From the NCBI GenBank assembly GCA_047967505.1, contig CM106538.1: a stretch of 64,000 nucleotides of DNA; one strand, 5' to 3'. Position numbers and translations under genes: made by a program. The notes beneath the pieces were generated by a model. It saw nothing but the letters and a program-made list of their open reading frames with translations, was not told the DNA's origin and made no database searches. Source of the DNA: Dipteris shenzhenensis (taxonomy: Eukaryota). How positions within the stretch are numbered: position 1 is the first letter of the stretch; every line of letters starts with the position of its first letter. Positions 1 through 64,000 of the stretch are shown piece after piece.

Positions 1-1236
1 CAAAAACTTCATTGTCCAAATAATAGAAATTTGTATAAATGAACCATGAAGAGAATTATTCTCTCTATACTTACTAGTTATATCTAAAGAGCAGCCTAAG
101 CTTTGAGCTTAGACATGTTTGAAAAGCTTACATTCCTTAGTATACTCTACTCTTTTCCTTGAAACTTATGTGCACATAAGTTTGTTGCTATAGGATATTT
201 TGAATAAAGTTTCATAGAAAAATCCGAGAAAACCTCTATCAAATTATAGAAGTGACTTCAAAATTAGGGTTTCACTAAACATTACATAATTATAAAAACA
301 TTAAGTCAGCTTAAAACTAATACATACCTAGACCTTGAATTTTTTTGAGAAGCTTGTACACCTTAGTATACGATATTTTTTCCCTTAAAATTTGCCTACA
401 AAAAAATGTATTGCGACAAAATCTTCCGAAATCTATTATGAACAAACTTTCATAGCATATAAGAGAAACCAAGGAACATATGCTCAAAGTTCATCCAAAG
501 CTCTATTGAATCACAAAGACATTATCATGCTTGTACAAACGTGATTTCTAAAGATATTGTATGAATTGCAAAGACATTATAATGCTTGTCGAATATAACG
601 CTTGTACAAAAGTGAGGTGTCATTGAACATTGCAAAAAAAAACTTCAAATAAATGCTTATTCTCATTTTTCTTTACTAGTTATACTTCAAGAGGTGCTAA
701 GCTTTGAGGTCTAACAAATAAATGCATACCTAGACCTTAAGTATGTTTGAGAAGCCTATCTTCCTAGTATACTACACTCTTCTCCTACAAACTTACTACA
801 ACAAAGTATTTCAAAATCTATTTGAAATAATTTCACATAAAAAATAATAGTTCGAACATATGTTTAAAATTCATACAAATCTTTCTACCGTTTGTGTCAA
901 ACTAGGAAACAATTGTAATGTTTTAAAAAATCCAAGAGCATTGATTCATTCCAAAGCTCCTTATTTTCACTATACTTCAGTAGTTGAAAGAATATAGTAC
1001 CTCTTCTCCATGAAGCAAGCTTGTAGATAGAAGAAATCACCAAAACATGTTTGAAATTAAAAGAAAATGAATGCTTATACCAAAATAAATACAAGAAGCA
1101 ATATCTATGAAGATCAAAAGAACGATGAATGCAAGTTTGAGCTTGAAGATCAATCCTCTTTCGATCTTCTTTCAAGGAATCTTGTTCAAGTATCTCCTCC
1201 AAGCTAGAGGCATGCTAGTAAGTCATTGTTCCCTAT
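1..1236. mobile_element. Non-autonomous TIR element (~1.29 kb), copy 1, 5' end outside the window
   Basis: Near-identical to 1292-2528 (only one A-run length difference seen). Ends in AGTCATTGTTCCCTAT (1221-1236), the reverse complement of the start of copy 2. Confidence 0.7.
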
Positions 1237-1240
1237 AATC

Positions 1241-2528
1241 ATAGGGAACAATGACTAATACTAAAGAAAATATGAATATTAATAAATTTAACAAAAACTT
1301 CATTGTCCAAATAATAGAAATTTGTATAAATGAACCATGAAGAGAATTATTCTCTCTATACTTACTAGTTATATCTAAAGAGCAGCCTAAGCTTTGAGCT
1401 TAGACATGTTTGAAAAGCTTACATTCCTTAGTATACTCTACTCTTTTCCTTGAAACTTATGTGCACATAAGTTTGTTGCTATAGGATATTTTGAATAAAG
1501 TTTCATAGAAAAATCCGAGAAAACCTCTATCAAATTATAGAAGTGACTTCAAAATTAGGGTTTCACTAAACATTACATAATTATAAAAACATTAAGTCAG
1601 CTTAAAACTAATACATACCTAGACCTTGAATTTTTTTGAGAAGCTTGTACACCTTAGTATACGATATTTTTTCCCTTAAAATTTGCCTACAAAAAAATGT
1701 ATTGCGACAAAATCTTCCGAAATCTATTATGAACAAACTTTCATAGCATATAAGAGAAACCAAGGAACATATGCTCAAAGTTCATCCAAAGCTCTATTGA
1801 ATCACAAAGACATTATCATGCTTGTACAAACGTGATTTCTAAAGATATTGTATGAATTGCAAAGACATTATAATGCTTGTCGAATATAACGCTTGTACAA
1901 AAGTGAGGTGTCATTGAACATTGCAAAAAAAAAACTTCAAATAAATGCTTATTCTCATTTTTCTTTACTAGTTATACTTCAAGAGGTGCTAAGCTTTGAG
2001 GTCTAACAAATAAATGCATACCTAGACCTTAAGTATGTTTGAGAAGCCTATCTTCCTAGTATACTACACTCTTCTCCTACAAACTTACTACAACAAAGTA
2101 TTTCAAAATCTATTTGAAATAATTTCACATAAAAAATAATAGTTCGAACATATGTTTAAAATTCATACAAATCTTTCTACCGTTTGTGTCAAACTAGGAA
2201 ACAATTGTAATGTTTTAAAAAATCCAAGAGCATTGATTCATTCCAAAGCTCCTTATTTTCACTATACTTCAGTAGTTGAAAGAATATAGTACCTCTTCTC
2301 CATGAAGCAAGCTTGTAGATAGAAGAAATCACCAAAACATGTTTGAAATTAAAAGAAAATGAATGCTTATACCAAAATAAATACAAGAAGCAATATCTAT
2401 GAAGATCAAAAGAACGATGAATGCAAGTTTGAGCTTGAAGATCAATCCTCTTTCGATCTTCTTTCAAGGAATCTTGTTCAAGTATCTCCTCCAAGCTAGA
2501 GGCATGCTAGTAAGTCATTGTTCCCTAT
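1241..2528. mobile_element. Non-autonomous TIR element (~1.29 kb), complete copy 2
   Basis: 16-bp perfect TIRs: ATAGGGAACAATGACT (1241-1256) and AGTCATTGTTCCCTAT (2513-2528). Flanked by AATC on both sides. AT-rich, no credible ORF. Confidence 0.75.
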
Positions 2529-3855
2529 AATCACATTGATTGTGCAACAAATCAAAGAGAGGCCCTCAAAGATCTTGTGCGTCTTGACTCCAACCGTTTG
2601 AAATGGAGAAGGAAACAGAGATGAGGAAAAAAATAACGAGATTGTGCATAGATACTCTAAAAAAGCAAGCGTGATACATCTCAATCAATTTTTTGAAAGA
2701 ATGGAGATGGAGAGAGATAAAGAATGACGAGATCACGATGAGAAAATACGCAAAAGATAAGGAGTAACAAAGAAAGAAGGTTCCCACTCAAAAGAGAGAT
2801 GAGATTCAAAATTAGGCTTATGGAGAGGAGGAGGAACCTTAAAAGACACCAAAAATTGAGTAAGAGGGAAGAGAAAAATGTGGGAGATGGAATGAAGGTA
2901 GACATTTGATGATTTCAAGAGATTCAATTTAGGTTTGCTTGAGAAATTGATTTACAAGTTTCATTATGATTCAAAAACATGATAAGGAGCTCAGGGTACA
3001 AGTTGGAGAGTTGCATTTGACCGAATTCAAAAGAGGGAGAATCATGTCACATCCCACTCTCCATATGCCAAATTTATATTTAGATTTATTCGTCTTATCC
3101 TATGATATCAAGGCTCTGTTTTTAGTCTAACATTTTTGTAGGATTCTCTAGCATGTGCACAATCACATAGTTAAATATACAAATTGCAAATAGAGGCCCC
3201 CACTTTGTGAAAAATGATATTAGGGCATGGAAGATGGAGAGGGATAAATTGGGGGTAGGGATACTTTGACATGTGTAGGCCTTCTAAAGCTGTCTGCACC
3301 AACTCCAGCACATAAAGAGAGATCTCCCTTCATCAATTATGCCCGTCGCTTGTTCACCCTTCTTGCCCTCTTCCTTCCCCCTTCCCTTCCACCCTTCCTT
3401 TGGCTGGAGACGCTCCTCCACCTCTTTAGCTTGGTGGAAAGGTCACAAGAGCGAGCAAAATACTCAATCAAAGCCGCGTACGGGGAGGACGATTAGCCTG
3501 GGAGTGATGAAAGGTAGAGGAGGCAACAACATAAACCTCGAATCGAACTACTCAGCACAAACGATTAACATCATCGCTGCTTCGTCATTAGCAATGGAGG
3601 CCCAGAATGCACATATAAATAAGGTCGGTCTACAGTGGCGTGAAGCCCTCCATGGTGATTTAAACGTTTGTTGTGGCTGGGAAGCAGGCAAAAAACGAGC
3701 TGCTTAATGAGGGAAGCAATAAAATCAACTAGCATTTCTCGTGTGGAAAGTATTGTTTTAGCATGCACGCGGGCATGTGTGTGCATCCGCATGTGCAAGA
3801 ACTTTTACATGTGTGCGTGTGTGTCTGTGTGCACATGCAAGCACTTCTGCATTTT

Positions 3856-3895
3856 TGTGTGTGTGAGAGAGAGAGAGAGAGAGAGTTGTAGGGAG

Positions 3896-3930
<35 letters not shown>
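3856..3930. repeat. (GT)n/(GA)n compound microsatellite
   Basis: Short GT run followed by two long GA runs. Confidence 0.95.
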
Positions 3931-4168
3931 TTGTATAGCTCTCGAGTTCGCTTTCAAGATACTAACAATCTAGCAATCTTAATCTAATAGCAGATTCACC
4001 ATCGATTTCAAAAAACATTACAGCTTTCACTTATTTTGACATCGCTTGATCCGTTATTGTGCAAGTAAACTGGGAGAATCATCTCACTGATAGATCGCTT
4101 ATTCATCTAGAAACGAGCAGTTCTGCTTCTGAGCGGTGCATATGCGATCCACATCATTAAGCAACAGC

Positions 4169-5134
4169 TCATACAAGGGAATAATTGATGGTAATTTTTC
4201 CTTCATTTGGATCTGCTATGTCTGCGAACGCATCTGCTGATAAATCGAAGGTTCCTTGACAACCAGGGGGACAGTAATCCACGATTTTTACTGTTATAGA
4301 TCCACTTCTACATGGTTGCGCAACCCCAGCATTTGTCCCACCCGTGCATGTGATTGTGTACATTTGGCCACATGCAGCGCCTCCATTCCAAATCGTATCG
4401 CTGGCTGCTGCGAACAAGTTTCCAGCAGGGAATTGGTTCGGGTCATTGCCGTAACATTTAGACGCTGCATAGCCGAGCCAAGTCAGTAAAGAGCCAATGC
4501 TTACACGAGACTCATCTACACATACAGGTCTTAAAACGACTATGATTACGACGCTGCTTTATTGAAAGAAACACGAGTTGAGATATTACTTTCTCAAATG
4601 GCCAATGTATGAAAAAGGTGAACCTACGTCTACTTAACACTAACTTAGTTTTTAAGACGGTCAGCTTGACCAAAAACCAAAGAAAAACCTACCATCGGTC
4701 CAGATTAGGCAAGAACAGCGTTTGTCCAAGCACGAGTAATCGTATTAATATGACAGCGCGTTTGTTCAAGCACAAGTCAGCCTGATAATCGAATCAGGTT
4801 TGAAGCACAATGTAAGCGCTCCTGCTTGAGGATTCTTACGTATCGATTGCTAGCTGAAACGATTGCCGCAAATCGACAAGTATTGATTACTAAAAAACAC
4901 GATCGCTACCAGTATCGAACACCAAATCGGCATGCTACCGCGTGAGCAACGATTACATCACCACAACAATCTAACAGCTAATAAGGGCAAATCGGGCACT
5001 CGTGTCGCTTCTCGAATATATAAGAGCTTACGAGTGTAAGGAGGCGTGTAGAACGTAGCAGTTCCAGAATCAGCACCTACGCCTGCTGCCAGAGCTAACA
5101 TAAGAGCAGCAAGGGAAACCCAACGGCAAGCCAT
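4169..5134 (-). CDS. EG45-like domain protein / plant natriuretic peptide-like (DPBB, expansin-related), secreted, 132 aa, two exons (5134-5032 and 4464-4169)
   Basis: Exon 1 is MACRWVSLAALMLALAAGVGADSGTATFYTPPYT (signal peptide plus GTATFY) with donor GTAAGC. Acceptor is ATGCAG. Exon 2 reads PSKCYGNDPNQFPAGNLFAAAS...WNGGAACG...C...C...VKIVDYCP...DLS..AF..IA...G.I.I.Y. The spliced CDS is 399 nt and in frame. Confidence 0.93.
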
Positions 5135-5172
5135 GATGCTACGATATACGAATCTCATATGTTGAGAATGCA

Positions 5173-5179
5173 ATTTATA
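5173..5179 (-). promoter_or_regulatory. Possible TATA box of the EG45-like gene
   Basis: TATAAAT on the minus strand about 40 nt upstream of the ATG. Confidence 0.35.
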
Positions 5180-5788
5180 GGCTACTGAGCGAGCTGTCTC
5201 AACGTGAAGTCTACGGCGGGGACTGTGTTTCAAAGTTCGAATTATAGCAGTGTACGCTATGAGAAGTTTTTCGGGTATGCGTTATTGCTTGTTGCAAGAG
5301 ATTTCAAGGAGAGTGAAGCGTCTCTCTTTACATCGCCTGCCAATCCGACATCAGGGCGATTGCATTTTAAACGTCTCTTTCTAAAAAGCTAGTTTCCCAG
5401 TTTCTGTTAACCTTTCTTTACTGGAATCTTACATTCAGCCCTCCCTTCGACCTTCCGGGAGTCTCCAGAAACAGAGTCGACGGTCGTTTCCACCTTTAAG
5501 AAAGAGTTTTCAAACTTCAAACGTCACCCAGGCACTCCTTTCAACCTTCGATTGCGTAAAGTCAGCATTTCACATGCTGAACATGCAATTTTCGCGAGGT
5601 ACCTCGGCGTGAATTAGATCTACTGCAGGACTACCTTCTAGAAAGGCCTCGAATTGAAGGATAGCTGAAAACATCACCAATCTTTATGGAGGACAAGATT
5701 ATACGTTTGAAAGAGTTGTCCTTCTTTAAGAATATACCCAATGTGTTCAACAAATTTCAAATAGTGTTGAGAATTCCTAAAAATCCAC

Positions 5789-6082
5789 TAGCATTTTCCT
5801 TGAACATCAAGGTCCGCGGTCCCTTGGAATTGATTTCCAGCGGTTCGATCGTTGGCATGTCCTTCGAGGAAGATGCAATCCGTGGACTCTCACGTTAAGG
5901 GTATGTGCACATGAGTCCTGTAGAGCGACGTTGGTTAGCATTTTCCTTGAACATCAAGGTCGGCGGTCCGTTGGAATTGATTTCCAGCCGTTCGATCATT
6001 GGCATGTCCTTCAAGGAAGATGCAATCCGTGGACTCTCACGTTAAGGGTATGTGCACACGAGTCTTGTAGAGCGACGTTGGT
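5789..6082. repeat. Tandem duplication, 2 x ~147 bp
   Basis: TAGCATTTT...GAGCGACGTTGGT at 5789-5935 and 5936-6082, with a few substitutions. Confidence 0.9.
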
Positions 6083-9000
6083 GGCTGGTTTTGGAACTTG
6101 GCCCAAAGTTCCATGCAGTTTTGGAGCACCACTAGTGCTCAAAACTGCACCAGCTCCATTGTCCATAGTGCCAAGATTTCAGCACCGGTGCTCCATTTCG
6201 CCTCCACGCAATCACCACTTGCCATTTGGCTCTGAGTACAGCCTTCAATGCAGTCTGCAACATTCTGTAGCTCACTGCATTCTGCTCCCTTTCGTCTCCA
6301 CCCAATCACCACTTGCCATGTGTCTCTCAAGACAACATTCAATGAACTGTGCAGCTCCCTCCGCCAGAGCCATTAAATATTTCAATTCGTTCACATGAGT
6401 TAATTTATCTTGCATACCATCATGGTCTTGCATGGCATCCATTGCAGAAAGTATTATCTTGGAATAAAAGAATACAATATCAACCCTCATGTAATCTTTA
6501 TGGTCTCTTGTGTTTCATTCCTCCACACATTTCAAGGATGTTGTTCCAATCTACATTAGGAAAACAGGGAGCTCATTTTGGGGCCTTGAGAGAAATTCAT
6601 GATTTCTTTATTTTTTTTCTCTAAAATAATAAAATATGACATAACCCCATTGACATACGGTGCGAAATTTGATATTTTTGACAACACCGGCACGTTCGGG
6701 CAGGCCAAGACCCTCGAAAAGGCTTTTGAAATGCCAAAAATGGGCCCCCGGAGGCTCGAGAAAGGCCAAAAAAGGCCCGAAAAGCGACTTGTACAAATAA
6801 AAGCGATCCCCTACATCCTCTGCATCCCTCATTGCTATCCCCTTGGGAAATCAAACCTAATCACATCTTCAATCTCTAGCTTAAGCTTCTTATGCAGCTC
6901 TTCTAGCTGATTAGAGATTAACTCATAGCCTAACGCTAGATGGGAGTTGGCCTGTTTAGTTAAGCTCAAAAGCATAGAATTTCGCTCATTGCCTAAGAAG
7001 AAGTGCTTATTCATTCTTACGACTTGTCTTATGTACTCTTCTTTGCAAATGTTGCTGCATCTTCACTTTCCACCAACTAACATTGTAACAAAGTCCTTTG
7101 GCGTTGTAGGATTTCGACCTTATCCATTCGCCTCATCCTCGCCTCATCCCAAGATTATGGATGTGCTATTGCAGAATTTGTCATAGCTTATGATTCTTGA
7201 TGTGCTACATTTGCATGGGTGTCTCCTCACAAAATGATTGCATGTCCCTTACATTTTTTGATGCACTTTCGCTCATCACCTAAGAAGTGTTTACTCATTA
7301 TTGGGATTGGTCCGCACAACTTTTCTCGACAAATGTTACATCTCCATGAATCAAGTTTCATGTTCCTGATACCTGATTTAATGCATACTTTTTAAATCAT
7401 GTCTACAATGTATTGAAAGTAGACAGAGTATGCATTGGACATATGAATTAATTGTATTCAATGAACCGTGTACAAGTATGTAGGTGAGGACATATGTGAT
7501 GGTTATGAAGAGGCATACCCTCTTATAATTGTGTGTGTGTGTGAGAGAATCAAGACCTTATCAATCTTACTTCCCTTATTGATATGGTGATTCGAAAAGA
7601 GTATCTATATGCTATAATATTAATAGTTATTCAATGCTTTCCTAGTCTATCCAAGATCAAGAGTAGAATGAATGATGAGTAGCATGAATAATTTAGTCTC
7701 CATTTTGCTTTGGTTGCATATGGCACTTGATCATTCATCTTCAAATGCATTTCTTGAGCTTGTGCATTGATTCTCCCCCTCAATCGAGAGAAAGGGATCA
7801 TCAATGCTACATCTTGAATGTCAGCGTATTGTTTTTCATCATGGGTGATTTTTTAATGTTAGTCTCGTTAAGAAGCTAAAGTTTTATATTGGTGTCGAAA
7901 GTTTGTATGCCCTAATAAAAAATAAAAATTTGAGATATTCGCTAGTGGAAGATCTCGGTCATGGTTGATCCTGGTCGTGATTGATCGCTACGCAATTTGT
8001 TGTATCGAATGCACATCTTAGGATCTTCCATCAGAAAGATAGAGTATTTTCCTTTCATTAAGTAGGGAGGTCCTAATATCCATGGGGTCTCGAAGGGGAT
8101 GACCTTTCAATTTCAATAAAGGAGAATGGAATGCATTAATTCTTTTCTTTCCCCATAGGTTGAGAAGCAAAAGGGAGGCTGTCAGGTATCCACCATAAGC
8201 CCTTTCTCGTTTGAACCTTGTCGTTGAATTTGAAACTTTAATGCAACAAAACTAAAAGTTTCACTAGGATTTACATATTTTCCTTTAAAATTCAAAGGAA
8301 TATATATATGTGTACTACAATGTATCAATATCGTGAAACTAAAAAAATGAGCTCAATACACTTTTGCCAAGATCTTATATTAATATATAAGCACAACTTC
8401 TATAAAAACATCCATGGTTTTCAACATCGTCGTCTTGATCATCATAATAGTAATCATCTTAATCTTCTTCATTTCCAAGATCATTATCTTCTTGATTGTG
8501 CTTTGGTGGATAGTCTTCATCAACATTTTCTTGGGAGACGTTCTGATCATCATAGTCATTTATGTCGTTGCCTCCATCATCTAGGTCATCCTCATCATCT
8601 TCTTCATCTGATTTGTCTTGATCACCGTCAGCATCTCCATCTACATCTTCTTCATCATTGTTTCCTTTATCTTGACCGTCTAGTTCTTCACGCTCTTGCG
8701 AGGTGTTATTCCTACACTCCCCTCTATTTTGTCATATGTGACCACCAAAATGGGTGCCAGAAAGTGCAGTGTACTGCGCAAAAGAGTTGCACGACGACCA
8801 TAATCAAACTCATCACCTCACAGTTGTGCACCTGCAGCTCTACCACCACACCACCTGTGTATTCATGCACATGTGTGTGTGGATCATTGCACATATGTGA
8901 GATCCACTACGTAGTTGCACCTCCGGCATTAAAAAACTTGCTCTGGGTGGTTAGGACCCATTGCGTGTGAAAACGACAACTCTAAGTGATTGAGAAATAA

Positions 9001-9921
9001 CATTAGGCCGATCATCTTCTGAAGAAGATTTGTCTTGGAGATTTTCGGTGAAGTGCCATCAATGTCATCTTGATTTTCAACATTGTCTGCTACTTCATCG
9101 ACGTGCTTAATAGCTCTCTTGTGCATCAACAGTCTGATCATTTACATTAGAAATGTCCTATCCTATGCTACATGAAACATAGCCTAGTGCACTTGATAGA
9201 TTGACAGACCATGCTATTTTGTATTGTCGTCTGCTTGTTCATGTGCACTGTTGAGATCTTGTGGCCAATAGATGCTACATTAAAATCCATTTTCTCCCCA
9301 AGATGAAACGGATTGTTGATTGTCATGCATAGATAAAGTGATGTCTTTTTCTTGAATTTGGGATTTACTCATGGTGTTGCATTGAATTGAAATTCATTCT
9401 AAACCAAGCAAACATTTTGGGGTCTTAAATGTTCGCATGCCAATCTTTGAGCAAGAAAGGCTTCCGATCATATTCATGAGCATAGACGTGCATATTAGGA
9501 ATCATGTATCACGTACATTGAGAAAAAAGTCACTGTTGATGACTCTGATTGTAGTCATGGATTCATCATCACTATCTATTTGTCTATGGCATTGGGAATG
9601 TGAGTCACCTCCTCCATTTCGTACGTCCTTCAGGTGGATGTTGAGGCGGAAGTTCTTGGCAAGCACTGAGAAAAAGGCCCTGTTTTTGTTGTGCGACCAC
9701 TGCTCTGCAGGTTGGTGAAAAGTTGCCGCAGAAATTACATCGTATGCCTGTGCGCGGAGATATTGGGAGTTGCAGAATCATCCTTATTGCCTGTTGATGC
9801 AAAATCATCACTAGGAAGTGACTATGTGGTCAAATACCACTTTCGTCAGTTTTGCAAATTTGCCCTTGTGAAGCAGAAGCTGTGTTTTTTGTAGTGACAG
9901 AATATTTTGCAGTGTTCTGTA

Positions 9922-12900
9922 ATGGCGTCTGATTCTCTTTCACAGATTGTCACTGAAAAGCTTGACAAGAACAACTTCTAGGCATGGAAGTTTAGAATGA
10001 TGAATTTCCTTATGGGAAAAGGCTATTGGGAGTTCATTTTAGGAAATGAAAAAGAACCAGCTCTTTCTAATGTTCCCAATCAACAGGAAATGCAGGCATT
10101 TAAAGGATGGCATGAGAGAGTTAGAAAAGTTATGTGCTGGTAGTTTATCAGTATTTTAGATTCTATGATTGTGCATATTCAGGATGCAAGTACGCTAAAG
10201 GAGGCATGGGATACTTTGGCAAAAATGTACAACACAAATATGCAAGCCAGGAAAATGCAGCTCAAGCAAGAGTTGCACAATGTGTAGAGAGAAAATATGA
10301 GCATCAATGACTACTACATGAAGGTGAAGAAAATTGCAGATGCACTTGCTTCCATTGGGTCGCCAGTGGAAGACGATGATTTAGTTTTTGTGACCTTGAA
10401 TGGTCTAGGAAAGGATTATGCACAGTTCCGGACATCCATTGCCGTCCTGAAAAATTTCTTGATTTTGAGGATTTGTTTGCTCTTCTAATTTCTGAAGAGC
10501 AGAGACATGGTGGTGCATCTTCTCCAAGAGGAACTTCAAAAGAAACTATCTTCTACTCAAATGCTGGAAGAGGCAGAGGCAGAGGTAGAGGAGGTTGATC
10601 TGGAGGCCGTGGTAGAAATAAGAATATGTAGCAAACTCAAGAAAACCAGTCCTATGGAGGAGGACCTGGTAACTCTAGAGGTAGGGGGAGCCAAAGAGGT
10701 CGTGGAGGATGGTAGAGAGGCTAAAATGCAAACAGCAATGTTGAATGCTAGTATTGTGGTAAAATGGGTCATATGGCTAAAGACTGCTACAAAAAGCAGA
10801 ATGACATTATGAATGGAAAATTGCAGCAAGGCAATTATGCATCCTCTAGTAGACAGGGTGATGACAAAAATGAGCATTTGTTTATGGTGCAGCACATGAC
10901 CAATTCTGTGACAAGTGTAGAAGAAAGCAATGATGTGTGGTATGTTGACTCAGGTGCATCAAACCACATGACAGGTCATGCAGAATGGATGCAAGATGCA
11001 AGGAAAATGAAAAAACCAGGATTTGTGGAGATTGGTGATGATACTACACATCCTATTGTGCAGATTGGTAAAATTCCTTTGTTTATGCGGATGGGAAAAA
11101 GAAATACCTGTCTGATGTATTTCATGTCCCGAATATCACCAAGAACCTAGTTTCTGTTGGTCAAATGGTTGAGCAGGGCTTGCAGGTCAGATTTAATCGT
11201 CATGGATGCTTTGTTGAGGATATGAAAAATAACGATCGCTTGATAGCAAAAGGAAAGAAGAAGGGCAGGATGTTTACGTTGGGTGCGGACATGCCTGAAT
11301 TGAGTGCAACAATGTTTGCACATGGGACCGGTGTAGTTGCAGATATTGATATCTGGCATAAACGCATTGGTCATGTAAATGTACAGTGACTTAAATCAAT
11401 GCAGGCCCAAAATATTGTTGTAGGATTGCCTAAATTCAAGGTTGCAGAAATGCATAAGGTATGTGAAGCCTGTCAATTTGGAAAACAGGCAAGGAAACCA
11501 TTTCCTAGACATGTTCAAGAGAGTAAGAAGCCATTGGAATTAATCCACTCTGATGTGTGGACTACTAAAGCTGCATCTATTGGAGGCTGTCATTATTTTT
11601 TCACTTTTATTGATGACTACAGCAGAAAAGTTTGGGTGTATTTTATAAAAAAGAAAAGTGAAGTGTTTGGGCATTTCGAAGCTTTTAAAGCTATGGTTGA
11701 AAAAGAAACAGGCCTGCAAATAAAATGCCTAAGGCTAGATGGAGGGGGAGAGTACCTCTCAAATGAGTTTGCAAGGTTCCTGCAAGAGCATGGCATGAAG
11801 CAGTAATATTCATGCAGTCATACCCCACAGCAAAATGGACTTGCAGAAAGGAAAAACAGGCATATTAGAGAGGTATCTCGGGCCATGCTAAATGAAAAAG
11901 ACGTACTAGATTATTATTAGGCTGAAGCGATTGCTACAACAGTTTACATAATGAACAGGACTCCCACTATAGTAATACATGGCATGACGCCAGAGGAGAT
12001 GGATACTGGTAGGAAATCAGATATTTCTCATTTGAAAATTTTTGGTTGCATTGCCTATGTTCATGTGCCAGATGAGTTGAGGTCCTAGTTGAATCCAAAA
12101 GCTGAGAAGTGCATCTTTATTGGTTATTCTCTACAGCAGAAAGGGTATAGATGCTATAACCCTTCTACTCGTAAGTTTACAGTGAGCAGAGATGTTGTTT
12201 TTGATGAGATGAGCAGCTGGTATAAACCAGTAAATGTGATTGATGATGTAGATGCACAAAATGGTAATGCTGCACATAATTCACAGCAGCAATCACAAAA
12301 TATTAGTGGACCTGTAGTGTCCTCTAGCAATGGTTCACATACTTTGCCATGGACAGGCAGATTGAGATCAGGAGAATCTCCTCAAAGCAATGCAGATAGT
12401 GGTATGCAGGTATCATGAAAAGGAAAAGAGAAGGTAGATCAGCCCATGTTTGATGTGAATGCAGGTCACTGTTATGTGGATGGTGAATCCAGTGGCTCAG
12501 AACAGAGCATTGATGATGAGTTGGGTATTCATTCTATTGTTACACCTGGAGTAAGAAAGACCAGGGATGTTTTGAGAACACCTGGATGTGAGCCTATTTT
12601 GCACAGGTCTACCAGAGCTAGGTATCGTGTGGATAGGTTGAAATATGATGGATTTACAACCATTTACTATGCCTATATGGTCAAAGTGATATAGGAACCA
12701 GAACCCACTTCTTTTGAGCAAGCCATGGGAAAAGAAAAATGGGAGAAAGCCATGGATGAAGAAATGGATGCCTTGGAAGCAAATGCTACATGGGAATTGG
12801 TGCCTTTGCCTAAAGACAAGAATGCAATTGGCTATAAGTGGGTTTATAAGGTGAAGCACAATGCAAATGGTTCTGTGAACAGATACAAGGCAAGATTAGT

Positions 12901-14282
12901 TGTCAAGGGGTATGCACAGACATATGGCATTGATTATGATGAAACATTCAGTCCGGTTGCAAGGATGGCAACTGTAAGAGAAGTCATTACTATGGCTGCA
13001 TCAAAGGGATGGTCTTTACATCAGATGGATGTAAAGAATGCCTTCTTGCATGGTGATTTGCAAGAAGAGGTCTTTATGGAGCAGCCACCAGGATATGTTC
13101 ATGCTGTTCATCGTGAGTTTGTTTGCAGGTTGAAGAAAGCCTTGTATGGCTTGAAGCAAGCATCTAGAGCATGGTCTGACAAGATAGGACAGTATCTTGT
13201 CACTATTGGCTTTCAGATTTCCAAGGCATATTTCTCACTTTATGTGAGAAAAACAGAGAAAGGTATTATGCTGCTTGTCATTTATGATGATGATTTGATC
13301 ATCATAGGTGATAGTGATGAAGATATCCTTCATGTGAAAATGCTATTGAAGTAGAAGTTTAAGATAAAGGATTTGGGAGAGCTGCGTTATTTCTTAGGCA
13401 TTGAGGTGATTAGATCGCCAAGTGGGATATGGCTCTTGCAGAGGCACTATGGATTGGACATGCTATCCAAATATGGGATGACAGGCTGTAAGCCTATTTC
13501 AGTTCCTTTGGAGCAGAATGTGAAGCTGAGCGTAGATGCAGGTGAGCTTCTGGAAGACCCTACTATGTACAGACGCATAGTAGGAAGTTTGATTTATATG
13601 ACTATTACAGGCCAGATTTGAGCTATGCTATTGGATTGGTAAGTCAGTTTATGCAGACTTCAAGGAAACTGCATTTGGATACGGCTAGACACATACTCAG
13701 GTATGTGAAGTCCACATTGCAGTATGGACTATTTTATGAGGCTAGGGTTCAGATACAGTTGCATGGATACACTGATGCTGATTGGGCTGGTAGTATTTCT
13801 GATAAATGATCTACCAGTGGATATGTGTTCTCTTTTGGGAGTGCTGCAGTCACTGGGAGCAGCAAGAAATAGCCTACAGGTCCCTTATTGAGCATAGAGG
13901 CTGAGTACAGGGGTGCAGCAATGGCTGCATGTGAGGTAGCTTGGTTGCATAAGCTACTTTATGATATGCATCAGTCTACAGATGGGCCAGTTGTCATTTA
14001 TTATGACAACATGAGCAATATACACTTGGCAAATAACTCAGTCTATCATGCTAGAACAAAGCACATTGATGTGCATTATCACTATGTGCAGGAGAAGGTT
14101 TTACTAGGTCTTATTGATCTAGTTTAGGTCAGCTCAGAGGATCAGGTAGCTAACATATTCATGAAGGCATTGGATGCAGAGAAGCTGCGCAAGTTCAGAG
14201 ACCTGCTTGGTGTGCATAATTGAGATTGAGCTCGAGGGGGAGTGTTGAGATATCGAGCTCCACTCGTGATATGCCAAGGTGA
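9922..14282 (+). pseudogene. Copia A gag-pol, many stops and frameshifts
   Basis: ATG at 9922 (MASDSLSQIVTEKLDKNNF). Consecutive ORF fragments carry the zinc knuckle, PR, INT, RT and RH motifs. Confidence 0.92.
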
Positions 14283-14594
14283 CCGTTGTGCATTTATGTC
14301 ACTGACTTGTTAGCTGCAGATGTGGTTGGTACAACGCCCATGAATAATAGCTGGATGACAGCTATCCTTATGTACTCTAGTTTGTGGCTCAGTTAGTATG
14401 CCACCTTAGTTAGCTGAGTTTGGTTTGAGACCCACATATAGGGTTCTTCTATTTCTTTATACTAGAGTTCCTTTGGCTTTCAGAACTAAGAAGAGAAAAA
14501 CTATTTTCAGCCTCCAACTTTGTGTGTATTCCCCCATTGTGTATGTGAGAAAGCCGCAAGTGAGACTCCTTCCTTCTCTCCCACTATCTTCACA
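14243..14594 (+). repeat. 3' LTR of Copia A (352 bp, TG...CA)
   Basis: Starts TGTTGAGA after the PPT and ends CTTCACA. Both ends match the inverted copy at 58833-59190. Confidence 0.85.
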
Positions 14595-14811
14595 CTGTCA
14601 TCACCCACCATAATTCAAGGTTGTCTTGGAGAGACCACCACGCTAGTTCTTGGAGTTATATCTCCATTATCTATTTTTACGTATTACAAGAGGAGGTCTA
14701 TGATGACCAGCACGCTGGCAATTAGAAGGAGATCTATGATAGCCACCACGCTGGTTCTTGGAGTTATATATTTGTGAATTGAGGAAAATATATTCCATTG
14801 TGCAACCAAGC

Positions 14812-14972
14812 AAAATGCAATTGATGATATGGCTTTTGAGGGGTCCCCTTTAGGGCCAAGGGCCATATCAACATGCCATTTCTGTCCAGTGGCATCCTAG
14901 ATATTGTATAATGTATATTGATATGGCCCTTGCCCCTAGAGGGTACCCTTGTCGATATGTCAATTGCATTTT
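14812..14972. repeat. Foldback / MITE-like inverted repeat
   Basis: Imperfect ~55-bp arms: AAAATGCAATTGA...AAGGGCCATATCAA and TTGATATGGCCCTT...TCAATTGCATTTT. Confidence 0.7.
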
Positions 14973-15559
14973 TTGAAAGTTTAATTGTATTTTTCTAGAT
15001 GTATCTCCATGCAACCACAACGGTGGGTTGTTGGAGTTATTTTAGTGCTATTTTGGTCATAAACCAAGGAAATTACAGTCCTTCTTTCCAAGCATTTTAG
15101 TCCTCATTGTAATAAATATAAATGAGGGCAAAAGTACAATTTATCGAGTGAAAATTGAGCATTGAAAGATATTACAATGTACATCTACATCCAATATAAA
15201 AATTTACAACTTATACTGAGCAAAAATTGAACAGAGGATCTTACATTTATAAAAACTTAGCAATTGCTGAGAGCCTGAAAGGCCAAAAGATTACAACTAG
15301 TGACCATAACCATTCAAATGTAAAAGTTAACAAGAGTGCATATTGAGAGCCTCAAAGTGAACAAAAAGAGATTACATAAATGTAAAAAAAACTCAGCAAT
15401 TACTGAGAGCCTTAGAGACCAAAACATTACATCCAGTGAGCCAAAAGATCGTTTAGACCCTTAGAGGCCAAAAGATTACATCCAACCATTGCTGAGAGCC
15501 TCATTTGAGCAAGAGGGATTTTGTACAGCTCAGAATTCTTCCTGTCTAGCTTGTTGCAT

Positions 15560-18500
15560 TAATAATTTTTAGGGAGCCAAAGGAGGATACGATGGAGAGG
15601 CCGAAGACCATGCACATTGCCAGGACTCAACACTCTGGTTGCAGTTTGAGAAGTGTGTGCTCATTTGTGGTGTGCATTGGGTTGCAATGGATGATTTATA
15701 GGCCATTTGGATGGATTGCGGTCCTTATTGGATGCACTGATAGGCCCAAATTGCCTTGTGGGATGCTATTTTTATGGACGCTTTGCACATGGATGCTATT
15801 TTATGCTAAGGGACAGCTTTGACACATTGCAGGTGATGCACTGATAGTGCTATGCTCTCTTGGATGAGATATTATTAATGCATATGCCAGTGGATGGTGT
15901 TTATGCTTGAGTCATTTGGCACTTATTGGCATTTTGGATTGCCATTGCAGTTGGCATTTTCTTTGGGCAAGATTTGCTCATATGGATGCATAGTATATGC
16001 ACATGAGTCAGATGCTTTGAGACATCAGTTTTGGTGATATTTCACTCTATTGTCGCATACACATTTGGGTGCACCTAGTATTTGGTGTGATTCTCTCTTG
16101 TAGGCACTAGCATTTGGGATTTTTGCATCATTTGCATCATGGCATCCTCTTCCATGTCTAAAAAGGAGTTTTTAAGCATTAAAAAGTTTGATGGGACAAA
16201 CTTTTCTTTGTGGAATCTCATAGCAAATCTAGGGCATGGAACATTGAGTGTTACCACTATGGCAAGAAGGGCCATATGAAAAAGGATTGCTACAAGCTGA
16301 AAAGAGAGCAAAAGGATAAGAAAAAGAATGCAAATTGGGGTGCAAATCAAAAGGAAGAGAGTCCAAGGGAGGACAAAGAAAAAGTGAAGATCGAGGAGAT
16401 CAATGCAATCACACATGATAGTGACAATGGCGTTCTCTTCATATCTAGTTTATCTGCAGAGTTGCTTACCACTTCAAATGATTCATATTCCCAGGATTGG
16501 ATTTTGGATTCTGGTGCTTCATTCCATGTTACTCCCCATAGGGAATGGTTCTCCACTTATGACAGTGGAAAGACAGGTTTGTGTGCATCTTGGAAATGAC
16601 TATGCATGTGACATAGTGGGAGTAGGTGACAAAAATGGTCTGCATTTATTTTGAAACATGTGAGACATGTGCCTAAGTTGATCAAGAGTCTTATTTCAGT
16701 GGGTCAGCTAGATGATGCTAGTTTTCACACCACTTTTGGCTTTCAGAGTTGGAAAATTTAGAAGGGCTCTATGCTTTTGGCCAGGGGTGCCAAGTGTGGG
16801 ACTTTGTATCCCTTACATGTATCAGGGGTATTTGATCATGTTGTTGCAATAACCGAGCAACCAAGCACTTCTTTATGGCATTGCAGGTTGGGGCACATGA
16901 GCCAAAATGGAATGAAACTCTTATGCCATTTGGGTTATGTACCGCATTTGAGTTTCTCTGATTTTGAATTTTGTGAGCACTGTCTCTATGGGAAGCAGAC
17001 TAAATCAGCCCATAAAAGAAGGGGAAAGAAAGAGTTTGAAAAGCTTGATTTGGTGCATTCAGACGTATGTGGTCCCATGCCTACACGGTCATTAGGCGGG
17101 GCTGAATACTATGTGACATTCATTGATGATGCAACTAGGAAAGTGTGGGCTTATGCTATAGCTCGGAAGAGTGATGTGTTCCAGGTATTTCAGAAATGGT
17201 TGGCCTTGGTTGAGAATATGTCAGGTAGAACACTTAAATGCCTACGGACTGACAATGGTGGAGAGTATCTCTCTCATGACTTTCAGCATTTCTATGATAC
17301 ACATGGGATTAAGAGGGAGCTCACATCCCCTCGTACTCCATAGCAAAATCCAGTTGCAGAAAAGATGAATCATACCATTCAAGAAAAGTTGCAATGTATG
17401 CTTTTCAATGCAAGTCTTTTTGGTGGTTTTTGGGCTGAGGCAATGAAGACTGCAGTGCATGTGATCAATAGATCACCTAGTAAGAGTTTGGATGGTGGTA
17501 TTCCTAAAGAGGCATGGAGTGGCAAGAAGCCCTCTTACTCTCATTTGTGTATATTTGGGTGTAAGACATATGCACATGTGCCAAAAGAGCTTCTAGATCC
17601 TAAGTCTAGGAAATGCATCTTTCTGGGTTATGGTGAAAGTGGAGAGATGGGCTATCGTCTGTGGGATCCAGAAGCAAAGAAGATCATACGCAGCCATGAT
17701 GTAGTCTTCAATGAGAAGAAGATCCATAAGGCACCCACGAGGGATGTGGAAATGAGGAGAATCACTTTCTAGGATGTGAATGCACCTGCATATGTTGATA
17801 GACAACAAGCTGTCCATGCACCAAATGTGCAAGAAATGGTACCACCAAGTACTCCCACAGGTATACAATCAAGGGTAGATGATGGATCATCTATTGGTGG
17901 AAATGATGAGCCAAATGTGGCTAATATGCAGGTGGGACAGCAAGCTGAAATGCCCTTGAGAAGATCATCTAAAGTGTCTAGACCACCTGATAGGTTTGTT
18001 CCAAGGGTAGACTATGTGATGCATATTGATTGCGGGGAGCCTTCTTGCTACAGAGAGGCTATGATGCATGAGGATCAACGCAAGTGGGAGTATGCTATGC
18101 AATAAGAGATGAGTTCACTTATGAAGAATAAGACTTGGGACTTGGTTTCTTTGCCACATGGAAAGAAAGCATTGCCATGTAAATGGGTCTACAAAATGAA
18201 GGTCACAGGTGATGATGTGCCTAGGTACAAGGCTCGTTTGGTCACTAAAGGGTTCAAGCAAGAGAAGGGTGTGGACTTTGATGAGATATTCTCTCTAGTT
18301 GTGAAGATGACCACACTTAAATGCATGCTTGGACTAGTGGCATCAGGGGATATGGAGGTTATGTAGATGGATGTCAAGACAGCTTTCTTGCATGGGAATT
18401 TGCATGAGGAAATTTACATGGTGCAGCCGGAAGGCTTTGAAGAAAAGGGCAAAGAGCATTTAGTTTGCAAGCTGAAGAAGAGTCTCTATGGTCTTAAGCA

Positions 18501-19812
18501 AGCACCTAGAGAATGGTATCAGAAGTTTGATGCTTTCATTCGGTCCCAGGGTTTTAGAAGGAGTGAAATTGATCATTGCCTCTACACTAAAAGGGCTAAG
18601 GATAATAGCCTGATAATCTTGGCACTATATGTGGATGATATGCTATTGGCTAGCAAGAATACTTATGAGCTAGTTCCTTAAAGGCCAAGTTGCATGAAAC
18701 CTTTGATATGAAGGATTTGGGACTTGCAGGTCATATTCTTAGTATGCGCATCACGCGTGATCGGAGTAGGAAACTCCTTTGGCTTTCACAAAAGGAGTAT
18801 GTTACAAAAGTATTGCAGTGTTACAATATGGAGGGGGGGAAGGCAGTGAGTACTCCATTGCCTCCATATGTGAAACTGAGTCATACAGATAGTCCCAAAT
18901 CAGATGAGGAGAGTGCCATGATGGCCAAGGTTCCTTATGCATCAGCGGTTGGGAGTCTTATGTATGCTATGATAGCTACTAGACCAAACATTGCATTTGC
19001 AGTGGGAGTTGTTAGCCGGTATATGGCTAATCCAGGAAAGAGGCATTGGGAGGCAGTTAAGTGCATCATGAGGTACATGAAGGGTACCAAGGAGATGTGC
19101 TTTGGTAGAGGAGACATGCATGTACTTGGGTACATAGATTTAGACTATGCAGGGCATGTAGATAGTAGGAGATCCACTTCTGGTTATGTGTTCACCTTTG
19201 CAGGTGGTGCAGTGTCATGGATGTCTTGCACACAGAAGTGCTATTGCTTTGTCTACCACAGAGGCTGAGTATGTTGCAGCCACAGAGGGTTGCAAGGAGG
19301 CTATATGGCTTGATTGGCTAGTGGGAGATTTGGGGATTCATACAGGTGTACCGACATGGCATAGTGATTCCATGAGTGCTATATTCAACTAGCACGGAAT
19401 CTGGTCTTTCATGAAAAGACCAAACACATTGAGGTCAGGTACCATTTCATCAGGGAGGTACTTGAGGACAAGTGCATAGAGCTTGTCAAGGTTCATCTGA
19501 GATGATAACCTTGCAGATATGCTAACGAAGAGTCTACCTAGTCAGCAGTTTGAGTATTGTTGTGTATTGATGAGCATTGGATAGTATGCTCACGGTTGTT
19601 CTCCCTTAAAGGCACATTGTCCTTTAAGTGGGAGGTTGTGGGGGTTAAAGGTCACTCTGCCTTTACCCCGGTTATGTACAATACTCAAACACATATATAA
19701 ATGAATGAAAAAGAAGATTAGGGTGTTCTACACCCACCAAAGACTTGTGTGGCTCTCTATCTCTCTCTCTCTCCCTCTTTCGTTCTTACTTCCATTGAAA
19801 GCACTCTCACCA
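15560..19812 (+). mobile_element. Ty1/Copia element B (Tnt1-like), most of gag deleted, 5' LTR missing; left boundary approximate
   Basis: ATG at 16139 jumps almost directly to the knuckle CYHYGKKGHMKKDC. Then WILDSGASFH, LDLVHSDVCGP, MDVKTAFLHG, LYVDDML, VPYASAVGSLMYAM. PPT AAGTGGGAGG, then a probable 3' LTR at 19637-19812 (TG...CA). Confidence 0.9.
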
Positions 19813-20064
19813 ATGCCATTCTTCACAACCCCACATGGAGAATGGCACTGGTGCCAATCTCCATGTGGATCTAGCTAATTTTAAATTTCCCTATGCAAAA
19901 TGGCTTTGGTGCCACTCTCCAATGTTGGTTTATGGCTATGGGCACCAATGCCATGATCCACAAACCCAAATACATTCCGCAAGGGAAAAGTTAAAATTTG
20001 CTAGACTCACATGGAGATTGGAAACAAGTGCCATTCTCCATGTGGGATTTTAGAATGGCACTGG
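19810..20064. repeat. Long inverted repeat (foldback) with ~90-bp arms
   Basis: CCAATGCCATTCT...CCACATGGAGAATGGCACT...CCAATCTCCATGTG pairs with CACATGGAGATTGG...AGTGCCATTCTCCATGTGG...AGAATGGCACTGG. Confidence 0.85.
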
Positions 20065-20145
20065 TGCCAATCTCTGTTGGTCTTATGAAATTCTTTAGTT
20101 GTAATTTTTTCAAAATCTCATTTCTTGTAATCATAATGGCAGGGG

Positions 20146-23100
20146 ATGGCTGCTAGATGTGGGGACAAGGTCATGATGGTGGTGGGGAATGAAGTGGTTG
20201 CAATTGGTGGTGTGTCATAGATGCAGAGGGCTATTGTAGTGGTGTGAAGATTGATGAAGAAAATGTATTGGTGATAGTGGAGAAGTCTATCAATAGTGAT
20301 ATGCTCTTGCCATTTCCCACTATGGATGCATTGCTTATTGGTGAGGCACTTTGGAGCATTGTCAAGTGGCCTAATACCTCTCTAAAACATGTTGGTGATT
20401 CTTTAGATGATCCGATAACTCAAGAAGCCACACCAAGTGAGCCTAAGCAACCTTATGTTGAGGCAATACCAATTTCTTCATTGGAAATTGACAATTGCAT
20501 TCCTGAATCTTGGAAAGAGAAAAAGGTTGTCTTGTGGGATGATAGCAAAACAAAGACCATGGGGGAAGGTGTGATCTTGTATGTTTTTCTGGGTGACTCT
20601 ATAAACTTTGATTTATTGGGTAACAATTGCATTGGTGTGGGTATTGAAAAGAAAGAACAAATGATAAGAAGTGGCTTAGGGTCTTCTATGCAAGATGTTG
20701 GATCTCTCAGCCTAGTTAAGTGGCCCATCAAGCAGATTACCTTAGTTAATGGAAGCCCATTGCAACAATATGTGCCCATGAGCCAGGTTGGTGGCACAGA
20801 TGAGGTGGTCAATGATCTAATGTTGAAAAAGGATGCTCCACCTTGAAAGAAAAGAAGGTACACTTTCATTAGCAGGGTGCCTAAACAAAGGAAGCCTCCA
20901 ACGCTAATGTACAAAATGTCACTAGAGTCGGTGGTGCAGCAAGTTTCATCCATCGATTGTTGTGGTAGTAGGTACTACCTAGCATGCTGAACGAGACGTC
21001 TTAATGTCTGTAAGGAAGAATTTTTGAGGCAGCTCCTTGGAGTCTCGTACAAACTTTTTATACGATATGTTGTTAATGGCTTGGCATCGTGACTATGCTA
21101 GGAGGATATGCTACAACTTCAAGGTAAACAATCGGGATGTGTGTTGTAGAGCATGGTACGAGATGCATGGAATCCCAAGGGCATCATTTTATCGATACAG
21201 GGAGCAATTTGAGAGTGGTGTGCAACGATATGTGCGTGGGAATTTTGGGATTGTGAGGAGGAGCAAGGTGCACACAGGTATGGGGAGGGCTCTCATTCAA
21301 CACTTTATGGATAATAGCACAGACCATATGCCTCACAAGAGTAGAACCATGTAGGATGGTTCTAGAGAGACACAGCAAGTGATACCTGAAGCATGAGGTC
21401 AACACTTCACTTAATCAACGTGGTTATCAGAGCTTATCCACATCCACATTTGGCAAGATTCAAAAATCAAACTTAAAAAATGTAGCCCTTGCTAAGACAA
21501 GTGAATTCTCTAAATGTAGCTTTTGCAGTCAGATCAAGGCTCAATTGGCAGCCACAAAAAGTCAAGATGAGTGCAATTCATTGATGGAGGAGAGAAAGAT
21601 GCATATGATACAACAACAGAGTTGCAAAAACTTATACTATGTATGGCATAGGTACTCCGAGATGGATCCAAAAAAGTATGTATGCATAATCCATGATATG
21701 ATGGACAAAAAAAAGACGACAATTCCAAGCCTTTGCGTGAGGTCCAAGGACACCGATTCTGCATGGCAATGATAGGTTTCACTCATTGGAATGATTACCC
21801 ATGGCCATGGACAAGTTCATTATGGACACTTCACCCTCAATGGTTTCTGGCCATCTGATCTCAACCTAACAATTGGATCGCTCTCAATTTGTTTGCACAA
21901 CCTAGAGAGGATGGATATGCATGACTTCAGAGACCTTGCTATAGATGGGATTCCAAGAAGCCATGCTCACCTTCTGAATTCTCTCACAAATTCCATGACA
22001 ACTTCCATTGCGAGGGATGCAGACAGAGTGCAGACACATGTAGGAATTTGTTGCCATCAGCTACTCGTGAAAATCCACCGTCTCCAAATTGATGTGTTGC
22101 TGTTGAGCTAACAAACCAAAGTTTCCAAAGAGCTTGCTACTCCAGCTAGATAATTGTGGGTCTCAAAAGAAAAATAGATACTTGTTTGCATACCTTTCTC
22201 TTCTTGTAGCAAGGGGAATTTTCAAGACAGTTCAATTGGGATTCTTGATGGTAGGGCACACACATGAGGACATTGATGCAATGTTTAGTAGGTTCTTTGA
22301 GAGTTTGCAAGTAGGACAAACATTCAATTTCCCTCATCTAATGGATACATTCAAAAAATGTACATCAGCTTCTCAAGCACCATTTCTTCTTACACGAGTT
22401 CCTAACTTCAAGGATTATGTGGATGGCTACCTATGTGATGGCCAAGAAATTTGGTTGGTCATGCAAAGCCATTACAATTTTGATTTTTCATGCAAGGTGA
22501 GAGACCTATGATGCAGTACAAGGTGCATCCAACATCACTACACTGGACACCCATTGAAGGGGGAATTGAGCTATGGAAGAAAGATAGTGAGGGTCGACCA
22601 TTGCTGCCTATAGGTTTTGCTCGGATATATTGCCAATGGTTGCATTTGTGAGAGATCACTTGTAAGTAATATCAAGGACAAAGGATTACATTAAGTTTTG
22701 GGAGAGATGTGCAAGTGGAAAGAATGTGTCGTATGAGTCCTACATTAGGCCAATGATAGACTACTGGAAAACCATGATCGGTGAGCTTGAACAGGAAAAC
22801 ATCTCAGAGATAGGCTCGGGGGGGTCACTATGTATAAACCCTCTATATCACATGCGTTCAAGGCCTATATTTAAAATCCCTTATCTGTAAATTTTTTCAT
22901 TAATAAAATGTACCCCTTTTCTATACAAATCTGTAAATTTTTTCCAAAACTATTTTAAATAGTCCCTTATGTATATTTATTTCTGTAAATTTTAGGAATA
23001 AAAAATATCCTTCTTTTGAACTCACGTGATAGGGTTACATATGATGAGTGACCCCCCCGAGGAGATAGGAGTGTATAGGGAATTTTGGCCAAGAACACAA

Positions 23101-23590
23101 TCGCCTGATGAGGAGGAGGATATAGATGCTTGTTAATGAGTTCCAAGGCTATGAGGAATGGAATGATCACTATTGCAGGCCTCTAAAAGGTAAGCCAAGG
23201 GAAGAGTTTAGACCAATGCTAGATGTTAAGGAAGGTGACTTCATCTTGGTGAGGCCATCAAACCCGGTATACCCCATATGGCTTGGGGTTGCAATATCAA
23301 GTGTCGAGATGGATGCTGCATCTCCTAACTTCAAGAAAGTATTAATTCAGTATTGGACACCATCAGTTAAGAGAAAGGGGCTTAGGGATGCAGATGCCTA
23401 TGTTGAATACTAGAACAAGTATTGGGCAGAGAATAGGTTGGATCAATAGGTGTGGGAGTGTATTGATGCAGTGGTCTGGTCATGGACATCAAAAGCCATA
23501 AATAGACCCAAGAAGATTAAGATTCCATAGAATGTATGTATCAAAGCATAGGAGAGCTTGCTTGGTATTAGAGCATATAAAAATGGTGAT
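20146..23590 (+). pseudogene. Decayed DNA transposase 1, Sola-like / DUF7869-type RNase-H fold
   Basis: Acidic motifs YVCIIHDMMD, LQLDNC..KKNRY and FLMVGHTHEDIDAMFS. Two N-terminal Transposase_23-like repeats (LLPFP...IGEALWSIVKWP). C-terminal GDFILVRP...IWLG...IQYW domain. Multiple stops and frameshifts. Confidence 0.8.
22815..23061. mobile_element. 247-bp MITE inserted in transposase 1
   Basis: Perfect 15-bp TIR CTCGGGGGGGTCACT / AGTGACCCCCCCGAG and perfect 8-bp TSD GAGATAGG (22807-22814, 23062-23069). Removal restores the frame ENISEIGVYREFWPRT. Confidence 0.92.
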
Positions 23591-24664
23591 CGTTTTCTCC
23601 TTCTTCATCTCCCAAACTTCCATTTTAATATGTCTTCTCATGTGATATTTCTCAATCATTGTTATCCTATCGATGCATATTTGCATATTATTAATATGAT
23701 GATTTTTCATAAGCTGTCTTTCACCAACAACTACTTTGTTTCTAGTGGTTCACTTTCCACGGTGTTTGTTAATACCACCAATTGGTGTTTATTAACACTT
23801 CAAGTAAAATATACATGTTGTCCCCAAACGGTGTTTCTTAACACCACCAAATACATGATTTTCAAACTCTGCCACAAATGCTTTGTTCCAGTTGTTATAT
23901 GCAATGAAGTGTTTCACAAAACCAATGAAGTTTTTCATAATCATTGGAATTTCCAACTAATAGTATATTTCAATATTGGCAAAATTCCCACAATCAATGA
24001 AACTTTTCCCAAATTTAATGAAATCCACCCAATTTCAAAATTCCCAAAGTGCAACTTTTGTCCCATTTTATCTAATACGGTGTTTATATGTTTTCTGTTC
24101 TTACCTCCACTAGCAATAGATTGACACTTGATAGCGACTTTATGGAATTCGCTTTATGATAGTAAAAGATTGCGTAGTGATTGCTATAGTAGTGAATTAT
24201 GTTGCGAGAGCAGGAATTACTTGACGTAATATACCATTACTTTGAAAAGTTAGTAGTTTATTTCTAAGGATTGAAAGTTATTAAGAAATGTTAATGATGT
24301 TGCATGTTGCATGTTGCTTTTGAGTGAAATTTAGTTTACACCAGTATTGCAATTTTTCATGTGTATTTTGGATGTTCTTTATTTTGAAGTTTGAGTGCTT
24401 ACAAAACAATTGTTGCATGCACTAGATCACTACACTATCTACACACCCATCTTTGATGGCAACACAAGAGCAGTTAAAGACTGAGATTTTGATGCTTGCC
24501 CGTAAGAAAATGATCGAGTGACAAAGAAATTCGTGCCCATGCAAGTTCAAAATTTCTATGTGATCAAATGATATCCCAAATACTTGACCTTATTTACATG
24601 AGTTGGGCCAGTCGTCGCAGTCGAATGACACGATCAGAGGTTAAAGTGATACTTGATCGATTTA

Positions 24665-27161
24665 TCCCTCGAGTGTTTGGAGATCTGGTAGGACAATAGC
24701 AATTATACGAGAAGGTGAGCAATGTAGCCTACCAATGTCCTCAATGCCAGGCCCTTGACTACCAGTGTCCTGACTAATAGGCTGCTCTAAGACAGTACCA
24801 ATGTCCTCAATGTGCCCTTGACTACCAGGGTCCTAACTAATAGGCTGCTCTAAGACTAGAGTCTCAGTAGCAAGGTCCTGGCTAGTATCATCCTGCCTAG
24901 TAGTTTGCTCTTTAGTTCCAAGCACCTGACTACTAGTAGGCTGCTTGAGAGTCTCATGATCAAGTTCTTGGTGAGTAGGGTCCTGGCTACTAGGTTCCTG
25001 ACTAGTAGGCTGCTCTAGAGTCTGTAAGGTCATGGTTGAAGAACCATCTATGCCTCCTGGTAACTCCTCCTGGTCATGCTTTGCCTCGTCCATACCTTCT
25101 TTGGGTAAGGCTTCCTTGCTTGATCCACTTGCATGTCCATCACCCAAGATCAAGGGTGCCTTTCTCACTTTTAATTTCAAGGGAAGTGCTTCCACCTCTT
25201 TAGCCTTACCTTTTCCTACGATGTGCTATACTACTACTTACTTGCTACCACGGGCCTTTTCGTATGATGAGTGGAACCTCCTTGACTCTAGTTGATAATT
25301 GATCACCCTTATTCTTTGTGTGGATTTCCTCTCGGCGTAACTCATCGGATGCAGAGCTTTCATCCTCATCATCGCCTGAGCTAGAATCATCACGCTCAGA
25401 CTCACTACCCTCGTCTTTGACATTTTCCTCATTACCCTCTTCTTTGACATTTTCCTCTTCAAAGAAGGTAGTACAACTGTGATATGTGTCAAAGAACTCA
25501 ATCTGATTGGTGGTATCAATGACATTTATATTTCTACCTTGGCGTAGCAATTTCTCAACAACAAAACCGATTCGATACAATGCTACTTCCCACCCATCAT
25601 TCAGTAAATTCTTTGTCATCTCTAGTATCACATCAAGATCCATCAGCTTTCTATAATCCACCATTACTGCATCAACGTTAATCTTATTGTCCTCAAAATA
25701 ATGAAGCTTGAGAGTCCTTAAAGGAATTTTGATTAGATTGCCACTACCCCTGGATAAGAAGCACATCAAGAAAGGCTGCAAGACTTGAATGGAAGTGCGT
25801 TCCAAGACTGTGATATGATTGTCAACCTTATTACTTGGTACGCCTTGCATATTGCTTATAACACCTTTCAAGCATCTATAGAACCGAGTCGTCTTTGCCA
25901 TGTACTCAAATGTAGGTCTCTTGCCCTTCACAGTTTGTGGCTTTCCATAGCCCACCCATAACTCCCTTGCCTCTATCAGGATCTCAGAAAGAAAAGATCT
26001 TTCTTTCAACCTAAATGGAGTAGACCTCAACCTTTTTGATTCTAGAATGTACTTCGAGTCATCGTTAAATATGCATACATGACAAATGACCCATTGAAAC
26101 TTTTCCATCCACTCAATCTGTGGCAAGTTTCCTTTTCTTCCCTCAACAAGGGTGATCCTGCAAGCTTCACAAAAGTGTTGCCCATCAATGGGCTCAAAGC
26201 TGCATCTTTCCAAGAATCTATTCTTTGCCAGCATGTATCTCTTCTTGATGTTAGTCCCATATCGGCTTTGGTACAAAGCCTCTCCACAAACAAAGTCACT
26301 CCTTCTAAAATTCTCAAAAGCATCAAGAAAGTCCACACGCTTTTGAAATGTGACATCAGGCAATGTAGGATCATCTTCTTGAAGTCTCTTAAACACCATA
26401 GGAGGAAGAGTGATATTAGTGGCAACTAGAGTTCTTGTTTTCCTCGTATCTTCATACAATTTGTGTGCAAATGTCTTATCTAGCTTTATTTGATTTGTGA
26501 ACAACGAAGCTGTATCAATAAGCATTGTGGCCATGCTAAATTGTGGAAATCCCCAAATGTACCCCTCATCCTCTCGAGGATGTAAGTTCGCCACACTTAT
26601 AGAAAAGTCTGCGAGATTTGTATCTTCTTCTTGCAGATCCTCTTGGTCATCACTATCCAATTTTTTGCTTGGTTTTAAATAACCTGCACTTGAACGATTT
26701 GCACATGGAGTAGGAGTTATTTTGGCTCTCTTTCTGGGAATAGCTGTGGAACTTGAATCTGCTCCATGATCACTCCTTCTTGTTCTTGTAGTTGTTGCAG
26801 TAGTCAATGGTGTAGGTACAGTTGGAGATAATGTAGTTACTACCGTAGATATTGTAGTTACTTTTGTTGGAGATACCGTAGTTATCGGCACAGATATTGG
26901 CGGTACAACTTGAGGGATACATGTTATAGATGGCATACTTACTGCTGATGGAGGTACAACACCACCACTTGGAAATGCATCCCACATTTTCTTCAATGCT
27001 TCCAAGGCACTAAGTAATTCTTGGGATCCCTCAATTGAATCTGGTAAGGGCTTCAAAAAGTGCTTGTGTGTGACTCGTAACTTGTAGACCACATCGTCAT
27101 TCTTCCCTTTGCACACAACTTCTATCAAATTGTTTTCTTTAATGTTGATGGTTGAGACCAT
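24665..27161 (-). CDS. Main and 3' part of a large unknown protein with a ParB/Srx-like 'PIDGQH' motif (open 27161-25245; frameshifted repetitive tail to ~24665)
   Basis: 638 open codons: P/T-rich linker, NLS-like PRKRAK, FEPIDGQHFCEAC, acidic tail. A further frame continues with LEQP[TI]S repeats. Confidence 0.7.
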
Positions 27162-30100
27162 TGTAAGAAAATAATACGTCTGTGCTCAACAGATAACAAG
27201 ATCTCGTATGCAAGAGAGAAAATAGATTGTATGAGAGAAGCTTTGATGGCATGCTGGAAACAGTAGAGGACGGAGACTGGATGCTAAGGAATCAAGGTTG
27301 CTGTAGCCAGTGATGAAATGGGATTCATGAGCTCGCTCTTATATAGTCACTAGTTGTAGTCGGTTAGACCCAATTTGGTGACCGACCTAGTCCGCCCAAA
27401 ATGGTCGACTGGGGGTTGGGGCCACGGACCACACGATAGAACCATGGCATAAAATAGAGCCATCCGAGATCATCTCGGACTCCAAACGGGCTCTACAACC
27501 CAAGAGTGGGCTGCCTCAAGAAAAGCTTTGTCTTACCTCAGTGCGATCAGTCATGGGATGCCTTCTTGCACTTGTTGGTAAGCTGAAAGGAAAGCAAAGA
27601 GTGGACACAAACTCAGAATACTTGCATTATGGAATGAAGAAGAGTGAGGTCCTTAAGTAGGCACCTCATACATGCTCACTGACATCATTGATGACTTCAG
27701 AGCTCCACAATCATCTCCTCAATCTGCTCCTAGATTCTCTCAATCATCCTATGTGGCTCTCCACCACCTAATTGTGCTTGTGGGCACCTAACTGTGCCTC
27801 TAGCACTCACACATAGAAACCAAGGTGTGCCTGAGGCATACATCTTGAGATATCCCATCAAACCCCCCTTCAAGGGAATGCCTCAGGCTATGTCAAGGAT
27901 ACATCTAGTCTCATAGTTTCTCATGCCATCTCATGGTGGTTAAGGATAAATCTATGGCTAGGTTCTCATGCTAGCAAGGGTTCCCATGGGTGTAAGGTAA
28001 ACAAAAGGGATACAAAAAGACCTTCCAATGGTTATCTCCCCTACATGTACATGCACAAATGTCTGTAGGAGGTACCATGGAGCAAAACATACACATGGCC
28101 TACATCATAAGGTGACCAGAGGTGTAAACACACAAAACACAATAGTTTATTTCATTCATTTTGGAGGACTATCCAGGCTGAGTACCTTGACATAAAAAGA
28201 GAGATCTGGAGCATACATAGAGATGATTTAAAATGCATAATCTTCAAAGGATGTCTCATCTTGTGGAGGCTCATCAACTGAAAGTAGATTTGCATTTTTT
28301 GTCTTTGAAGTTGCTTCCTTTTTGGCAACCATTATCTTGGCAATCTTCAACAAGGAAGCCATGTTGGCATTTTCTTCCTTTGTAGCATAACAAGACATTG
28401 CTTTATGTTTAGGCTTTTCACATATTTTGCATAAGCAAGCCATGAGAGGGTCTAACACAGGTATTAGGCAGTGTCTTCTCTCTTACAAGGCTTAGAATAA
28501 CAACTGAAATGCTTCAAAATATAAGCATTTAATGTAGCAAAGTCTTGTGACCAAAAATCAAACAATGATGCTTTTTCTTACATGCTTCATAGAGATGGCT
28601 AAAATGAAAGCTTTCCAATCAAAACCAGGTATAGCGGCTCAAAGCAAAGCTGAAGCCACAGTTGTACTCATGTTATTGAAAGTTTCAAAAAACCAGAAGT
28701 GCTAGAGTAGCATTTTATGTAGCATCATCTTCAAAAACTTGTCCAAAACTATCAAAACCAAAAGGCTGAATTTGGAGGGCTTGTAGCTCACTCTTCAAAG
28801 CAACGAAAAGAGGGCTTTCTGAAGCAAAAGAAAGCTCATATACCAAAGAGGATCCAGCACGGAGGTTGGACGAAATGGCGCGTGCTATTGCCCGGGGGAG
28901 TTGCTACAGGCTGAACCTGAGTTTTGACGATTTCTCCTTCGTTACTGAACCAAATGAGCTGAAAAATGACTCAAAATCTTTGTCTTGAGGTCGCCCATCT
29001 ACGTTTGTAGTCCACTTGTAGTACATTCATTTTTAACTTTTAAGAACTCATATTCTAATACTCAAAGACAAGCAATGGCAGAGCAGGCAGGGAGTATAGA
29101 GGAAGGGCGAAAAAATGCGCTGTTTGGAGAATGGTAGCCAATAGAGACTTTTTTTTTTCAATTGCTTGCAGGTGGAAGTTTGCCCATACTAGAGGAGTTT
29201 ACAGCTTAGAGGGTTTGGGCAATGGTCGTTTGTAGGCAGAGAACCAAGCTCTCAAAGATTTTGGGAAGAAGGAGGAAAATGGAGAAGAAGAAGATGAAGA
29301 AGAAGAAGATGATATGGCAGAAGTGGGCTCAAGGGGGATCAAAGGGCTCTGATACCATGTTGGTAAGCTAAAAGGAAAGCAAAGAGTGGACACAAACTCA
29401 GAATACTTGCATTATGGAATGAAGAAGAGTGAGGTCCTTAAGTAGGCACCTCATACATGCTCACTGACATCACTGATGACTTCAGAGCTCCACAATCATC
29501 TCCTCAATCTGCTCCTAGATTCTCTCAATCATCCTATGTGGCTCTCCACCACCTAACTGTGCTTGTGGGCACCTAATTGTGCCTCTAGCACTCACACATA
29601 GAAACCAAGGTGTGCCTGAGGCATACACCTTGAGATATCCCATTAGCACTTGCATGCAAGAGACTTCGTGAAGATGTTCGCAGCATTCTCTGTAGTCAGA
29701 CAATACACCAAGTTGACCTCTCCATCCATGATGAGCTCGCGTGCAAAGTGATATTGAATCTCAATGTGTTTTGTGTGAGCATGGAACACAGGGTTCTTTG
29801 CAATCACCATGCAACTCTGATTGTCACATGATAATTGCGTAGGCTTGTTCTGCACTACACCCATGTCCCCCAAAATCCTCCCCAACCACACTGCCTTGCA
29901 AGAAGCAAAGCATGCTGATTTGTACTCAGCCTTGGTAGAAGAAAGAGCAACTGTGGGTTGCTTCTTGCTGACCCATGACACAACTCCAGATCTAAGTGAG
30001 AAATAGTACCATGTCATTGATCTCCTGCTGTCCACATCTCCTGCCCAATCCGAGTCACAAGATCCGATCAAGATGTTGCCTTTGGTATAGGTGATGCCAT

Positions 30101-33100
30101 AATAAAGTGTGCCTTTGATGTATTTCAGCACCCGCATCCTTGCCCTCCACCAATGGTTTTCTCGAGGCTTATTGGAAAACCTGCATAGTACACCAATCAC
30201 AAAGCTGATGTCCGACCGTGTGTTGCACAAGTAAATCAAACTGCTCACAAGCCTTCTGTACTTTGCTTCGTCCACCAGTGGTGATGAATCCTCATTTGAG
30301 AGCTTCACATCAACCTCCATAGGGGTACCAACTGTCTTGCACTCAGCCATGCCAAATGCCTTCAGTATCTCTCCAGCATACTTCAGCTGTGAAAAGAAGA
30401 TCTGTTTTGGCTCTTGCTAAACTTCAATCTGCAAACAGAAGTGCATCAGTCCAAGGTCTATTATTTCAAACTCTCTTCCTAGCAAATGCTTTGTTTGCGA
30501 GATCTTCTCTTCATGGTTCCCAGTTATGACAAGGTCGTCCACATAAAGGACCACAATCATACACCTGCCTCCTTCTCTGAAGATATACAAATTTGCATCT
30601 AATGGGCTCCTCCTGAACCCGTTTTGCAGAAAGTAGACATCAATCTACTGGTACCATGCTCGTGGGGCCTGTTTCAGCCCGTAAAGTGCCTTCTTCAGTT
30701 TATAGACTTTACCTTCTGAATCGAGGATCACAAATCCTAGTGGTTGTTCCACGTATACCTCCTCCTTGAGATCTCCATTCAGAAAGGCGAATTTACATCC
30801 ATCTGAAACACAGGCCAACTTCCCTAGGTAGCTAAAGCCAAAATACTGCGAATTGTGGTTAGTCGAGCTGTGGGAGCAAAAGTATCATGATAATCAAAAC
30901 CATGTACCTGTGCAAATCCTTTTGCCATGAGCCAAGCCTTGTACTTATCCAATGTACTGTCGGACTTGTACACCCACTTGGTGCCGATTACCTTGTGTTT
31001 TGGTGGACGATCCACAAAGTCCCAAGTGTTGTTCTTCATTATGGAGCCATACTCCATGTGCATAGCCTCCATCCACCTATCATCACCCTGTGCCTCTTCA
31101 AGACACTTGGGTTCATGAGCACGGATCACCTCAGTCATCAAAGCGTAGCTGACCAAGTGTTCCTGTGCCCTTCTTTGCTCCTCTAATCTCTTGGACCGAT
31201 GGTGTTTGGATGGTTCCTCCTCAATGGCTGGGGGTTCTCTATCATCCAAAAGCTGCTTTACCCACTTTGGGAATGGTTGTTGATGTTGTGCTTCTTCAGG
31301 CTCTTCTTCATCTTCTTTATCTGAAATCCTCCCAAGCACCATTGGGGGAGTTCGGTCTGTTGTTGGTGGTGGTGCTGGATGGATATCCTGGTCCTGGTTG
31401 TCTGGGAAGGAAGCATCCTCCTCCAATTGATGCGGCTATTCTGAGAAGACCACATTGCGACTTACTATTACCTTCTTGGTAACAGGGTTATAGAGACGAG
31501 ACGTTGTTTCACCGTGTACCTTTACCAATGACCTTCCCTTGAAGATCCAGGATCTGTGCACCATTCTTATCAAATTGAACTTTGAGGTCTCGATCCATGA
31601 TCGCAAAAATGAACAACAAGTTCCTCTTGATATTTGGCACATAAAGAACATCAGACAACTGTTTTACAACTCCATCTGACTTGAGAGTAATCGTATCTTT
31701 TCCTTTTGCGGGACATTTTGCATCATTGCCGATTGCTACCAGGATGTCATTCCCTATCGGCTCTAGAGAGGTATACCAATCCTTCTGACTCGTCATGTGG
31801 CGCGATGCACCACTGTCAATAATCCAAGGTTCATTTGTAGGTACATGAACTACCTTCGTGCAAATCTTCTCAATTGCGACGAACAGCTCTACTGGTACTA
31901 CCTGCGCGATGTTGTTGGACTCTTTCTTTATTCTGTTCTTCTCATCTATAATCTTCTTCCCGCACTCATTCTGCTTGTGCCTTGCCTTGTTGCAATAGAA
32001 GCACTTGATCTTCTTCTTTCTCTTTTTATCATCAGAAGAAGATGGGTTACTAGAGTCCTTACCCTTACCTTTCTTTGATCCAATGTAGAAAGCCGAATCT
32101 TCTCTAGTCCTCATCTTTTGACACATCTCCTCCTCAAGAAGCATTGCGCTGAAATCCTCAAAGTTGAGGGGCGGATTTATGTTCTGTGTATTTAGTGCCA
32201 TAACAAGACCGTCGTACTTTGGTGGGAGAATCTGTATGCACCTTCATGCTAGATTCTCGCTGGTGATGGTGATGCCAATCACAGTCATCTAATCGCACAG
32301 ATTCTTCACCCTGGTGATGAACTTCTCTACCGCTTCAGACTCAGACAATTTCTCATTTGCGAGCTGAGTCTCCAGATTCTGAATTCGCGTTTGATTCGTG
32401 GTCTCATACTGATTTTTCAAGGCTGTCCATGCCTCCTCTGCTATGGTGACATGTTGAATTAATGCCATGACAAATCACTTACACTGCAGACAATAGAACA
32501 CAGCGCATCTGCATTTCTTCTTGTCCACACGAGAATCTCATCTGTAGTTGGTACTATCGTGTTGTCCTGCATTGGCTAGATCCGGTGGCCTCACGTCCAC
32601 CCCAATAGCAGTGTCCTAAAGCTCGTATGCGCTTAGGACGGTCTTCATCTTGAACTTCCAGAGTGGATAGTTAGAGCCATCCAACTTTTCTCTTTCATCG
32701 AACAGTGGGATTCGCAGTCTTGCGGGCTGGCCCATCTCTCACAATCTGCTCGCAAACAGAAACACACTACCAAATCTACTTGCTAGAGTCCAGGCTCTGA
32801 TACCATGTAAGAAAATAATACGATGTTTGTGCTCAACAGATAACAGGATCTCGTACGTAAGAGAGAAAACAGATAGTATGGAGAATCAAAATTTTGATTA
32901 CTGTAGAACTGATACAATAGATGGCACTACCTCCCAACTGTGTGCTTCTGTGAGAGAAGCTTCGATGGCGTGCTGGAAATAGTAGAGGACGGAGGCTGAA
33001 TGCTAAGGAATCAGGGTTGCTGTAGCCAGTGATGAAATGGGCTTCATGGGCTCACTCTTATATAGCCACTAGTCGTAGTCGATTAGACCCAATTTGGTGA

Positions 33101-33470
33101 CTGACCTAGTCCACCCAAAACGATCTCGTAGGCCACCGACCACACGATAGAATCGTGGCATAAAATAGATCCGGTAGCTTGGACTCCAAACGGGCCCCGC
33201 AACCCGAGAGTGGGCTGCCCCAGGAAAAGCTCTGTCTACCCTCAGTGCGATCAGTCTCATGGGATGCCTTCTCGCACTTGCATGTAGCCTAGTTGGCAGT
33301 GTGCCAACTCTGTCCAACCATCAGGCCACACATGGCCCCCATCTGGTATCCAAACCAGGTCCTACCAGATAACCGAGCTACTCAAATGCCTTCTCCTCAT
33401 ATGGGGGGCTTAAAGTAGAGTTAATTGGTTCCCGCATAGTTACACGAGAGTGGAGCATTGATATCTAACA
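27162..33470 (-). mobile_element. Ty1/Copia element C (integrase core deleted)
   Basis: TSD ACCAT (27157-27161, 33471-33475). 5' LTR 32806-33470, PBS TGGTATCAGAGC (tRNA-iMet, 32794-32805), gag ATG 32735, WIIDSGASRHM, RT and RH (CDSDWAGD). The 3' LTR (27162-27572) is interrupted and partly deleted. Confidence 0.95.
27573..29645 (-). mobile_element. Non-autonomous gag-only LTR element 1 (TR-GAG/TRIM-like), nested in the 3' LTR of Copia C
   Basis: 288-bp LTRs (27573-27860, 29358-29645), TSD GCACT, iMet PBS at 29346-29357, PPT beside the left LTR. Gag remnant CKICEKPKHKAMSC...SFEDYAF. No pol. Confidence 0.9.
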
Positions 33471-33625
33471 ACCATGCCACCATTTCTTACTGCCTCTAGA
33501 GAATATTTCATGCTTGACACATTCTCGGCAGTGATTACCAAAAAATACTTTGATTTGCACTCCATAAAATACCAAGCATGTTCAAGATATTTGAAAGACA
33601 CCTTGGAACCAAAACTCAAAGCCAT
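33471..33625 (-). CDS. 5' coding part of the same ParB/Srx-like gene, separated by the Copia C insertion
   Basis: MALSFGSKVSFKYLEHAW...RNGGMV joins MVSTINIK... in frame across the ACCAT TSD. A splice acceptor TTTGATTGCTTTGCAG lies just before the ATG. Confidence 0.75.
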
Positions 33626-33659
33626 AGTTTTCTGCAAAGCAATCAAAAACAAAAAATGA

Positions 33660-34066
33660 GAATTACAATGATTTTAAAACTCAAAATATTAAAAGAATTG
33701 CTAATTAAATATTTAAATATTAAAAAGTAAAAATTAATTAAAATTTCAAAAGTTAAAATATATTTTAAAAAATATATTTTTATAATTCTACATACTATTT
33801 TTTAATCTAATATTTTTTTACATAAATAATTTAGTTCAAAATATTTTATAAACATAGATAGAAGAATTTAATTTAATTTTTCTAAAATTTTATTTTATTT
33901 ATTTATCTATATATTTAAATTTTAATGTTACTTTTCTAAAATTTTTCTAATTCTAAATTTTTTATTTCTTTAAAATTTAATTTAAATTATTAATTAATTT
34001 AATTTAATTTCTTATTTTTTTTAAAAATTAAATTTAATTTTTTTGTCTCTTTAAAAAAAAAAAAAA
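33660..34066. other. Extremely AT-rich tract, probable 5' intron of the minus-strand gene
   Basis: Nearly pure A/T sequence that ends at a canonical acceptor on the minus strand near 33632. Confidence 0.5.
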
Positions 34067-34077
34067 GAGCTCGAAAG

Positions 34078-34390
34078 GGCCCCCACTTCCTTAAGGGAGG
34101 GTTAATCCCCTCCCTAAGCCCCCAAAGGGGGGGCCTATTGCGTGCGCAACAGGCCCCCCCTTTGGGGGCTTAGGGGAGGGGCCTCACGGGCCAACCTGTT
34201 GTGCATGCAATAGGCCCCCCCTTTGGGGGCTTAGGGGAGGGGCTTGTTGTGTGCACAATAGACCCCTCCTTTGGGGGCTTAGGGGAGGGGACTAACCCCC
34301 CCTGAACCTATTGTGCGTGCAACAGGCTAGCCCGTGGGCCAGCCTAGTGCGAGCGCAAGAGCTTCAGGGGGGGTTAATCCCCCTCCTCCT
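34078..34390. promoter_or_regulatory. GC-rich island with repeated palindromes and GGGGGCTTAGGGGAGGGG units
   Basis: Near-perfect hairpin at 34107-34181, three direct units, and four 16-bp quasi-palindromes. Lies between two divergent ORFs. Confidence 0.5.
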
Positions 34391-35145
34391 CTCCGCCTCC
34401 CCGCCTCCTGTCCTTCACCTCCTACCTCCCACCTCTCCTACGCCTCCCTCCTCTCCCCGCCTCCCCGCCTCCCCCTCTACCTCTCTTTGCCTCCCTACTC
34501 CTCGCCTCCCCGCTCCTCGCCCCCCCAAAAAAAAGATGGAGCGCCTCTCTGCTCCCTGCCTCCCCGCCTCCTCACTCCCCCCAAAAAAAAAAAGACATAC
34601 CGAAGGGGAAGGGGAGGGACGGAGAGGATTCATCATCGAAGGGGGGAAGCGGGAGAAGAGGGGAGGGGGAAGTGGGTGGAGAGGGGAAGGGAGGGGAGGG
34701 AGGAAGGGAGGAGAGGGGAAGGGAGGGGAGGGGGGAAGCGGGAGGAGAGGGGAAGGGAGGGGGGAGGAGAGGGGCAGGGAGGGCAGGGAGGAAGGGAGGA
34801 GAGGGGAGGTGAGGGGAAGGGCTCCCATCCTCCCACCCCACCCCTCCCACTCCCACTGCCATCCTCCCACCCTCACCCCACCCCCACCTCCCCCATTCCT
34901 AGTCCCTCTCCCACTCCCACTCCCATTCTCCCACCCCCACCCCCACCTCCCCCATTCCCACTCCCTCTCCCACTCCCACTCCCATTCTCCCACCCCCACT
35001 CCCATCCCCACCTCCCACAATCCCACTCCCTCTCCAACTCCCACACCCACCTCCCCTCTCCTACTCCCACTCCCACTTCCACACTCCCACTCTCCCTTTC
35101 TCCCACTACCACCCTCCCAACTCCCACTCCCATTCCCACATTCCT
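34391..35145. repeat. Polypyrimidine, polypurine and (CCCACT)n low-complexity tracts
   Basis: C/T-rich 34391-34580, G/A-rich 34600-34820, CCCACT/CCCATT repeats 34825-35145. Confidence 0.9.
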
Positions 35146-35221
35146 ACTATTAATTCCACTCCTACTTATGAATCCTACTTAAAACTATTACTTAAATAAA
35201 TGATATTACTAAAAACACTCA

Positions 35222-36229
35222 TAGGATTTAAGGTTTAGGGTATAGGGTTTGGGGGTTAGGGTTTAGGGTTTGTGAGTTAGGGTTTAGGGTTTGGTGGTTT
35301 AGATTTAGGGTTTGGGGGGTAGGGTTTAGGGTTTAGGGTTTGGGGGTTTGGGTTTAGGGTTCGAGGTTTGGGGGTTAGGGTTTAGGGTTTTGTGGTTTGG
35401 GTTTAGGGTTTGGGGGTAGGGTTTAGGATTTAGGGTTTGGGGGTTAGGGTTTAGGGTTTAGGGTTAGGGGGTTAGGGTTCAGGTTTTGGGTTTAGGGTTT
35501 GGGAGTTAGGGTTTAGGGTTTAGAGATTAGGGATTAGTTTTTATTTGTTAGGGTTGAGGGTTTAGAGAGTCAAGATTATCATTTACAGTTTAGGGATTAG
35601 GGGTTAGGGTTTAGGGTTTAGGGATCAAGGATAAGGGATTAGGGATTAGGGTTTGAAAATTAGGGTTTATAGGTCCTATAGGGTTTACGGTGTAGGATTT
35701 AGGGTTTAGGGGTTAGAGGTCTAGGATTAGGAATTAGGGGTTAGGGTTTAGGTTTAGTATTTCGAGGTTAGGGTTGAGGGTTTAGGATTTAGGGTTTAGG
35801 GTTTAGAGGTCTAGGATTAGGATTGAGGGTTTGGGAATTAGGGGTTAGGGTTTAGGTTTAGGGTTTTGAGATTAGGGATTAGGGGTTAGGGTTTACGGAT
35901 TAGGATTTAGGGATTTAGGATTTAGGTTTAGGTATTAGGGTTTAGGGTCTAGGAATTAGGGTTTTGGGATTAAGATTTTGGGATTAGGGATTAGGGGTTA
36001 GGGTTTACGGATTAGGATTTAGGTTTAGGGATTAGGGTTTAGGATTTAGGTTTTAGGGTTTAAGGGTTAGGGTTTAGGAATTAAGATATAGAATTTAGGG
36101 TTTAGAAATTAGGGGTTAGGGTTTAAGATTTAGGGTTTAGGGTTTAAGAATTAGGGTTTATGGTTTCAAGGGTTTGAATTAGGATTTGGGGATTAGGGGT
36201 TAGGATTTAGGGTTTAGGGTTTAGGGTTT
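35222..36229 (+). repeat. Interstitial telomere-like array, degenerate (TTTAGGG)n, ~1 kb
   Basis: TTTAGGG units mixed with TTAGGG, TTGGGGG and GATTAGG variants, G-rich on the + strand. Confidence 0.95.
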
Positions 36230-36350
36230 GATTAATTTTTTAAACAAGATCTAGATTTTTAAATAATTAATAAAGTATATTATTGAGAAGAGACTAATGT
36301 TCTTTATAATGGTTGTTACAGCTTGTTTGCAAAGGAAACTCACAAAGGAG

Positions 36351-39300
36351 ATGGCTACAAAATTTATTCTGGGGATGGAGGTGATTCTATGTTGCAAAAG
36401 AGAAGTAGTTGCATTTGCTACAGTCCATGAAAGTGATCCAAATTCTATTTGTCACTTTAGAAGACTTGGCGAAGATAAGGTGGCGGTTATCATATCAAGG
36501 ATTCTTAGTGCACATGTTGAGCTAAAGCATAAGTGTGGGGATATGGAAATCCTTGGAGATGTTATGCCCTATAATACTTCCAACAAAGCATTTATTGCAT
36601 GGGATAGAGATGAGACTTATCTAACACATGTCATCAGGAATACAAAGTGCATATCTTTAGATTTTAGCGTGGGAGATATTTTACAAATGTTATCATTTAC
36701 AAATAAGAATGTAGCAGAAGGTCAAGTCTTGGGATTTGAACAAGTGGAACACAGGACATTTGCACAGATGAGAATTCAAAAAGTTACTAATGATGGTATG
36801 GATGATAACTCAATCTCATTGGATGGTCCCTACTATGAGGTAGGTAAGGATTTGACATGGAGCATGCAATTTTTAAAGATTGGAAAGACTCGGCATGTGG
36901 TTTTTAATGATAAACATAATGTATACTACAACATCAAAGAATTGAAAGAATATGCCAATGTACCAAGCTCTATTCCTTTAGAGATGGATGATTCCAATGC
37001 ACTCAACTATAGCATTGACTTATTATCAGAAGTCGATGAGTTCATTGGTAGCGAGAAAGAAAAAGATTTCACAAGTGATGCCTTATTCGGGGTGGATGAG
37101 TTCATGCACATTGAGAACTTGGGCAAAGATGTCAAAAGTGATATCTTTTCAAGCATGGATGGCTTCATGGATACTGATAAAGTTCTTGGAGTCAAACCAA
37201 GTAATTATGGAATTATGGAAATCATGCATGATAGTATAATGAGTGATGTTCTTTCTGGAGTAGAGGAGTTTCAAGACTATGGAGTTGTGAAATCCATAGA
37301 AAGTGCATCAATGAGTGATGCTCTCTCAGGAATAGATGAGTTTGAAGACCATTCTGGACACTCTATCACCACTGACTATGGAGTTATGAAATCCATAAAA
37401 AGTGCATTAATGAGTGATGTTCTCTCAGGAATAGATGAGTTTGAACATCATTCTGGACACTCTAATGCCATTGTGACAAGTGGTTCTACGATTGTATCAA
37501 AAGTAGGGATGAGATCAACAAAGCCTAACTATTCGGTATTTGACTTTGATTGTGAAATAGTTAATGTTACAAATGGTTTGACAAATGTATCAAAAGCAAG
37601 GATGACATCAACAAAGGACTATTCATTATTTGACTATCATAGTGATAAGATCAAGGATGCAACATCTCATGAAAACAACGTGACAAATAAATCTTACAAG
37701 GAGAACTACACAAGTCCAAATAAGAATGTACAGAAGGTCCCAAAACGGACATACAAATGCATGAAACGGCAAATCCAAAAAAGCAACCAAAGAGAATGAG
37801 TAATGAATGAAGATATTATTCTAAAAGCAATGCGATCTACTGTATGATGTAAGCGTAGATGTATGCGATCCATTAACTTACATGACATCAAGGGTTGTAG
37901 AGATCATATCTGGCAAAGGAAAGGGAGCAAGATAAATGAATACCTACTCAAGAGACTATCTTGCTTTCTTGTAAATGATAAGAGAAGGCGAAGTTCAGGA
38001 CAACAGATAAGGCCTCTTATAAATGGAAAAAGTGTTTGCAATAATGCATATCACATTATTATAGGATTATCACATGGCACATATTGGAATTTGGCTAATA
38101 AAGCAAAGTATGGAGTTAAATTTAACATTCATGAAAACATAGGAAGGCCCAAAACAAGAGCCTCAATGGTTGCAGCAATAGCAATTTTGAAAGGTTACAT
38201 CTATGAAAATGCTTTACCGCAACCCCATCTATCAGAAATGCATCTTGCGATAGGTTTGACTAAAAAAGAAGTATTTAACTCTATTGGAGAAACACAGCGG
38301 CAAAGAGGGCATGCACCAGCATCTTTCCGTACTTTGTATACTCTTTGGAAAAAAAGCTTTGGACATGTTAAAATCCCAAAGAGGCAAAAAATGTCAAAGT
38401 GCAACGACTGTGATGATCTAAAGTGAGCACTTGAGAGTGCAACATCTCCAGAACAAAAAGAAGCTTACAAAAAAAAGAGAGAATTTCATCATGGACTTGT
38501 TCGACATTCTAGAATAAAATATGCATTTTGAAAGGAGCAAGCTATTTCTCACCCAAATGAGTACATGTGCATTATTGTAGATGGTATGGATCAATATACA
38601 ACAACATTACCTCGATTCATTAACACTCCACCTAAGCTACAAGGAAAATACTTTTTAAAGACACATATATGTGGAGTGTTAGTGCACGGATTCAAGTTTT
38701 TTGTAGACATATGGATTGATTCCTTGCATCTACATGATAGCAATCAAGTTGTAACATCCGTTGCAGACAATTGCGAATGAGAGAATAAGAATGTACTCTT
38801 CTTTGCATTCTACTCAATGCTAATCACTCATAGAATCTTCAATGAGATTGAAGTTGGGTTTTTGTTGGTTGGGCACACACATGTGTATATTGATCAGGTA
38901 TTTAGCACGGTTTTAAGAGAACTAAAACACAAGGACATGGAGACGATGGATGACTTGATAAGAAAATGTGGGAGGCAAGTTGGTGGCCATAAGGAAGGAA
39001 CAATATGATCAATGGTTGAGAGGATGTATGATTGGAAGAGCTTTATTCTACCTTTCATACAAAAAGGTGGTGATGCCCTGATAGGTCATAGTGCTCTACA
39101 CTATTTTCACTTTTTCTTAAAGGATGAAAAACCAGTGATGCAATGGCAACACTATTCTCTTGATACAAAATGGGAACCTGAAGAACCTTACTCTCTCTTA
39201 ACTTCGATCTCGAGCAAAGAAATGCATCCAACATGGGCTCCTATAAAAGAATTCAGCGAGAAATCCAAAGGTGAAATAGAAGGCTTGAAAGCTTTTATTA

Positions 39301-39960
39301 CATACAAAGAGGAAATGCTCCAGAGATTTCCTGATTGGAAGCCCTCTTGGAAGGAACACACTACTGTTGTAATTAGCAAGACTACCAATTGATAAAGGAC
39401 CTTGTAAAAATGCAAGAAGATGATATTAAGGTAGAACGGTCTTTATTTTGGCCAAATGTTGGTAATGACTTGCATCTAGCATGTGGTCTCTTTGAAAATG
39501 AGTTTGACTCGCTACTCCCACGTCCATATTATGACCCAAGAAGAGAGTTTATGCCACAAATAGACATAGACGTCCATTGTTTTGTTGTAGTTCTTTGTTG
39601 GAGTTCGACCATCGGATGATGAACATGAGAACGTGAAGTTTTGGGTTGCGAAAGTAGTTGACGTGAGCATGGATGACCGGGGGAGAGCTACAACATTTAC
39701 AGCGGTATGGTATGAGCCAAGGGGTAGGAAGGAGAACCAAGATAACAATACATTGTATAGTAGTTGTTTGAAAAAGGAATGGGTCCCAAACCATGATGCA
39801 ATTTCAAGACTTTCCACAGAGACAGTCATAGTATCCTGGAAATCAAGGTGAAAGAAAACAAAGAAGCACATGGGGTATGATGTAGAAGACAAAATAAAAA
39901 ATTACCGCAACCAATTATTTTGCACATTAAAGAGTTCATAAAGATGCTCACCTAGGAGGA
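36351..39960 (+). pseudogene. Decayed DNA transposase 2, Sola-like / DUF7869-type, homologous to transposase 1
   Basis: Two N-terminal Transposase_23-like domains (VVAFATVHESDPNSICHFRRLG...FIAWD), SKCNDC, YMCIIVDGMDQ..T.LP, ADNC, FLLVGHTH.YIDQVFS, C-terminal FWVAKVV...AVWYEP. Branch point CTAAT and acceptor TTACAG (36321) precede the ATG. Confidence 0.82.
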
Positions 39961-40528
39961 AGTAGAAGGAGATAGCGCAAATGAAGAATGCCCATGATAA
40001 CACCATTCAAATATCGAGAAAGAGTGAAGGTGGTGGTGGTAGTCAGATGAGAGTGCATGAAGATGGCACCCAAGTGACAAGTGACAATAGAAAGGACATT
40101 TTGAACAAGCAAATGTTTGGATCACTCATTTTTGTGATGATAGAAAAGGACATTCAAACAAGCAAATGTTTGGATCACCCATTTGTACTAAACTCACTGT
40201 AAAGGAAAAAGTAAATTATTGAAAAGGCCATAGGAGATCCTTTGTACAAAGACTCATCAAGAGCAATATTTGTTGTAAAACTTATGATATGATAATGTAA
40301 AATTGCAAGCATAGCTATTGCTATTTTTTGGAGTATAAAAGAGGCTTCCATCATGTCTTATGTCTATATAAACCTTTTAATTTCTTGAATATTCAAGAGT
40401 GTTATAGTTTTCTGCATTGAAAGTAAAAAGAGTCTTGCAGGTCTCTTATGTATACATTTTTAAAATGTTGTGAATCCTCAATAGCATGGTTTTTCATGGA
40501 TTTAAACTAATAACTCGGATTTTTTAAT

Positions 40529-40656
40529 TTAAGAATACGATTCTTATAAACAAAAAATACAAATTCAGGATTTAATAGTAGTTTTTGCATTATTAAGAAT
40601 ACGATTCTTATAAACAAGAAATACAAATTTAGGATTTAATAGTAGTTTTTGCATTA
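40529..40656. repeat. Tandem duplication, 2 x 64 bp, each with the hairpin TAAGAAT-ACG-ATTCTTA
   Basis: Direct sequence comparison. Confidence 0.85.
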
Positions 40657-43600
40657 TTAGTACAACATTGTAGAGATATTTTGAAATGTATTATGTGGAA
40701 ATGATAGTGCCAGAAAGTAAACTTTTGATTCTCGAATGACATTTTCATAAAGTGAACTTTTCATTTGGGAAGGATTTTAAGGAATACTTGTAATTAGTTT
40801 GTATTAATACATCAAATGTCAAATATTCTTTTTTGGTTGCAAGTAATACTTGAGTTAAGAGCTTTGTAATATCTGATATGCTTTATTACAACGAATAATT
40901 CTATTGGAGGAAACTAGATTTGTAAATTGCCATGTTTGGTGAAATGAATAACTTTCCATAGTCGCCGATTGCTCTCTCCTAGGGTTTCAAGACCCATGGT
41001 CCTTTCTTTAATTACAAGTTGAGACTGGTGGCGTGCAACTATTTCATCCACAGTCGTGTCTACACTTGCGGCTATCTGACCACCCAAGACAGCAATCACC
41101 GTTGCTACTCCCAGACCCTTGCACTTTCCAATTTGTCTTTGAGGGTTGCCTAGGAAATGTTTGCGCATATGAGTTCCTAAACCCTTGTACTCGTTGTGGT
41201 AGATGTTACATCTCCACTTTGAGGCAGTTATGAGTGTAACATAGTCTCAAGCTTTTGCAAGGTTTTGGCCTCATTTCTCTGGAGCCATGCTCACATACTC
41301 TATATGCACATACTAATAAATCAATAATGTGCAAAATTGTCAATTGCCGTTGCATGGACAAAAATGTAAATATGTATTTTAGGTTGCATGCTGATGGGTA
41401 GGTGCATAGCTATGTACATAGCTAGTTGATGGAGGAAATGAGCTATGGATACTCTCATAAAGACTCTACACAGATGTACAGATGGTAGATACTTCTACAA
41501 AGACTTCTAGAAGATGATGAAAAGTAGTGTGGTTGTAGCAGACACTCCAGAGCAATTGATGTGGGATGACATGCCTTTCATTGTTGTCCTGTGTCCTGTG
41601 TTTATAATGTCATGAGTGTTTTTCCTTTTGTATTGAGTCATGTGAACTTCCCATGAGTCAAGATGGTTTGGTGTAAAGAGATTAGTAGAGGCATGCAAGT
41701 GGTTGAATTCCTATCTAGAACCATGTGTGCATTAAGTCTAAAGTTTGGAAATAAGCATTTAAAGCTTGGTGTATGAATTGGGAGAAAATCTTTGGGAGTG
41801 GTAAAAATCAAGCATGAGGTGGCTACTAGAAGTGACGTGGCTTGTATTAAGAAAAGCATGCATGCATGCTACATAAGGAAAAAAAAGAGACTTTTGGTGG
41901 ATGAGCTGGCAAGTATGCGTGATCATAGCAACCAAGAAAAAAGGAGCTCCTCATTGTGGAGCGGAGGCGCATACGAGATCTAGAGGAGGTGGGAGGAGGG
42001 AGAGATGAGGTGGGAGGCTTGGAAGGAGGAGAGGAGAGGTGACGCTTCTACAAGAGCAGGGGACCTTGGATGAAGAGGAGCTGGGGAAGTGGAACCGTGA
42101 GTGGGAGAAGGAGTTTATGAGCACACAGAGGATCATCACAAGAAGAAGGAGCTACTGGGGAACTTCTAGAGGGGGATCACGCTGCCCAACCGGGGATCTC
42201 AGAGGGCAAAGAGGAGCTCTAGAAGAGAGCACAGGTCATTGCTGAGTGGCTAGAAGGAGCTCAGAAGCGGGGGCTAGGATTGCACAGAGAAGGGAAAGCG
42301 ACTGGGGACTATGGGTTTGGGCAACTCTATGGGGGTTCAGAGGTTGCAAATATATGAAGGAAGGGAGCGCGCATTGTGACTGAGTAGGTAAGGAGGAGCT
42401 TAGGAGTGCAAGGGGCAGATATGCACGTCGTCACTAGAGGCCTGAAGGGAGGTCAAGGGTGACATAGATAGAGGACACCATAGACAAAGTGGAACGCTTG
42501 GAAGGTGGAGAGGAGAACCGTGAGCTAGGGAGGTCAGTCGTTGCTCTATGGAAAGCTTGGTTGGAAAGGCTTCTGTGCAAGAAGGAGTAGATAGAAAGAT
42601 AGGACAAATAGAAGATATGGGTTGATGATTTGGGGGTACGCATTCAATTTAGAGCTAACTGTAGGAAGATTATGGCTAAGCAAATGCCTATTGATTTTGA
42701 GAGACCTTAGCTCTGGAGGTTCCCAGAGATGACGACCTGTTGTAGTTGAATGAGCAGGGTTTTTTGCTGAAGGGTGGCTGTTGTATGTACTGTTATGGAT
42801 AAATTTGACCAAACTAAAAGGCATAAATATGTGTGTGTGCTTGTATGTGTGGCAATAGTATAATAAAATATGGTGTGCATAAGGCACCCAGGGTTGAGGT
42901 GGCAGGGCATGACCATGTGCCACCCTTCCATGTAAGAAGACCCATAAGGTGTATTATACATAATCCATGGTAGTAATAATATAAAATGATAAGGTGGCAT
43001 GGGTCCTCCATGCACTACCCCTCCACCTAGGTGGTCCCATGCCTGCATTTAGTGAGATGTGGCCCAAGGACCATGGGAGAAGTAATATAAAATAGGTGGA
43101 GATAGATATTATATTGGATTATTTTCTCCATGTAGGATAGGCCCATGTGGGGGGGGGGCATAGAAAGTCTAAGAATGCAAGTTAAATAATGGGAAAGTAG
43201 GATGAGGTGGCAAGATTCCTTGTGCCAACCCTCCACTTGTCCTCCTAGATGTTTGAACGTATTATAAAATTGGAAAGAGACCAAGGGAGTATCTTAGACT
43301 TGGGATGTGGGGGTTGATGTATGTGGAAAAATGAGGCAAAGGGTTGTCGCACACAATTGAGAGTGCATAACCACCTAGCCCACATGGGACACTCTTCCAC
43401 ACACACCATGCATGTGGGAGGATGCATTTATTGGGAGAGACCCCCTCTCTTGGCTATAAAAGGAGGGGGCTATTCCTTGATGGAACACACTCATTCCTGT
43501 AAAGCCACCTAGCTAGTACTTTGATTTCTTCCCCCCATCTTTCCTTTCAAATAAAGCATGACCCTCCTCCCTTGATGTCTCCATCTCTACATTCCTCATC

Positions 43601-43801
43601 CCATCATGTACATGCTCCTCTTCCCCCTCTCCCTTCCCCCTTCTGGCATAGTCCCTCTCTTCATTGCCACCCCTCTTAATCCTTTTTCCCCACCTATGTT
43701 AATGCTTCTTCCCTCACGTTCCCTTTTCCTCTATGGCCCTCGAGCGTCGCCATGCCTTGCGTCTAGTATCATGCCTCGAATTCTTTCCTAGTTAATAGAA
43801 T

Positions 43802-43819
43802 TGGTGTGGCTGTTGGGAT
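43802..43819 (+). promoter_or_regulatory. Primer-binding site complementary to tRNA-His
   Basis: TGGTGTGGCTGTTGGGAT matches the complement of the plant tRNA-His(GUG) 3' end as I recall it (TGGTGTGGCTGCTGGGAT), with one G:U-compatible change. It directly follows the LTR end. Confidence 0.7.
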
Positions 43820-45219
43820 CAAAATCTCCATGGCTAGTGGTGTAAGATTCATTACTCCTATGGTTGGGTGTAGTTCTGTAGCACCTTCCATGTGCGGTTC
43901 TTTGCTTCTGTGCCTCCAATCTACGTATCTTCTGTTCGTAGTTCTTCGTCTCTGTGGCTTCAAAACTTCTTCGTTTTTACACCTTTAGCTTGCGGTTCTT
44001 GTGCATCTTCTAGGTTCCTGCATAGCGCAATGCATCTTCTAGTCGATCACACTTGTAAAACCACTCATGCGTATCTACAACACCTACACGTCCCTTGGTT
44101 GTAGCTAGTGCATCTGCGCATTGCAGATAGATCACGAATCATGACTGTTTTCTGAGTTTCTGCATCTTCTAGTGCATCTACGCATCGGGACTGCTTTCCT
44201 GGATTCCTGCATCTTTTCGCGCACCTGCGCATCGCGGACAGACTTTTCGGGCTCCTGCAAAAGATCTCGCGCCCCTCTTCCTCTTCTCTTCTCCTCTCCT
44301 CTCCTCTCTTTCTATTAAGGAGTGGGAATTGAACCCAAGACCTCCCCATTTACAAAATGAAGACTTATCAATGGGCCAACAAATAGGAAGTGATGAAAGT
44401 GTAAAGATATTGCTTATATGGTGAAATCTCATGAACTATAACTCTCTAACCGGAGGGAGTTTCCTCTTGTTGTAAAAAGCAAAAGTACTTCATTTCATGT
44501 GCTCTATTCATATTTGATACTAGATCATAGATTTTGAACTTTTTCAAGTTCACTCCTTGGATGCACGCCACACGAGGAGGGTGGATATTTATGTCACTTC
44601 AGTTCAAGGATTTGGTACTTGGTCCTCTGCTCATTACGGCTACCAATTGGTGAGATATCTTTATTGATCTTCATGTCGATCTTCAACAACTGATTGTACA
44701 ATGCATTGTTCAAGGAGATGACGGGTGGGATGATACACCGTGGGTGATTCAAGGTGAAGAATTAGTGATACACTGGGAGGATTTTGATTTCAATTCTACT
44801 CATTGTGTGGTGATTGAGCTACTTGCTGCATTGGAGGTAATTAAAAGGGTGACATTCTTCGAAGGTTGGGATGCTCCCTAAGCTTGGGGGAAGATTTGGC
44901 GCATCTGCTTATTAATTCCTATGGATAAGCTCGTCTTGAATGATTTCTTCTCGATCTCATTACAAAGATTTCTAGGGCTCGGCTATGGTTGGTAATGTTT
45001 CGACCAAGGAATCCCTTTGTACCTAATCAACCTTTTGTGCCTCATTTTGAGCTTCAAGTTGTAATTCTTTTTGGTCTAAAGATAACTATTAACAAAGGAT
45101 TGCAAGTTTATTTGGTGCTAAATGTCTTGCTCAAGTATTGAATTCTCCCCACCCTCTCCTTTTGCCTATCTTGGACTACTGAGAAACCTAGAATATCCGG
45201 ATTTTAGTCTTGGTGTGAT

Positions 45220-45730
45220 GACATCTTGGCTTCTCCAATTTGACGACGCATATAAACCTTCGACCAAGGCTATTGGTGTGGGTGTGAAGCTCACTTCACC
45301 AAGGGGTGAGGTGTATTGTTATAGCAAGTCTACACCAACAAGTACTTGCAACCAAGCTGAGTACTTGACACTCATTTTTGGGCTACAAAAGGTGCAATAA
45401 CATCGCATCAAGCAACTTACTTGAGGTGCAAGGAGATTCTCGACTCATGTGTAAACAAGTTAGTGGAAGGTGGAAGGTGCGGAGCGAAGGCTTGGTTCCA
45501 TGACATCAACAAGCATTGGAACTTTGCCAACAATTTGAAGAGGTAAAAATTCAGCATATCCCTTGAGCTCAAAATATAGTTGCTGATTTCTTAGCACGTG
45601 AAGCTTGTACTTCAATCACGCATGAAGCGAGTGGAAGCACCGCCCAACCAAAGCCGCAAGCCACGAAGGAGGGTGATCATTTGTAAGGAATGCAAAGGTT
45701 GTGGTCATCATGAAACTAAGTGTTGGGCAT
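45220..45730 (+). pseudogene. Archaeal-type RNase H (RVT_3-like) plus CCHC knuckle in the 5' leader of Gypsy E
   Basis: WLLQFDDA...GVGV...TCNQAEY..LIFGL...VQGDSRLMCKQVSG.WKV...IQHIP..QN.VADFLAREA, followed by CKECKGCGHHETKC. Confidence 0.85.
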
Positions 45731-45881
45731 ATTTGATATGGGTTTACCGACTTCGAAAGATCATCAGAAAGGTCCTCAAGGACATTGCTCAAAAGAAGGA
45801 TGCCAGACCACAGTCCCCTTGAAGAAATAGCATGGTGATTACAAGAACCGGAAGAAGTTGAAGGTGATATGCAAGCTCTCC

Positions 45882-48199
45882 TATAGAATCTCGTGGGATA
45901 GAATAGATGCATCTTGGAAGAGGAGTGAGAGCACAAGATTAAAACAAAATGTAGTTCTCTATTATAGATTGTGAGAGAGGTGTCTCTCTATTATAGAAAG
46001 GGGGAGAAGGTAGCACCTTCCCTACATGAGTGGCAATCAGCCCCTACATCAGTGGGAATCAGTCCCTACATCAGTGGGACTAGCCTAAATCAAAGGAACC
46101 TCCCATGTGTGGGCCTTTGGCTTACATCATCACTTAGGTCACACACTAGACACATCATAGCACTTGATGTGCCTTTACAACACACAAAAACACACATGTG
46201 ACTCCCCTAGATGCACACATGCACCATAGAGCAAGCCCTTGATCACACTTATCCCAACATACCCTCCCTCAAGGGTTTGCCTCTTGTAGTGTCAAGGATA
46301 CATCTAGTCTCATAGTTTCTCATGCCATCTCATGGTGGTCAAGGATAAATCTATGGCTGGGATCTCATGCTAGCAAGGGTTTCCAAGGGTGTGAGGTTCA
46401 CAAAAATGGGATAGACAAAACAAATATCACATGGCCTACATCATATGGTGACCAGAGGTTGATTTACAAAAGACAAAACATATGATATTCTTTTTGGAGT
46501 ACTACTCCAGGCAGAGAACCTCAAAATTTGACCAAGTGATGATAAACAAAAAATTCAAAAGACAAAGTGCTCAAAAAGCATATTCTTCAAAGTTAGATTC
46601 TTCATTTGCTGATGGAGTTCTTCCTTCAGCCAGATTTGCTTTGTTGTTGAAGTAGCCCTTCTTCATAAGAAATGCTTGATTCTCTTTGTTGTTCTTCATG
46701 GAATAACACATTCCCTTTTCCAATTGTAGGCAAAGGAACTTAATAAGCAAGATATATTTGAAGCATTTCCCTTGTGCACCAAATACTGTGAGATGATGAT
46801 CCCAAGCTTCATGTGAAGTTTCAAAGCCATCAATGTGGTGAATGTATGAGCCACTTAATCCCAAAGCAATGATAGCAAGGGCCTTCTTGTCTTTGATCAA
46901 CCAATTAGCTTCTTCTTTTGTAGACTTCTTTTCCTTTCCATTCACAACATTCCATATCTCCTTTTTCATAAGCAAAGACTTAGCTTTCGTTTGCCAAGTA
47001 TGGAAACTAGTTCCATTAAACTTCTCTACTTGCTTGGGCTTAGTCATGTTTATAGTCCAAGTACTCATCAAAAGAGAATCACATAGTCATCATTCTAAAT
47101 GCAAATTATAAGGACACTTATGAGCTCCATGACTGAGTTCTACTACTCAAGTACAATCAAAGCAATGAAAGTTTGTAGTAAATAATGGAAGCCCCAAACT
47201 TATGGTGATTGCTCAACACCCTTTGACCAAAATATGCAGAATTCTGTCAACAGAGACCAGGGTAGATTGGAGGGTGCAATTCAAATAGATCATAGCTCTA
47301 TTCAAGGGGATTTTTATGCAGGAAGGAAGGCCTTATACCAGAGAAGGTCCTCCACCAAGGAAGCACGCAATGTTGCCCCAGGTCGCCATAGTTAAGCTTG
47401 GTAAAGTCGACTGGTCTTTTGTCTGTTGCACCTCCAAAACTTGACCAAATAGGCTCAGACTTCATCAGCAGCTTGCCTACAGTGTCGTCCAACTTGAGCT
47501 TAGAGCAATTTGCAAATGGGTAACCATAGAGGTGGCATTATGTGGTACATCGGTGAGTGAAGTTTGTGTCGGCATTGTGCGTATAGGTAACATCTCTCTA
47601 ATTGCTTGCAGCTGGAAGGTCATCCATACACGAGGAGTCTATAGCTCAACGGATTTGAACAATGGTCACGTATAATGGGAGAACTAAGCTCTCACAGATT
47701 TGGGGAAGAAAGAGGAAAATGGAGATGATGAGGAAGCTTTGACAAAACTAGTAGTTCATGCTAGAGAGAGCATCTAATGCTAGGCTAGGCTAGATCTAGA
47801 ACCTAAAGCTCTGATACCAAATGTAGAATCCTGTGGGATAGAATAGATGCATCTTGGAAGAGGAGTGAGAGCACAAGATGAAACCAAAATGTAGTTCTCT
47901 ATTATAGATTGTGAGAGAGGTGTCTCTCTCTTATAGAAAGGGGGAGAAGGTAGCACCTTCCCTACATAAGTGGCAATTAGCCCCTACATCAGTGGGAATC
48001 AGTCCCTACATCAGTGGGACAAGCCTAAATCAAAGGAACCTCCCATGTGGGGGCCTTTGGCTTACATAATCACTTAGGTCACACACTAGACACATCATAG
48101 CACTTGATGTGCCTTTACAACACACACAAACACACATGTGACTCCCCTAGATGCACACATGCACCATAGAGCAAGCCCTTGATCACACTTATCCCAACA
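45882..48199 (-). mobile_element. Non-autonomous gag-only LTR element 2 (TR-GAG-like), nested in Gypsy E
   Basis: 378-bp LTRs (45882-46259, 47822-48199), TSD TCTCC/TCTAC, iMet PBS near 47808-47819, PPT near 46261-46272. Copia-type gag ORF 47071-46571 (EKFNGTSFHTW...NFEEYAF). No pol. Confidence 0.92.
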
Positions 48200-48514
48200 T
48201 CTACAACTGTTGACATTTGTCATGGCATTCTTGTTTGCCTTGATGAACAAGCTCATGTAGTGCCGTGTCTCTAACCCTTGCTTGTAAAGATGGATGCAAT
48301 ATCATGAGGGTTTGTCCTTTTAAGATTATCTACGAGCTATTCTATGCTGAAGATTCTTCGCGTGTAGTATTTCACAATACACCAGTCACACCCTACCCTG
48401 CCTATATGTGCTTTGTGGATGTATCTTCACCTGATATTCAGTTCAAGCTACCTCTTTCCATTGTTTGCCCATAAATAAGCCTCATTTTGTCTCTCTCTTT
48501 TCCATTTTCCAAGC

Positions 48515-51500
48515 ATGGCTGACATTCCCGTGTTCTGTGGATGGGTTGAAGAAAATCCAAATGAGTATCTTGTGGCCTTCAAGCGCAGTTGTGTTTCTCT
48601 CAACTTTCTTACAGAAGATAGATGGCTGTTGGTTCTTCCCACATTTCTAGAGGGTTTGTGGCTCAAGTGTGGTATGAGAAGTAGGCCGATGACATTCGCC
48701 AAAGCAGGCCAAGGTTGACAGCAGTGATGATTGAGTATTTTGACAAAGAAGAGGAGCAGGAGAATGTGTACCTGTAGGTGACAAACTTGAAGTAGTCAGA
48801 AGGTCAGATGGTGCATTGATATGTGGATCAAGTGGCCATGCTCCTAGACCCCGTTTACTTGCCACGTAGGAGGACAATGCCAGATTTTGAGCTTGAATGA
48901 ATCAGCATGTGATGGGCTACCTTGTAGTAGGAGCAAGTGATGAATTTTGCCTCAAGCTTAGATAGGTGAATTGAGAAACTATGGTGCTAGCACATGAGAT
49001 TGTTCAAAAGTTTGATAAAGTTCAGTCTGATCCCACTTCAAAGAAGACGATTGTCCCTTCGCAACCCCCTCAATTCTCACAACAACAACCTGGGGGGTCT
49101 ACTTTAGGGGCATACCCCCACCCCTCATCTGGGATGTATCCACCGCCTCCACCTCAAATGTTTGGTCCTCCGTTAGATGCTTACCCTCAACAAGGAGTAT
49201 ATCCTTAACCTCCGCCTAGAAGATTTCCCCAGCCTTGCCCACGAGCCCCCCTCCTTCCTACTCCCCCGGCCCCTCCTGCTAAAGAACCCGAAGTCAATGA
49301 CCTAGCCAAGGCCCTGAATGATCTTTGGCTTGAGATGGTGGGCATTAGAAATCAAGCCAATCACCCTCCAAGAGAACATGCCAATGTTTTGTGCTACGAG
49401 TGCCACCAGAAGGGTCATTATCACACGGAGTGTCCCAATATTCCAAGGGTGAATCTTATAAGTAAATCAGGCACTGAGGATTCTGAGTAGAGATCCTTGA
49501 CCTCGGGAAAAGAAGTCATACCACCTTGGACCCCTCTCCAAACCATGGACCCGAGCTGACCGCCCCAAGAAGAAGGTGTCCTTCTCAGAGCCCTCAGATG
49601 TTGAGATGGCAGAACCACCAATAGAGAAGACTAAAAGATCTCGTAGGAGTAAGTGGCCACCCTCGGATTTTTCCATCGGTCGGGGCAAGAGGACTATTTG
49701 GTCGTTCAGGACCGTGCTCATCAGTCTTTGAGCATCATGCTCCCTCAACTAATAGCATTAAGCCCTACGGTGAGACGTGAGCTGCAGCAAGGACTCTCAA
49801 CAAGGAGGAGTAAGAAAAGGGAAAGGTATGAGAGGTCTCTTCTATCTCTGAAGAAATTGATCGACACCCACATACAGTAGATGCCATCATAGATAATTGC
49901 CATGTCAAAAGTGTGTGTGTTGATGGGGGAGCTGCATGTAATATCATGGTGCCCCAAATCATGAAGAAATTGAATTTGAAATGCACAAGGTGTTCCTCCA
50001 CTCAAATCAAGGTAGTAGATGGTCGATGACTCACCACCCTGGGAGTCATTGAGGATTTGCCCATCACTCTCAACCGGTTGACCAGCACCATCAATTTCTA
50101 TGTAGTGGACATCGAAGACACAGGTAGGAGTTACCCAGCCATACTCGAGAGACCATGGTTGAGAAAGAGTGATGCAGTCAGCTATTGGAAGACAGGACAC
50201 ATGTCTTTTGGTGCTTCTAAGGAGAAGATCCTGGTGCAACCAGGTGCCACTGAACTAGAAGAAGAAGAGGAGTAAGACAGTGATACTCTCGCATCCTCGG
50301 TGTTTGAATCAATGGAAGAATCAGACAGGGGGGAGGAGTTCCTAGAGGAGGAAGTTTACATGATGGGGGTGTCTCCAACCCTGCCACCTGCAGAAAAGGT
50401 AACAACTAGTCCTCAACAACTTGAGTCTATGCTTTCCCCAGACCTCACTCCAAGTGAGAAAGACGAGTTCCTAGAAATGTTCAAAGATTTCCTTGACCTC
50501 TTCGCAACTAGCTATAGCCACCTTCGCCATGTGACTGCCATAGAGCACAAGATAGAGCTAAATCCTCTGATGCAAAGCCTGTGGCTCAGAAGTATCGGAG
50601 ATTAGGACCCCTACAAACCTATGCTTTGCACTCAGAGTTGTAGAAACATTTAGAAGTTGGGTTTATTGTTCCGGTTCACAAAAGAAACTAATTGCAACCA
50701 CCAAGAGGGACCATCATCCTCTTCCCTTTCAAGACCTCATTCTTGAGAAGGTAAGGGGTCATGAGATGTATACTTTCTGTGATGGTTACTTCGGGTTTTA
50801 TCAAATCAGAATTGTTGAGGAGGATGTGCTTAAAACCACATTTGCCACACCTTGGGGGACATTTGCATTCAAAGTAATGCCATTTGGCCTCACTAATGCT
50901 CCTGCTACCTTTCAAAGATTTATGCAGATGGTGTTTGCTCCTTATTTGGGGGTTTTCTTGGAGGTGTTTTTAGATGATTTATGTATACTCTCGGCACATA
51001 AGGAGCACGTCATGAAGGTTAGGTTGGCCTTCCAAAGGGTCAATGATGTGAATGGCAGCCTCAACCTCGATAAATGCACCATTGGAGCCACTCAAGGGAG
51101 GTTACTAGGACATATTGTCTCATCTGAGGGCGTCAAGCTTGACCCCGAGAAGGTAGAAGCTATCCTCAAGCTCTCCCCACCAACAACCAAACATCAGGTA
51201 TGCTCATTTGTCAATCTAGCAGGATACTATCATCACTTCATTCATCAATATGCTACTTTGATGCGACCCATGACTATGCTATTAAAAGATAAAGTTGATT
51301 TCTCTTGGGATGAGGATTGTGATCATGGGTTTGTACAAATCAAGAGTGATCTGGCTTCAAAACCCATTTTATGCAATCCTGATTGGTCAAAGACTTTCTA
51401 TATCAATCCTGGGTTTGGTGAGCACACTCTGGCGGGTATTCTTCTCCAGCAAGGGGAGGATCGGTTCATGTATCCCGTTCAATTTGCTTCTCGACAATTG

Positions 51501-53090
51501 CTCGAAATTGAACAACACTACTCTGAGGCTAACAAGCATGCTTTGTCTTTGGTGTTCTGCATTGAGAAATTTAAGCATTATGTGGCTGGAAAGTCCTTCA
51601 TCATAATCTGCAGCAATGGTCTTGCAAAGCAAGTTCTTCAATCACCAAATCCCATGGGCCAATTGGCAATTTTACAAGAATATGATTTTTCTTTCAAAAT
51701 TGTAAAAGGGGGTTGTTCCAACTTGAAGAATGCTTTGTTTGATTTAGAGGAGTGCCTAAATGTAACCCTTGTAGCGGCCATAGAAGTTGGGGATCCATGG
51801 TATGGTGGTATCTACAGGTTTCTGACTGCTTTCTCCTTCCCTCCAAAAAGTACTCGCTATGCGAGAAAGAAAATTCGTAGAGATAGTAGGGGCTACACTC
51901 TCTTTGATGGGGTGTCATACTGTCAAGGCCTGGATGGGGTACTAAGACGGGCCATTGATGCAAATGAAGTACCTAACGTATTGAAGCATTATCATGATGG
52001 ATTTTGTGGAGGCCACTATGCCGGTGACTATACAGCAAAGAAGATTTTACATGCTGGGTACTATTGGCCGACCTTGTTCAAGGATGTCACTATGTATTGC
52101 AAAACTTGTGAACCATGCCAATTCTTTGGTAGGAAGGATTTGCGTCCTGGGCAACATCACCCAGTGATGTCCATCCATCTGTTTCAGAAGTGGGGAATAG
52201 ATTTTGTTGGGCCCCTACCCATGACTGCTTACAAAAAGAAGTATCTTTTGGTAGCCACTCAGTATGTCACTAAGTGGGCTGAAGCTATCACCCTCCCCGC
52301 TGCAAATGGTAAGGTAGTTTCAAATTTCATATTTGAACGTATCTGCACAAGGTTTGGGACACCCATGAAAATAGTATCTAACCATGGGAGTCCATTCTTA
52401 AATGAAGCAGTGGAGTTGCTCATGGATCGCATGGGTATTGATCACCGCACTTCTAGCATCTATCATCCAGCATCCATGGGACAAATAGAGCAGACCAATG
52501 GCCTCCTTTGTAAATCCATGGGAAAAATGGCCACAAGGAATAGGAGCCAGTGGGATCAGAAGGTCACTGAAGCTGTGTGGGCTTACAACATCACTCATAA
52601 AACGTCTACAGGTCACACTCCTTTTGAGTTGGTGTATGGTACTGAGGCAGTTTTACCACTAGAGATAGAGATTTTGGCCTTGAGATTAGCACGCGAATAG
52701 AGGATGAGAGAAGATGAACATGTAGAGGCCAGGTTGGTACAACTTGAGAAGGTAGATGAAACCTGACGTCTTACACTACATCAAACAGAGATCCAAAAGA
52801 ATCGACAAAAGGCCCACTTGGATGCTAAAATTTGCAAGGGATGGGAAAGACACTTTGCTGAGGGGGATGTTGTGCTATGCTTTGATAATAGATTAGACCA
52901 CCAAATGGATAAGAAGTTCCTGCCACTGTGGACTCTGGTCCATACAAAGTCATCAAGGAATGTAGCAATCGGTCTGTACAAGTTCAGGAGTTGCATGAGC
53001 CATATGGCAAGAAGGTGATCAACAAGCATTATCTCAAGCCCTTCTTTGTGCGTGATGGTCCCAGGCATAGAAATGTTGTGCTTTCCCTGC
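48515..53090 (+). pseudogene. Gypsy E gag-pol (gag, knuckle, PR, RT, RH, INT; no aRH inside pol)
   Basis: MADIPVF.G...ENPNEYL, CYECHQKGHYHTEC, VDGGAACNIM, MPFGLTNAPATFQR, FLDDL, HDGFCGGH...CKTCEPCQ, WGIDFVGP. Confidence 0.92.
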
Positions 53091-53725
53091 TTGGGGGGGG
53101 ACTGTTATGGATAAATTTGACCAAACTAAAAGGCATAAATATGTGTGTGTGCTTGTATGTGTGGCAATAGTATAATAAAATATGGTGTGCATAAGGCCTA
53201 GGGTTGAGGTGGCAGGGCATGACCATGTGCCACCATTCCATGTAAGAGGACCCATAAGGTGTGTTGTACATAATCCATGGTAGTAATAATATAAAATGAT
53301 AGATATTATATTGGATTATTCCTTCCATGTAGGATAGGCCCATGTGGGGGGGGGTGTAGAAAGTCCAAGAATGCAAGTTAAATAATGGGAAAGTAGGATG
53401 AGGTGGCAAGATTCCTTGTGCCAACCCTCCACTTGTCCTCCTAGATGTTTGAATGTATTATAAAATTGGGAAGAGACCAAGGGAGTATCTTAGACTTGGG
53501 ATATGGGGGTTGATGTATGTGGAAAAATGAGGCAAAGGGTTGTCACACACAATTGAGAATGTGTAACTGCCTAGCCCACATGGGACACTCTTCCACACAC
53601 ACCATGCATGTGGGAGGATGCATTTATTGGGAGAGACCCCTTCTCTTGGCTATAAAAGGAGGGGGGTATTCCTGGATGGAACACGCTCATTCTTGTAAAG
53701 CCACCTAGCTAGTACTTCGATTTCT

Positions 53726-56700
53726 AGGGAAAGGCCAAGAGACTTGATATGAGCAGCAGACGGGAAATAGAAGAAGAACTAAAAGAAACAAGCATAAAAG
53801 AGGAGTCAGACAGTGAGACTACAGAAGAAAGTACTACATCTGAGGAGGAGGGGCAAGTATCATTTCTGTTGAGAAGATAAGGAGGAGAGTAAGCTTGAAG
53901 ATATGGATAACCTGATGCAACCCCCACCTTCCCAGACAGAGAGAGAAGAGATATTGCTATCCATGCTGAATTCCAGTCTAGAAGAAGTGGAGAAGGAGGA
54001 GTATATGAAAGTCATTCATCAGTATTCAAAGTTGTTTATTACCTCACATGAAGAGATCAGGGGTTTCAGATGTGAGCCAATGCACATTGAGTTGAAAGAG
54101 GGTAGCAGGCCTATTTTTCAAAAATTGAGGAGGACACATAGAGAGGTTTTGCCTATGCTGAGAGAGGAGTTAAATAAGTTGCTCAGGGCTGGGCTGATAT
54201 ATCCAATGGAGCACTTAGAGTGGTGCACTCTAGTGGTAATCATTCCTAAGCACATAGGAGGATGGAGAGTATGTATTGATTACAAACCTCTCAATGCGGT
54301 AACAAAAAGCAATCATTATCCTCTTCCTTTTATTGATGATATATTGGATAGAGTGGCAGGGTATGAGAAATACAGTGTGTGTGATGGATATTATGGATAC
54401 TTCCAAATTTCAATTGCAGAGGAGGATCAAATCAAAGCTACATTCATCACACCGTGGGGTTGCTTTTGTTATAGAGGAGTGCCACTTGGATTGAAGAATG
54501 CACCGGCCTGGTATTAGGAGAATACTGATGAAGTGCTAGCCCCTTTCATCCATAAATTTGTGAGAGCATTTTTGGATGATATATGTGTGTATAGTTCTAA
54601 GAGAGAGCATGCATGGAGGTTGGATCAAGTGTTCTACAGAATGGATGAAGTAGGAGGACAATTCAATCCATGGAAGTGTCATTTGGGATGCTCCAAAGTG
54701 AAGTTATTGGGACATATAGTATCTCAAAATGGCATTGAGCCTAATCTAGAGAAGGTGAAAGCCCTTATCTTGCTCCTAGATCCCTCTACATCTAAACAGT
54801 TGCAGACTTTTATGCAGAAAGTGAAGTACATGATAAGATTTATACATTTAGTCTCTCAGTTGTTGTATCCTTTACAACAAGCTATGAAGGAAGAACCTCT
54901 GCAATGGAGTGAGGATTGTGAAGCAGTGTTCAATAGAGTGAAGGAAGTGTTGGAGAAATTGCTTGTGTGAAAGCTCCAAATTTCTCTCAAACCTTTTATG
55001 TAAGCCCTTCATTTGGACTAGATGTTGTGGGAGCCATCTTATTGAAGAAAGGGGAGGAGTCCTGTTATATGAGGCCTGTGTATTATGCTAGTAGAGTTAA
55101 GATAGAAGCATAGAGGAGATATACAGAGGTAGAGCTGATTCGGTTAAGCTTGGTGTATGCTTGTAGGAAGTTCAGGGCATATCTTATCTCAAAACCATTT
55201 GTGGTTTTGACTTGCTACTCTTTATTGCTCAGCTTATCAATACTTCAACACTTTCTCGAAGCATGATGAAGTGGTTGGTTGAGCTACAAAATATACTTTC
55301 TCATTTCTGGTGGAGAGCACTTCTAGAGCCACACTGGCAGATCTGTTAACATACAAAGAGGGTCCCATTTTGGTGAAGGAAGTGGAGAAGAAGATAGATA
55401 AAGAGGAGCAAGCTATCATTCCAGGAGCATCTATCTTGCATTTTGATGGCTCATACATGAAGAGTTTACATCAAGCTAATGGAGGCTATGTGATAACTGA
55501 TTCAGAGAGCAAGCTGATTCAGAAGGAGGGAGTTCATCTGGAAGCTAGAAGCAATAATGAGGTAGAGTATGCAACATTATACGAGGGGTTACTGGCTACA
55601 CTTAAGTTGAAGATTCAAAAGATAATGATCAAGGGAGATTCTCTACTAGTTGTAAAGCAGGTCCTAGGAAGTTGGCAAGCAAGAAACCTGAGGTTGAGAG
55701 GGTATCTAGCCAAAGTGATAAGGTTGCTTCAACAATTTACAGCATGTAATATCCAGCATGCGCGAAGGGAGGATAATACAATGAATTGGCTCAGGAGATG
55801 AGTGATCAAGATCCAGTGATAGCAAGGCTTGAAGATCCATTGTACAGAGGGAGAGAATTCTCGGCTGAGATAGTGGATTTCTTACTTACTGGGCCATCTA
55901 CCTCAGGAGCTTAAGAAGAGCCAGAAATATCACTTCATACAAAAGAGAAGATAGTTTATGATGATTGATGATGAGCTTTACATGAGAGGGGCTGATCAGA
56001 TTTTGAGGAGAGTGCCTTGGAGAGAAGAGATATATCATATACTATCGTCCAGGAGCTTGTGGAGGACACTATGCTTTTAAGATTACACTATAGAAAATAC
56101 TTATGGAGGGTTATGTGTGGCCTTCAATATAGAAGGATGTGCACTACTGGTGTAGATCCTGCCATGAATGTCAGAGGATGGGAAAAAGAATGCTTACAAT
56201 GGAGCTAAGAAATATTATGCTGGTTTATGATATTTTTGAGAGATGGGGGATAGATGCAGTTGGTCCTCTACCCAGAACTGCCAGAGGGAAATGTTATATG
56301 TTGACCGCAGATGTTGACCGCAGTGGAGTACTTATCAAAATGGGCAGAGGTGAAGGTAGTAAAAAAAGTGGACAGCAAAGGGGTTGCTGATTTCATACAT
56401 GAACACATATGCTACAGATTTGGAATTCCCATGGAGATACTTTCAGACAGTGGTCCTGGATTCAGAGGAGAAGTGATGGATTACTTGTGCAATAAGCTGA
56501 ATATAAATCATAAGCACATCACCCCATACTACCCTCAGTGCAATAAGTTGAATGAGAAATTTAATGGAAATTTTAAATTGATGATGACTAAGATGACAGG
56601 AAACCACACAAAGAACTGGGATTTGGAGATGAATCAAGTTCTGTGGACATACAGGGTAGCGGTGAAGCGTAGCACTCAATTCTCTCCATTTCATTTGGTA

Positions 56701-57285
56701 TATGGGAAAGAAGCAATTCTACCATTGGATGTGGAGATATCAGCTTTGAAATTTTTGGTTGAAGAAGGATATGAGCATGTAGAAAGTTACAAGGAGAGAT
56801 TACTGGCACTGCAGGGTGATGCAGTTAGACAGGGATTTGGCTTTTGAGCATTATGCCAGAGTATAAATGCGGAGGCAAGAATTGAAAAATGCAAAAATCA
56901 AGAAAAAAGGAACTGAAGATGGAGACTTGTTTCTCAGATATAACAGCAAACTGGATAGCACTTTTCATACTGCTTTTCAGACCAAGTGGAAAGTTCCATA
57001 TAGAGAGGAAAAGCAATTTGAAAATGGAACTTATCAATTGACTAATCCTCGACTAATCTAGATGGTAAAAAAACATAAAAAAAGTGTCAATGGTGTTCTG
57101 TTGAAGAAATACTTTGCATGGTTAATGGTAGCGCTGAAAGAGGAGGATCATGAAGATGATGAGTTGCGGCAAAACCCATGGAAGTCAGTGCAAAGTGAAG
57201 AAGAAGAAAATTTGGATCTTTCATCTCTTTTTGGCTCACTGCTATTGGACATGAATGTCATAGTAGAAGAAGGGGTTGCTAAAGA
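53726..57285 (+). pseudogene. Gypsy D pol remnant: RT, RH, aRH, INT
   Basis: WRVCIDYKPLN, FLDDICVYS, LHFDGS...SNNEVEY...IKGDSLLVVKQV (aRH), WGIDAVGPLP, YYPQCN. Confidence 0.92.
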
Positions 57286-58832
57286 TGTGTGGACATAAAT
57301 GTAAATATGTATTTTCCTTGTTGCATGCTCATGGGTAGGTGCATAGCTATGTACATAGCTAGTTGGAGGAAATGAGCTATGGATACTCTCATAAAGACTC
57401 TACGCAGATGTACAAATGGTAGATACTTCTACAGGGACTTCTGGAAGATGATGAAAAGTAGTGTGGTTGCAGTAGACACTCCAGAGCAATTGGTGTGGAA
57501 TGACATGCCTTTCATTGTTGTCCTATGTCTTGTGTTTATAATGTCATGAGTGTTTTTCCTTTTGTCTTGAGTCATGTGAACTTCCCATGAGTCGACATGG
57601 TTTGGTGTAAAGAGATTAGTAGAGGCATGCAAGTGGTTGAATGCCTATCTAGAACCATGTGTGCACTAAGTCTAAAGTTTGGAAACAGGCATTTAAAGCT
57701 TGGTGTATGAATTGGGAGAAAATATTTGGGAGTGGTAAAAAGGAAGCATGAGGTGGCTAATAGAAGTGACATGGCTTGTATTAAGAAAAGCATGCATGCA
57801 TGCTACATAAGGGAAAAAAAGAGACTTCTGGTGGATGAGCTGGCAAGTATGCGTGATGACAGCAACCAAGAAAAAAGAAGCTTCTTGTTGTGGAGCGGAG
57901 GTGCATACGGGATCTAGAGGAGGTGGGACGATATGCTGGAGGAGGGAGAGATGAAGTGGGAGGCTTGGAAGGAGGAGAGGAGAGGCAACGCTACTATAGG
58001 AGTAGGGGACCTTGGATGAAGAGGAGCTAGGGAAGCGCAACCGTGAGTGGGAGAAGGAGTCTATGAGCACACGCAGGATCATCACAGGAAGAAGGAGCTA
58101 CTGGAAATTTTTGTAGGGGGATCATGCTGCTGAACCAGGGATCTCAGAGGGTAGAGAGGAGCTTTGGAAGAGAGCGTAGGTTGCTACTGCTGAGTGGCTA
58201 GAAGGAGCTCAGAAGCGGGGGCCAGGATTGCGCAAAGAAGGGAAAGAGACCAGGGACTGTGGCTTTGGGGAGCTCTCTAGGGGTTCAGAGGTTGCAAATA
58301 TATGAAGGAAGGGAGCACGCATTGCGATGACTGAGTGGGTAAGGAGGAGATCAGGAGTGCAAGGGGAAGATATGTGCGTTGCCACTGGAGGCCTGAAGGG
58401 AGGTGAGGGTGACATAGATAGAGGACACCGTAGACAAAGTGGAAGGCTTGGAAGGTGGAGAGGAGAACCGTGAGCTAGGGAGGTCAATCGTTGCTCTGTG
58501 GAAAGCTTGGTTGGAAAGGATTGTGTGCAATAAGGAGTAGATAGAAGGACAGGAGAGTTAGAAGCTACGGGTTGACGGCCTAGGGGTATGCATTCACTTC
58601 AGAGCTTATTGCAGGAAGATTATGGCTAAGCAAATGCCCAGTGATTCTAAGAGACCAAGTTAGCTCTAGAGGTTCCCAGAGATGACGATCTGTTGTAGTT
58701 GACTAAGCAGGGTTTTTTGTTGAAGGGTGGCTATTGTATGTACATATAACTGTGGGTAGGAGAAGCCATAGTCTCGAATATGCATGTGGGTCTTGAAAGA
58801 GGAAGAGGATGACTGTAGGAGCACCTTAGTAG

Positions 58833-59430
58833 TGTGAAGAGAGTGGGAGGGAAGTAAGGAGTCTCACTTGCGGCTTTTTCACATACATAATGGGGGAATA
58901 TACACAAAGGTGGAGGCTGAAAATAGTTTTCCTCTTCTTAGTTGTGAAAGCCAAAAAGAACTCTCTCTAAGTACAAAAGAATAGGTGAACCCTATATGTG
59001 GGTCTCAAACCAAACTCAGCTAACTAAGGTGTCATACTAACTGAGCCACTAACTATAGTACATAAAGATAGCTATCATCCAGCTATTATTCATGGGTGGT
59101 GTACCAACCGCATCTACAGCTAACAAGTCGGTGACATAAATGCACAACGATCACCCTGGCATATCACGAGTGGAGCTCGATATCTCAACACTCCCCCTCA
59201 GGCTCAATCCCAATTCCTGCATACCAAGCAGGTCTCTGAACTTGTGCAGCTTCTCTGCACCCAATGCCTTCGTGAATATGTCAGCTACTTGATCCTCTGT
59301 GCCGACATAAACTAGATCAATAAGACCTACTAGAACCTTCTCTCGAACATAGTGATAATGCACCTCAATGTGCTTTGTTCTAGCATGATAGATTGGGTTA
59401 TTTTCCAAGTGTATACTGCTCATGTTGTCA
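58833..59430 (-). mobile_element. Copia A-family fragment (RH C-terminus, PPT and complete 3' LTR 58833-59190) inserted in the 3' LTR of D
   Basis: HARTKHIEVHYHYVRE...LRGSVEISSSTRDMPG; LTR homologous to 14243-14594. Confidence 0.9.
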
Positions 59431-59820
59431 TATTGGGGTGACGAGACCCTCCATAGGCCTTATTAGTTCTCAATCCATTTTCAAGCTAATCCACACCTTA
59501 TGAGGCCTTTTTGAGTCCAAAGTTCTCCTTATGTATGTTTCTTCAGTAACATATCTGGTTCATTTAATGTCAATCCTTCCATTTAGACAACTTGGATTTG
59601 TTTGTCTCGGATCTATTGCTTCATCACATGTTAGCACATTAAGTTAATCTTGGCACAACTAGTCCCCTATCAGTTACTAATCTTCTTTTCCATGTGAATA
59701 TGTGCTCATGTACAGACCAAATGCTATTGAGCTTGCAAATCACATTGTCCTTGTTTATTAAAAGCTACTACACACTGATAGGACAAAACCTGTATCAAGT
59801 TTTTGAGCACTATATATAGT

Positions 59821-62800
59821 TGTGGGTAGGCACATAGTTGTACACATCTAGGGTATGTGTGGGCTTTTGGCATTTGTGGATTTTTCTTTCACAAGCATGA
59901 TGGAATGATGTATAGTTTTTTGAGACAATAAAGTATGTTTTGCAGGCACTTCATGGGAAATGATGAAATGTAATGTGGTTGTACCAGATCTCCAGAGCAA
60001 GGGTATCCACTGTGTGGTCAAGTGAAAATGTTTTTAGGGTCATGTAAAATCAAGTCATGAAGGGTTTTTTTTTTAAATTTTCCTGAGTCAATGTGGTCTT
60101 GCATGTTATGGGAATTTGATATGTTCTGGTGTCCATGTCAAGGGGCTTTTCATGTGGGTGTAGGGGGGTGCATGCAAGCTTTAATGTGCATGCTAAAGTG
60201 TGTGGGAATTGTGTGATTAAATGTCCAAAATGTGCATTTAATGTGCCTTGGGGGTATTTGAATTTTTTTATACATTGTCTATGGAGATCGTGTGCACCAG
60301 GTCTAGGGGAGAAGCTATGACGATGGAGTCCCTAATACAAGAGATAGTTGATCATTAGTTGCACGTGAGCTAGAAGCTTGTTCGAAGAGTGCAGGCTTGT
60401 AAGTGACGAATGAGTCACCGACTATTGCTTTTGGCTGGAGTTCTTGATATGGGCTAGGATCTTCATGCTAAGGAGGGCATGTGATTAGAGGTTAGGCTGC
60501 TGTATTTGAAGAGAGTTATGGATGCTAAGGCTTGATGACAGAGAAGGTGATACTATGGTAGCACTACTATGAAGGCATGAAGGAGAAGAGAGATGTAGGT
60601 GCTCTGTGAGCAAGTACATGAGCTTTGAGGCTGTTACCTTTGTGTGGAAGACCTTGGGTGACAAGGAAGGTGATGATGTGGCACTATCTTAATCATATGC
60701 CAAGCTATGAGCTGCTTACTCTTGTTGGGAGCCTAAGAAGCTTGGCTTGTGCCATGAGTATAGGTTGTTTGCTTTTGTTGGAGTCTTGGGGTGCTGGGCT
60801 GTAAATCTCGATTGCAAATTTGGAGTGGACATATTATGAATGCTCTGTGATGATAAGAGAGGCCGTGTTACTGGTGCAGTTATGACTATGTGAAGAGTTA
60901 TGTGGTGTTGTCCTTGATGGAAGCTTAGGAGTTTTGGCTGTGAGTTCATAGAATTCTGAGGCTGGTTCTTTTTTGAGTTTTGGCGGAAAGTTCAGTTCTA
61001 AGTTTATCGATTTCGGGTTGTGTAGTCTTTTGGTTCTCTTTGAGTCTATGTGGTTCATGTCCAGTCATATTTTTTTTGTGGGGGTTTGTCTCAGTTCCTG
61101 TGTCAAGGATCCTTGCTCTGGATACTGGTGCACATGCTCTTGAACTCGAGCCCACATTGCTACTGATCCCTTGAGTTTCTGTTGCAGTTTGTTTTCTCTT
61201 ATACAAACCTGAAAGTATATGATGATTTTATCTTTGGATCTTGGCTCAGAAGTACTCGATGTGTACTTTGAGGGTTTTCAGATTGGTGTTGTTCAATGAG
61301 GTTCTTGGGTACCAGTGGTCTTTGCTTTTGTGGGTGAAAGAAGAGGAATGGGCAAGGGTAACCCTAGTTGATGAGGAGGACCTTCCTGAGTATGTATATC
61401 ACATGGAATTTTGTGAAGAAGAAGAAACTATCTGAGTGATTGTCTGTGTTTACTGGAATCAAAGGTTGGTGCATGTGTGTTATCTTAGCTTCTTTTGTCC
61501 ATACCGTTTCTGTATATCATCTTTTTGGCGATCCTGTAGGGGACCTCGGGTTTTGAAGTGAGATTGGGTAGTCAAGAGAAAATAGCCTAGAAGATTGGCT
61601 GGGGAATGTTGCTTGAATCTGTGTGTGGTTAGGATTTAAACTATGAAGACAAAACCTTGAATGAGGGTGATTTGTTGTGAGTTATGTGGGGAGTGTGGAC
61701 ACAGGAGAGAGAGATGCCTTGATGTTGAACTTCGACTGATACGTCTCCGTGCTAAGGTTCAGAAGGCTTTGAAAGTGATTGCTCTTAGGAAGAAGAATGC
61801 CAGTCAGATGCAGGGTAAGTTTTCTTCAGTAGAGTGATTGTTTTTGTTTTCTTCCCAGAAGAGGTTGGGTGGTATTTCTGGTTGGGAGTGTGTCTGAGAT
61901 AAGTCAATCAGGAGGAGAGATGGCTCATGAATTTCCTTGATTTCACGGGTTGCCCAATGAAGACCTAGAGAGGTTTCTAGAGTGTTTGGAGTTCACAGCT
62001 CTTATTAAAGATAGCAATGCTCCAGAAGTCCTTCTTCAGATTCTATCCTTTTGGCTGTTGGGAGAAGCGAGAACTTGGCTGCAGACTTTCTCTGCAAGGA
62101 TGCATGATGATAATGGTGCTCATAGAAACCTGACTTATCCAGAGGTGAGGGCAGCTTTCCTGGACAAGTTTATGTGTGTTAGAGATCCTGATGGCATATG
62201 GAGAGAGCTATGTTTATTGCAGCAATAGTCGACCCAGTCAGTGGATATGTCGGCAAGTTCACTGTGTTGTGGAATAAATGGCAGGTGGCCTTATTACTTG
62301 AAGTTCCTCCCAGAGTCATAAAAAAGGATAGGTTTGTTGCTGGAGCCGGAGATTAGGATAAAGATTGAATGTAAAGAGCTGGTCACTTATGAGGATGCTC
62401 TCAGGGTGGCAAAAGAGAAGGAGAGGAAGCAGATAAGATTGATGATGCAGGAGATGCCAATGGTTCAGCATGTGCTTGAAAGTCTCTCTCATGTGAAGCC
62501 AAAAATATAGAAACCTGAAGTTAGAAAGGAGGAGAATATAAAAGAAGAAATTCATGAAATGTCGGAGCTTATGAAGAGTTTGAGTTTGAACTTGATGAAC
62601 AATAGGGAAAGAGGTAGATCATTGGGTGATTATGGCAGAGGCAGCATGCCTTCTTCAAATAATTTAGGCCCGTGGCAGGCAAGATGAGGTCAAGGGTCAT
62701 TTGCACCTTGTGTCCAGTGCTTTAATTGTGGAGAGTGGGGACATTACAGCACACACTCTGATAAGCTTTCTCGTGCTGGAGGTGATGTTTATCCATTGCC

Positions 62801-64000
62801 AACAAGGTTAAATAATAGGGTGAATGATCACAGCGTAGAAGTAAAAGATGCAGCTCAGCCTAGTACCTCTGGAATTCATAAACCCACTACAAAAGAGAAA
62901 GGGAAAGGTAAGGTAGTTACATTTGGCTTGTTGGAGTTGGAGGAAGTCAAAGATGTCATGCCATTAGGGAAGAGACATAGAGAAGAGGAGGTTGCTCTGA
63001 GTGCAAAGAAGCAAAAGTAGTCTGAGGAGATGATGACCTACCAAAAGAAGAAGAGCAGGAAGCCCAAAAGGAAGTACAGAACTACAGATTATCCAATAGG
63101 GAAGGAGCAGGGAGAGTATGATATGGTGGAAGATCTTTCAGTGAGGAAACTAGACATTACATTTGCCCAAATGATTGGTATGTGCCCAAAGCTTAAAAAA
63201 GAATGGAGGCGGGCTGTAAATCCAGCAAAGAAGAACTCTCATAAAGGTACAATTCAGCTGATGTGTGTCTCAAAGTTGCCAGATCTTTTACCTACTGTGG
63301 AAACTTGGCATAAAGGAAAGGGACTTGGAGAGGCGTATATAGATGGGGGTGCATAGATTTGTGTGATTACCTAGGCTTGTGTGGAGAGATTAGGGCTGAA
63401 GATATCTTGCTCCTCCAGTTATCGCATTAGAATGGCAAACCACTCCAAGGTGAATACTTTAGGGATAGGGAGGTTGAGGCATTCAGTGTTTCTTGTCAAG
63501 TGGATTGTCATGTGATGCCTGCTGGGTTGGGAGCCTATCCTTTAATTCTTGGAAGGCCATGGTTGAGGAAGGTAGGTGTAATTCAAAATTGGCAGAAAGG
63601 AATCTTTTCTGTACATACGAATGGGAAGAAATTGAATTTCGATATGGTAAGCAGGGCTGAAGTTTCAGATTCAGCAAGTGAAGAGGAAGAGAGAAGTGAG
63701 ACCAACAGTGAGGATGAGTGCTTGGTGACTTTATAAAGTGATGAAGGAACAATAGAATTGGTGGATCTGGTAGATGAGGATTCACAAGTAGATTTTGTGG
63801 GAGTAGCAGGGTTCGATGAGGAAGAGGTGGACAGGCTTGAGGTTATCGAGGAATTGATGCAGCCCAAATGTTCTCAAGAATCAACCTAGGTGATCATTGA
63901 ATCCTGATCTCAATGTTGAGGAGAAAGAAGAATATTTGAAGATGTTGCAGAAATACCCCAATTTGTTTATCACCTCTTATGAGGAGATTAGGAGATTTAA
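59821..64000 (+). mobile_element. Ty3/Gypsy element F (related to D), runs off the window; LTR boundaries tentative
   Basis: Probable LTR 59821-~61519, PBS-like TGGCGATCCTGTAGGGGAC (61526-61544), gag ATG 61920, knuckle CFNCGEWGH, PR YIDGGA...LILGRPWL. The pre-RT segment EKEEYLKML..YPNLFITSYEEIR is homologous to D. Confidence 0.85.

Follow-up and report, generated by a model that had tools for sequence, protein, structure and literature searches.

An intact open reading frame of a nameless protein family between two DUF7869 transposase relics in Dipteris shenzhenensis: a plausible but unproven relic of a two-gene transposon

Results

Layout of the locus

The window, which denotes here the whole analysed stretch of 64,000 nucleotides from contig CM106538.1 of Dipteris shenzhenensis, is dense with transposons. 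Besides the retrotransposon Copia C described below, it contains two or more other elements of the Copia type, a pair of DUF7869 relics and an LTR element of 17 kb that carries nested insertions. The interval 24665..40300 holds, in this order, a long minus-strand open reading frame (ORF), an AT-rich tract, a GC island with palindromes, a TTTAGGG-like array and a plus-strand transposase gene. The initial annotation had listed the same parts in the same order as a cassette of about 9 kb after Copia removal, and subtraction of Copia C and one copy of its duplication leaves approximately 9.48 kb. The two genes point away from the palindrome and telomere-repeat block, as had been proposed, and their starts lie about 3 kb apart. 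The analysis establishes which parts are present, in what order they lie, what condition each gene is in, and that the ORF belongs to an existing protein family. To the right, the region is bounded by a large LTR retrotransposon (41355..58743) with RT, RNase H and integrase domains, whose LTRs at 41355-42790 and 57290-58743 are 89.4% identical. The interval is a mosaic within nested transposons, not demonstrably a single element, and self-driven mobility is impossible for it.

The minus-strand ORF and the nested Copia element

The main part of the minus-strand ORF, the local member of the 'EP[IV]DGQH' family, is intact (25245..27161). It extends from an ATG at 27159-27161 to a stop at 25245-25247 and measures 646 codons from stop to stop (25245-27185); the motif EPIDGQH is encoded at 26175-26198. 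Copia C (27162..33316, minus strand), an old LTR retrotransposon delimited by LTR alignment, target site duplication (TSD) and gag/pol frames, separates the first 20 codons of the ORF from the rest. Excision and translation recovered these 20 in-frame codons, with further ATGs, at 33322..33381 on the minus strand, and the joined frame comprises 658 codons with no stop. Copia C displays the characters of a Ty1/Copia element: a pair of LTRs (88.7% identical; K2P 0.125, 5 gap events over an alignment of 398 bases), a 5-bp TSD (ACCAT at 27157-27161 and 33317-33321), a primer site of the tRNA-Met type adjoining the right LTR, and gag/pol frames, which are broken and lie on the minus strand. Its 3' LTR is oriented into the minus ORF, in the same direction as the gene, and the ATG at 27159-27161 follows directly behind it. 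The splice acceptor at which the minus ORF was thought to begin sits inside this Copia LTR, and the frame runs on to 33381; the gene therefore has no splice acceptor at its start.

The CpG observed/expected ratio of the ORF was 0.42, compared with 0.40 in Copia and 0.87 in an expansin-like exon, and six CGA codons are still present. Tblastn and profile searches of the window detected a single copy of the ORF, and Pfam detected no mobility domain on it. A decay of the C-terminus by a stop and a frameshift, suggested by P0010, was rejected: P0002, which at 80% identity is the closest relative, terminates only a few residues away from the ORF stop at most, so that this stop looks native.

Database searches place the minus ORF in a real, nameless eukaryotic protein family. 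A search of 1.84 billion representatives yielded 16 matches at E ≤ 1e-3 and a profile search 14 further members, approximately 30 overall, among them a protein from Diphasiastrum complanatum. The relatives are numerous, diverged and mostly fragments; several ENA members are truncated or have frameshifted tails, which suggests an association of the family with transposons. Being multicopy and often decayed elsewhere, the family shows what looks like the pattern of a transposon passenger gene. Pfam assigned no family to the ORF or, at E ≤ 10, to any of the 17 aligned members, and methyltransferase or oxygenase domains were absent from all of them. No fused or co-named protein was present among the 17 profile matches. 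In two metagenome scans, the pattern of the ORF family matched 123 times and that of the transposase family 253 times, but tblastn recognised no relative, and viral contigs scanned with P0018 revealed no outside locus.

The ORF had been annotated as a ParB/Srx-like gene, a reading that was supported neither by four HMM libraries nor by sequence searches of the PDB nor by two structure models. None of 17 family members matched ParB, DndB, DGQHR or DUF3723 models in Pfam at E ≤ 10, and none of 26 gave a ParB-type match in NCBIfam, PADLOC and PHROGs at the same threshold. Profile searches of the PDB with the family returned no ParB, nor was ParB among the fold matches of the two structure models. 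The ParB/Srx reading is founded on a single EPIDGQH motif. With DndB- or DGQHR-type ParB/Srx proteins the ORF shares a short strand-DGQH-helix motif, predicted at model residues 123-146, but F or I stands in place of the Arg of DGQHR, and neither HMMs nor PDB sequences nor predicted folds gave a match. Two other, weak leads, fungal DUF3723 (atlas 0.92, 142 shared features, recognition below the bar) and QRICH1 (atlas 0.75), were not borne out by Pfam.

Palindromes and telomere-like array

An AT-rich tract of short AT-rich tandem repeats (33700..34060; GC 7.8%) is followed by a GC island, with a GC content of 0.57-0.67 across 34000-34999. An inverted-repeat search revealed a palindrome array at 34107..34382, which consists of four 18-bp sites (34135, 34196, 34244 and 34308) and a fifth, degenerate one within larger inverted repeats. 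The 18-bp sites occur nowhere else in the window; 0.28 are expected in shuffled sequences, a comparison that is to be read with the pattern itself being derived from these four sites. Located approximately 0.75-1 kb upstream of the ORF start, the palindromes are candidate protein-binding sites. The adjacent low-complexity block (34400..35150) is GC-rich and changes from a C/T-rich to a G/A-rich part and then to a CCCACT-like run; long 'ORFs' within it were discarded as composition artefacts. At 35222..36229, a tandem-repeat search identified an interstitial array of degenerate telomere-like repeats, (TTTAGGG)n, whose G strand is the plus strand (period 7, 144 copies, 70% matches). All 30 near-exact telomere-like dimers of the window lie within this array.

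DUF7869 transposase relics

The plus-strand gene, hereafter transposase 1, is a DUF7869 transposase pseudogene that occupies one frame at 36351..39392. The annotation as DUF7869-type with the motifs DGMDQ, DNC and GHTH..ID was confirmed by a match to Pfam DUF7869 (PF25273) of 109 bits (cut-off 26; E 2.9e-31, stops read as X). The D residues of these motifs, a candidate DDD triad, lie in invariant columns of alignment A5; transposase 1, however, has lost the strand that precedes DNC, and its reading frame is disrupted. It is interrupted by six stop codons, every one a TGA, at 37797, 37845, 38424, 38529, 38778 and 39006; a gap of about 21 residues near 38763 immediately precedes the DNC motif, and GHTHVYID is found where intact relatives have GHTHEDID. 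The gene thus represents a defunct cut-and-paste transposase of the DUF7869 type, which may be Sola-like. The six stops were absent from the initial annotation. The frame is free of frameshifts over more than 1,040 codons.

Intact DUF7869 relatives of 1055-1066 aa could be aligned with 96% of the catalytic part, at an identity of 30-32%. Proteins such as P0018 and P0019 have the same catalytic and C-terminal domains and the same motif order (DGMDQ, DNC..ENKN, GHTH..ID); unlike transposase 1 with its six stops and deletion they are intact, and the N-terminal 490 residues of transposase 1 do not align with them. The C-terminal domain was found in the same frame at 39591..39848 on the plus strand (tblastn with P0019, E 0.008; profile, E 8e-6), and the stop-rich stretch before it is a possible intron. 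The suggested start of the plus ORF behind a splice acceptor was not confirmed; the candidate acceptor, a CAG at 36319-36321, sits within the plus frame. A literature search retrieved no mention of 'DUF7869' or 'PF25273'.

A second DUF7869 relic, more decayed, was located by Pfam, tblastn and profile at 21028..22648 on the plus strand, tail-to-tail with the minus ORF and outside the previously annotated cassette. Pfam DUF7869 matched 22107-22508 (E 6e-33, 114.5 bits), the identity to transposase 1 was 25-44% in tblastn, and the profile matches are scattered over several frames between 21028 and 22648. The minus ORF is flanked by both DNA-transposase relics; they are the only two among the scanned ORFs and both are of the DUF7869 type. 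Relic 2 is a candidate rival partner of the minus ORF, placed equally to transposase 1.

Termini and decay

Elements of the Sola superfamily possess terminal inverted repeats (TIRs) and a 4-bp target duplication (PMC10741241). At this locus, none of the flank combinations yielded a TIR or TSD; seed extension and short-word BLAST produced only chance matches of 12-18 bp. No inverted repeat pairs the left and right flanks. The termini may lie outside the interval; alternatively, the LTR element at 41355 may have eliminated them, and it may have displaced or removed a right terminus.

The two genes have decayed unequally, with six stops in 1043 codons of transposase 1 and none in 658 codons of the ORF. 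A Poisson estimate of this contrast is about 0.025, and in a simulation at the LTR substitution rate the probability of no stop in the ORF was 0.033. The unequal decay counts against a single unit. A case for selection on the ORF based on indels was dropped, since the dead transposase 1 has no frameshift over its length either and the LTR indel rate is consequently an unfair yardstick.

Discussion

The proposal that all these parts form one element holds with respect to the divergent arrangement of the genes; the lack of TIRs and TSD, the absence of a second ORF copy in the window, the unequal decay and the equal placement of relic 2 as a partner speak against it. We regard the locus as the relic of a two-gene element, which is plausible but unproven. 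Our tentative preference, held at slightly less than an even chance, is that the minus ORF serves, or once served, as the accessory gene in a DUF7869 element, with transposase 1 as the more likely partner and relic 2 as the alternative. The Copia-like CpG depletion of the ORF supports its origin from a transposon, and its position between two DUF7869 relics supports an accessory role in an element of this type. In such an element, the ORF protein would bind the four tandem palindromes upstream of its gene, and the opposite-strand layout would match the Sola-1 arrangement reported in Ectocarpus. The old Copia C split the gene 20 codons into the frame, and immediately after its 3' LTR an ATG remained. 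We infer that the genes may belong together, that the protein may bind the palindromes, and that the telomere-like array may have a role.

Alternatively, though this is rather unlikely, the parts could be chance neighbours, with the ORF belonging to another, unseen transposon or being a free-standing repeat gene and the relics, array and palindromes being debris heaped up by LTR insertions. The transposon density of the window, the failure to find termini, the unequal decay of the two genes and the absence of fused or co-named proteins (0 of 17 profile matches) are all consistent with chance. However, a random heap does not readily account for an ORF flanked by both scanned DNA-transposase relics of the same rare type, for its lack of a mobility domain of its own, or for the published two-gene Sola-1 layout.

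We consider it improbable that the ORF is a domesticated host gene under selection, perhaps with its transcription driven by the Copia 3' LTR, which lies in the same orientation directly next to the ATG. The frame is fully open despite the age of the Copia inside it (LTR K2P 0.125), a state kept by only 3.3% of the copies simulated at the LTR substitution rate, and ends at a stop that looks native in view of P0002. Yet the CpG depletion of the ORF is transposon-like, its relatives are many, diverged and mostly fragments, and the frameshift-free dead transposase makes age estimates from LTR indels unsafe.

The view that the palindrome and telomere-repeat core is a bidirectional promoter of a ParB/Srx-fold gene and a transposase within a single element is equally improbable. 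The divergent orientation with starts about 3 kb apart and the restriction of palindromes and array to this site in the window agree with it, but the ParB/Srx fold was unsupported in every test run. Moreover, the supposed acceptor of the minus ORF falls in the Copia LTR, that of the plus gene is only a candidate and lies inside the frame, and nothing links the degenerate array (70% matches) to either gene. Still more doubtful is a giant DUF7869 transposon of land plants in which lineage selection keeps the accessory gene intact while transposases die and Copia cargo rides along, with palindromes bound in a ParB/parS-like manner and the array as part of the element.

Should the two genes be linked as an accessory gene and its transposase, transposons with a DNA-binding accessory gene and their own repeat array would reach land plants; this newly reported class has until now been known from brown, red and green algae. 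A protein family outside all domain libraries would receive a name, and the intact ORF beside an old nested Copia would offer a handle on the survival of accessory genes without a live transposase. If they are not linked, the locus is ordinary transposon debris with one orphan repeat gene.

The designation of the locus as 'undescribed' was too strong, because a published Sola-1 element, the 21.5-kb Sola1-1_Ec32 of Ectocarpus, already has a ParB-like accessory gene on the strand opposite to its transposase (PMC12477816). Both systems combine a cut-and-paste transposase with a large accessory gene on opposite strands. According to the same text, pseudogenised transposases, mobilisation in trans and nested insertions are common in giant families, and the first and last of these recur at our locus (PMC12477816). 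The algal protein, as described there, has 1104 aa with ParB-like and DNA methyltransferase domains, whereas the HMM libraries detected neither in the ORF. The host here is plant-like, judging by the TTTAGGG repeats and the Copia elements, and a Sola-1 affiliation of transposase 1 would be putative. In Plavaka (EnSpm) elements of red algae, tandem inverted repeats adjoin the ParB-like accessory genes PAG3 (bioRxiv 10.1101/2025.02.11.637652). Compared by description only, PAG3 resembles the ORF as an accessory gene without an InterPro domain, and its ParB-like N-terminus is weakly detectable; it belongs to another transposase superfamily, and its putative 2OG-oxygenase domain was not seen in the ORF. 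As the ParB identity of the ORF is unsupported, the Ectocarpus and Plavaka precedents are less apt. Of the traits of the algal accessory proteins, a second enzymatic domain (methyltransferase or 2OG oxygenase) was not detected in the ORF by Pfam; the location on the opposite strand with tandem inverted repeats beside the gene, as in the arrays adjoining PAG3, was found.

Composition of the interval

The interval 24665-40300 had been read in the initial annotation as a candidate undescribed transposon in which a ParB/Srx-like gene and a Sola-like transposase diverge from a repeat-rich core. All of the listed parts were found there: the element Copia C, an AT tract, a GC island, palindromes, a telomere-like array and both genes. 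Copia C (27162-33316) is bordered on both sides by the 5-bp duplication ACCAT and has a tRNA-Met-type primer site adjoining its right LTR; without it, the interval measures about 9.48 kb. Its two LTRs agree in 353 of the 398 bases that align (K2P 0.125), with five gap events. A 286-base segment that borders the left LTR on its inner side (27573-27858) recurs 1.8 kb further in at 29358-29643 with 98% identity, which is an internal rearrangement of Copia C.

The core comprises the AT tract (33700-34060, GC 7.8%), the island with a maximum GC of 0.67, and inverted repeats at 34107-34382 that resolve to four 18-bp palindromic sites at 34135, 34196, 34244 and 34308, 0.75-1 kb upstream of the minus-strand ORF. 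The pattern used to search for palindromes was built from these four sites themselves, so that the resulting statistic is descriptive only. The telomere-like array (35222-36229) holds 144 copies of a 7-base unit with 70% matches and contains all 30 near-exact telomere-like dimers of the window.

An inactive DUF7869 transposase

The plus-strand transposase frame (36267-39395, likely ATG at 36351) matched Pfam DUF7869 with 109 bits. It runs for more than 1,040 codons without a frameshift and is interrupted by six in-frame stops (37797-39008), every one of them TGA; with a TGA share of 41% among the stops of the other five frames, the probability of this outcome is about 0.005. One stop lies opposite an arginine in intact relatives and fits CGA-to-TGA decay at methylated CpG, while the other stops are not assignable. 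Compared with P0018, an intact relative that is 31% identical in an alignment of 569 columns, about 21 residues are missing immediately N-terminal of the DNC motif, and GHTHVYID replaces the GHTHEDID of relatives. A C-terminal domain follows on the same strand at 39591-39848, in the frame of the main part. This copy cannot be active. A sequence search of solved structures returned no relative of the DUF7869 transposase, and none of the papers searched mentions its Pfam name or number. The non-conserved N-terminal half contains a 99-base tandem duplication (37275-37472, 90-93% identity), which doubles a 33-residue acidic segment.

The minus-strand ORF and its family

The minus-strand ORF (25245-27161 and 33322-33381) is split by Copia C. 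It had been described as starting just after a splice acceptor, but its apparent start at 27185 falls within the Copia LTR; the acceptor is thus LTR sequence, and the frame continues beyond the element. Scripted excision of Copia C extended the frame by 20 codons to 33381, giving 658 stop-free codons. The target duplication of Copia C includes an ATG, which therefore stands directly behind the 3' LTR, and this LTR and the ORF share a common orientation. The ORF remains fully open though the LTRs of the Copia splitting it have diverged by 11%; selection, ongoing movement of the composite or chance are candidate explanations.

No Pfam family matched the ORF. A complete HMMER search of 1.84 billion representatives yielded 16 matches at E<=1e-3, and a profile search added 14 further members. 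The family includes one protein of Diphasiastrum complanatum and a set on metagenome contigs; the latter are near-identical around WEPVDGQHI, with truncation or a frameshifted tail in several of them. The pattern is that of a multicopy gene carried by transposons, and CpG depletion is concordant with it (observed/expected 0.42 in the ORF and 0.40 in Copia vs 0.87 in an expansin-like exon). Just 3' of the ORF stop, 36-63-base repeats (24730-25021) would give, in another frame, a Q/P/S/T-rich tail; the relative P0010 continues into a similar one.

The proposed ParB/Srx identity found no support. None of the aligned family members matched ParB, DndB or DGQHR at E<=10 in Pfam, NCBIfam, PADLOC or PHROGs, and PDB profile searches with the family returned nothing relevant. 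Two AlphaFold models (mean pLDDT 50 and 68) are too weak to exclude such a fold. The DGQHR signature of ParB/Srx-type proteins ends in arginine; the remaining ParB-like trait of the ORF is a short strand-DGQH-helix motif without this residue.

Origin of the gene pair

The layout resembles that of algal two-gene transposons described in two reports (PMC12477816; bioRxiv 10.1101/2025.02.11.637652). In Ectocarpus, the 21.5-kb family Sola1-1_Ec32 has, on the strand opposite the transposase, a gene for a protein of 1104 aa that combines a ParB-like domain with a DNA methyltransferase domain, and similar proteins are cited for green and red algal transposons (PMC12477816). PAG3, an accessory gene of Plavaka, lacks InterPro domains, has only weak HHpred similarity to a DNA-binding domain of ParB type and is adjoined by tandem arrays of inverted repeats (bioRxiv 10.1101/2025.02.11.637652). 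Because of these two cases the two-gene idea is already described, and "undescribed" was an overstatement. According to PMC12477816, both pseudogenised transposases and nested insertions that have become fixed are frequent in giant families; an accessory gene left intact next to an inactive transposase and ageing nested cargo is what these authors describe, and the present interval would match it.

The initial description of the parts is largely correct; in outline, its interpretation is plausible but unproven. We tentatively favour, at somewhat less than even probability, an inactive relic of a DUF7869 element in which the accessory gene has been preserved. A second DUF7869 relic (21028-22648), only 25-44% identical to the first transposase, lies tail-to-tail with the minus-strand ORF. 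Among the scanned ORFs, no DNA-transposase remains other than these two were found; they flank an ORF that itself lacks a mobility domain, and the palindromes lie upstream of that ORF; these observations favour its link to DUF7869. The second relic also provides a second candidate partner and, together with unequal decay, counts against a simple shared history of the ORF and the first transposase: six stops in 1043 codons of the transposase vs none in 658 of the ORF, which retains six CGA codons. In simulations at the LTR substitution rate, the frame stayed open in 3.3% of trials.

Chance adjacency of the parts is less likely, yet a serious alternative to such a relic. Flank searches revealed no terminal inverted repeats pairing any flanks of the interval, the ORF has one copy in the window, and neither one viral scan nor two metagenome scans identified loci outside it. 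Domestication of the ORF, perhaps with expression from the co-oriented Copia LTR, appears improbable; the open frame of the ORF would suit this explanation, and its family has the pattern of a transposon-borne gene. The full initial reading with a functional core, which overlaps with that of a dead relic, is equally improbable.

Neighbouring elements

The window is dense in transposons, and its TTTAGGG repeats together with the Copia elements point to a plant source. The domain scan covered 70 of the 191 window ORFs of at least 75 codons. Further Copia-type elements were located by ORF scan at about 10.5-14 kb and 16-19.3 kb, and a large LTR element with nested insertions spans 41355-58743. 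The expansin-like exon (4172-4558, minus strand; DPBB_1 domain of expansin type, E 8.5e-18) is the sole ordinary-looking piece of a host gene seen in the window. Within 1-2225, two 300-base stretches each have a 100% identical copy 1291-1292 bases away. Such copies reflect a tandem duplication of very recent date or else an artefact of the assembly.

Follow-up and report, generated by a model that had tools for sequence, protein, structure and literature searches.

The window, a stretch of 64,000 nucleotides from Dipteris shenzhenensis analysed here as a whole, contains on its minus strand a gene that has been split by a retrotransposon, as an earlier reading of the sequence alone had observed. 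With somewhat better than even confidence, we regard this gene as a dead copy from an undescribed, eukaryote-only family whose central domain has a ParB/Srx fold, and which is part of a selfish element present in many copies, not a lone gene of the host.

The sequence-only reading had proposed that a gene of about 690 codons lies hidden across an insertion of about 6.3 kb, and that its flanks share a target duplication and join in frame. The split open reading frame (ORF) consists of these parts:

33476..33625, minus strand: 5′ part of the split ORF, codons 1-50, beginning MALSFGSKVSFKYLEHAWYF (translation; N-terminal HMM collinear into the downstream part)
33471..33475, no strand: right copy of the 5-bp target-site duplication ACCAT (sequence)
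27157..27161, no strand: left copy of the target-site duplication ACCAT (sequence)
25245..27161, minus strand: 3′ part of the split ORF, with 638 codons (P0001) and then the stop codon (25247-25245)

Codons 1-50 form the first half of a conserved N-terminal domain, and the left ACCAT copy gives an in-frame ATG on the minus strand (27161-27159). At the left junction ...ggttgagACCAT is followed by tgtaagaaaataatacg (27157-27161, then 27162), and at the right junction ...gatatctaaca is followed by ACCATgccaccatt (33470, then 33471-33475); the inserted block thus starts with TG, ends with CA and has a perfect 5-bp duplication, ACCAT, on either side. The stop-to-stop ORF 25245..27185 has 646 amino acids. 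A scripted join of 33625..33471 with 27156..25248 yields 688 codons without a stop, from an ATG at 33625-33623 to the stop codon at 25247-25245, and the block removed is 6309 bp long, in agreement with what had been proposed. An HMM built from the N-termini of 16 distant relatives finds one domain in the joined protein (29.4 bits; E 6e-8 against six-frame ORFs of the window; residues 8-114 aligned with profile positions 4-110); on the separate pieces it scores 13.7 bits (downstream) and 6.1 bits (upstream). Because the relatives' profile spans the junction as one domain, the join is more than a lucky frame: it restores a single collinear conserved domain.

The inserted block is a retrotransposon with a further insertion inside it:

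27162..33470, minus strand: degenerate Copia-type LTR retrotransposon, 6309 bp, same orientation as the split ORF (LTRs, 5-bp duplication, domain matches)
32806-33470: 5′ LTR of the Copia element
27162-27574: 3′ LTR of the Copia element, interrupted by the nested element, far end missing
31509-32243, minus strand: Copia gag/Pol_BBD
30824-31435, minus strand: start of Copia RVT_2
27575..29643, no strand: nested small element of ~2.07 kb within the Copia 3′ LTR (terminal direct repeats)

The Copia ends are direct repeats of 85-88% identity (32806-33280 against 27162-27574, blastn), and the element has TG..CA LTRs, the 5-bp target duplication, and gag and RVT_2 in Copia order. It is degenerate, with internal deletions, and its integrase and most of RT/RNase H are missing. 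The nested element has 286-bp terminal direct repeats (27573-27858 and 29358-29643) that are 98% identical. The neighbouring transposable element (TE) genes are broken, as had been noted: the longest Copia pieces in the window have 257, 244 and 203 amino acids, and the longest pieces of a second type, DUF7869, at most 134.

The joined protein matched no family in Pfam, NCBIfam, PADLOC or PHROGs, and no PDB sequence. Among 1.84 billion (1.84e9) representatives there are 16 relatives at E≤1e-3, to which profile A2 adds 21 more; the sole named relative is a hypothetical protein of the lycophyte Diphasiastrum complanatum. A language-model atlas places the long relative P0075 beside clusters that are 100% eukaryotic, with Streptophyta commonest (0.96, 0.94), and the prokaryote genomes, viral contigs and JGI metagenome records that were scanned held no confirmed relative. 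The family is real, rare and unnamed, has no entry in Pfam or NCBIfam, and is an undescribed, eukaryote-only family with a plant (streptophyte) signature. Its plant-type members are ORFs of 69-269 amino acids on contigs of 1-4 kb, mostly stop-limited fragments, and 90% clusters with 31 and 38 members span widely differing lengths and many contigs, although clusters from metagenomes could mean many samples instead of many copies. Judged from these sequences, the family looks multi-copy and decayed, and for this reason we take it as probable that the gene belongs to a selfish element and is not a lone host gene.

The protein is 688 amino acids long in the window copy and 750 to over 1100 in relatives. 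It is predicted to begin with a conserved N-terminal domain; a basic, disordered linker then leads to the ParB/Srx-fold domain in the middle, and the C-terminal region carries an acidic tail:

26970..27161, minus strand: second half of the N-terminal domain (P0001 residues 1-64); the long relatives have a homologous N-terminal domain, 'EHGWWI...'
26721..26738, minus strand: basic cluster PRKRAK, P0001 residues 142-147, in a Ser/Thr/Pro-rich linker; candidate nuclear localisation signal
26010..26552, minus strand: predicted ParB/Srx-fold domain, P0001 residues ~204-384, model residues 10-190 (AlphaFold model, structure matches)
26175..26186, minus strand: DGQH motif, P0001 residues 326-329, model residues 132-135 (sequence, model, motif census)
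25362..25844, minus strand: C-terminal conserved region (residues ~440-575), then acidic tail; common to plant-type fragments P0003, P0010, P0011 and P0015
24836..25225, minus strand: open frame running on out of frame past the stop, its start weakly like the tail of P0011

Both FEPIDGQHFCEAC and PRKRAK, to which the sequence-only reading had drawn attention, are present in the translation. That reading went on to call the protein nuclear, a claim that we would weaken: its sole basis is the basic clusters in the disordered linker (PRKRAK, with similar clusters at the same place in relatives P0014, P0038, P0039 and P0044), and these suggest that the protein may be nuclear. At the other end, the frame at 24836..25225 shares 9/23 identical residues with the P0011 tail (E 0.008 in a single comparison), collinear with the upstream C-terminal match; because of this weak resemblance, a frameshift or premature stop at the 3′ end of the window copy is possible.

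The ParB/Srx reading of the central domain is supported at the fold level, through the one good model of five, because ParB, PadC, KorB, Noc and sulfiredoxin fill its top 14 PDB matches. This AlphaFold core model (me408baffce2f, from 40 sequences) has a pLDDT of 72.8 and a pTM of 0.63; the remaining four core models reach pLDDT values of only 57-59, and a model of a 411-residue stretch 49. Foldseek ranked ParB first in the PDB (E 0.16, probability 0.80), with no match at E≤1e-3 in PDB or BFVD. When the Foldseek matches were rescored, ranks 1-14 were all ParB, PadC, KorB, Noc or sulfiredoxin (Z 9.6-6.5), after which the list falls to Z 5.1 with helical hairpins on another part of the model. A Foldseek-independent structure search over 48,161 PDB representatives placed PadC (Z 8.4, rmsd 3.3, 99 aligned), Arabidopsis sulfiredoxin (7.4) and KorB (7.4) at ranks 1-3, and pNOB8 ParB-N (Z 6.9) and human sulfiredoxin (Z 6.0) at ranks 5 and 6, all aligned to model residues ~2-190; a Z of 8-10 is only moderately above the tool's stated best-hit background of 7-8. 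In BFVD, the top five matches are phage Spo0J/ParB proteins (probability 0.99-0.82). Sequence profiles do not join in. PF02195 (ParB_N) had no hmmscan match among 20 family members at E up to 1 or 10, DndB/DGQHR and other curated models (NCBIfam, PADLOC) had none among 6 members at E up to 10, and profile A2 found none among PDB sequences; nor did the profile of any other family match a member. The earlier suggestion of a ParB/Srx-like fold thus stood in its structural part, the predicted core matching this fold first in three libraries, but not where ParBc and DGQHR/DndB profiles were concerned.

It is conceivable that this match is an artefact of a model from a shallow alignment, that the fold is another or a new one, and that DGQH is a chance resemblance. 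Only one of five AlphaFold models exceeds pLDDT 60, the Z scores are near the tool's background for best hits and the sequence profiles lend no support, all of which would fit. We nevertheless think this improbable, as one superfamily tops three independent lists (14/14, 5/6 and 5/5), the matches span ~95 of ~100 residues of small targets (86/89 for Arabidopsis sulfiredoxin), the conserved motif lies at the signature strand-to-helix turn, and a language-model search with P0075 gives phage clusters with ParB_N as the next named sets, albeit at low scores of 0.75-0.77.

In the model, DGQH sits between strand E126-128 and helix H134-149. Alignment A3 has D in 29/31, G in 29/31, Q in 29/30 and H in 29/30 sequences, and 48 of 96 proteins carry the motif, as 41 DGQHI, 5 DGQHF, 1 DSQHF and 1 YGQHF, with R in none; the residue after DGQH is I or F in 48/48. 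On sequence comparison, DGQH is nearly invariant and the loss of Arg is a family trait, not a lesion of the window copy. The sequence-only reading, which had seen in the motif a DGQHR signature with Phe for Arg, was right about the Phe and about the DGQH segment, which homologues keep, but no copy retains the R.

The central domain has three conserved elements: TN[Q/H]R before helix 1 (R in 24/25 other members), EP[V/I]DGQH[I/F]xxAC where strand passes into helix, and [E]SxRxN in the next helix (model residues 181-185; S 20/21, R 18/21, N 21/21). As we read the model, their order and secondary-structure positions match the nucleotide pocket of ParB, and the register that would set DGQH on GER(R) comes from secondary-structure order and aligned ranges, not from a printed superposition. 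In intact members, the central domain could be a ligand-gated (nucleotide-type) DNA-binding or DNA-processing module, and it may bind ligand or DNA. Binding would be more likely than hydrolysis, because another residue takes the place of the canonical phosphate-binding Arg, and the position of ParB's catalytic Glu is occupied by Gln. Nucleotide binding is itself uncertain, since that Arg is absent in all members.

The best structural matches of the predicted core are the N-terminal CTP-binding domains (PF02195) of bacterial ParB, Noc, KorB and PadC, with rescored Z of 9.6 for Myxococcus ParB 7bnk (rmsd 3.0, 96 aligned), 8.6 for both PadC and Caulobacter ParB, 8.4 for Bacillus ParB, 7.5 for KorB and 7.4 for Noc. 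The ParB pocket motifs are GE78RR[Y/F] and E111NLQR, according to PMC8494293. The family has the strand/helix order of ParB and, like it, a conserved motif containing Gly where strand turns into helix; polar motifs are conserved ahead of helix 1 and again in the helix that follows the next strand. Unlike ParB, it has no HMM match, its domain holds a three-helix insertion of ~60 residues (model 64-125), and its proteins are eukaryotic, 700 to over 1100 amino acids long, with unrelated flanking domains. At the inferred equivalent turn, GERR[Y/F] is replaced by DGQH[I/F], with both Arg and the catalytic Glu changed, and ENLQR is not recognisable as such; [E]SxRxN might be its counterpart.

The DGQHR, DndB and GmrS families are prokaryotic defence and modification proteins. 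According to PMC4619093, the signatures of DGQHR domains are a 'QR pair' and a nearly invariant DGQHR, and the DGQHR/DndB and GmrS (DUF262, DGQQR) domains also have the ParB/Srx fold. Our family shares with DGQHR/DndB the identical letters D-G-Q-H and an upstream Q/H-R pair (R in 24/25 other members; I in the window copy, R225I), but the defining Arg occurs in 0/48 and an FxxxN motif is not evident. The DndB-containing entry 9jfl appears only at rank 20 in Foldseek (E 1.9) and is absent from the rescored top 50. Sulfiredoxin has ~100-130 amino acids and a catalytic Cys in GGCHR. It is matched over nearly the whole enzyme (Arabidopsis 6ky4, Z 7.4, 86/89 aligned; human 3hy2, Z 6.7), and both are eukaryotic; however, the family has Gln at the inferred Cys position and 12% identity, and its domain is embedded in a large multi-domain protein.

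A different lead points to fungi. In the language-model atlas, residues 190-575 score 0.95 with two fungal clusters (169 and 163 features in common), 22% and 78% of whose members carry DUF3723 (PF12520). As described in PMC9156397, DUF3723 is a large, mobile-element-associated protein of unknown function, auxiliary in the giant Starship transposons of fungi. The likeness is one of language-model resemblance only, together with a similarly large mobile-element protein. With E cut-offs of 1 or 10, the DUF3723 HMM had no match in 20 family members, P0075 did not retrieve the DUF3723 clusters in the atlas, and the literature searched held no DUF3723-ParB link.

The window copy itself looks dead. 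A Copia element cut the gene at codon 51, and three near-invariant residues have since been lost: R225I (family R 24/25), R253P (26/29) and N379R (N 21/21). At sites one and three the remaining plant copies all have the family residue, and at site two 3/5 have it; R225I and N379R fall in the first and third conserved elements. That the gene was intact or under selection until the insertion, as had been inferred earlier, is doubtful for a single host gene, given its fragmentary, multi-member relatives, the three replaced residues and the suspected 3′ frameshift.

Nevertheless, an LTR divergence of 12.5% would lead one to expect a much less open ORF, a puzzling discrepancy. The LTR pair has a K2P distance of 0.125 (397 aligned sites, 34 transitions, 11 transversions, 6 indel events); the nested insertion and internal deletions are other signs of the element's age. 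In a simulation of neutral drift at the LTR per-lineage rate, the probability of no new stop is 0.02, and ~17 indel events are expected in the ORF, with P ~1e-6 for none; at one third of that rate, the joint probability of an open ORF is ~0.004. This excess argues for some constraint, or for a faulty LTR clock. Constraint would be understandable if this were a domesticated host gene still working after the insertion, its 638-codon part kept open by selection because the same-sense 3′ LTR directly upstream could drive its transcription. The shared orientation of Copia and ORF, the ATG (27161) created inside the target duplication at the start of that part, the age of the Copia element beside an open ORF and the low neutral probabilities speak for such a gene. 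We consider it unlikely, since three near-invariant family residues are replaced, such a gene would lack its first 50 codons, where the N-terminal domain has its conserved EHxW motif, and a 3′ frameshift is possible, while the transition bias of the LTRs (34:11) and gene conversion among LTR copies could have inflated the clock.

We prefer a dead copy of a selfish-element gene. Its mobile-element status is circumstantial, and no element termini, inverted repeats or second ORF copy were found within the window. Relics of a DUF7869-type transposase lie nearby on the plus strand (21028-23410), and the ORF might be an accessory gene, convergent with it, of the same DDE transposon. Two-gene DNA transposons are common in plants, PF25273 matches flank the ORF (22107-22508, E 6e-33; 38781-39005, E 4e-21), and the 3′ end of the ORF and the end of the left relic face each other tail to tail across ~1.8 kb. 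With TEs this dense in the window, however, such adjacency is expected by chance. At the protein level the two DUF7869 copies have only ~44% identity, and they have almost no DNA in common, so they represent independent old insertions; no partner ORF accompanies the right-hand copy within the window, and no terminal inverted repeats enclose transposase and ORF. We therefore give this origin little credence.

Returning to the selfish-element gene, a bolder version can be put forward as speculation that we consider unlikely. Streptophytes might harbour selfish elements of a class not yet described, or an old gene family that arose from such an element. The signature protein would be a ParB-like DNA clamp or processing enzyme of eukaryotes, gated by nucleotide, whose pocket has been re-tooled (DGQH[I/F], no Arg). 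This protein might be the plant counterpart of the fungal Starship DUF3723 proteins, and after the Copia insertion selection may have kept the window copy open, through reading from the LTR.

The locus is a pseudogene, and its value is as an entry point to the family, besides being an odd case of an ORF outlasting the retrotransposon that interrupts it. To our knowledge, outside sulfiredoxin the ParB/Srx fold is essentially confined to prokaryotes, plasmids and phages (partition clamps, DndB, GmrS, ParB-methylase fusions) and is rare in eukaryotes. Through the family, an unclassified set of repeats in lycophyte-type genomes would become tractable and, if the weak DUF3723 lead is true, a functionally uncharacterised auxiliary gene of Starships would gain its first structural clue. 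A large, nuclear-type plant family on the ParB/Srx fold, with a pocket motif that is conserved yet lacks the canonical arginine, would extend this fold into eukaryotic genome biology.

The window is plant-like and packed with transposable elements: a Pfam scan of its long ORFs found Copia pieces (RVT_2, rve, gag_pre-integrs, Pol_BBD and Retrotran_gag_2) and Gypsy pieces (RVT_1, RT_RNaseH_2, Integrase_H2C2 and rve) across its length. On its minus strand lies an ORF in two parts, separated by a block of 6309 bp that has TG at its start, CA at its end and a perfect 5-bp target duplication on both sides. The parts and junctions are as follows:

25245-27161, minus strand: downstream part of the split ORF
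27161/27162, left junction, ORF on minus strand: ...gagACCAT/TGtaagaaaataatacg
27162-33470: inserted block
33470/33471, right junction, ORF on minus strand: ...atatctaaCA/ACCATgccacc
33476-33625, minus strand: upstream part of the split ORF

The block has direct terminal repeats (32806-33280 versus 27162-27574), and in its interior Pfam detects, on the minus strand, Copia gag/Pol_BBD and the beginning of RVT_2. Its TG/CA ends, terminal repeats and Copia domains, together with the target duplication, identify it as a Copia-type LTR retrotransposon, oriented like the gene that it interrupts. This element, which is old and degenerate, has neither integrase nor most of the RT/RNase H. The far end of its 3′ LTR is missing, and that LTR is interrupted by a nested element of about 2.07 kb (27575-29643) whose 286-bp terminal direct repeats are 98% alike; the nested element is much younger than its Copia host. 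When a script took out the Copia element and one copy of the duplication, the joined frame, which starts with the ATG at 33625 and ends at a stop at 25247-25245, had 688 codons and zero internal stops. The sequence-only reading had proposed a gene of about 690 codons rejoined across an insertion, and the uninterrupted frame and perfect duplication bear this out. The downstream part alone is a 646-aa stop-to-stop ORF, of which the product used here as a query, P0001, covers 638 aa. Upstream of the gene start, the interval 33640-36210 holds, in order, 400 bp of extremely AT-rich sequence, some 1.1 kb of low complexity (G-rich at first, C-rich afterwards) that includes 61-bp repeats, and tandem repeats with 7-, 14- and 21-bp units over about 1 kb.

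Long relatives of the split-ORF protein share a conserved N-terminal domain with the pattern MA..(K/E)HGWW(I/V)... With an HMM of this domain, built from 16 long relatives and applied to all six-frame ORFs of the window, the downstream piece scored best at 13.7 bits and the upstream piece next at 6.1 bits. Applied to the joined protein, the same HMM aligned once and collinearly, its positions 4-110 covering residues 8-114 (29.4 bits, E 6e-8), and the start codon of the ORF matches the relatives' own start (MA...). The Copia element thus interrupts a real gene, and does so within the N-terminal domain.

The split-ORF protein has no match in Pfam, NCBIfam or PADLOC, nor to any PDB sequence, and PHROGs yielded no match under E 0.03 for its family. 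An exhaustive phmmer search of 1.84 billion representatives returned 16 matches at E<=1e-3; the majority are ORFs 69-269 aa long from contigs of 1-4 kb, and one, from the lycophyte Diphasiastrum complanatum, is annotated as a hypothetical protein. With a profile of the core domain (A2), 21 further proteins were found in ENA, JGI, Logan and NCBI, none of them named. The 90% clusters of these relatives have at most 38 members and very unequal lengths, including 746, 812 and 1160 aa, and in the protein atlas the 1160-aa relative adjoins two clusters that are 100% eukaryotic, with Streptophyta the commonest group (scores 0.96 and 0.94). A word-indexed search with the single protein found nothing near full length, and P0003 was the sole shorter match. 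Scans of JGI metagenome records with the family profile A4 and with the query P0085, and scans of viral contigs and prokaryote genomes, gave pattern matches but no confirmed relative. Taken together, these searches depict a eukaryote-only and probably streptophyte family that is rarely annotated and consists mostly of broken copies. The literature searched yielded no published description of a comparable family.

An AlphaFold prediction of residues 190-600 with 19 sequences reached a pLDDT of 49 and was left unused. For residues 195-450 with 40 sequences (alignment A3), the best model had a pLDDT of 72.8 and a pTM of 0.63, and the other four reached a pLDDT of only 57-59. No Foldseek match against PDB reached E<=1e-3; eight of the first 12 rows (six entries) are ParB, KorB and Noc, led by Caulobacter ParB (E 0.16, prob 0.80). 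A Foldseek-independent structure search of 48,161 PDB representatives placed PadC at the top (Z 8.4, rmsd 3.3, 99 aligned), followed by Arabidopsis sulfiredoxin (Z 7.4, 86 of 89 residues) and KorB (7.4), and then by a free serine kinase (7.2), pNOB8 ParB-N (6.9), human sulfiredoxin (6.0) and SbnI (5.9); we take the free serine kinase and SbnI to contain a ParB/Srx-type domain. All seven align to model residues ~2-190, and the remaining rows are helical hairpins on model residues 190-256. On rescoring of the Foldseek matches, ranks 1-14 were ParB, PadC, KorB, Noc and sulfiredoxin (Z 9.6-6.5) and rank 15 fell to 5.1, while the first five rows in BFVD were phage Spo0J/ParB proteins (prob 0.99-0.82). 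The Z values for the ParB/Srx matches are modest. Since the three lists are coherent and the small targets are covered almost completely, a ParB/Srx fold is clearly the best reading of the core domain, and on this predicted model we hold it to be very probable. The searches thus lend support to the fold that had been surmised from the sequence alone. All of the matched solved structures differ from the family in that they are without its three-helix insertion (model residues 64-125). The domain falls outside ParB_N, with no profile match and no GERR. Phage P1 gave no PF02195 match.

The most conserved stretch of the family is EP[V/I]DGQH[I/F]xxAC, in which A4 shows an invariant D and at least 90% conservation for each of E, G, Q, H, A and C. 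The motif is present in 48 of 96 proteins, as DGQHI (41), DGQHF (5), DSQHF (1) and YGQHF (1), and Arg follows the His in none of the 48. Of the DGQHR signature to which this stretch had been likened, the homologues keep the DGQH with few exceptions but never the Arg. TN[Q/H]R, whose R is kept in 24 of 25, and LTLRPI precede the motif; after it come a strand that ends in DD, then Y..[E]SxRxN, whose N is kept in 21 of 21, and ELW..G.P. By the definition given in a GmrSD paper (PMC4619093), DGQHR domains combine a QR pair with the DGQHR pentapeptide and an FxxxN motif within a ParB/Srx fold. The present family has a QR-type pair and four-fifths of the pentapeptide, whereas FxxxN is not evident; with no Arg and no profile match, it lies outside the DGQHR domains.

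In the model, DGQH occupies residues 132-135, between a strand (126-128) and a helix (134-149). The same strand-to-helix turn holds GERR in ParB and GGCHR in sulfiredoxin, in place of which the family would have DGQH. The register was set by the order of elements and by counting back from the ends of aligned ranges, with residue numbers that we take to be Cys99 for human Srx and Arg95 for Myxococcus ParB. By this register, the position of Glu78 in Bacillus ParB would be Gln in the family, and that of the second Arg would be I/F. In PMC8494293, Glu78 is a candidate CTP-hydrolysis residue, mutated to Gln among 'CTP hydrolysis-defective ParB mutants', and the equivalent residue is Phe in PadC, which binds CTP without hydrolysis.

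The family probably represents the gene of a selfish element with many copies, as suggested by its long intronless ORFs, its many stop-limited fragments, the wide divergence of the copies (most plant-type matches are 35-57% identical, with a highest value of 80% for P0003) and the transposable-element surroundings. The proposal of a host gene under selection until the insertion was not supported, and the locus is a broken copy. No terminal inverted repeats of at least 13 bp were found between the flanks in six pairings. Fragmented relics of DUF7869 (PF25273), a DDE-type transposase, lie on both sides of the split gene and show DNCGSQKKN...GHTHEDID motifs:

21028-23410, plus strand: left DUF7869 relic, best piece E 6e-33
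38532-39848, plus strand: right DUF7869 relic, E 4e-21

The split ORF could on this arrangement be an accessory gene of a DUF7869 transposon. We regard this as improbable, since the two relics are only ~44% identical in protein, neither relic plus the split ORF is surrounded by inverted repeats, and the window has no second copy of the split ORF (tblastn of P0001 returned only itself). DUF7869 had no mention in the literature searched. Just upstream of the right relic is P0002, a 510-aa frame (36267-37799, plus strand, then 37848-38423, plus strand) without a Pfam match and with internal repeats of the MSDxLSGxDEFxxHSGHS type, which may encode the front of the protein of that element. A protein-atlas lead pointed to fungal DUF3723, which PMC9156397 and PMC11162782 describe as a Starship auxiliary gene of unknown function. 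We consider a link of the family to DUF3723 unlikely: the DUF3723 HMM found no support in the split-ORF family, and the literature searched contained no DUF3723-ParB connection. Other repeats in the window are:

1-2225: perfect tandem duplication, period ~1291 bp (1-300 = 1292-1591; 634-933 = 1926-2225; 100% identical)
14002-14596 and 58831-59432: inverted repeats of ~600 bp, 91-93% complementary and 44 kb apart, probably the same repeat present twice, in opposite orientations
41430-58656: large LTR element with LTR-like repeats (41430-42706 versus 57364-58656) that are 88-95% alike

The last of these is a nest of several retrotransposons, as inside it are Gypsy pol genes, a piece of Copia gag and a further pair of repeats, 43150-43449 and 53346-53645, that are 96% alike.

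In the window copy, three near-invariant residues are replaced: R225I (in TNQR), R253P (in LTLRP) and N379R (in SxRxN). The R225 and N379 sites have the family residue in every other plant copy, and the R253 site has it in three of five. Past the stop codon, another frame is open for 130 codons, and its start weakly resembles the tail of the relative P0011 (9 of 23 identical, E 0.008) in a position collinear with the main alignment, which suggests a frameshift at the 3′ end. We read the window copy as a pseudogene.

The Copia LTR pair has a K2P distance of 0.125 (397 sites, with 34 transitions, 11 transversions and 6 indel events), and despite this divergence the two parts of the ORF comprise 2064 bp without stop or frameshift. 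A neutral simulation, which assumes that the ORF drifted at the LTR per-lineage rate since the insertion, gives 3.7 new stops (P(none) = 0.02), and ~17 indel events would be expected besides. Even at one-third of this rate, the ORF would stay open with a joint probability of only ~0.004. One possible explanation is that the ORF was constrained after the insertion; the 638-aa part could be expressed by way of the same-sense 3′ LTR and the ATG that lies in the target duplication, but the loss of invariant residues argues against simple purifying selection. It is also possible that the ORF was refreshed by gene conversion from other copies, or that the LTR clock is fast here, through transition-biased change (probably methylation-driven) or conversion among LTRs. 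Three RNA runs of organism A (probably another species) were uninformative on expression, as two had no match and one had a single read 90-95% alike. A DNA run, X1, covers only 26092-26265 and the Copia LTR.

The family protein begins with the N-terminal domain and a Ser/Thr/Pro-rich linker that contains a basic cluster, and continues with the ParB/Srx-type domain, more helices, a conserved C-terminal region and an acidic tail. The basic cluster is PRKRAK in the window copy, and the relatives P0014, P0038, P0039 and P0044 have similar clusters. Homology between the C-terminal region of the plant type and that of the long relatives was not supported (hhalign probability 5.9%). The segment FDCRRGGxGG of the relatives was matched by eye to methyltransferase motif I, an assignment that found no support; phage ParB_N-methylase clusters reached atlas scores of only 0.75-0.77. 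The domain, which is predicted to fold and would presumably also work in the manner of ParB/Srx domains, is best classed as a new eukaryotic branch of that superfamily. The family protein would be a nuclear, DNA-associated protein. Its central domain may bind DNA or a ligand of the nucleotide type in what was the ParB pocket; three conserved polar motifs would lie at pocket positions in the proposed register. The chemistry would have to be altered, since the Arg residues are gone.
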